Origin: Iphione sp. A-MEVVRFRX5
Taxonomy: Eukaryota
DNA: 64,000 nucleotides
Direction of reading: 5' to 3'
Assembly: GCA_976226885.1 (NCBI GenBank)
Contig: OZ320318.1
Location: forward strand, 66,340,001-66,404,000
Part shown: one piece after another, positions 1-64,000 of the stretch
Layout: every line of letters begins with the position of its first letter
Numbering within the stretch: position 1 is the first letter of the stretch
Position numbers and translations under genes: made by a program
The notes under the pieces: generated by a model
The model's input: the letters and a program-made list of their open reading frames with translations, nothing else
The model's database searches: none
What the model was told of the DNA's origin: nothing

Positions 1-3000
1 ATTCATGTATTTCCTTTATTAATTTGTTACTTTTTTAAAATAAAAAAAACTCAAAAACCGTCGCCCGTGTATAAGGAATGTATTTTAATCGAAGTTATTC
101 AAGACTGTCACAAAGGGTTTAGACCTCTCTCGTCACTGATGCTACCGTGAATGCGACGTCTAAAGATACCACTGCAGCTTTCACCTCTAATTCTCGTCGC
201 TTGACCTCATTTGTCGAACAAAAAATCTGTGGCAATCCTTACATGACACAAAAATTATTATTGGACGACCCCCTACGTCGAGGCAGCGAATATTGATGAC
301 TCATTCCGACAGTTGGCGAGACCGCTCCAGGATGAAAATGCGAAGAACCCGTAGTCAGAGACCACTCGACATGCGTACATCAAGTGATTGAACACGCGCT
401 AGAATCTCCAGACGTTTCCAAACGAGTCATGACACAGTCTTAGAAGCTCCTATGCCGCCCACCTGCTCTCAGCATCTTTGGTTTGTTCAGTCAGTGGACC
501 ACCGCTGGAGGACGCGGGTCGGGATGCTACGGAGCTTGGCGCCGCTGACTGCTTCTATCTGTTAATTGGAACATGTGAGAATGAGAACGGGGAGCACCCC
601 CTTCCTCTAGATAGATTTGTTGTTATACTCAAGAATGTTTGGGGGTTTTACATACAGATAAGTTCCTTGAATTGCCCTTTCTGCAGATGAAAGCATGCAA
701 TATTTACGCAAAGGTTCGGTAAGTTGCCCCGCTTCAAGGGAATGCATGAATCCTCCCGATCTTCCTTTTTTCTCTCGTCTTCCTCTCCTCCCATTTCTCT
801 TGTCTGTCCTTGTCTTTCTCATACGTTTCTCCCTAAAAACCGACAGCATAGAAGGTGGGATATGTATTGAATAGTGCACTTTAACAAATTTGTGTCATGC
901 TCCTGCGTACATGTAATTCTACTGCTTCTTTCTCGGTGATACTTTTCTCATTTTTTTTTCACGGGATTAAGCTGATTAGAAGTTTTCAGTCATAAGATTT
1001 GCCCACAACTCAACGCATATTTTTGTTTGCCTGTCGTTCTGTTTCTGTCTTCCACTCTCTAATATCTTTCTTACATTCCTATCGTTACTGATATCAGCCA
1101 TGACTACATTACGTAATATAAAAGGGAATATGTAGAATATAACTGAACGCATTGAAAGTCATTCTGATCTGTCAAATGGTTATAGGCTATATTTATCACC
1201 GGTAATATTTACCACAGAAAACCATTGCTCTGCCTGTGTCAAAATTCCTGCATGGACGTTGGGTGTCATGCTTCATTCAATCCAGTGAGGATCACTTCAT
1301 GATTTATTGTGGTTGCAGCTACATGTTTATCATAATACATTCATAGAGGTCTTCCATACAAACTGGGAAATACCTGGCAATTGAGCACACGACCCCCAAT
1401 TCTGAGACTGACTTCAGAGGTGATTGAAAAGTGTTAAATCTGATTGTACTGGGGTAGGGTTATATCATTCCTCTGTTAAGGGCCATGCCCCCTTCTGTAA
1501 GGATAATTGGATATGTATTCCGGTATGTTAGGTGTCCAAATCTATGTGGAGAGGACATGGGTGTTTGTTGATTAAGCTAGATATTAGTAAGAGAAGGATG
1601 TTACTGTAAAAGGTTACATAAAGGGTTTGGGGTATGAAGGAAGAATTAATATAATATAGTAAAAGGTATGTATGATATGTCGTGAGCATTCGTGCTTAGG
1701 AAGTGAACACCTATGTAGAATACACCGGTTTGCCCAGGCAGGGGATTTGGCCCTTGCACAGGGTATGTGATGGAGGGGGAGGGGGAGAGATAAACAAAAT
1801 GCAGAGCACCAGTAATTTGCACGATTGGTTTGTCGTGGCCATTATTTTTACAATCCTGAGATGATAAGGTGCGGAGATCCAGATGGTTTTCAGAGTAAGT
1901 AGAGATGACTCGTTAATTTTCGAAGATTAATTCTATATGGAGACTATGGTTCTTTCTATAGAAGGATGTTCTTCTGAAAATATTGAATGACTTTCTTTCA
2001 TAGAATAGAAGATACCCAAAGGCAAAATGTGAATATAACTTTAATCTATAGGAATCGCTCTTCGACAAAGAAACATATTGGGTAATTTATATATGTATAA
2101 ACATTGCACTTGTGTATTCCATCAGTTTTATGGTGCAAAATTGTTGAATTTGGATTTTTTTACTCAAATCATTTATAAATTGGGTAGACTTTTAACCTGA
2201 CCCACACACACATACACACTACCTTTCTTCATAAGTTTAGATGTGCTGCCCTATATTTCTCACGCCTGTGGGTGTTGAAACAGGGGATGTGGCATCACTT
2301 TGTCGAAGATATCCTGATTTTTGCAACATTTTGTGAGTTTTCTCACACCTTGGCCCTTTGGTCATGATTTTCACAAAGTTTTCCTTCACACTTTTCAAAG
2401 CTGGTTTGGTGGATTTTCTGACACCTGCCCCCTGTTTAACTAGATCTAAGCAATTATAGAGCATTTTAACACAAATTCCTGAATTACATTTCTCACATCA
2501 CCCCTCATCTGAAATCCTGTATCACGCATCACCATTCCGGAATCGTGCAAGGTTAACCGCTTGTACAGTTGAGGACTGGAATTGGGCACATAAAAACTCC
2601 TAGATTATGCAGTGATCGTCCTAGGTCACGCAGAACCATCCACAAGTAATGCAAATTTAGGAACTGCAGCTGAACAAATCCATGCAATTTCGGAATAGTT
2701 GCACAATCAAGGAAATGTGCAAAGAGTGCAGCTCAATTTATGAATTGTGCAAATTTGGCTTGGCGACTAACATATATTCATTTGGTCAATTCCACAAATT
2801 TTTGTTCCAAACTGGAGAATATAGATTTTTGTGATTACAGCATCTTAGTCATTAGGTGTTTCCAATCAGTTTGTTCTTACTGAGAAGTATTTTACTTGCC
2901 CTTTCTATTGATACCTATGGTATTTATGTGGGCGTATTTTCTGAGAAGATTTGAATGAAAACAGGTGTAATTTTATACTTCTGTTGGTAAATTTCAAACT

Positions 3001-4190
3001 TGTTTATATGTTCTAAACACAAGTCATAAAAGGAGCTATTCCTTTATGTTTTCAAGCAAATAACATTGGCAGCTATTCCAGAATTACCTCTAGAAGTAAT
3101 ACAGAAAATAAAGGAACTTAGTTCATATTACCAGTGGGGAAATCATGATAACGATGTACGTAGATTAAACCTTCAGTTCAAAGTCTAACACAGACAAAAG
3201 CTGCTGCAGTTGGATACAGTCTATGGGTCAGTTATCATTCTATTCGAAATATAGATTGCAAACTTTGGAACGTGATATATAATCTCTTGCCGTGTGAACC
3301 ATTATCTCAGTTGCCGCGTCTTCCTAGAGTATACATGATAAGGGCAGTGGTGTATTGATAAAAGGGTGTCGAGGTCAGCCCGGCCTCAGTTACTGTTGCG
3401 CAGCAGGCAGGATCGCCAACATGCACAGGTGAGTGAGGTCTATTCATTATTAAGTCGTTATAATTAAGTAATTAATATTCACAGTCAGCCTTCTGGTTGC
3501 CTCTTTCCTGCACATTTGCTGCATACGTTGAGGGCAAAAAAATAAACCTTTCCCTGAACGAGAGACCATGTCTCTTGACGGTTCATCGAGGCTGTACCGG
3601 GCAGATCTGCAACATTCGCATTTGATCTGAGATGGACGGTTGACTGTGCTATAGTTTATTAGGCAATTAAAATTTCGTGATGAATGTACCCTACAGCCTT
3701 AAGCTCAGTTACTTAAATTTGGAAATTTGCTTCTCCAGGCTTAGTGCTCCGGCAGATTGAGAGCTCTGCATCTTGTTCGATTTCACAATGGTTGTGCAAC
3801 AATCGCTGGTCCTATAATTCTGCGCCTCTTTGGATATCGTCGTTATCGGTTCTCAGATTGGTCACAAGCATTTGATTCATTGGAAAAGATTTTTGCCTTC
3901 ATTTGGGGGAAAATAGGCATTTATCCGATACTTTTCGCCTATTAAATACCGTTTGAACAAACAGCGTAGAGGCACACTGAATGTGTCCTGAGAAATACGC
4001 TGTAAAATGTTTGAGTCCTCAGGTGGCAGAGGTGTGCCCTTCTCCTGTTATACTGGTCCCTGTGAACAATTAAGGAACTTGAAAGACAACTTGCGACCTG
4101 CTTCAGTTGAGACTGATCTTTTGCAGAAACCTTTCTATTTTCATACTACCAAATTACATAAGAATTTTGAAAGGAAGCAAGGGCCATCCA

Positions 4191-4353
4191 CAGACCCGTA
4201 GCCAGGAGCTTTTGTGGGGGGTATCGGACGATATCCCCAATAACTCAGGTGTGGAACATTCTGGTGACCATCTACTGTATATTCAAGTGTGTATGTAGGA
4301 ATCTTTGAGGGGGGTATCGTCCTGTAGCCAATACCCCCCTGGCTACAGGCCTG
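4191..4353. mobile_element. MITE, copy 1 of a CAGG(C/T)CYGTAGCCAGG-terminated family
   Basis: Left end CAGACCCGTAGCCAGG and right end CCTGGCTACAGGCCTG are inverted repeats. Flanked by the exact 5-bp direct repeat ATCCA. Internal GGGGTATCGGACGATAT/CCCC palindromic boxes. Confidence 0.85.
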
Positions 4354-4874
4354 ATCCATTGTCACCCAAGAGTTGAATAACAGGACTGTGTCTGCTGTTG
4401 TTCTGAGTGTCAACCGCCCCTTGCCTGATGTTCCATATTGTTTTCCGATGTTATACAATATAGCAGGGATGTTATACAATGATAGCAGTGACAGGCATGA
4501 TCTCACCCCCCAACACACACAATGAATGATGCATCATATCGCTGCAATGTATAGTATCTTTTGTGGAAGAGCAATCATGAGATAATCAATATTTTTACGC
4601 ATTATATTTTAAATTCACATTCCAAGCTTCGGATAATTTCTAGATGCGTGAAGGTCAGACTGATAGTCAGGAAGCGTACCAATTCGGCAATTCCACTTAA
4701 CACAGACGATACATACCAATAGAAAATCCCTGCTATATTAAGATTGAAGATTGTGAGAGTTATGCTACTATGTTCGGTTTTAAATGACGCCAGACCCTAT
4801 GTTCATAGATTAGGCTGGAATTGGACAAGAAGATTGACATCTAGCTAGCAACAAGTAGCAACCCATATGTTGTA

Positions 4875-5091
4875 AGACACCTTACATGTAGGTCTCTTCG
4901 GTATGCAGCCAGTCCTTGATCTGATGCAACGTGTATGGTCGGCTGTCCATCCTAGCTCGTTTTGTGGAGTTGCTAAGCTCCACTGAAAGCGGCAGGCTCG
5001 TGTGGGTTGTAGTAGACCCACATCAGATACTAGTGAATTCCTCGGTCCAGTCCAACTTCCTCTTCCACTTCTTTTTCTTTCCCGCTGCCAT
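4875..5091 (-). pseudogene. Polinton/Maverick retroviral-like integrase, N-terminal fragment
   Basis: Manual translation across frameshifts and stops gives VYYNPHEPAAFSGA*QLHK...TLHQIKDWLHTEETY. This matches the YYDPxxPxSFSGxxxL...IKxWLxxQxxY N-terminus of Polinton integrases. Confidence 0.7.
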
Positions 5092-5160
5092 TATCCGGGG
5101 CAGTGGAGGCACTAGTCCCAGCGCCTCGCGAAGCTCCTGGCCTCCTCCCTCCTGATCTCG

Positions 5161-5700
5161 GGCCCGCGTCTGTCGAACCTGCGTTGTGATGGGCATCAGT
5201 CTCTCATAAACTGGGACACTGGCTATCATCATATTTGTACAGCATGTCCCTCTCGTACATCTGTCGGTCCTCCTCTGCCATGGCCCTGGCGATCGTCAGG
5301 CTAGCCAGGGCAATGTACGCGCTATCCATGTCCATTGTCACATACTCAAAGCGGGAGTGGTACATCAGCTTGTCAATGCAGTTGTACTACAATGACAGCA
5401 TGACGAGCTGCTCATACCGAAGGATTGAAAATCCCATATACACTGGCATATCTAGTGTAATTCATGTCTTTGCAGACTCCACTTCGTATAGGCCTTTGAG
5501 CTCCATCATCCTTCTATAGTGTGGCAAATTCACTAGCGCCATTGCCTGTGTCGGGGTCTCATATTATTTCATGGTGTGCTGTTTCTCTTTTTGCATGATG
5601 ATGTCCCCATATGCTGAATTCCTGATCGGCTTTATGGTGTCGGTGATGATGGACATGTCTGCATCACATGTGTTCTCTCCTCCTGGCATCCGTCACGTTG
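5161..5700 (-). pseudogene. Protein-primed DNA polymerase B, family A, palm fragment
   Basis: Minus-strand translation: DTIKPIRNSAYG (motif B), LDMPVYMGFSILRYEQLVMLS, FEYVTMDMDSAY (decayed DTDS, motif C). Several stops. The plus-strand ORFs listed here are antisense shadows. Confidence 0.85.
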
Positions 5701-6053
5701 TTCACAAAGGATTTGAAACATTCAGGATGTATATGAGAGCAGCAGTAAGGAACAGCACTAGGATGAATATGTTAGTGGCAGCAGTGGCTGAAAAACCTTC
5801 TGCCCTCCATTTCCTGCTTTATAATTTAATTACTCATAAGGGAGGGATGGCGGTGACCACCCTGGTAACAACAATGACCAGATAACCAAATTTGTCACGT
5901 TTTCGTGTAATTCAAAATTTTAGAAATTCATTATGCCTACAGTGTGTTCTATTCAGAAATCCGTTTGTCTGTGTCCAAAAAGCCCATTTCATTGATTGTG
6001 ACCATCTGATGTGAGCCCAAAATTTCAGTTATTAGAAAACACACATGGTTACA

Positions 6054-6211
6054 TAGGCCCGTAGCCAGGAAGTCTTCTGGGGGGTATCGTCCGATACCCC
6101 CAATACTACACAGGTTGAACTTAACTTTTGTTACCTCTATAAAGACCTATTGGCATTAATGTTTCGGGGGTATCGGACGATACCTCCGATGCCCCCTTGG
6201 CTACGGGCCTG
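6054..6211. mobile_element. MITE, copy 2 of the same family
   Basis: Ends TAGGCCCGTAGCCAGG and CCTTGGCTACGGGCCTG. Flanks TTACA/TAACA. Internal palindromes GGGGGTATCGTCCGATACCCCC and GGGGTATCGGACGATACCTCC. Confidence 0.85.
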
Positions 6212-9072
6212 TAACACCTTGTTATAACATATTCACCGATCAGGATGCGACTGACAGCTATAACCAGATTATAATAGGATGCTGTTAGGTAGCGCCCCGC
6301 TCTATCTCGGGACACCTACCCACCCTTAACTATGCATACCCGTAAAAAAACACACCTTTCTAGCATAATATGTAATTTCTGATACAGTTCGCCTATCTTA
6401 ATACCCCTTCTCAATTTCCTCACATTTCTGATTAACCTAATTTTTGGCAGGAGCTATGGCTCCTAACATTGGAACCAAAGATTGAAACTCTCTCACTAGA
6501 CTAGGCGGAGTTTGTGTGTATTTTTTAATGTGAAAGATTGGTCTGTGGGTCTTCGTCATCCCTCAGACTTGGATGGATGGAGCACCACTAGCAACTTCAA
6601 AGTCCTGGAGCTATTGAACTATCGGCAATGTCTCTCTTTGATGGCATTTCTGAAGGATGGAACTATCAGCAATCTCGAACACTCTTGTGTGTTTGTGGAC
6701 GTGATAAAGGTGGTGATGAGTTGACTTGAACTCAGTCAACTGAAGGCGCAACCTCTCTTTCACTCGGGACTAATGCGACTCGTCAAGGGGGGTTTCGTTA
6801 AAACTTAGTGTTCATAGTCTAGTGACAGTGGTGCCCTCGGAGCAAGACGGCAAGCGTCTCAACAACTAATGACCTAGACAGATGGTGATGGTGAAATCAG
6901 AAAGGGTACTTTCGATCATGAGAAAGTTACGAACACTGTTTCATTAATGAAATAACAGGAGATTGTGACAGTAGTTGCATTAATACAATGGGTATGAAAC
7001 ACACCTCAGCGCTGCACATGGCTGGGTGAAGACAATGGGCTGCTGCTACAGCGTCAGTATCATTAACCTGCAGCCTTCTTAACAGTGAGGCTTAAAGGGG
7101 GTAACATCCACAAATCTTTTGTTACTTTTTCATCATACCAGCACATTTAGAAGCAGTTTGTCCAAAAGCATTCACATTGAATAAAGAGTATGGTGGATAG
7201 TACACTACCCCGTCTCTTAATTTCAAGTTTATAACTATGATACACTGTCATTCATTTGCTTATCCTCGCTATGTTCCCCCTGATCTTCCTGGAGAACCCA
7301 CTCGGCACAGCACTGTTCCATCTTGACAAGCACTGGAATATAAAAAGTAGGTGTTATGAAACATGAGTCATTACAAAATCAAAACAATGAATGGCTGCTT
7401 ATGTTTTACACAAGCCTGGTTAAGTTTGAAGAAGCATACATAGTACTATCGCCCCACTATGGTCCCAGCTTTCTTATCACCGTTGGTTAAGATAAGGATG
7501 ACAAAACGTCCTAGAGATACCTGCCCCATCCTCCTTATCAGTGTTGACATAAATAAGGATGTACACAGTGTCCTGGGATGTCTGTTTTTCTTTCTGACAC
7601 TATGTTTACACGTGTAGGACGTCTGGGTCACTTTATTACTAGTGTTTACATACATAAGGAATGTACACAACGTTCTGGGATACCTGTACTGTTTTCTGAA
7701 CCCCCTGTACCTACTATCAGTCTCAATTTCTATCGACGATTATGCTCGCATTTCTTTCATAGAAAAAGCTTGTTCAAACTCTCAGAATTCTGGGGAACTT
7801 TGCCTCATGTCAATAGAGTGATTCGAGCTGAAACTTGAGATTGTTTAGGCTTCCACCATACCTCATGTAGCATCGTCACTTAAAGCCCCAAATCAACGTT
7901 ATCATTATAGCCCACCACATGTAACCCCACCACATATAGCTCCACTAAGCATGAAACTACATAGCATAGTAGGCAGAGAATTCGAGTGAAAATCTAAAAT
8001 GTAAAATATGTATTATGTGGCTGATGCTCCTTTGTGTGTGAAGAGTGGGAAGAACAAATGGATCAAAGTGTCTTGTTATGAGGCACATTGACCAAAGGAC
8101 TATGGGAGATAGATGGCAAAGATATGTGGTGACCATGTGAAGGGAAAGGAGTTGTCCTTCCCTTATGGAACTGGTTCAAACTAGAGCAGTAAATGACCAA
8201 AATTGATGATGCCATGGTAAAAATCAAGGACGAAGAACATGTCTCTCTCAAAAGTGATGCCAAATGTGTGAACTTTGTTAATTTTTACGAGGAATGGTTG
8301 ACAGTGAGCAAGGACTCTTCCCCAACATGACATGGCATTGCCTTGAAGTTTTGTGGGTAGGATCATTTGAAAGACTTTCTGCAAACGATACTGTAATTTC
8401 ATTGTTAATTGTAATTTCCACTTCGTTAAAGCTGGTTATTGTCCTCAGTAGTCCTTAATGAGTTATTCCATTACTCACTCACAGTAACATTCCCAAGTGA
8501 ATTAATCCAAGAACTATCCCTCAATGTAGTGCCAAGTCCAAAAAAGAAACAGTGTGTTCAAAAACATCAGTCGAGACACATTAGTAGAACAAAACAGTTT
8601 TAAAGATGTCTGGTCACAACAATAATGTGTCCTTGTTCTACACACTTATCAAGGACACATCAGTCAAAAGCATTGAGTGGGTGGATAAACAATTATTTAT
8701 CTGCTTATATGACATTATTTGGAGATACCTGGAATTTCAGTAATTATATATTGAGATATGATTATAAAAATGGTTATTGTTTATAGATGCTTGATGTCTG
8801 TCAGAATAATTGTGACAAGTTTGTACAAAATATGAGAAGGAGTGATACTAGACTAGAAGTAAAATTCTCTGAGGCATTGCCAGAATGTGTGACTATGATA
8901 ATTTTTGCAAAATTTTCAGGCACGTTGGAAATCAATCAGACCTGTAATTTGAAAATTATGTAGTGATAACCATAATTCTGTAGATTGAATGCAAATAAGT
9001 TTATAGATATATATATATATAGTTATAGTATAGTATGTTAGCTATGTACATCGAATCACTGCTAATATTGTG

Positions 9073-9180
9073 TTTTGTAGATAAAAATTTTGTAGAACTG
9101 ATACCAGTTATAAATTATAAATTGTAGAACTGATATCAGTTTTGTAGATAAAATATTTGTAGAACTGATATCAGTTATAA
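9073..9180. repeat. Short tandem array with three AACTGATATCAGTT palindromes
   Basis: TGTAGAACTGATA(T/C)CAGTT at about 9091, 9123 and 9158, interspersed with TTTGTAGATAAAA. Lies about 220 bp past the stop of the family B polymerase. Confidence 0.8.
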
Positions 9181-9394
9181 AATAAATAAACAAAAATGGA
9201 CATGTCAAATCATATCGTCTTTTTTATATTCAAGTATAATGAATATGTATAATTTCAAGTATAATGTATATTTCAAAAATATAATATATAACATAATTAT
9301 TGTGAGTCAAACTCTTTGCACAGAAAAAGTAAAATTTGAACACAAGTAGCAATATAAAAGAAATTACCCATCACTATTCAACAATTACATAATA

Positions 9395-12300
9395 CTAATA
9401 ACCATAAGGCAATGTATCAAAATCAGGCTGTATGACATGCTTTGTATACATGATCTGGTACCTTTTATTCTTCACTCTATTTACAGTTTTCATTTTCTTT
9501 GAATTCCTGGGAATTTTAGATGGATAAGTAGTGGTGATTGTTTCATTTCCTTGATTGACAATGTCTTTCACTGATTCAAAATGAACGTTCTGAGACTGCA
9601 AAGTTTAAGGGGAAACCCCTTACTTTACAGACTTTCACATCCCAATTTGTCTTGTTGGAGTAATATTTTGATCCACCTGACACAAATTCAACAATGAAAT
9701 CATCACCTTCCAGCTCACTGCTGAGATCACCAAGCTAATCTCCAAGAGATGGTTGATATTCACCAGGTTTACATCTATAGATCACAGAGTCAGTGTCATA
9801 ATACAAAACATGACCATCCAGTTCTTCCAAATACTCATACAACTTCAGACTAGCCCAACAAACTGGAAAGAAGTCTTAAGTATATATTTCTTTTTTCCAT
9901 CATGTGGCAAGAAGGAGTCCTGATATTCCCACTGAACGCTGATGATGTCATTACTGATGATGTGAAAATCAATGACTTGTTTGGATGGATCACTCAGAAG
10001 CCCAAAGAAGGAATCACTCTCTGAATTATAGAATTAGGTGTTTTGTCTCATATTCAAATGTGGGCCAAATTTACCCCAAAATGAATTTAAACACAATTTA
10101 GCAAGGGATCCTAAACCTGGATTTTTGCAGATGTCATCATAATCTAAAGAGATGCCCTCTTTCTCTTTGTAATTTCTGATATATTTTTGAGGATCTTCTT
10201 TGCTCTGACACCAAGAAGGCCAGTCACTAGCCTCTTGTTTCAATTTCAAGAGGGTTTTAATATATTCTGCAAAGAGACCACCATTACTATTCCTATAACA
10301 ATTATTTCTGTGCCAATGATAGATCTCAAATGTTTTCAAGATTTTGTATCCTATTCTCATGGGCTTTTGATTTTCAGGGGTGCATGGAGTCCCCACAATG
10401 GCTCTGTCTTCACCAGTACATTCACACTTTTGTTTTAGCTCACTATCTGCACATGTTCTGCAAAGTGGGAATTTCAAGACTGGATGGTAGAGATCATGTG
10501 GAGGCAAGACTTTCACTTTGGCAATACCAAAGTAACTGTCAATATCTTTAAAATCATACCCATCTACTTTATATGGTGTACCAGGAACCTTGAATTTGCT
10601 TCAGGTGACAGTGCATGTTGAATCTTTACTTTTGTTTGTAATGCAATCCATTCTAACTATGCAATGGACAACTTACTAAACTGTTCCCTACAGGCATGTG
10701 TTTGAATACCTGTAATTGGAGAGCTCACAAATTGATTTGACAGCATATACCACTCCCCCAGTTCCACATAAGACAGTGTCCTTTACCAAGTTGCCATCAA
10801 TGATAAAGGTCCAGGAATCATCCTTCAGAAAACTGTTCACTTCTTTGATCTCTCCTGTCACCCTGTGTTTCAGAACAACAACATGCTCCTCTTCGAAAAA
10901 TTAAGTCTTGAATATTTTTGTGCATACACTTGCTATTGTCAAACTATCAAATGTATCAACACCCTGTCTTTTTTATTTCTTGTTGTTTTTATGACTATGT
11001 CCCTGAATTTAATGCATGCCTCCCTGAGGATGGTAACATCAGATTTACAATAATAATGCATTTCTTTCTTAAAATCACATATGGTGCCCTGATTTGCATG
11101 CCAAGCCATGAACTCTTCTGTTTCATTCACCCCCATGGAGTTTACACCATAGAATTTCACTGCAGGATAGGGTCCAACATAATCTTGGTTTTCTCTGGTG
11201 TTGAAGTAATGGGGAAACCAAACCTTTTTCAACTCCTTCAAGCCAAAAGCTTTCGGTAAGCCAGCAAATTTCATAGGTAATTAAGGAAATTAAGGGAATC
11301 AATGATTCTCATGTTAAGAATCCTACCTATATGCATAAACATGATTTTTGATCCATTATACACAATTTTCTGAGGGAAAATAGACCTTTTCATGAGCTGT
11401 TCAAGTAGAAAATATCCATCATAGCCTTTTAGGTTATGTACCAAAACAGTAGTGTCTTTATTCTGTTTATGAAAAAAACCAATTGCAGAAATCCTTAGCA
11501 GTAGAGTCCTCTTGGAAAACAACTCTGCACTTTCTACAAGTAAGTAGTCAAGGTGGGGTCGAAAACTTTTTTTCTTGTACATCCCACTGTGAACATTTTG
11601 GACACCTGTTTCCACAGTTTTCACAGATTTCATTTGTAGGTTTTTTGGCAAGTATGGCATACTTTATGAGCTATCAAAAAATTTGGATGATGAATGAACT
11701 TTCCACAAGACATGTTGCAGGTGATACATTTGTAACAAGAGGTGCACCATTGCTGTTCACCTCTAAATTTACACAACTCTTACCAACATCAGTTTGATAC
11801 TCTTTCTCACACTGATTGATATTGTCTTGTCTACACTCAAAATCAAAGTAGATGTGTCTGAATTTGGTTATATCAGCAGATGGCAATTCTCTTTGAAAAC
11901 AAAGGTGATCTCCTAGCACAAAGGCATCACAGTTTGACCAGTGCCATTCTCCACACTTGTGCTCAGTGTACGGTCTTTTTACCCTGTTGATTACTTCATG
12001 GCATGTCTTACATTTCCACCAAGCTTGACATTCAGATAACTCATGCTTCTCCCTGTTTTTTCCTAAAATCTTTTCTTTCCAGAGTCTATGTTGTTCAAAA
12101 TATTCAGGGCTACGACAAGTCATGTGACACTTGAGACAAGTCAAGGGTGAATCAGATGTTTTACAACCAGGGATCTTGCATACAACACACTGATTACTAC
12201 AGTTATGCCTACCCTTGTCATTATAGGGAATGAGACATGCTTAACAAAAGTAGGATGCTTTGAAAAAACCTGTAACTTTGGTAATGGCATGAAAATGTTC

Positions 12301-13400
12301 TACACTGTCTTCATCATCATTGTTCACCAGGTAAAGATATATTTTAGTTTGTCAGACTAAATGGACAAGGCATCTCTCTTCTCAGAAGGAACATGAATGA
12401 ACTTGTTTCCAAGTCTTGAGGACAGAACTAAAACATCAATGTCAAGTAGCCTTTCAAAAGCTGAAATATCATAAAGACTTGCTGCTCAGTCAGATGAAAT
12501 ATTTGCTTTTTGCCACAACTCCCTTGCTAATTCTTTTTTATTGTTTCTCTTTTTGTCCTTTAATTTACCATAATACCAGAGAGGTACCTTTTTCAAATCT
12601 AAAACTTTCTCAGTGATGGATCCCTCCACTGTCTGGGCAGAGGCTCGCCATTCTTCTGTTGACACAATTTGGGTTTTGGCCCAGGCTACACCAATAGCTC
12701 TTGCAAGACACTCGTTGTCTTCATTCATTCTTTTAACCAAGGATTTCTTCTTTGCTATTGAGTTTCCAGGCCCATCAACAGTAGTGATGTAACAGTGGAC
12801 ACCACCTTTGGGAAGCTCTATTGTCCCAACATCAATATGAAAACCATTAGTCATGACCAACCCCTCATTACTATTGAAGACATTCTCTATTCTTTCCATT
12901 ACTTGGTTTGCATTCATCTGATTTAAGGGATGTAGTGGTACAATAATTGGGTTGGATGATGGATGATGATTCTTCCTAGATCATGACCTGCCAAGTTACT
13001 CCTCATCTCACCAATGACTTGATCAAACATATCATAGAGTACATCATACATATTTATAATCTGAGTTCCATGAAAGGCATTAAATTTTACCTCATGTGTT
13101 GTATCGATAGCTTCATTTTTCATAAAGGTTCTTTGATGTCTCTTTCTTACTGTATAGAAGGGTTTTGGTGTTGATGCTGGTGCCTGATAGGACGATGCTG
13201 GTGGTGCTTCTTCTTCATTAATCTGAAGCTTCCTCTTTTTCAATGGAAGTTGTGGTGATGGTACACCAAAGGCCTCTGCTGAGTGGGTTGGTTGCCGCAT
13301 TGTTTCAGGTGAGCATCTCCTGTTCTTGAAAGGACCTCCTTTCCTTACTCTGGAACACAGTGACCTCTCAGACTCACTTGGGTTTTCCTAAATGAAAAAG
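9395..13400 (-). pseudogene. Protein-primed DNA polymerase B, family B, near full length, fragmented (copy B1)
   Basis: Collinear ORF pieces: LGRIIIHHP; NEDNECLARAI; Cys-rich region; YFDFEC (ExoI); VLVHNLKGYDGYF (ExoII); LPKAFGL..KK.WFPHYFN; LYHPVL..PLC; KLKQEASDWPSWC; NPGLGSLAKLCLNSFWGKFG (motif B); C-terminal TLPYGY*. Confidence 0.92.
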
Positions 13401-13529
13401 AAGGAACCTGTAATAAATATATGCTAAAACAAAAAAAAATGTTAACCACATCTTGAAATCATAGCATATATATTACTTTGTTCCGGTCAAAGCAAACATT
13501 GATCAGTGCACACTAACATTCCCCCACCC

Positions 13530-13695
13530 AGTTGACAGGATGGGCGAGCTCCTCAACTTTCTCTGGAACTGGTGAGTGAAACATCTTGTCTCATTCCTTG
13601 ATCAACTCCAACATGAAGGTTGTCTTTCCAAATGACGTCGCCCCTCTCACCATTATGGTAGACAGTGTGGGGAATGCAAACCTCAGCACTGTCAT
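13530..13695 (-). pseudogene. Polinton packaging ATPase (A32/FtsK-like), Walker A fragment
   Basis: MTVLRFAFPTLSTIMVRGATSFGKTTFMLELIKE*DKMF. Truncated before Walker B. Confidence 0.75.
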
Positions 13696-13786
13696 TACCC
13701 CATTCATCTTTCTTTGATTTGGCTCTGGTGAGAAATGAGGTGCACAGGAGAAGAGGGAGGGGAAATATATGCTTATTCCTCCACAC

Positions 13787-16445
13787 TCATGCTCGGTCAA
13801 CAGCCGCTGCTGCTGCTGACCTCAACATCGACCTGATGCTTTCCAAGATAGTCCCCAGCTTGTTCAAACCTCTGAAGTCCTCACGGTCTGTCAGCTCCGC
13901 AATCAACTCGCCCATCCTGGCTCCCCAATACCTATCGTTTATGGCATACACTGGGTGTTTCGTGTGGTTCAACTCCTCTGTCACCACTCATCCCAGCACT
14001 TCCACTTTCAATTGGGTTATCTCCATCATCACTTCGAATCTGACCACTTCTCTCCATTCCTTGTTCTGTGACACTATGCCTGCATATGCTCTAAATTTGT
14101 TGCTCTGTGACGTCGAACAAATGGCTTGAGCCACCCCTTCCTAATTGTGGAACATTGCCATTCTGTACAGGAAAATGTGTTTGGCCAAAACAAAAGCTCC
14201 TCCTCCCTGCAAGCACTCATATGTGGGGCTGAGCACATGCCAAGGGCAACTCACTATGTGATAATCATGCGGTATCTCACCCCGGGGGCATAGAGTCAAT
14301 GAGAGTGGTCGCATGTGGATCCCGTCAGCTAGTACTTCTCTTTTGGCATAAAAGTAGGTGAATCCTTGTCTCTCTAGTTTGTATGCACACACTCTTCCCA
14401 TAAATGCTCTGAAGCCCCTGTTCTTGCCTGACTGAGCATGCTGAGACTCTAACACCTCCACGTATGTTTGCATTAGGTTCACAACATGCGCCTTCATGAT
14501 CCCTTTACAGCTTAATTTGACTGATGGGGATGTCGTGTCCCTACTCTCTAAAATGTGTTTTACTTGTCAGAGCCATGATCTTATCTCCCCTTGCCTCTTC
14601 ATTCATTAAGCTGAGCATTCTCCTGTTGTACCTGTGGTGTTTCTCGCAGCATTCCCTCATGAACCACTCCAGTCTCTTGTTGTTGTCACATTTACTCAGA
14701 CTATCTGCCTTGTACATCTTTTTTCATGACTCTGTCATCACTTCCTTGATTGATGGTTTGGCCAGTGCAATGTATGTGCTGTCTGTATCTATAGTCACAT
14801 ATTCAAACTGAGACTGTTCCATCACTTGTAATAAAACAAGAGCATGATGGGCTTGGCATATTGGAGTATCGAGAACCCCATGTACACTGGCATGTCTAAA
14901 ACTATTCTCAGTTTTGTCAACTCCACCTCATACAGTCCCTTAATCTCTGTCAGTTTCCAGAACCGAGGTGAATTGACCACCGCCACTGCTTGATTTGCAC
15001 TGGTGAAATACTTCACGCAGTGCTTGTCTTTCCTTTTGCATAATTATGCCACCGTATGTGGAGTTCCCAATCAGTTTCATAGTATCGGCTTTGATAAACA
15101 TGTCTGGGTTATTGTCTCCCTCTCTCCTCGCCTTGTTGATGTCGTCCATGAAAGGTCTAAAACATTCTTGTGGCATAAACTCTATCAACTGATACACCCT
15201 CATGACTGTCATACCATGCTCCATGTACCATTTCAGCCGGGGGCTCAATAAGAGCATCTTTGTTGCCTTCGTTCCTCCTACCAGTAACCTCCTTGGTCTT
15301 TCCAATAGTTTGTGACTCCTTACATGTTCTCTCATATGTTGGTCCATGTGCTCCATCTGGACCAGCATGTTCCCAAACAATGGACACATCTCACTGAGGT
15401 ACTCTTGTGGACTCAGCATTTTCTCTTTCCCTACTGGCCACACATTGGGAACTTCAATGTCCACTTCGACAGCACTGAAGAACATCTCATCTAGTATGTC
15501 CTCCAGTATTTGCTCCTCTGTAACTCTCCCCTTGTGTATCTGACTGATGATCAGGAAGAAGTTGTTTGCAAATTCTCTAAACATCATGTTTGTTTCCAAC
15601 TTAGAAGTGAGCCTGCATTCTTCCATCATCACCATCTTGTAACCCTGTTCTTTGATGTATGACTGTCTCTCTTCCATTCTCTTCTCACACCTTTTCTGCT
15701 CTGTCTTGTTCATCTTCCCCACCAACCATGTGTGGCCATGGAAGTAGCAGCTGTTGAACTCAAATATGGTTCTTGACTCTAGTTTGATCCCATCTACCCT
15801 GAATGGTCCTATTTTCACTTCTCCTTCCTACCTGTTGTGTGCATGGACAATGTCCACACACCTCGTTTCAGCCTCCCACTCCATCCATATTATGCTCATG
15901 GCTGACATTGTTGCTCTCTGTTGAGCAAACCCTGTTTTCGACCTCACAAATGTGCTGTAGCATGCTTCTTTCCTATACAGCATAGGTACAAGGAATTGGC
16001 ATCCAGTCCCAGTACTGTCTTTCATTTGTTTTACGTGTTCCTGATATGCATCACATCCCTTTTGTGACTTTGTGTGAATACAATGGACAGGCTTCCTACT
16101 ATATTCTTTTGGAACGTTTGATATATGTCCTCATTGTTTGGACCAAACATCAGAAACCTGGCCTTGTTTCTCACTGCTGACTGAAATAAAAGTCTCCTCC
16201 CTATGCCTGGAGCTGAGACAGCTCCTTTGAATACATCCATGCCCCTGTCAAAATAAAATTGTAGGAGATGTGTCACACCTTCCACGAATGGACCCACATC
16301 CAGTTTGTTGTAATATGTCAATAGATATCGTAAGGTGCACATGCCTTCACTTGTCCAAGTCCTTTGTAGATCTTTGTATTCTTCATGGATGTTGTTGCAA
16401 TTCTTTAGACTGAAATAGAAACTCTTTGTGGCACGGAAGAATTTA
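13787..16445 (-). pseudogene. Family A pPolB C-terminal two-thirds fused to a NADAR-like domain (copy A2)
   Basis: YYNKLDVGPFVEG; FQKNIVGSLSIVF; nuclease-like GPFRVDG..IFEFNSCYFHGH; ADTMKLIGNSTYG (motif B); LDMPVYMGFSILQYAK; GFTYFYAKREVLADG. One frame from 14497 to 13787 then continues into LSPTYEC..KHIFLYRMAMFH..EWREVVRFEVM..DRYWGA..FRGLNKLGTILESIR, with two premature stops. Confidence 0.9.
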
Positions 16446-18750
16446 TATTTAGATGTTGACCAGACTTTCCCCAGAATGAATTCAGACATGGTTTGGCAAG
16501 GGACCCTAGTCCTGGATTTGTGCAGATCTTTTCAGAATCTAATGACATCCCTTCCTTCTCTTTATAATTTTGGGTATATGTTTACAATCATCTGCAGATT
16601 TACAGCAAGCAGGCCAATCAATAGCCTCCTGTTTCAATTTAAAAAATGTGCTAATGTATTCTGCAAAGACACCACCACTACCTGAGTCTCTGTCATAGCT
16701 GGCAATTCCCAGTGATGAACCTCATAGATTTTCAAGATATTTTATCCTTTCTGTACAGCCAGTTGAATTTCTGCTATACACCATGTCCCCACATTGGTCA
16801 GATCTTCCTCACTACATCAACACTTTTGTTTTGACTCACTACATACACAAGTTTTACAAAGTGGGAATTTCAGTTTTCCTCCAGCATGATAGGGTTGAAC
16901 AGAATGGTAGAGACTATGTGAGGGTGAGACTTTCACCTTGACAAAACCAAAGTAACTGTTGATATCTTGAAAATTTGATGTAATAATGGTTAGATGACCA
17001 ACTGGACACTGACTGCACTTGTTGACAAAAGGATACAAACTGGTGAATTCAACATAATTAACTTTTTCATTACCTTCGATATGATGATACAATTTGATAG
17101 CATTTGTCTTACTAAGAAGAAACTGTCTTGAGCATCAAGCCTGTCATAATGTTTTAATTTTTAGACAAAAATCCTTTAACTCAGGATGTGTGTCAATTTC
17201 TTTGTGGAATTGAAATTCCCATTTACACTTATGTAACAAAGAGATACCAAAGCTTTCTTTTTCTTCACAGTGATGGTATATAATTAATCCAGGGACTTTT
17301 TGGTATAAGGATGTTTCAAATGTTCTCTGTCTTTCACAAAACAGTAAGGGCATCAATGCATTATACAGCCATGATACTCAAACATAGTCTTGGTGGAGGT
17401 GCTGTAACCATCTACTTTATATGATATTCCAGGAATCTTATATTCTTTGCAAGGAGACAATGCATGTTGGATTGTTATATTTCATTGCACACCTATCCAT
17501 TCTTACCATGACATTTTGCTGAATTGTTCCTTACAACCAAGGGTTTGCACACTGGCAATAGGAGAACTTACAAAGTTGGTTTATAACATATATTAGTGCA
17601 TTTCACCAATACACCATCTATTTCAAATGTCCAGACAGTACCTTTTAGGTAACCTTGTACCTGTTTCTCCTCTCCAGTTGCTGAATGTTTAAAGACAACA
17701 GTATGCTCCTCTTGCAAAAATTTCATACCCAAACTAGCAATAAATCAAGCATGGATCTACACCTTGGCCTGTTTGGCATTTGGTGGTTTTCATCCCTAAG
17801 TTCCTGAATTTGACACATGCTTCTCTGAGAATGGTGACATTAGATTCACAGTAATTATGCATCTCTTTCTAAAAATCAAAGAATCCACCTTGTTTTGCAT
17901 GCTATGTTAGGAAATCTTCCCTTTCTTCCACCCCATGAATCTACTCCATAATACTGCACTTCAGGAAATGGTCCGACATAATTTTGATTTTCTCTTGTGT
18001 TGAAGTGGTGAGGAAACAATCCCTTTTTCAATTCAGTTAAACCAAAAGATTTGGGTAATCCAGCTAATTTCATTGGAAGAAAGTTAAGGGAATCAATGAA
18101 TGTCAAGCTCAGCCCCCTTTCTATATGCATGAACATTATTTTGGAACCATTATATACAATGTTCTTTTGGAAAAATAGATCTCTTGATAAGCTGTTCTAG
18201 AAGGAAAAACCCATTTCAGATTATGTGCTAGAACAGTACTGTCTTTATGCTGTTTGTGGACCAACCAATCACAAAATGCTTTTGCAGCAGAGCCCCTCTG
18301 AAAACAACTCTGTACTGTCCACAGGCATTGGGACAAAGTGGAGTTGACAACATTTTTATTGGCATTCATCTACTCTAAAGGACCAAGAGCCACAATGAAT
18401 TCTCTAAAGCTGGATGATGAATGACAATCCTTCTAAGAGTATTGCCTACTGAGTTACTTAAGACCTCTCCAATGACTGTCAAACATGTGATGGAGTACAT
18501 CATACATATCTGCAATCTGTGAGCCATAAAAGTCATTGAATTTTACTTCATATTTTGTATCAATGGCTCAATTCTTCCTGAAAGTTCTTTGAGTCTTCTT
18601 TTCATGGTGTAGGGTGGTTCTGGTGCTACTGGTGGTGGCTGTGGTGCATTGAAGGCTTCAGGTGAGCAGGGAGGTTGTTGTCACATTGGTTCTGGTGAAT
18701 GCCACCTCCTTTTCTTGATAGACCATAAAACATAGTTGGCTTGCCACACC
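16446..18750 (-). pseudogene. Family B pPolB, internally deleted and 3' truncated (copy B2)
   Basis: N-terminus homologous to B1 (PYTMKR..YEVKFNDF); VLAHNLK; FIDSLNFLPMKLAGLPKSFGL; YVEFTSLYPFVNK (motif A). Ends at NPGLGSLAKPCLNSFWGKSG, where it abuts copy A2. Confidence 0.9.
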
Positions 18751-19790
18751 TTATCTTCATGCCATCATTTACTTCACGGAGTCTGTCCTGGTTTACCATC
18801 CACCTTTACCTTGTTCCTTTTTAGTGCAGCCCTCCCTGTAATGGCAGCAATGATGCACTAGTGGAAAAGAATGCCTATGCTATCCTGAGGTAAACTAGTG
18901 AAGAAAGATGCAGAGATGTGTTCACTGTAGAGTCAAGCCAGAAAATGACAGATTTGAACCAGAGACCCCCACAAATCAACTCCTATCACTGCCTTGAACA
19001 TCTGTTTGCCTTCATATCACTTTTATCTCGATGATACACCTGCACATCCCATTCCCTGGTTCTCTTTGGTTATCACCAGTGGCTGCCCACCACTTTACAA
19101 TAGGTAAAACTGCTCACTGTTTTCAGGCACTTGTACTACTGATAGCACCTTACTATACACCAATTGAAAGCTCAGCATCACCACTTTCTAATGTTGGTAG
19201 TTGTATGTTGATACAAGAAACAGAAGTGACACAAAAATATTTTAATAAACCTACCCTAGAGCATCACTAGAGGAGAATTATCTGGTCGCTGCTCTCTGAT
19301 GGGTGAGTTTACTAGGCATTTCTGAGTACTTACATACACAATATAGGCACACCAAAGACATATCGAAAAGCCCAATATCTTAGCTTTCAAATGGTTGTTG
19401 GTATATCTCAATACAAAAATTAGAATTGGCCATCAGTATCCCAGACATTGGTAACCCGGCCATCATTATGTCACACTGTCCCTCTGCTTCCCCACTCTTG
19501 TTTGATTACCCCACCTATACAAACATGCATGCATATCCCTAATGAACAGTGGCAGAGACTGGGTCTCCCACATTAACTCCAACTGGCATCTACCAAGGTG
19601 AAAAAAGATAATATCTAAATCATTTTCAGAATGGTCATATTCCCAGTTGAGTCTATCACAGGAACGAAAAGAGGGAGGAACAAGTGATTCTGAACATGTG
19701 ACACTATTGGCTCTTCAGTAGTGATTCTTTAGTTAAAGAGCTTGGAGTGTGCTGTATTCAGCTCTGGAATCCATTTGTCTCTATATTTAT

Positions 19791-20069
19791 CTATACACTC
19801 ATAATAAAATGTATTGCTGATTGGAAGGCGGCAAGCAGTAGTGTACAGTGTGCAACCTTCAGACATGACGTCAGTGACCATCTCTTCAGGGCATACTGCC
19901 TGACCTCCTCTCTCACCAGTAGTACCAACAGATTATGGGCGATCTCTGTGAATGCATTTACCTGCCCCGGTGTTGCCATGTCAAAGAGGGCCTCGACCTG
20001 CTTGCAACTGGGACTGGATAGGATGAGTCAAATAAAACTGGCATTCTCTCTCAACAGTGTGCTTGACAT
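19791..20069 (-). pseudogene. Small Polinton-type ORF downstream of the ATPase
   Basis: MSSTLLRENASFI*LILSSPSCKQVEALFDMATPGQVNAFTEIAHNLL. Resembles the short ..A...Q...I.E...NLL ORF that often follows Polinton ATPases. Recognition is from memory only. Confidence 0.45.
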
Positions 20070-20109
20070 CGTCTGTCTGCTACTACTACTTCTTTACCAA
20101 ACCAGTGGC

Positions 20110-20715
20110 TGCTGCTGCTGCTGCCCATCCAGAAAGATGTGGCCAGTCAGTTTCATGTCCATATCGTTACGTGGGTGCAGATCAAAAACCAGATATCCAT
20201 ATAGTTCCCTGGTTGCATCTGTGTAGGCCACCTTCACTTCTGGCATGCCCATCTGGCTGCTCAGATGTGTGATCTGTTGGACATCTCATGGGTTTCTGAA
20301 CAGGACCAGGTGCTGCGAGTTCAGGGTGATCGACCTGGTACACTTGCCTTGGCAGAACAGGTTCCTAATGAGGTAGATGACTGTGATGCGATTATGGTGT
20401 GAACTGCATGTGAACAGACCCCTCACCTTCTCGCTCTGAATTATGTCATCCATCAGGTCGTATATTATCAACAATATACCATCTGGGTGCTTTGCGTCAT
20501 CCATGTTGGTCCCTTCTCGGAACTCCACTTTGCCCACTAGCTCTTCAAATGCACTCTGACGTAGATTATTCTCCCTGGTATTGGTGCCTGAAGCATTGCT
20601 CGCCCATTCTTTATCAACTGTTTGACAAAGTGTTTCTTCCCTGAAGATGTGGCTCTGCTCACCACATTCATGGACAGCGTGGCAAGCATTTATGCGGGGA
20701 TCTAGATCTCCATAC
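20110..20715 (-). pseudogene. Polinton packaging ATPase (A32/FtsK-like)
   Basis: Frameshifted Walker A SRATSSGKKHFVKQLI; Walker B LIIYDLMDD; SHHNRITVIYLIRNLFCQGKCTRSITLNSQHLVLFRNP*D; AYTDATRELYGYLVFDLHP. Confidence 0.9.
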
Positions 20716-20759
20716 CTTCCCCACCTAATGCAGAATACGGAGCATATGCCATGGTGACT

Positions 20760-23462
20760 CATCCCTTCTAGTTTGTTTCTCCCTCTGAATTCTTCTGGAG
20801 TAGATATAGCCACCATTGCCTCATCCATTCCTACTCCCCAGCATTTGTCCCTGTTTGCCTACATGATGGGTTCTGTATGGTCCAAGGCTGATGTTTACTA
20901 TCTCTCCTAGTGCCATCATCTTTAACCATGTTACCTATGACATCGCCATGTACTGTGCTTCATGCTTCCACTCTTTCTTCTTCACCATGTCAGCATAAGC
21001 CCTGTACTCTGCCCTGTCCACGTTCGCTTTGATTGCATGGGTAATGCCCTCTTCCTCATGGAACTCCGCCAATCAATGTAAGAACATGTTCTGCAGACAT
21101 GAACCCATCTCCCATGACACACTCATACATAGGGCTCAGCACATCCCATGGTCGAGCAATAATGTTGCAGTCACTTGTGCCTTCTGACCATGGCCACAAC
21201 GTTATGTTCTGCAGCGACATGTGGACTCCATCAGCATCTACTCTCCTTTTCACATAGAAGTAGGTGAAACCCTCCTGAGACAGTTCGTACGTGCATACCA
21301 TCCCCTGCCATGCCCTGACTCTGACGTTCCTACCCGCTTTGCTTTGATGTGTCTCTAGCAAACTCTGGTATGTCTGGAGTGGGTCTACCACATGTGCCTT
21401 CGACACGCCTTTGCAACTCATTTTGATCATGGGTGGGTCAGTGGTCCTACAAGTCAAGACATATGTCTTGCTTGCTGGGCTATTATCTTGTTACCCTTAG
21501 CCTCTTCTTTCATTATTCCTGGCATGCAACAATCGAATCTGTGATGGGTGGGACAGCACTCTCTCATGAACCATTCGGGTCACTTGTCATCACTCCAGTT
21601 GCTGAGGATGTCTCTTTCATACATTCGTCTGCCCTCTTCTGTCATGGCACCAATAATTGATGTGCTCACCAGGGTGATGTACGCACTGTTGGTATCCATC
21701 GTGACATATTCGAAGTGGGACCTGTCCATCAATCTGTCAATGCAGTCATAGTAAAAGGAGAGCATGACCAATTTCGCATACTGAAGTATGGAGAATCCCC
21801 CATAGACGGGCATGTCTAGTATTACCCGAGTCTTGGCCATCTCCACCTTATACAGTCCTTTTAGTTTAGTCATTCACCTGAAACATGGCAAATTCACTTC
21901 TGCCATGGCCTTGTTTGGACTTGTGAAATACTTGACGGTATGTTGTTTCTCCTTCTGCATTATAATGCTGCCATATGTGGAATTTCCAATCAACTTCATT
22001 GTGTCCACGATAATGGTCATGTTTGCATCATGGTCTCCCCTTTTCCTTACAAATGAGCTAAAACATGCATGGGGAACTCAATGGACAGATGCACCTTTGT
22101 GACGATGAGTCTGTGTTCAATATATCATTTCAGTAATCGTGCCATGATCAGTGTTTTCTTTGCACTAGTGGTACCGATCAATAACATGCTCGGATTTGTG
22201 GAGAGTCGCTGAGCCCTCACATGTTGTCGCATGTGTTCCCCTATGTCGTCGATGGTCACCGTTGTGTTTCCACACATAGAGCACTTCTCAGAGAAGTACG
22301 ACGTGTGGTCCATGTCACATTCCATTCCAACAGGCCACCTTTTTGGGACTTGCATGTCAATTTCCACAGCTTCAAACAGTGTCCCATCATATATGCCCTC
22401 TATGATCTGTTGTTCTGTCAATCTCCCTTTGTGTATGACACTGAGTGAAGGGGTGAATTGCTCAGTGTGCTCTCTGAGTTCATCGTTTTCATGAAGCATG
22501 TCCGAAAACCGGCACTCTTCCATTATGACCATTGTGAATCCCTGGCTCTCTCTGAACTTCTTCCTCATTTCCATCCTTCTTTCTCGTTTGTTTTGATCTG
22601 TTTCTCTCATCTTGCCTCTAATACATTTGTGTTTGTGGAAGTAACACTCATTGAACTCGAAGACCGTATTTGTTGCATGAGAGATTCCATCTACTCTATA
22701 TGGGCCCACCCACACTTCTCCTTTGTATCTGTTCTGGACGTGAGTGATGGCAGTGGTTCTGGTCTTTGCTTCCGACTCCATCCAGGCTATGCTTGTCATG
22801 GATAGTGGTGCCTTTTCTCATTTGAAACCTGTGTTTGCCCTTCTTCTCACATATGTTCCTGTGGTGTGTTCTTTCCCAATACAACACAGGCACAACAAGT
22901 TTGCATCCAGACCGAGGATTGATTGGCATCCATTCAATGAGTCTCTGATGTAGGTCACAACCTTCTCATATGTTCTCATGAACATGATGGCCAGACCACC
23001 CATGATGTTTTTCCTGAAAGTCTGGTATATGTCCTCATCATTTGATCCAAACGTTGGGAACGTCACACCACTACCCAGAGCAGACTGGAAGAGCAACCTC
23101 CTTGCTACACCTGGTGCAGACACTGCCACCTTGAAGACATTCATCCCTTTATCGAAGTAGTTTTTTGTAGGCGTGTTACCCTTTCTACAAATGGGCCCAC
23201 ATCCAGCTTGTTATGATAGACCAACAAATCTCATAGGGATTGCATACCTTCACACACCCAGATCCTTTGAAAATTCCTCATACTCTTCTGTCGATATGCT
23301 AGTATCCTTCAGTGAAGGGTGGAAGGCCTCGTGATTGGGTAGCTGTGTCTCATTCAATCTCTGGTGCGCCCAGGTATTCATAACAAAAGGTACCCTTCTG
23401 TACTTCCACATCATATGCTTTGAGGAATTTTGCATATGAAACTCCCAGTGTTTCAACATCAA
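20760..23462 (-). pseudogene. Family A pPolB C-terminal two-thirds fused to a NADAR-like domain (copy A3)
   Basis: GVSYAKFLKAY..KGTFCYEY; NIMGGLAIMF; LGLDANLL (motif A); GPYRVDG..VFEFNECYFH; LDMPVYGGFSILQYAKLVMLSFYYD..MDTNSAY; MSCKGVSK; GFTYFYVKRRVDADG, continuing in frame to RPWDVLSPMYEC..GFMSAEH. Then, after frameshifts, LAEFH..EWK and DKCWGVGMDE..FRGRNKL. Confidence 0.9.
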
Positions 23463-23848
23463 CTACAGACTACGTTTAGTAACGTTTATAGTATAATAGG
23501 GTAATACAATCTAACTACTATTACTTCTACTTAATGTAGCTTGTGATTTGTTGTCTAGATCAACATTAGTAGTTATGGTTGAACGATTTCTCGCAGACAA
23601 CTTTGATCTATGTCATTTTCTTTAGTAGCCAGTGTGTTCATACATTTCAGTAGCGGATACATCTTCGTACGATATCTCTTGTGTTTGAATAAAAAAAACG
23701 CTATCCAACTAATGGTGTCTCGCTTACCTATATATCCACATCTATGGTATACGTATGACAACTAAAACGCTAATGCTTAATATTTCATTGTGTTGTTGAA
23801 TGATCTACAGCTTCAGCAATATGTCATAATCTTGCTCATACGATGTAG

Positions 23849-24436
23849 TCATATACAGATATGACTTCTTTTTCCCATTTTCAACACATTCTTACGCATG
23901 TCTTCTTTTATGGGAGACCATTTTATATCATTATTTTCATTGTCAGTGATGCCTGCGTATATTTTATACATACAGAAACTCCCCTCATAGAGACGCGCTA
24001 CTGAAATTCTTATATGCGCTGCGTGCATTGTATGTTCTTCTATGTCCTCTGGTAGTTGAACACACCCTGGGATATGATCTCTCTGACTATTTGCGTCACT
24101 CTCGCAACCTTTACACCATTCTTTAATCCTTGCTACATATTCTGATCTTAACATGAAACCGTGTGTTCTCTCGATGATCTCTTGAACAGTGATAGTCAAC
24201 TCAGATTCAACTGGAAACTCGATGGATTCGTCTTCACCTCGTCTGTTCATTCCCTCGGCTACACAGAAGTCGTGACATATGAAATCACGATTGCTATAGA
24301 CAACCTTATCATTGACACTTGAAACAAGTTTGTATCGTGATATCTGGTATTGTATGATTATCACTTCAGATGGCTTATCGACCTTCCTCACCTTTTTGTT
24401 GGCCAAAAACTCCACGTCCACTGGTTCGATTTTCAT
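23849..24436 (-). CDS. Intact orphan protein (195 aa) with WCKGCE-x4-SQ-x2-H-x-PGC motif; paralog of 45223-46574
   Basis: Uninterrupted ORF. Aligns by eye with the 45 kb ORF over about 150 aa (DFCVAE, ITxxEIxER, WCKGCE..SQ..H.PGCV.LP..I.E...HAA.IRIS..RL). Confidence 0.7.
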   Translation of the reverse strand: MKIEPVDVEFLANKKVRKVDKPSEVIIIQYQISRYKLVSSVNDKVVYSNRDFICHDFCVAEGMNRRGEDESIEFPVESELTITVQEIIERTHGFMLRSEYVARIKEWCKGCESDANSQRDHIPGCVQLPEDIEEHTMHAAHIRISVARLYEGSFCMYKIYAGITDNENNDIKWSPIKEDMRKNVLKMGKRSHICI

Positions 24437-24917
24437 ATATCTTACATTTCTGTCACATTGAGGCCTGCTCGCTTAAAATATGTTTGGTTTGTTTATATCA
24501 TTAGTTAAAGTGACACAAAGTCTTGGTCAGGTGTCAGAAAGGAGGACAAACATCAGGCTTTATCTCTCCTGTGATGCAACACTGTGTGATGAGGGGCCTA
24601 GGGTCTTATTGGGCGAAAGTACTGTATATGCTGCGGTTCGATCTTATGCACATGTAATTAATCATATGATCAGTGACGTCATTTAAGGGATGAGCTGTAT
24701 GCCATCTAGCCATTCTCTGCTTGTTGCTTGGAGTGAGCAGGTCTGTAACTCTCTCCAGTAACCTAACCGTTTTCTTCCATTTTAACAAGCATCATGAAGG
24801 AGAAACGCTACTTTGCGTTGGACTAGGGTAATATTATTACGACATGCTCATGATCTTTTACGTGTCTGTGTCTCAAAACAATAACTTGCTAAATCAAAAT
24901 TGAGTAATATTTCATAC

Positions 24918-26505
24918 CAGGAATGACCATGGAACCTGAAGCTCTGCCCTCTGCGGTATGTACCCACGCCAGGAACCTGGCAGGTCTCACTGCTTGTGTG
25001 CTCGGTTCGAACCCGGAAATGGTTCCTTACAACCCCTTGAAAAGCATAAGATAAAGAAGTACATTGTATATGAAAAATTTATGTCGTACATAGCATGGCC
25101 ATTCTCCCTATCGTGTTTTCATGGAAAGAATAGAAAGTCGTGGAGCTCATTGAAACAAAAACAGACTTATTGAGGTGACGTCAACGAGCGTTAGAATCAT
25201 TTCAGTGCGTCAACTATAGATAAAGCAACAAAACTATTCCATTTACCTGCTAAGCGGCCCCGTTCCTGCACACAACGCCCCCTGTTGGGAATACCCCTGA
25301 TTGTGTCTCCGAGGAACTCTATGTGGCAGATGTAGCCGTGGGGGCAGAGGAGGGCGTCCTCATCCTCACTCAACTGAGACGTGCTGCACCTCTCAACTGT
25401 AAGGAAGATTTTGTCATCTGATTATGGGTCTTAGAAATGTCAATAGGGAGAGGGATATTTGTCTCAATGGAAGACGGAAGTGTTTGTGTGGTTCTTGTGT
25501 ACCACATCGTCCATTCATTATAAGTGTGATATCGTACTATAGTACCATCAACAAGCACAATATTTCAAGGTGAAATCGAATTACTAAATGCCATCTGCCG
25601 GTAAATGTATTTCCGTTTCTATGAACGAAGAGGAATATATACTGCACTCACCTTGTATGTTATCTTCACTATTTGTTGGCGGCAGTAACCAAGCTATTCC
25701 TATTGAAGATATGTGAACCATTTTGAAAACACATTTTAAATTAACTGTTTAAGTGGTTTCCTAGTCGATATAGAAAAAAGGAACAATAACACATAATGTA
25801 TGTATAATTTTGTAGTATTCAAATTAATTCAACTTATTTAGTTTATTTTGTATTCTTACCCCGTAGTATTATGGATGTTCTCATTTGGCATATTGATCAT
25901 TATTTATTTTAACAGTACATTAAACTTTATCAATAGCTTTACATTTGACTTCAATGTTAAAAATGTCCCCTTACCATTTTTCTTCCGCGGAGGTTCTTTT
26001 CGCCAATCAACAACTACAAATGAATTAAAATACTGTACAATATCAGTCTTAAAATCTACAGTGGCGGTGCAGACGAAAAAAGGAAAACGGATAGGTGTGC
26101 TTGTAGATTTAATTTTGAATGCATATCTATCAAGTCATTTAAAAACCCGTATTGTGAATGAGGAGTAATGGATGGCTGTTAATCATCAGAAAGATAACAT
26201 CACGCTTACTCACGAGGGGGCGGTGGCATAGCAGCCATGCAAGTAAATACACAGCCATTGTTACAGCATCGCTGGTCACCATTGGCAGAACAATCCTTAT
26301 CTCCACGGCATGCTGGCACCAAGCAGGCATCAGGTGGAGCCTCAGTGAAGGGCGGTGGACATCGAGCAGAGGAGAAGGTAGCGGGAAGAGACGACGATCC
26401 ACCCCCTCGATTCCCATAATTGCCACTAGGGGCCGGGCCCAGAATGGGGCCGGGCCAATGTCTGTCCGACCCCACACTGTCTGACTGCATTTCATATAGG
26501 AAGTC
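24918..26505 (-). CDS. WFDC1: Spliced WFDC1 (ps20)-like WAP-domain gene, internal exons
   Basis: Exons 26505-26214, 25699-25652, 25396-25247 and candidate 25035-24918, all with AG/GT boundaries and compatible phases (0-1, 1-1, 1-1, 1-2). They join to ..CPPPFTEAPPDACLVPACRGDKDCSANGDQRCCNNGCVFTCMAAMPPPP|RIAWLLPP..IQ|VERCSTSQLSEDEDALLCPHGYICHIEFLGDTIRGIPNRGRCVQER. This closely resembles vertebrate WFDC1 (CPPPP..LPPGAC..CCYNGC..VPPPP, LLCPSGYECHI..GIPNRGQCV). First and last exons were not located. Confidence 0.85.
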
Positions 26506-27380
26506 CTGGAAAATAGAAACAATTGTAATTTCATCTATGTTATCATGTTTATACGTATGGTTTTGAAAGTCTTGCTTCTGCCAACTCGAATTCTAGAAGT
26601 ATGAATGAACTAATCCCCTTGATGGCTGGTAGGTGTACAAAACCAGGGAAATGCATAGGATTTCCAACCGGGTTTCCAAATAATTGCACCACTTAACTGT
26701 CGTTGCTGTGGCAATACCGTATCCTGATACTGTATCATCAAAATAGTGTAAACAAACATTTGCCTCCCAGAGGAGTCAACAAGCCATCCGGAGGTACTGT
26801 TCAAATAGGTCTTTCGCTCTTTCCCCCAAACACTGCTTGTAGTGAAAGGATCCACCATACAAGCCCGTGCAAAGCCCCACAAAAGTCCCAGCGCCATGAG
26901 CCAAACGTCACGCTCAACTAACACCTAACACCTTCGTTACGGTCCTCCCCTGTGCAGTGGCCATTGCACTTGTTTGAGTTCACCTTGTCAACATGGAGCT
27001 TTCAGTGGAGTTTAATGATGTAGTAAGAAAGACGGAAAAGGGTATAACATGCTACAAATAAAACAAGGTTTACCATCATATACATTCGTCAGAGTCATAT
27101 ACGCCGTTTGTGCCTTATGTCAGCAGTAGCCACGTAAAATGACCCAGAGTGATAGTGTTGGACAAATTCGAGCAGCTTGATGCAGATACAACCAACATAC
27201 CTGCATGGACAGTTATTTTCTCGCTGTTATTGATATTTTCACGCATTCCACCTGGAACCACCCACTCTCTGCAAAAAACAACTATTAGCAGCACACAAAT
27301 CTGTCATTTATGTACAGCTTTGCCACAAAATCTGTAGACATAGAGGAAGTGAATTCAGTAATCATAACAACATGATCATA

Positions 27381-27452
27381 ACGTAGATAGCTTAGTGGGA
27401 GAGTATTACAGCGAAAATCTAAAGGTCCTCAGTTCGATCCTGATTCTAGGTA
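27381..27452 (+). pseudogene. Decayed tRNA-Phe(GAA) pseudogene or tRNA-derived SINE head
   Basis: ATAGCTTAGTGGGAGAGTATTACAGCGAAAATCTAAAGGTCCTCAGTTCGATCCTG follows eukaryotic tRNA-Phe (ATAGCTCAGTTGGGAGAGCGTTAGACTGAAGATCTAAAGGTCCCTGGTTCGATCCCG). Acceptor and anticodon stems are broken. Confidence 0.7.
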
Positions 27453-27779
27453 AAATTGTAAAACCAGGAGTGATGGCTGACAGAAGTGGACAATGTCTTG
27501 GTCGAAATTAATAACAATGACCATGCCTCCAATGTGATGAATCATTTAAGTTGGATACATGTATGAGTTACTGAACAGTCAATTTAAATGTGTCAACATT
27601 AGGGACTTCTCACCACAACTCTTTGAAAATAAGGGTGGTTTGTTCCTGATAAAACATGGTATTGTTCTCAATTCAAAGTATGGGACTGTCTAAAGGAATT
27701 TCTGCAGCAGGTACCTGCTAATGAGAGGAAATCTAAGAAGGAGCCATCAAAGAAATGTAAAAGATGTGTCTTTTCAACA

Positions 27780-28765
27780 ACAGCACCTCTCACCCCATGT
27801 GTTCACAAAATATCCCTTTAAGGCTTATATTGGGACTGTACTCAACTATAGCGAGTCTGCTAAAAGATCCAAGTGTCAGTGTCAACTTTACTATGAAAAA
27901 TGAAATAAATCCTGGTGAAAATGACCCCGTAGATGGAAGTAACCCAGGGCTGACTAATTGCACTATGTATACAAAAGAGAGCAAAGTAATGACATTAGAA
28001 GGGCCAATCCATGCAGATATTTAAGTGAATGGCAAAGTCATTACATAATGAACAGGGTAGAGATTGCATTTAAATTTGGCCCTCTGCCAATGAATTTGTA
28101 CTCATTACTGCCAATCCTGCTGCTGACTACAAGTTGTAAATCATCAAGGCTGTACTGAAAGTGAATATGGTTGAACTCAGCTCAGAAATCCTTCTGTCCC
28201 ATGCTCAAGCCTTCAAGACATCACCTACCACTTATTTCTGTAAAAGGTCTGACATAAAAACTTTTGGCATTGCCAGGAGGAGATTCAGTTGTGGCCTTGA
28301 GGATATTTATCAGGGTCATATACCAAACAGTTTGGTTGTTGGCTTGGTTGCTTCTGAGGCTTATAATAGTAGTTATAAGTGCAATCCCTTTGAATTCAAA
28401 ACATTTGACCTCAGTTCCATTGCTTTCTATGTTAATGGTCACTCTACCCCAACAGCACTGATAACACCAAAATATAGTGATGGAGACTACATGTCTAGTT
28501 ATATGTCACTACTTGGTGAAAACTACACTTACGATGATAGTATTCTAATTGATAGAGATGACTATGTTAAAGGCTACTGTCTATACAAATTTGACACTTG
28601 CAAAGACTATTGCAAACAGTTAGAATGTTAGAAACATAAGGAAAGGCCATACTAGAATCCATATTTCTTTTTCAAAGAGTTACCAGAAGCAGTGACTATT
28701 GTTTTGTTTGCCAAGTTTCCTGGTCAAGTTGAAATTAATGAAGCACATAGTGTGCAAATCATGAT
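27780..28765 (+). pseudogene. Polinton major capsid protein (double jelly-roll, PY/hexon-like), 5' truncated and frameshifted
   Basis: YPFKAYIGTVLNYSESAKRS; DGSNPGL..LEGPIHAD; LLSHAQAF..KRSDIKTF; YQGHIPNSLVVGLV..NPFEF..LSSIAFYVNG; IDRDDYVKGYCLYKFD; LPEAVTIVLFAKFPGQVEIN. Confidence 0.88.
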
Positions 28766-29224
28766 GGCCACCTGGTGTTTCCCAGTTGAGTTAACGCAGG
28801 CGCTCATTGTGACGTATCATGACGTGGAGGATGGCATATTCCTGGGTGATGTGGCATCCGTAGGGTGCCTTGTTATAGGAAATTGCCCAAATCCATCAAA
28901 TTAAAGTATGTTTTTAATGAAATAAAGCTAAATACAAGGAGTTTATTAAATTCTCTATATGTTGTCTTTCACTTTTCTGAAGATTTGGCCTTTTTATACT
29001 GATTAAATAGGCATGAACTGTTATCGGGGTGACATGGTGAGTGCGGCAAGTCTGGCACTAGGTCTGATGGGGATACGTAGTGAGCATATGCAGCCATTAT
29101 TATTTTCTTATGTGGATATATTGTACATACAAGGAAAAGGCAATGAATATAGTTAGGAAATCATGCTTTATTCATGATGAGGATACATTTGGATTTTTTA
29201 CTGCTCAAGATTTTCACACAGATA

Positions 29225-31503
29225 ATCCTCAATGGTGTGTTACGTAAAGAAACACTCAGGTAAGCACAGGTCTACCCATTACTGCTGGCATGCATCTATT
29301 TCGTAGCCTGAACAGAGAGGGAGTTTTTTTATCTGAGGTCCCTCAGAAGCATTGCCTAGGGTATCACTGGGATTATGTTCAGACAACAGCGCAGCTAGCA
29401 ATTGCATAGTGACTTTAATGAGAGGAGTTTTTTTACCTTGGAGATGATCATGGATAATGTGACAGTTAACCTTCACCACCTTTAGCAATCTCTAGAATAA
29501 TTTTAATGTCCATTTAATTGTTTTACACTGGAAGTCATAATACTGGAGGAGCTGATCACTGAGATCGACTCCACCCATGTATTTAACATACTCCTGTACT
29601 GATTTGGGGCAATCCACAAGATGCTTAGAGAATTTACCAGTTTTGGAGTATCTACCATTTCTACTGATCAGTGATACTTCTGTACCATGTATGGTTGATA
29701 GTACATTTACAATATTGTTATCCCTTCAAATAGTCAGCCTTGCAAGTTTTTTCCTTTGGAAGATAGAAGACCCACATGTTGCACCCTGTCCAGAAGGTTT
29801 CTTTTTTTTGGCAGCCCTTTCCTATTTTTTCTTAGGGTCCCACAAGCATATGTTCCCATTCTGTACAGCTTTTCCAATAATGTCCAACCTGTGAAGAAAT
29901 TGTCCATGAAAAGGCAATAGCCCTTCTTGAGGAGTCCAGCAAGCCTCATCAGTTTGAGAACAACATATTCTGCCAATGGTGTACCATTCCTTTCTTGATG
30001 ACCGGTGTAAGGCAGAAGGTATAGGATAAATCCTGTTTGGAAAAAAAGTGAGAAAATAATTGGCATCTGCTCTGCATATGTTCTATGGTTACATATGTGG
30101 AAGCCAGCAAATGTCAATTATCCCTAACAAAAAAAAAAGAATCTTACCAGTGATTGCCTCCTACAGCGCCCAGATCTTCACGCCCCATTTCTGTGGCTTC
30201 TTGGGCATATACTGCCTACAACGAACTCGACCCTTGAAGGGAAACATGCTCTCATCCACTGAAAGATGTTTCCCTGGGGAATAGACAGCCCTGCAAGTCT
30301 TGTTGATGTGAGCAATTAGTTTGTTGATTTTCCATAGGGGGTTGAATCGTCTCGTAATACCATTTTCAACCGAGGTCTGATCATAGAAGGTCAGATGTCT
30401 GAAATAAAAATCAATTTCATTGAATAATTTGAAAATATGCAGACAAATTGAAAATTTCTCCAAAAAAACAAATACATATTTTCATTTAGAGGGTGTAGTA
30501 TCTCTATGTTGAACTCACCTCAAGATGCTCAGGAACCATTTCCCGGGCATCAGCTGCCCAAATATTGGTGTTGCCAGATACATGATTGTTTCCCAGTAAG
30601 ACTTGATGGTTGGTTTACATATCAGTCCCATTATAATGGACAAGCCCAGGAATTTCTTAAGTTCACTTGGAGTGACAGGAATCCAGCTTTTTTAATGTTG
30701 TCTCTTCACAGAGACATTGGTGCTTTCATTCAGGTCAGCATGATGGTTTGTATGTGCATGAATGAAATCGATCATCAATATGGTGAAAAATCGATAAAAT
30801 ATATCGATTAGTGTGCTTGCCTTATTCAATCCACTCTCTGGGTTGACTGCCTGATCACTGCTGTCAAAATTAACCTTTGGGGTAGGGTCACCTTCACCAG
30901 ACTTCTCCATGTACCACCCATCCAATTTCCTCTGATCTCTCATTCTCCTCAGCAGTTCATTCATTGACATGTTGTCATCTTCTCCATCGTCTTCATTGTC
31001 TTGATCATTGATTCCAATTGCATCGGATACCTCATCTTCAGCATCATCACTGGAGTGTATAGAGTCATTTGTGCCAGATTCCACAACAATATCCCCATCT
31101 ATAAGCCTATTAACCTCCTGAGGGAGGTTTTGGGCCAGAAATTCCTCGTCAGATGAGAAATCTGACATTTCCATTGTTTACATCAAGAACAACACATCAT
31201 GACGTAAACAACCACATCAGATTGTAAACACAACAAAATACCACCCCCAAAACATTTTTGTAATTTTTCTCGAGAGAAATATCCATTTCTTCCTATTTAT
31301 TCCATAGTAAGTGATACAATAGTCACTTTCCAAGTATTTTTTTACATGCATTTGATGTGTATTTGATGTGTAATCCATGTGTAACATTGTTTACATGCAT
31401 GTATCCTTAAGGATACATGCTGTCCTGGGCAGTGTATCCTTAAGGATACACACCAGAATACATGGTGTATCCTTAAGGATACATGCCATCCTCATTGGGT
31501 TAA
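29225..31503 (-). mobile_element. piggyBac transposon remnant with a two-intron transposase pseudogene
   Basis: Acidic N-terminus (31174); ELKKFLGLSIIMG..YWET..TPIFG; catalytic triad VDESM, MDNFFT, GGVDLSDQ; YMPKKPQKWGVKIW; C-terminal LCLPECF. GT-AG introns at about 30518-30405 and 30148-30033. 5' terminus CCC next to TTAA at 31500-31503. The 3' terminal repeat was not found. Confidence 0.9.
31397..31483. repeat. Three perfect palindromes TGTATCCTTAAGGATACA in the piggyBac subterminal region
   Basis: 31397-31420 (24 bp), 31432-31451 (20 bp) and 31466-31483 (18 bp), each centred on TTAA. Confidence 0.95.
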
Positions 31504-31606
31504 GTGATTTTTATTCAAGAGAACGAATCATATCAACAAGACAATAAAAAATTCCATAATATACAAAGTACAATACAAGTTTTCTTTTCTGGATAATATC
31601 TCAATC

Positions 31607-34600
31607 TCAGTAACCATAGGGTAATGTGTTTAAATTTGCTTGAATTGCTCGTTTAGTATATACAATTCTATACTTTTTCTTCTCTTGGTAATTGTAGAGA
31701 ATCTGTTTGTACTTATCTCGACATATTTTAGAGGGATTCGCCACTGTGATAGAATGGTCTATTGTTTTAGAAGTGACAAGTTCTTTCATAACATCAAAAT
31801 TAATTTTCAAGGAATTGGAATGATGCAGAGTGAATCCCCTAACTTTGCACACAGTTTTGCCATCATTAGTTCTGTAACTATAATTTTTAGGACCAGCTGA
31901 AACAAAAGTTGTTATGTAGCTTTCATCAAGTTCATCTGTCAGTTCACCAAGGTAATCACCAGTCTCTGGCTCAGGAAAACCAGGTCTGGAAACAAAGATT
32001 ACTGAGTCTGTGTCATAGTAAAGAGCACGCTGATCTAGTTGCTGAAGAACATTATATAGTTTTAACTGTGCCCATCATGTAGTAAATGTAGAACAAATAT
32101 ATTTGTTTTATCATCAGGACCAAACTTTTGTTTCATGGAGGAGTATTGCAACAAAGTAACATCTTTGTTGATTGTGGACCTGTGGATCTGTCAGCAAGGA
32201 AAAGAATATATCAGGTTGGCTGCTGTTAATAAATTTAGTTTGCGTCATATCATGCCTCTGGCCAAACTTTCCCCTGAAAGAGTTGAGGCACAATTTGGCT
32301 AATGATCTTAACCCTGGATTCTTTTGAATTTTTTTGGTAGTCTAAAGCAATACCCTCATGTTCATAGTAGTCACTAATGTATTTTTGATGATCAGTCTCA
32401 GACTGACACCAAGATGGCCAGCCTGATGCCTCTTGCTTCAATTTTAGGAAAGAATTGATGTATACTGAAAACAACCCACCTATTTTACTGACAGAGTCAT
32501 AAGTGCTCATTTCATCCCAGTGGTACACCTCATAAATTGTTATAATGGTGTATCCCATTTCAACTGCCTTGTTTATCTCAGGGGTGCACCAAGTACCAAT
32601 CATAGATCGATCTGTATCTGAACAAGTACATTTGCCTTGATATTCACATTCTGCACATGAAGAACAAAGTGCAAACTTCAGTTTCCCATTCAATCTTAAA
32701 GGCAAAACTGGGTGATATATGCCATGGGGTGGCAAGATTTTGACTTTGGCTATGCCAAAGTAATTGGAAACATCCTTAAAATCTTTTGTTATGACAATGG
32801 GGTGCCCTACAGGATAAGATGAATACTTATTTACATATGGATACAAAGATGTAAAATCAACATATTTGATTTTCTCAGCCTCTGTTGTCCGGTGCCATAA
32901 TTGTGCTGCATTAGTTCTGCCCCCAAAGAAGGACTCTCTTGGATCTAAATGAGACTGAATATCTAACCAACTGACAAACTGTCTCATTTCTGCATTATGT
33001 TTTAACATATCAGTGTATTGACATTCCCAGATGGAAACAACTTTGTATCCATTGTCTCACAAGAATCACTCCATTTTAAGAGTGAGGGTATGTAATTCCC
33101 CAGACGTTTGGCCTGTAAAAGGATGTCTTCCACTGAAACACAGCTTACAACCATGCCAAAGACAGCCATGAAAGCAATACACTGTAGGCTTTTTAGATGC
33201 ATTCCCAGGTATGAAACCATCAACTTTGTACCTGGAATTCGGTATGTGGTATTCACCATCATTAAGAGCATGTTGAATGTGTACACCTTGGGTATGTTCG
33301 ATCCATTTCAACCAACTAATTGAAGCCTAGCTATACTGATCGGACTTATACCCATGAAAGGGTACTTGAGCCAGAGCAGAGTGTGTGAATGTCTTTTCTA
33401 GAATTTCATAATCAGTATTAGTGACCAATACTAACTCATTCTCGATATCAAACAACCGAGTATTTTTTTTACAGAATGCATTGGTCTCCATCTCTTCACC
33501 TGTTACCTTGTTTTTCAACTTTACTATATACTGTTCTTCAAAGTACTTAGTTTTGAAAATATCTATGCAAACACTTGCTATTGTTATGTGGTTGAAAGGA
33601 TCAATAGTTCCTGTCATGGTACCATCACTCTCTTATGTTGTTACATGGAGCATGAGGTTTCTGAATGTCAGGCAAGCCTGTCTTAAAATGGTGACATCTG
33701 AAATGCAGTACTCATAATTTCCTTTAGAAAGTCAAACACCAAACCACACTGAGCATCATGCCACTCAATGACTTCTTTCCTAGCCCCTGATGACATTTGG
33801 TCCATTCCATAGGTTTCTTTAGGTGGAAAAGGACCAACATAGTGCTGATGTGCTTTCTTATTGAAAAAGTGAGGGAACCATCCCTTTTTGAGTTGAATCA
33901 GACCAAAAGCCTGAGGAAGTGAGGCAAGGGGCATGGGGAGAAAATTGAAAGAATCTATAATTCGCATGTCTAGTTTTTTTTTATGTACATATACATAATT
34001 TTGGACCCACTGTAAATGATATTACTTGGTTCCAAGCCATGACCTGTCATGTAATTTAAGAGAAAATATCCGTCATACCCCTTCAGGTTATGGGCTATAC
34101 AAGTATACCCTTTGTGATGTGTACTGATCACATATTTTCCAAAATCATGTGCAGTGGTGTCCCCTGAGAATATTTTTTGTCATTCTCCACAACTCTGACA
34201 GTTGTCAGACAGAGGAAGATTTTCACATAGATTGCACACCTTTTGGATCACCACAAAATTTGGTGTGTGTTGAGGTCTACCACAAGAAGAATCTTTACAA
34301 CTCATACATGTTCTGCAACAAAAACATTGAGAGTCTTGTGTTCTACATTCTACACAATGTTTAGCAGGATTCAATGTATAACCTGTCTGAAATTCAAAAT
34401 TACTATCTTGATGACTTTCAAAGTCAAAATATAGATGATGAAATTCGGTAGTGTCTTTCCATGGATTAGCACGATGATAACATAAATGACCGTATTTCAC
34501 CATGGTCTCACAAGAATGGCAGTACCGCTCATCACACTTGTGTGTCTTTGGTTCAAATTTAGATGAATAACCTTTTTACAACTGACACATCTCAACCACT

Positions 34601-35900
34601 TTTTACATTGGGATTTGGGGCCTGCTTTACTTTCTTTGTGTCTGTTAAAACAGTCAATGGATCTACAGGTCATATGACATGTCCTACAGCTCACACCTTC
34701 TTCTGTATTCACACACTCTAATGAAGTACACACTCTGCATACAGAACAGGGGTGTTTTTTCTTATCATTGCAAGGGTTGTAACATGTGCAAAAACCTGTG
34801 CTATTAAAGAAACCTGTGATTGACACAATGGCATGGTAGTGACCAAACTCATCTTCACTGGTAGTTACTTGATAGAAAATGAATATAGGTTGCTTGGGGT
34901 CTTCATTTTCAAGAACAGTAGGTACTCTCAATAGTTTGTTCCCTACTGAATTTGATGGTACATAGATGTCAATATTCAAGGCCACCTCAAACTTTGGCAG
35001 ATCATTTAAACTGGCTGGAATTCTGTGGTCTACCCCAGCTAACCTACAAAAGTTCTATGCTAGACCATCCTGATAACCCCCTTGGTTACGTTTCACTTCC
35101 ATCACTTTGGATAAGACACTCTCATTTTCCAAAGTTTGTGTCATTGCTCTCCATTCATCATTACCCACAATATTTGCTTTTGCCCAGGACACAACAATAG
35201 CCCGGGCCATGCACAGGTTGTCTGTGTTCTTGATCTTAACAAAACAATGCTTTTTGTCTAATGCCTCATTGATATTCAAAATATAATTTTGTCCTCTTCC
35301 TCCTTTGGATAGAGTGATTACACCAAAATCAATTTTCATGTCTTTCATAAAGGTTAGTTCCTGCTAATTGGTCAAAACATTGGCAATAACATTCATGATA
35401 GCAGAGGTTGTGAGTTCTGACATGGGGCACAATGACACAACTATTGGACTCTCAAGATTTGGGTGATGAATAACAATTCGTCCAAGGTCAGCTCTTGGAT
35501 GAAACCTTCTAACATCATGGATCAAATCCCTAAACATATTTTCTAGCTGAATGTAGAGATCATGAAAAGAGCCACCCATCCAATTGGTATTGAATTCAAT
35601 GCCACAAACTGTCAACAGCACCAGTAAGAAACTTTCTTACTTATCTTTTGTACAACTTGTAAGGCTGTTGTTCTTCTTCCTTTTCTCGTCCTTCTTCTTC
35701 TTGTCACTTATCCTGTGGTAATGGTGATGAGTCCTTTTTGAGTCCTTTAGATCATTATTATAATAGAACAAAGGAAAACAATATCAGATGTGTTAAGGAG
35801 AGGAGTAACAAGTGTTATTTATTCAACATAGTTGCTGGACCAATGAAAGATACATATATTTCATCTATATCAAAGTGGATACCTGTGAACCTTCTGTGTT
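31607..35900 (-). pseudogene. Family B pPolB, essentially full length, fragmented (copy B3)
   Basis: LGRIVIHHP; IKNTDNLCMARAIV; Cys-rich region; LYFDFES; IIDSFNFLPMPLASLPQAFGL..KKGWFPHFFN; nuclease-like KVDG..FHGCLWHGC; LDPRESFFGGRTNA; YVDFTSLYPYVNKY (motif A); YFGIAKVKILPP; LKQEASGWPSWC; YSDTDSVIF region near 32000; TLPYGY*. Confidence 0.92.
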
Positions 35901-36019
35901 CAACATCTGATAAAATATCTCCAGGCATCCTCCCCATAAGAGAACGGTCTTCTCTTTGTTGGAGTCCGCTCATGCCTGGTTGAGGACTCATTGGCTTCCT
36001 TAGAGAATTCTGCTCTAGA

Positions 36020-37711
36020 TGACCCTTTGAGAGATGAGTAGAATGCCTGTTGATCAGGTAGTTGTGTCTCTGCCAGTCTGTCAGGGCTATCCAGACATTC
36101 ATAGCAGAAAATACCTTTTTGAACTTCTACACCATATGCTTTGAGAAACTTGGCATAAGATACACCAGGCATTAAATACTGTGAAATGTCAAGAAACTTC
36201 AACTCACCATTGTCAACAGTTACATAGGTGTTGTTCCATTTTATGACAAATAAACCACTCTCTGTTTTTCTTAGGCGCCTGAGCAATGTGGCCTTCATTA
36301 CATTCAGGTCATACTTCCCTGAATTAAAACCCAACACAGGTAGGGCATTCATGTACTGCTCAAACTTTTCTGTCACTTTCTTCAAGCACTTTATCATGTG
36401 CCTGTGTGAGTCTCTGCATGACACACTTGTGACTCCTTGTTCTTCTTCTTCTTCACTGTCATTGGTGGAATCATAACCTGCTTCCATGTAATCATCTGCT
36501 ACTGCTGCTGCCTCTTCTTCCTTGTGTAGTGCTGTACATTTTTGCTCCTGGCATTGCATTAACCACTCCAAATTTGCTAGCACGCCTCCCCATTTTTGTT
36601 TCACTCTGATGGCTGCAGCTGCTTGTATTCTTTCCAGATAGCTTACTGTGTCATCTATCAATTTCTCAGTGTCCACTGATACAAAACACTCTGCATTCTC
36701 AAATCCAGGGATGTTGCTGCATACGCCTACTGAAATTACTTCATGTTTGTGTATCCACTTTAATTTGAGACAGTCTCCTTCTGGCATTGCTCTTAACATG
36801 GATTCACAATCGAACACGGCAAAATCCTTATACAGTCTATCTTGTTCTGCTACATGTACACCCACTGTCTCCAATTCGTGGAATACTGTTTAGGGGTTTG
36901 AGTGATAGCCACCTTTGTATTTGCACGTTGTTCTCATAGGGCATGCTTTCATATGACGTGTTATATTGAATCTTCTCTTAAAGTATTTTCTACATAGCGC
37001 ACATTCAAATTTGTGTGCATATCTTTCGAAGTCTGTAACAAACAACAGGTGTCCCTCATATATATTTAAGTGCATTGTTCTCCTAAGCCTGTGGAATGGT
37101 TTGTAATGTAATGCTGCAGTCTCTTGCTTTGTCAGCTTGTATATGTAAATGCTTACACCAAAACATTCTTCAAAATCACATAATTGCTCAAATTCTAAAC
37201 CTTCATATACCGATGCATCAACAGGTAATATTAGGCTGTGTTTTCTGGCCATGAACGTTCTCCAGAAGTTGTAATAATCCCGAGCCTTCTCTTCTATTCT
37301 GTGACCTTCACCCTCATGTAGTGCCAAACATCTAAAGGCACACAATTTGTCTGTCACCGGTGTTCCATCACAGTGTTGGTCTAGTAGCACCAAATATGGC
37401 CTATCTTTCAAAAATATCGGTAAAAATCCTCCCCCCCTTCTAGAGGGTATGATGTTCGCCATACAAAGTACACTATATTTGTAATGCCCGCCGACACCCA
37501 CTTTGTGTCTGGTCTGTCTTGAGTGAAATATTTTTCTGGGTTGATGTTTTTTAGAATCGCCACTACCTGTACAGTCAGCCGATTGCCGATCAGTGTTACA
37601 TTTTCTATAATTACGAGGACACCATAAGAGATTGAGACAAACGGCTTTAAGATTTGAAAAGGAGACACTCTTAGCTTTCTGTGGATATATGATATGTGTT
37701 GATACAACCAT
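36020..37711 (-). pseudogene. Family A pPolB N-terminal half (terminal-protein region, zinc finger, exonuclease) (copy A4)
   Basis: DKLCAFRCLALH; MHLNIYEGHL; CALCRKYF..ITRHMKAC; FAVFDCES (ExoI); LPVLGFNSGKYDLN (ExoII); LKFLDISQYL..SYAKFLKAY..KGIFCYE. Breaks after AFYSSLKG. Confidence 0.88.
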
Positions 37712-38269
37712 CAGACGTCATTGTATGTGAGAGATAGGAAGCGGCCAACTTGTTATGTAATTTTCGGCAAGTTCAGGAAGCAACCGACATTAACAAGGTA
37801 GTCTAATAATGATTTAATCCAATTTAGAAAGTCAGTAGCCGACACTGTTGACAAGAACAATCTTGTTTGTTTACATCCTTATCTGGGTCAGGCCTGATAA
37901 CGATTTAATCCCCCCTATACAGGCCCTCATGCAGCACACATGCACAATCTCCCATTGAAATTCTGCATATTGATTCCCTTTCCTATTCTTTTATAGAAAA
38001 ATTGTGACCAACATATTGATTCCATACATTTGCAAACATGAGAAGGGAAAAACCCACGAGTGTTTAGGATGTTTTCTGATATATTTTTAAAGATTGTAGA
38101 AAATCGAAGTGTTTTAGTTTACCACACAAAACCTACCCATGGGAAATGAACAGATGTGCCAAGATCAGTGAAAAGGAAGATCAATGAAAATTGTGAAATC
38201 CTCGATTTAGACACTTATGTGGAAACTTTTATCTCAATGTAGGTAAACATCAGTGATTTATCTGACAAC

Positions 38270-38665
38270 CACTCATACAATCGGCCGCTTTCTAATTGGT
38301 GAATCTGCTTGCCATTCTAGGCCAATTACAATAGAGATAGAGACAAACAAATTACAGATCTGAAAAGAGCAGACTCTCAGCATTCTGTGGAATTTTGAAT
38401 CATTCAAATTGAATGATTAGAAGTGGTCTTTCTGCCCACTTTAGTAGACCCACCCTAAACTGAAACTTTACTATCTGCCGCTCATACAACCAGCCACTTT
38501 CCAATTGGCGAATCTGCTCACCATCCTAGGCCAGTTATAATAGAGATAGAGACTAAACAAAATACAGATCGCAAAGAGACTTTCAGCATTCTGTGGAATT
38601 TTGAATCATTCAAATCGGATAAATAGAAGTGGTCTTTCTGTCCACTTTACTACACCTACCCTGAA
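38270..38665 (+). repeat. Two tandem units of a ~205-bp repeat
   Basis: Repeated CTCATACAA..AATTGG(T/C)GAATCTGCT..CTAGGCCA..AATAGAGATAGAGAC..CAGCATTCTGTGGAATTTTGAATCATTCAAAT..AGAAGTGGTCTTTCTG.CCACTTTA. Confidence 0.85.
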
Positions 38666-39008
38666 ACACTGCTACCCTGATGGCCTCTATGCAATGAAAC
38701 ATGACTGATATTTTCAAAAAAATCTTTATATAACATAAATGCTGCACACTCTGTTTTCAAAGAGTAGAAAAGATTACATATCATGTATAATTGGTTCTCA
38801 ATTACATATGTCTGAAAAATGTTCATCTATAAAAACACTGTACTACACTACAGGTTAGATGTTATGATAAAATCCATTTTGCTTGGATAAGAATTGCTCC
38901 AAGTATTGTTCATCTTGTTACAAAGGTACACAGGTAGGAACTATGAAAAACAAAGAAAAAAAAGAAAAAAATATACTTAAGATGCTACATGATCCATCAA
39001 ATGTCTTT

Positions 39009-39961
39009 TTACTTTCTTTGCTTCTTAACATGTCCCTTGACTGATATTGACAATCTCTTTCGACCTGACATCCTTGGAGCCTTTGCAACAGACCTCCTTT
39101 GAGGTGAATAAGGGCCTGGTCGGCGTTTTCCTACTGTACATCTTGCCACTTTTCCTCTCTGATATCGTCTTGGTGGTGACATTGGAGGAGGTGTAGGTGG
39201 TTAAGTTGGAGGTGGTGGTCATACTAGTGGTGACAGTGAGGGTGGTGGTCGAGACTGAGACGGTGGTCATACTGGTTGTGACTGTGGTGGAGGTGGTCGT
39301 GCTGGAGGTGGATAAATGTCCATATCTTCCTCTTCACCAGGGGGAGGATGGACCTCTGCATTAACCAGAGGGGGAGTGTCTGATATATCTGAGCTCATAA
39401 TGCTGAAGCTGTCATGGGTAGTATCAGTGAGCATAGGGATCTGTTTCATAGGTAAATCCAATGACACATTTCTCCTTCTCCTCACAAAGATGCCTGTCAC
39501 TGTAATACTCAATAAAATACATAGTCTTATCGCACCTGAAGTAGATAGTGCTATTGTTACTGTGGGTGTAGATGAATCCACTGATCTATTCTTGTTCCTA
39601 TGCTCAAACTGTGCTGTTCCATTCCTGTCATCTAATCCATGTGTAGGTATCATGGTTACAGTGTGCAGGGAAGAAGTGCAGGAGTTCTGTATAATCCTAG
39701 ATAATAGGAATCTCAAGAAAGAACAGTTCAATGGATTGTCCCTCAGGTCCACTGTTCTAAATGTGATCCTGTCCATAGGAGGTAGAGTGGATATCCTGTT
39801 GTTCCTTAAATCCAATTAGTGACACCCCCTCACACCAATGGAAGGTGATTCTTCCCATTACATATTATCCATCTTCTTTGAGGGATGCACTCACAAACAG
39901 CACACTTGAATCCAGATACTCCACTGATGGAGAGAGCAAGGAAAATTAAAGCAATCAACAT
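39009..39961 (-). pseudogene. Intronless mini-LRR type I membrane protein 2 with Pro-rich tail
   Basis: Signal MLIALIFLALSISGVSG; LRRNT CAVCECIP..IIC; LDLRNNRISTLP and VDLRDNPLNC repeats; TM ALSTSGAIRLCILLSITVTGIFV followed by RRRR. The PPxP-rich tail runs to TAA at 39009 through CGA>TGA and CAA>TAA-type stops. Confidence 0.7.
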
Positions 39962-40038
39962 GATGATACTTTCACTATGAGTATGCAGTTTCCCCTTCAA
40001 TTATTTACCTAAAAACATCCTGCCTCTGCCAAACTGGA

Positions 40039-40693
40039 TCAGATACTGCAAGGGTGTAGAGGAAAACGTCCTAGCCCTTCTCCACCCTTGTATGTAGTGC
40101 TATATGTCTGTTGTAGTGGGCTTGTAAATTTCATTGACATTTCAAGTCTCTTTTTTCCTTTGGCACATTTCTTCTTCCATAAAAGAATTGTAAGGATCAT
40201 GATGCAAATACTACCCAAAATGATTAGAGGAACTATCCAAGCAAGCCAAATGTGATTCATACTCATAACAGAACTCCCACTTGTGCTATTCAGTGCCATG
40301 GTTACATTCCATGTTGGATTAGGCACTGTAGTCACAGAGAAATCACACTGCATATTTCATGACATTTTTACCTTAATCTATAAGTCATTATTTGTCACAT
40401 TCACAATCAGTTAGGTGTCTATTGTCCATGATGTTTCGTTCCTCCAAGTCAGTCCATGTTAATAAGGAGAGGCTGTGTAAACTGTGGATATTAGTATTTT
40501 GTATGGTTAAAATCCTTTTGGACCGATGGGTGGAGATTGGAAATTGTGGCAATATGACAACTTGAGATCCCATGCAGTAAACGTTTTCACCATCAGCAGA
40601 GCAGTGGCATACATCTGGGTCACCACATAAGATCCAGTTGGATTCAACTAATGCAACAATGGATAACATCAAAATCATTTTCACAAAAGCCAT
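40039..40693 (-). pseudogene. Intronless mini-LRR type I membrane protein 1
   Basis: Signal MAFVKMILMLSIVALVES; LRRNT CGDPDVCHCSADGENVYC; LTIQNTNIHSL and NIMDNRHLTDC repeats; Ser/Thr stalk with N-glycosylation sequons; TM IWLAWIVPLIILGSICIMILTILLW followed by KKK. Stops and a frameshift at 40388-40353. Confidence 0.7.
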
Positions 40694-41019
40694 CCTACCT
40701 TTTCAGTCCACCACGAGGAAAGAAATGGGTGAGGAACATAGGGATGCATTTTGTCTCAGTGGTCAAGTATAGTTTTCGTATTAGAGTTCAAGCACACCTC
40801 TTATGTGGATATGATGCGCTTGGTCTTCCATAGAGCACATTCTCTCCAGGACAAAGCGTCTCAATTCTGCTACTGACCTTTGGTCACTTACATAACAGCA
40901 TGAACGCATCTCTAGGTGACTGCTGGACCCAATTACTCCCTGCCTCCTGACACTACCCTGTCGACTGCTTTCCAGTCGGCGATACGTTTTATTTTTTTAT
41001 GAGCGTCCTGTTAAATATA

Positions 41020-41520
41020 AAGACAGATTTGAAATGGGTAGACCTTCAGCAATTTAATGGTGGTTGAATAATCCAAATCGGATAATTAGAAGATATCATA
41101 TCCATCACTTTAGTACACCTACTGTCAAACCCATTATCTGGTCAGCAGCTTCCGTGCTGGCCGCATCCAAATTGGCGATTATGCTTGCCAATTTTAGACA
41201 GTTAGAATCAATATAGAGAAAAACGAATTTCAGATTTGAAATGCCCAGACCTTCAGCTTTTTGCACATATAAAATATATGTAGATGTAATTAATAGAAGA
41301 TGTCTTTCTGCTTACTTTAGTAGACCTCCCCTCAAACATACATTATGCCACTTGTACAGTTGGCCGTTTTAAGATTGGTGATTATGCTTGCCAAAATGAA
41401 GCATTGATAATGCGATTACATCAAAACCATTACATTTCTGAAAAGAGTAGACCCTCAGCTTTTTGCGGAACTTTGAATTGTTTAGATTGGACAATTAGAG
41501 TCAGAGTAGTGGTCTGGTTT
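41020..41520 (+). repeat. About 2.5 diverged units of the same ~205-bp repeat family as 38270-38665
   Basis: Recurring CAGATTTGAAA..AGACC(T/C)TCAGC, TAGAAGA..ACTTTAGTA(C/G)ACCT and ATTGG(C/T)GATTATGCTTGCCAA. Confidence 0.7.
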
Positions 41521-41541
41521 CTACAACCACCGACACCACGT

Positions 41542-41942
41542 TGTAAATTTCGTCACCCGCTCCAGCAAAAGGGACTCATTCCCAGGTGCTTGCTAAGCTC
41601 TCTTAGCTTAGGAGTCCAAAGGAGTAATGCCACACAGGTTGCAAAGTTCAGACTGATTTTATTCATGAAAACTTCTGCCTTATATACTACACAGTTGCAT
41701 AAACGTTTTATATAAGGGGACAACGATCATCCATTGTTCTCTATGAATTGAATAAGAGGGCAGCATCCACCATTGTCTTTCGGTGTCACATGTGTATCAC
41801 ATGTGCTTCTAGAATGTTCTAGAAGGGACACGTTATACAACAATACCGAGGACATGGTGTACCTAGCGCTATCAGTATCAGTGGATGATCCTCCCCTGCC
41901 CTTATCTGTCTCTCTCTCCAGGTACTAACGTCATTCTCTACA
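41542..41942 (-). mobile_element. 3' LTR (401 bp) of a Gypsy-type retroelement
   Basis: On the minus strand it begins TGTAGA, directly after the polypurine tract AAGGGGGGGAGGAA (41943-41956), and ends TTTACA. Contains TATATAA and AATAAA. Confidence 0.85.
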
Positions 41943-42113
41943 TTCCTCCCCCCCTTAAGTTTGATACCTTGAGAGCAAGGGGAGAACTATGATCAACACT
42001 ATTAAAGACTACCACCAATGATTACCACCAATAACTGCAAAAGATACTACAACATGACAATGATCACCACAGACTACCATAAAAAAGAGTACATGTACTA
42101 CGACATAGAATTA

Positions 42114-43898
42114 CTACTGAGTTAAGCTCTGTAAGATATTTTGGTATGGAAGAAATGCAGCATCTTCAGTAGTAGTTGTAATATGTGGCCGCTTTGTCTT
42201 GTTCTGCAATTTCTGCCTCCTCTTGTACCAAATTAGGACTATAAGTACGATAATTACAATAATAACAATTACCAATGCAGTGATCGAAACATAATTGGAA
42301 GGTTTCCCCAAATTTTGAATTTTGTTATCCAAGATGGCATTACAACATCCTCCCACTGAGTGATGTCCACCATTGGGACATCCACTCGCTTCTTATATTT
42401 TAAAGCCCTAATCAAGTCCGGATGTACAACTTGCGGCCAAGTTATATTAAGATGCGGAGGACGGCGGAAGACCGGAGAGGGTAAGTGAAAGGTACTCTGT
42501 CCCCCGTCAATACCATGGATCCTCCACAGCCCTGCCTAGAGTAAACAACTCTCTGGTACCTGTACCTGCTGTGGCCCCGTGATAGTCCAGTGGCATGCAG
42601 TTTGCCCAGGGCACCGCAGCGTTACTTCAGTGGACACATAGGCCACAACAATTACAACATCGTTCTTGTCTAATATCGGGTACAGTCTCACGGTTTCATT
42701 CTGCCTGTCCGCAATGGCCACACTACAGCCTGTTGTAATGCGTCCAGTAATTAACGAAGACTCACAGGAACGTCCAATACTCTCCTGAGTCGGCCCGCAC
42801 ACAGCGGGGTTCGTCCCAGCACAATGGGTGGGCTCCAAGGTCGTCCCAGAAGTGGTATCAACTGCCACTTCATTTAATCCAACCAAACGACGAAGATGGT
42901 TTCTTCCAAAAGGGATGTCGAAATACTCTAATGCAAAATGCAGGTACCTGTCCTTTGTTAGTGCTGGTATCACTACCCGAAATGCGAGTTCCCCCTGGGA
43001 CTCCCACATCGGTGTCACCCACACATTCTCATAATACCATTCGTGGAGAAGGCAATGGTGTCCTTCTTGATGGATTTGGGTCAGGACTTGGTAGAGGTAG
43101 GAAGGGGGTAGTATGTCCTCAGTCAACCATCCCCGTTCCAGCTGTAGCCTCTGCTGATGGTAGATCTGAGCTTGGACACGGTAGTCGTGAACAGCCATCT
43201 CCATTTGGCGAACGCTCATATCTACCAAACGTTGTATCGCGATTCTCCCTAAGTGCCAGCTCAATACCTGGGTCTGCCTTGCATTTTTCTCTGCACTCTC
43301 ACATAGCTTGACCATGTCTTGTTGCACTCTTTGTATGTCCATACAGTTTTCCTGTATGAACCTTCTGGTCTGGTTCATGACAGTTAGCATGTGTCATCTT
43401 TCATGACAGATGGCTGCCCTTTCTCGTCAGATTTGGTCAACAGCACGACGGAGAGTCTCCACCTCCTCTTCAGTGGTGGTCCCAGACAAAGTCTTACTCA
43501 ACTTCCCCACAAAGTCGAGCAAGCCTCACCTCGCATGGTGGGGGTGGCCATTGGGGGGTAGCCACCCTTGTGTGGTTGGCAGAGTCATGTAGTCGGACAT
43601 CTGACTGAGGCAGCACTTCACGTCGCTTATCCAGTGCATCTACCTGGTGGAACCATAGTTCCTTGTCGGTAGCAGCCACCTAATCTCCGGCTCTGACCAC
43701 TCCTTCTTTCAGTTCTGCAGCCCAGCTACTTGTATCCGGTCTCCTGGGGGGATGAATCAAGACTACGACTGTCCACAAACCAGCTACAGTCCTCACTGGT
43801 CCCTTCTCCTTGATCAAAACTCTGTCATCTGAAAATAAATCTGCTGTGACAGCGGCAAAAAGTATCACACACAAAACAAATGTACCGTAGGGATGCAT
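42114..43898 (-). pseudogene. Envelope/fusion glycoprotein gene (errantivirus env / baculovirus F-like) of the Gypsy element
   Basis: Signal MHPYGTFVLCVILFAAVTA; heptad region; LTEDILPPSYLYQVL; FRVVIP; Cys pattern C..C..C..C; TM ITALVIVIIVIIVLIVLIWY followed by KRR. Located between integrase and the PPT/LTR. Deletion near 43400-43490. Confidence 0.7.
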
Positions 43899-44086
43899 TG
43901 TCGCTTGGCCTCTTCTTGTTCCTCCTCAGTGGGGCCTCGTTTTGACCTTAATGTTGGCCCAAGGCTTCGCTCAACCTTGGAGGGGGCAACTTGTTCCTCC
44001 TCGTCTGTGGGACCCCACTTTGATCGCAATGTTGGCCCGAGCCTTCATTCCACTTTCGAGGGTGTAACTTGTTCTTCTAGGCTAGG

Positions 44087-44870
44087 TCACCTTTTTGACC
44101 GTAGTGTAGGTCTGAGCCTCCTCTCAAGCTTGGCTGGTGACTCATCGCTATCAGCCAGGGCTGGTCTTTTTTTAGCCCACGTGGGCAGAGTATCGGGATC
44201 ATGACCTCTTGCTCTGATTGGCGGTGGCTGATCGGGTGATCTGTGAGTCCCTGCACGTGCTGGTTGTCTACGCAGCAACGGTGCCCTTTGAGCTTGGGTC
44301 AGGTGTGGGCGGACATCATCCCACTCGATATCATCCGGAACCAGCTTTACCTTATCCCGATTTAGTACCCTCCGCTGATTCCTGGGGCCCAGGACGGTGA
44401 TAACGGGACCTCGGATCCACGTTATGACAAAGCCGTGGTCCCATTTAGGGTCCAAAGGAGAGCTCTCCTGGGCCATCACTACAACATGGTCACCTACCTC
44501 TAGGTCATTGGTGTTAGTGCGCTTTACTAGACGGTCCCTGTTGTAGTGGCGACTCTCCTCTGTTCTATGGGCAGCTTCCTGGAAGGCGAGGCTGAGGTTG
44601 TCTATACATGTTGCCAAGATGTCGGACTCAGTCCCTTCCACTCTTGTCAGAAGTCGGTTAAAAGGCACTAAGGGTTTGCGGCCAAAGGTGAGGAAATATG
44701 GCGTGTATCCTGTAACCACTGACTTACTAACCCGGTGTGCCCACAAGGCAGGACCTAGACAGTCCTTCCACTCATTTCCTCAAGTGTTCACCAACTTCCG
44801 GATGATGTCTTTTAAGGTTCAGTGGAACCGTTCCACCTTACCATTGGTTTCTAGATGGTATGACATCATG
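44087..44870 (-). pseudogene. Gypsy-type integrase, C-terminal half
   Basis: SYHLETNGKVERFH*TLKDII; WKDCLGPALWAHR..TGYTPYFLTFGRKP; LEVGDHVVV..LDPKWD.GF. gag, protease, RT and RNase H are absent: the element is cut at a 19-nt A/T run at 44875-44893. Confidence 0.9.
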
Positions 44871-45222
44871 AATCTTTTTTTTTTTTTTTTTTTCAGTCAT
44901 ATAAACACGTGTTCAATACATATATATCCAAGAGTGTTATTTCAGTGGGATACTTATTATGTAAAACATTTTGTATCCAAGAGGATTTTTTATTCAGGAC
45001 CTGATGTAACTATAAACCTAGTGATATATATATGATTTCATTGCATACAAATCTATATATGATTGTTTAGTTATATCAATAATGATCATGATCCGATATG
45101 TGATTATTATTTTGTAGTTCTTATATATTTTGTGGTACTCACAATAACATATAGATCCATCAGTATTAGAGATATATAATAAAATTTCATTTGACGTTAT
45201 GATCTTCTTACTTTGTGAGTTT

Positions 45223-46574
45223 TTACATTCTCATCAACATGTCATAATCTCTCTCATATACTAGTGACATAAAGAACTCTGCCAGACGTTTACCTCTGAT
45301 TAGTACACTCCTACATAGTTTCCTACTAATCAGGATATTGCCATCGTCTTTGATATTGGTATCACCTGTGTATATATTGTACATGCATCTACTGTCTTCT
45401 AGTAAACGGGTAATTGATATTCTAATGAGGGCTGCATGCAATGCCCTTTCGTCAATCTCACTTGGAAGTTCTACACAACCTGGTGTATGCGCTGCTTGAC
45501 TATCTGAGTTGGTTTCACAACCTTTACACCAATCAGTTATTCTAGCTTTGTATTCCATCCTTAATATATAACCAAATGATCTCTCTACTATCTCCAAGAT
45601 AGTAATCTCAGACAAATGTTCTGTTGGAAAAGTTATTACTTGATCTTCATTCTGTTTGTTCGTAGCCTCAGCCACACAAAAGTCTTTAGATATATATATG
45701 TCATCACTCCGAATAGTACCCCCATCACCAGCTGTCGACTCTAGGACATATCGATACCTCTTATGCTTGATGATCTTGTTGCTGTCTGCGTCGACGTCCA
45801 CCTTCGTCTTTTTGTGAGCTGTGCCTTCATCGTTATGAGCTGCTGTGTCGTCATCATCATCATCGTTGTTGTCGGTTGGTGCAGTCTTCCTCTTGTTTTT
45901 TCTGATACGTGTGATTGTCTCAGTACATTCCTTTATGGTCATATTGAAACAGTCGTAACTGAAATTTAAGTAAATAACTATGAAAGGGATAATATTACAT
46001 ATTAATTATATAATGTGTGCATTGGTGTGTATGGGTTGATACATGAATTGATAATAGATAATACAGTCCCAAATTGTTAATGTGTATACAAAAAAAAATC
46101 CAAACAATGAAATAGGACTCGCTAAAAAAAAAAAAGGAACAAAATTAAACCATAACCGTCATCGCCACATTATCACATATTAATTATACTATGTATACAT
46201 TGGTATATATGAATTAAAACATGAATTGCAATTCTCTTGCTTCTTAACCTATTTGTTATATATAAATAATCGTGTCTAGTGGATTGAAGAGGTGTAATGT
46301 ATACTTACTTTATTCTGTCTCCATTACTGTTTTCCTTTGCAAAGCAAACGTATTGTTTTCCTGCAAATTCCTTCCTTTCGATTGCCCATATTTTCTCCTC
46401 TAAATTCTCCATTAATCTCTCGCCTTTCTGAATTTTTTTCCAGCCTTTGTCTGCAATTTCGAATAATTTTCTGCTTACTTTTAGCCTCCTTAATGTTTCT
46501 GTTCCTCTTTTTCTCTCGATGTTTACTGAGTCATCTGAGATTTGTATATGGATATTATTCAAAATTGCTTCCAT
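45223..46574 (-). CDS. Intact two-exon orphan gene (~333 aa); paralog of 23849-24436
   Basis: CCACCATGG Kozak start at 46574. Exon 46574-46309, GTAAGT..TTTCAG intron 46308-45959, exon 45958-45223, splicing in frame (DRI-N-YDCFNM). TATATAA about 60 bp upstream. Basic and acidic stretches and the WCKGCE..SQ..H.PGC motif. Confidence 0.75.
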
Positions 46575-46823
46575 GGTGGATCTCTTTATGTGATACTGTT
46601 GACTTGCTGTATTTCTCTGTTGCATTGAATAACTTATATATAACATATATTTTTGGTGGGTGCTATCATCGTTAATCACTTGAAACGCCTACTCTGTGAC
46701 GCCTCCTCATTGTGTTCATTTTATCATATTAATCTATCTGTTTGGTAATCGCCTCATGTCTAATTCCTGAGTGTTATATCATCTCTAATCGTTCATATAT
46801 TATGTCTTACGACATATTTGTGT

Positions 46824-46954
46824 CATGTGGTTGATCATGTGATGAACATGTGAATGTTGATCTGACCTGTCATGTGATTTTTTTAGTGGCCTTGACCTGT
46901 CGCATGAGATGTCATGTGACTATTGACCCCTATCACCTGACTTCCAGTCATGTG
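46824..46954 (-). promoter_or_regulatory. Cluster of six CATGTG E-boxes upstream of the orphan gene
   Basis: CATGTG at 46824, 46836, 46847, 46871, 46913 and 46949, two of them as GTCATGTGAC. TGACCT half-sites at 46863 and 46893. Confidence 0.5.
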
Positions 46955-47042
46955 ACCCAAACCTGTGCCTAATGGTCACTCACTATACACTACTGCACTG
47001 AGGCAGAATCGCTGCAAGTAAAGGTATGAAGTAACACTTGCA

Positions 47043-59925: not shown

Positions 59926-62357
59926 CAAGATACAAGATACAAGATACAAGATACAAGATACGTTTATTCACGTCTTAAGCGAGGTACATCGCAAGATCTC
60001 CCATTGAACATGTCGTGGAAACAGTGAGTAGAAAAGATATATTACAGAAGTTATTCAGCTAGTGCTAGGTACACAGTGGGTTTTTCAGCCATTGATACAG
60101 ACTATTATGTGTTCTTTATTTTGGTCGTATCCTTATATGAGGGCTGGTACTATGTTTTATTACTAGCGGATTAATATTGGTTCCTATTGAGTTCTCCTAT
60201 TTCATTCGCTGTATGGTCTAATTCTTTCAGGTCAACTCTTATTCTTGCAGATGTTGGTTCAGGTCTGTAGCTGTCCTAGTGCACGTTTGAAACTTCTCAT
60301 ATCTGTTTGGATCTTGATTCTCATCGGCAGGGCATTCCACCTCTCGATACCTGCATATAGGAAGGAAGACTTATAGAATGAGGTTCTAGGTTTCTTTTGG
60401 TGTAGATGGAGACTGACACTTCGCCTAGTAACTTTTCTGTTTCCCTTCTCTTGATTTAGTATTCCCAGAAGATAGAGCCTATGAATCAAGCATAGCTGTG
60501 ATTTTCGACCTCTTATTTCTAATGACTCTACACCCATCCTCTTTCTTAGGGCCAGGTTAGACTGATAATTAAATTTTCCACCAATAGCTAGGTTTCTCAT
60601 TACCCGGTTACAGATAATTTGTAGTTCATCTATATATCCCTTTTTGTGGCTGACTATGAATGGTAATCCATAGTCGAAAAGTGATAGCATGAAGCTCTTG
60701 AACAATAAGGCTTTGTCATTGAAACTTAAGAGACAAGCCATTTTGCTTATGTAGTAACTTCTACACCTGACTGTCTTCCGAAGGTTTCGAAGCATTGTTT
60801 TCCAGGTCAGTCTGTCGTCCAGGTCATAACCAAGGAATTTGCAAGTCGTTTTCTTCCCTATTTTCTGATCTCCTAGAGAGAGATCTAGTTCTAGGGCCCT
60901 ACTCTTTCCAAAAGACATGTAGAATGTCTTCTCCCGGCTGATTTTTAGCCCATTAGCCTCTGTCCAACTTAAGACGTCTTTGATGCCCCGCTGTAGCTTT
61001 AGTCGTAGCGCCATTATATTCGATGCCACAGCATAGATGGTGACATCATCAGCATACATAATGCTGTGTGTTACTATCTGTGACTTTGGCAGATCATTTA
61101 TTAGTACACTAAATAGGAAGGGACCTAATATGCTCCCTTGTGGGACACCCACCGAGACTGGTCTTTGTGTTGAGGTGCTCGAATTGCACCTCACTAGTTG
61201 TTGTCGGTCCGTCAAATATGAGTCTATCAATGCTGTCGTTTTGTTACCAATTCCTGCATCAGACAGTTTTCTAATAATCAGACTATGATTGGCCACATCG
61301 AAAGCTTTTGTCATATCGACAAACACAGCTCCGATGTGGCGGTTGTCATCCATGGCTTCGTATACCTCTTTTAAAAGACTAGCTGTGGCTGTACCGGTGC
61401 TCCGAAGGCATCGAAAGCCATGCTGTTCAAGAGCAAAGAAGTTAGTTGATTCAAGATAAGCATTTAATTGATTGTATATTAGTCTCTCCAGGACTTTCCC
61501 TACTACTGGCAGGATCGCTATAGGCCGGAAGTTACTTTTTTCTGTTTTAATCCCTTTTTTGTGTATGGGGGTAATTTTGGCTACTTTCCATTCATTTAAG
61601 AAGTTCGATGTGGTGATAAGTTCGTTAAAGATATCCCTTAATGGATTCACTGCCAGTATTAGTGCATCCTTTAAGACTCTCATAGGGATTCCATCGATTC
61701 CACTGGGCTTACTGCATTTCAGGGAAAGAAGTACCTTCATTACCTCGTTAGCTCTTACCGTGGTCATCTCCCACCCCGCTGCTGGTTGTTGCGTTGGTTG
61801 TGTTTGGACATTCAACGTCGCTGCTATTTCGGTTGGCTGCTCCACAAAGAAATCATTCAGGACTTGTGGAACACATGCTTTACTTACCCAGTTGTCACCG
61901 TCTTTCAATTCAATATCTTGTGAGGTCTTATCCCTCTTCAAGACTAAGTTGTTCATGACTGACCAGTAGTCTTTGCTATTCTTACACGTCTGCAGCTTTT
62001 CTGAAATGAACTTCCTCTTTAATTTTCGTGCATGCCTTTTGACTTTTGACTTATAAAATTTGAAGATTCTGAAAGAGTCCTCACTACCTGTTCGTCTAAA
62101 GTCCCTTTGGAAGTAGTCCCGGTTTTTATGTATTCCTTCAATTCACCATCAACCCAGCCGTTCCCAGTTTTTATATTCTTTTCTTTGAAGGGACATAACC
62201 TTTCAGCTGCCTGTTTTATTGTAGATTGCAGTTCAGACCACTTCTCATTTGCACTAGTATTGTTTGACTCTTCTAGTCGAGTAATGGTGTCTGACAGATG
62301 CCCTTCAAGAATAGTGATGTCATAGTTGGTCCAGTCTCTAACTGTAACTGTTATCAT
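59926..62357 (-). mobile_element. 5'-truncated CR1/L2-group LINE with an intact RT reading frame
   Basis: ORF 60259-61956: KPSGIDGIP, WKVAKITPIHKKG, NFRPIAILP, QHGFR, FVDMTKAFD, GVPQGSILGP, YADD, KFLG, RWNALP. Frameshifted upstream piece 62019-62357. The 3' UTR ends AATAAACG plus (TATCTTG)5. The endonuclease domain is missing. Confidence 0.93.
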
Positions 62358-62400
62358 TCCCCATTGCTCTAGAATGTCATGTTCCTAACATGTAGATTAA

Positions 62401-62980
62401 TACAGTGGAGATCCTGACAACTGACACCCGGGCACAGCGGACGACCCCTACAACGGATGCCAGATGGATAGTCCCAAACAAAAACACTATAGATCATGTG
62501 TAATGTTGCCCGGACACAGCGGACACTCACTGACAGGGGACACTCATATCTGGACACCCATTTTACAGTCCCAAACACTGATTTTACCATGTCTACAGTG
62601 GACATACACCCTTATGGAGAAAGCCTGTCATCTACTCCTTTGATGGCTACCAATACCCCAAAGAGGTGTGACCTCATCTTAACACCCTGGAGGAGGCCTC
62701 TTGTCCACTCCTTTGATGGACTCTCACACCCGGGAGAGGCGCGAAAATGTACATGATACAGGTCTGTAGCCAGGAAGTTTTCTGGGGGTATTGGACGATC
62801 CCCCCAATACCCCACAGGTGGAACCAATTTATTTTTACCTCTATGAAATCCTTTTGGCATTAATGTTTTTTACGGGGGGGGCTACCAGAGAAGGGGTAGC
62901 TCGGACACAGCGGACACCCCCAGCAACGGACGGTTTTATGTCGGTCCCATCGATGTCCATTGTGGAGGGGTTCCACTGTA
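62401..62980. mobile_element. Tc1/mariner-pogo (Tigger-like) MITE
   Basis: TA-CAGTGGAGATCC ... GGGGTTCCACTG-TA. Internal repeated CGGACACAGCGGACAC. Confidence 0.8.
62759..62880. mobile_element. MITE, copy 4 (right end lost), nested in the Tigger-like MITE
   Basis: CAGGTCTGTAGCCAGGAAG, with an internal sequence matching copy 2 (CACAGGT.GAAC..TACCTCTAT..TTGGCATTAATGTTT). Confidence 0.75.
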
Positions 62981-64000
62981 ATCTTTTTACAATTTTCTAT
63001 GATGTATTATTACACTCTTCAAGGATGTATGGCACACAATAATAACACATACAGCATGAACCGAGAGTGTTATCACTGCCTGCTCAGCTCATGGCTGAGC
63101 CTCCTTTTCAGTATCACACAGAGCTCCAACTCAGTCAGTTCTCTACTTTTTGGCCTACTTCCAGCATTCTTTTCATGTTTGGTGACTCTACACACAGAGT
63201 AAGGAATATATCTGTTGTCTCACCATACATTGAGTCACCTCGCTGAAGTAAATCATTCAAATCTTTTGAATGACCCATTAATGATCATGTCAACGCCGAG
63301 ATTGTGGGTGTTTACCTCTCAAACGAACATTGACCTTTTGGGACACAACTGCATACGTATAAATAGTTACATGAAATGAGATGATGACAGAATTTCTGCC
63401 TTTACATTTGGATGCACAGTTTATGATTTATCTTTATACGCCCTGTTTGAGAAAGGGCGAAGAGCCTAATATACCTGAAGGTAGTTTTAGGCTTACATTA
63501 TGTTTATATCATGAGTCGCTAGGCCTACCTTGAGAAGTTTGTGCAAATATTTTGCCCATGCTGAAGATGGGCTATAAGTCGCCTACCGTAGAATTCCTAC
63601 CTTTCCGAGAACGCTCCACACCAGTTTAAGTGTGAGAAAGCCGGCAAAAAATGTGGACCCGACAGCAATTCGCTGTTCGGTCTGGCCGTCTCATAAAATT
63701 TGCCACTTCCTGTCCCAAAGAGGTTCGGCCACTTGAAACTGTCGGCTGTAACCATAGAAACACGCTACGTGAGCATTAATGTTTATCGGTTCGGTTACCG
63801 AAGCGCCCCTGGGCGGGAGAATAGGAATCCAGCTAGCCGATTTTGACTCGGAGACCGTCGCGGTCATTGCCCTAGGACATATGTAAAGTGTCTCGTGGTA
63901 TAAATGTCACCTAAAGTTTTTGTATCCTGTGGCTGTCCCTGTTTATTTTTTCCTTTAAGTACTCTGTATTGGGTAAATGGTTCAAAGTAAATGCGCTTGC

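Follow-up and report, generated by a model that had tools for sequence, protein, structure and literature searches.

A NADAR-fold domain at the end of the DNA polymerase of a Polinton/Maverick family in Iphione sp.

Decayed polymerase-NADAR copies in the window

The DNA analysed here, referred to as the window, is a stretch of 64,000 nucleotides from Iphione sp. (contig OZ320318.1, positions 66,340,001 to 66,404,000). It carries a decayed element, A3, in which a DNA polymerase continues into a NADAR-like tail. The original prediction had read this fusion from an open reading frame and a set of short motifs, and every one of these was located; they lie on the minus strand and are spread over three consecutive frames. 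The first of these frames is open from stop to stop over 21056-21490, carries the polymerase-NADAR junction without interruption, and contains MSCKGVSK (21421-21398), KRRVDADG (21250-21227) and RPW..SAEH (21154-21086). LAEFHEEEGITHAI (21072-21031) and EWK (20973-20965) are read from the second frame of the tail, and DKCWGVGMDEAMVA (20849-20808) and EFRGRNKL (20792-20769) from the third.

The polymerase portion of A3 (21190..23493, minus strand) was aligned to codons 688-1462 of the intact copy L028. Its long segments share 63-69% identity with an intact copy, and it contains stops and frame changes. A short in-frame linker (21164..21189, minus strand) leads from the polymerase end to the broken NADAR-fold tail (20765..21163, minus strand), whose reading frame shifts twice, near 21090 and 20900, and is interrupted by three in-frame stops, at 21075, 20937 and 20861. 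Directly downstream on the same strand, as in intact elements, lies a packaging-ATPase remnant (20097..20719, 59-71% identity to the intact ATPase), and after it a remnant of a conserved gene of unassigned function (19860..20057, 64% identity over 66 residues). No integrase is preserved next to A3.

When compared singly with the Pfam NADAR model, the pieces of the A3 tail remained below the cut-off of 35.1, the last piece giving a weak match and the best score being 15.5 bits (E 0.022). Similarly, Pfam detected no NADAR in the 43 raw ORFs of the window, because each piece is too short. When a profile of related tails was used instead, all three A3 pieces were matched in the correct order, and the reversed translations gave no match. 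Among the 39 other genome places listed, a listing that is a lower bound, the best match to A3 was 71% and no close sibling was present. A3 is the relic of an extinct subfamily, in which the polymerase, the tail, the ATPase and the remnant of one further gene have been retained.

A second copy, A2 (about 16440-13830), shows the same layout as A3. It consists of a decayed polymerase of a separate subfamily (14300..16439), a NADAR tail in a single frame with two stops (13829..14251) and the start of an ATPase remnant (13555..13680, 50% identity over 42 residues), all on the minus strand. With X placed at the two stops, this tail scored 44.6 bits against PF08719 and passed the cut-off of 35.1. 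The DNA of the two copies is 62.8% identical over 1946 columns; their residues are 56% identical in the palm and 40-44% in NADAR. Given this DNA identity and the saturation of synonymous sites, A2 and A3 come from separate subfamilies, in agreement with the independent divergence claimed originally; the same saturation rules out a local tandem duplication as the origin of the pair. SAEH and WGVG of A3 correspond to LAKH and WGAR in A2. Retaining these two motifs does not turn the tail of A3 into a canonical NADAR; even intact copies do not have the equivalents of K50 and E125.

A probable third and more distant remnant was found at 50099..50917 on the minus strand, with the polymerase end at 50917-50463 and the first NADAR-like half at 50269-50099. 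It gave 29-44% identity in tblastn and 11.5 bits (iE 6e-5) with our own tail profile, and had no Pfam match. The N-terminal half of a NADAR-type polymerase (36005-37717, 66% identity over 479 residues), a palm fragment of the same type (5136-5723), and integrase and capsid-like remnants (4888-5029, 8700-8957 and 27050-28760) were also observed. Three further decayed copies, at 9400-12980, 16445-18641 and 32250-35363, carry another type of Polinton polymerase, matched by Pfam DNA_pol_B_2; no NADAR signal was found near these, and the first ends in TLPYGY. The window is a graveyard of Polintons, in which A2 and A3 lie among polymerase fragments and integrase and capsid-like remnants.

Intact copies in the same genome

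The genome (1.18 Gb) was searched with the unbroken frame of A3 as query; 150 of 1109 candidates were scored and 150 matches listed. By hand count, 104 of the 150 listed matches have open frames of at least 1500 residues. We sampled 40 of the long frames, picked to span the score groups. A complete tail was present at the end in 39 of these, and the remaining one stops inside the tail. The 40 frames fall into 14 subfamilies with 69-84% residue identity, and within the nine subfamilies represented more than once the DNA identity is 98.0-99.98%.

The motifs of the exonuclease (Exo I/II) and of the polymerase (Pol A/B/C) were found in 39-40 of the 40 sampled frames, and all 40 contain an insert motif which we take to be VSR-like, using a search pattern of our own. 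In intact copies a single open frame encodes zinc fingers, the exonuclease, the VSR-like insert, the palm, the thumb and NADAR. Downstream are an ATPase-like gene, two genes of unassigned function and an integrase with a chromodomain; penton-, capsid- and protease-like genes lie downstream as well, these labels coming from an Atlas lead or from motifs. Several accessory genes of intact elements (L092:4997-9999 and L023:560-1453) have secreted or membrane-like, cysteine-rich starts and no Pfam matches.

Assignment to the Polinton/Maverick class

Both ends were located in four elements of one subfamily, all of which are 21.3 kb long, carry identical inverted AGTAGT termini at both ends and are flanked by 6-bp target-site duplications. 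AGTAGT termini and a 6-bp target duplication are the norm for Polintons. An 11.1 kb copy (L021:3326 to L022:4418) is internally shortened; its 355-bp terminal repeats are perfect, but its capsid-like gene is truncated and no target-site duplication flanks it. For two other subfamilies, no terminal repeats were found within the stretches examined.

The integrase of intact elements scored 36.1 bits against rve, above the cut-off, and has a chromodomain in addition. The C-terminal part of the polymerase matched the models of phi29 polymerase and of bidnavirus/adintovirus PolB, and Pfam DNA_pol_B_2 gave no match to the NADAR-type polymerase. The Walker A motif of the packaging ATPase was recognised by eye and its Pox_A32 match (E 0.0015) is under the cut-off. 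The capsid-like gene has no Pfam match; it reached an ESM Atlas score of 0.98 to clusters with 15-30% PF21738, at a sub-threshold recognition value. The protease-like gene, also free of Pfam matches, may be an adenain-like cysteine protease, as judged by eye from its H, D, Q and C motifs.

The fused elements are a recently mobile Polinton/Maverick family, and this is the class, unnamed in the original prediction, to which A3 and A2 belong. The proposal that the fusion was ancestral and maintained in active elements was borne out by the intact, near-identical and dispersed copies with target duplications, and by dozens of distant relatives. We found no locus in viral contigs, and metagenomes yielded one short locus at 27%; no free-virus form was thus seen, which is weak evidence against one.

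Predicted fold of the tail

Four of four intact tails tested exceeded the PF08719 cut-off of 35.1, with 36-55 bits. When the last 264 residues of a natural copy were modelled with AlphaFold2, the pLDDT was 93.6 and the pTM 0.68; the top two PDB matches of the model were 8BAU, the NADAR of Phytophthora nicotianae, and 2B3W, the YbiA of E. coli. In VIA-align, model residues 112/114-264 were superposed on 8BAU with a Z of 15.9 (rmsd 2.4, 151 aligned) and residues 112-264 on 2B3W with a Z of 13.5, while residues 1-84 matched positions 483-575 of phi29 polymerase (Z 5.3). The predicted model shows the YbiA fold, with five core helices and two small sheets. Since its two parts match NADAR and phi29 polymerase respectively, the tail is predicted to form a NADAR-fold domain of its own, lying about 30 residues beyond the thumb. 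The placement of this domain on the polymerase is not fixed by the model, given the pTM of 0.68. When a local tail was searched against PDB sequences, no match was obtained at E up to 1, and a canonical relative was used as a bridge from the local tails to solved NADAR structures.

Purifying selection on the tail

Substitution in the tail was determined for 91 pairs of subfamilies. In the NADAR tail, the median pS was 0.72 (saturated), the median pN 0.21 and the median pN/pS 0.30, with a maximum of 0.41; a corrected ratio, computable in 37 of the 91 pairs, was 0.15. The palm gave a pN/pS of 0.14 and a corrected value of 0.064 (11 pairs). The pN is 0.21 in the tail against 0.11 in the palm, so the tail changes at about double the rate. 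These values are counting estimates and not codon models, and since synonymous sites are saturated, each pN/pS is an upper bound on dN/dS.

For the NADAR codons of A2 and A3, where a dN/dS below 1 had been expected, pN/pS was 0.38-0.44 over 122-124 codons with three reference copies (bootstrap 0.31-0.55), again at saturated synonymous sites. Across the 14 subfamilies 45 of 147 positions are invariant in the tail and one of 54 in the linker. The tail is under purifying selection.

Replacement of catalytic residues

In the solved enzyme from Phytophthora nicotianae, E43, K50 and E125 are catalytic, while K75, G78, R79, W89, R93, D130 and W133 surround the ligand (PMC11543638). E43 binds the ribose, K50 the phosphate, and E125 is the charged catalytic residue, for which active hydrolases have E, D or H. 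Changing catalytic residues abolishes activity in the characterised NADARs covered by the accessible text of PMC11543638 and PMC12945103; in Streptomyces SCO5665, replacement of the glutamate at the E125 site with either aspartate or glutamine is sufficient (PMC12945103). Histidine at this position works in phage NADARs (PMC11125620; PMC11825919).

We mapped these residues onto 12 local subfamilies by sequence alignment, without residue-level structural superposition. The equivalents of E43, W89, D130 and W133 are kept in all 12 and those of K50, G78, R79 and E125 in none, whereas all eight are kept in 24 of 24 cellular and bacterial control NADARs. The E125 position, in the last strand, is tyrosine in 12/12 local subfamilies, and the K50 position is methionine in 11 and valine in one. 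A profile-profile alignment put the same columns together (probability 98). The E43 equivalent is also present in A3, in its SAEH.

Among 54 fused tails from outside this genome, E43 is kept in 19 and lost in 35, K50 is kept in 25, and the E125 position is E, D or H in four; the full triad is complete in three. The positions best kept across these relatives are W89 (52/54) and a closing G.N.LG motif, and the ligand residues vary. The tail overall is not basic.

That K50 and R79 are lost speaks against ADP-ribose itself being bound in the known way, and the ligand may differ or there may be none. The invariance of E43, together with the histidine tolerated at E125 in phages, makes a remodelled active site possible. 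Two of the three catalytic residues are gone in this family, and it is likely, as far as the alignment can tell, that the tail is a non-catalytic binding module.

Distribution and ancestry of the fusion

A HMMER search over 1.84 billion protein representatives returned 925 matches at E up to 0.001, of which 150 were listed. Sixty-nine of the 150, picked for long alignments or long tails, were scanned for NADAR; it was detected at E up to 0.001 in 59 of them, and 44 exceeded the Pfam cut-off. The search for other carriers thus yielded dozens of distant polymerases with a fused NADAR. With our own tail profile, which was built partly from these same sequences, 89 of the 149 listed relatives with a polymerase match have a NADAR-like tail (72 at 50 bits or more). 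In another 10 the tail is different, and 50 extend no more than 40 residues beyond the thumb, which implies that the tail is dispensable in close relatives, although some of these are cut fragments. Word-index protein searches found only one outside relative, and one relative of P0009, itself a triad-complete relative like P0008. The sequences P0058, P0063, P0075, P0080, P0104 and P0141 have tails of 50-130 residues with weak or no NADAR score, which may be later stages of erosion.

A quick and weakly resolved polymerase tree of 75 rows required nine changes of the fusion label compared with 17.8 when labels were shuffled, at least three of them forced by strong branches. In a NADAR tree, which took tails of at least 125 residues and 105 bits, a branch with an SH-aLRT of 98 separates 66 fused tails from 30 cellular, bacterial and LINE NADARs. 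Polymerase and tail distances in 29 rows gave a Mantel rho of 0.38, a value reached by one of 2000 permutations, and the nearest neighbours by polymerase and by tail agree in 20 of 29. One old capture followed by repeated losses fits these sequence comparisons best. There may have been several captures, since the NADAR tree included no phage, giant-virus or RNA-virus outgroups. A recent capture from a LINE or cellular NADAR of the same genome was rejected, as those fall outside the fused-tail group.

The genome does contain a second large NADAR family (L068-L076 and L090 of G000, for example L071:298-1959), and 149 of the 150 listed PF08719 matches belong to it, at 93-109 bits. In nine LINE-type matches examined, NADAR is C-terminal on LINE ORF1-like proteins, most of which are then followed by another ORF; in one copy followed further downstream this is succeeded by an endonuclease-reverse transcriptase. 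The triad is intact in five of six LINE NADARs checked. Such NADARs have been described in the Tx1 LINEs of oyster (PMC12477816, accessible text). There is in addition one canonical cellular NADAR (L067:1360-2346, 176 bits), whose best named relatives come from annelids, molluscs, echinoderms, hemichordates and sponges; they point to a marine invertebrate as the most likely source of the genome. The Scabin-like profile PF22596 had no match in the genome, and its control was likewise silent, so that this absence carries no weight for or against a host writer enzyme.

Comparison with known systems

The polymerase resembles, by its motifs and not by a tree with the sequences of Jeong et al., the Polinton pPolB2-VSR described from molluscs and a marine nematode (10.1101/2023.08.22.554363). 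Both have the protein-primed polymerase motifs, the VSR-like insert and an integrase-encoding Polinton; a second, unrelated and tail-less pPolB type lies in the window as well. They differ in the C-terminal NADAR; the terms NADAR, YbiA and ADP-rib have no occurrence in the main text of that work. Other protein-primed polymerases with extra domains are TP-vOTU-Exo-Pol and pPolB-helicase (PMC11161782, PMC12721341), where the additions, as far as the accessible text goes, serve as priming, protease or helicase domains and none is related to ADP-ribose.

The tail shares with YbiA-family NADARs (8BAU, 2B3W) the fold (Z 15.9 and 13.5), the PF08719 domain and E43, W89, D130 and W133; unlike these, it is fused to a polymerase and has K50, G78, R79 and E125 replaced. 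According to the accessible portions of two papers, NADAR occurs in viruses of several kinds, namely phages, giant viruses and RNA viruses (PMC9503650), and also in retrotransposons of the Gypsy and Tx1 types (PMC12477816). The Gypsy Pol of Ectocarpus and the Tx1 ORF1 of oyster (PMC12477816), together with RNA-virus polyproteins and giant viruses (PMC9503650), are parallels for a mobile element with NADAR fused to a core replication protein; in these systems the domain goes with RNA intermediates or stand-alone genes. The phage protein AdfN (T4 gp30.3, anti-DarTG1; PMC11825919) is a virus-encoded NADAR and a model for the ancestral function; in the published sections it is stand-alone, catalytically proven and acts in a bacterial host with a known writer enzyme, while the tail here is fused and eukaryotic.

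Polintons are not mentioned in the accessible parts of PMC12477816 and PMC9503650, nor NADAR in the main texts of 10.1101/2023.08.22.554363, PMC12721341 and 10.64898/2026.10.13.758929. The literature searched contains no Polinton-NADAR fusion; figures, bioRxiv supplements, Repbase and subscription journals may hold one. The polymerase-NADAR fusion is genuine, old and conserved; it gives a known class of element a new architecture and adds a domain to those described for Polinton polymerases. The accessible text of PMC11125620 treats it as an open matter what NADAR proteins and the ADP-ribosylation of DNA bases do in animals, and the triad-complete, triad-broken and tail-less versions provide a comparative series for asking whether animals tag incoming DNA with ADP-ribose and what role a NADAR pseudo-enzyme plays.

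Possible functions of the tail

The tail is probably an anciently captured eraser that has turned into a pseudo-enzyme. A fuller reading, to which we would give about an even chance, is that A3 is a broken Polinton/Maverick relic whose in-frame NADAR was kept by selection, likely as a binding module that no longer catalyses and stems from an eraser that was once active. An ancestor of this polymerase group would once have captured an active NADAR, which may have cleared ADP-ribosylated guanines or other bases from the template at the point of replication, by analogy with AdfN in trans. Some descendants would have dropped the domain and a few would have kept the full active site, and in most lineages, including this family, the catalytic acid would have been lost and half of the pocket kept. 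This half-pocket might now bind DNA or a ribose-type adduct beside the thumb, without cutting.

It appears unlikely that the tail is still an active eraser which, with a remodelled site or another substrate, strips ADP-ribose added by the host at the fork as a counter-defence in cis. The four retained residues in 12/12 local subfamilies, the whole triad in three of 54 outside relatives and the triad-bearing LINE NADARs (5/6) of the same genome would be in keeping with such an activity, as would the proven counter-defence by phage AdfN (PMC11825919) and the guanine-modifying CARP-1 homologues noted, in the available text of PMC12945103, from bivalves, cnidarians, sponges and other bilaterians. 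Set against these are the replacement of the essential acid by tyrosine and of the essential lysine by methionine or valine in 12/12, the loss of E43 in 35 of 54 outside relatives and the inactivity of SCO5665 after conservative changes to its glutamate, from the same source. We consider equally improbable a purely structural tail that packs on the thumb or binds the ATPase or terminal protein, aiding stability or processivity without a small ligand. Such a role would fit the conservation of W89 and G.N.LG outside, the variable ligand residues and the non-basic tail. Against it stand the 50 of 149 relatives, some being cut fragments, that end at the thumb without the tail, and the local invariance of E43 and D130, which lie at the surface of the pocket. 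That the NADAR is a neutral passenger, or arose by a chance junction as the DNA decayed, is hardly credible: the copies in the window are indeed broken and the pN of the tail exceeds that of the palm (0.21 vs 0.11), but the tail is open in 39 of 40 copies, pN/pS does not exceed 0.41 in 91/91 pairs, and it has diverged together with the polymerase. The ratios of the subfamily pairs and of A2/A3 refute this explanation.

A broader scenario, which we regard as doubtful, is that marine invertebrates ADP-ribosylate the bases of Polintons and that one Polinton clade answered with an eraser or a decoy on its polymerase. Such an arms race could, just as tentatively, be seen as the eukaryotic counterpart of DarTG1-AdfN at the replication fork, paralleled by the LINE NADARs.

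Further features of the window

Two related ORFs with 46% identity are located at 23849-24472 and 45223-46005; by eye both resemble a small gene that intact elements carry towards their far end (L093:1823-2164). We also observed a reverse-transcriptase ORF of 627 aa (60259-62142), a piggyBac-type transposase fragment (29734-30117), a WAP-domain ORF (26206-26592) and a CA-rich tandem array (47127-48241).
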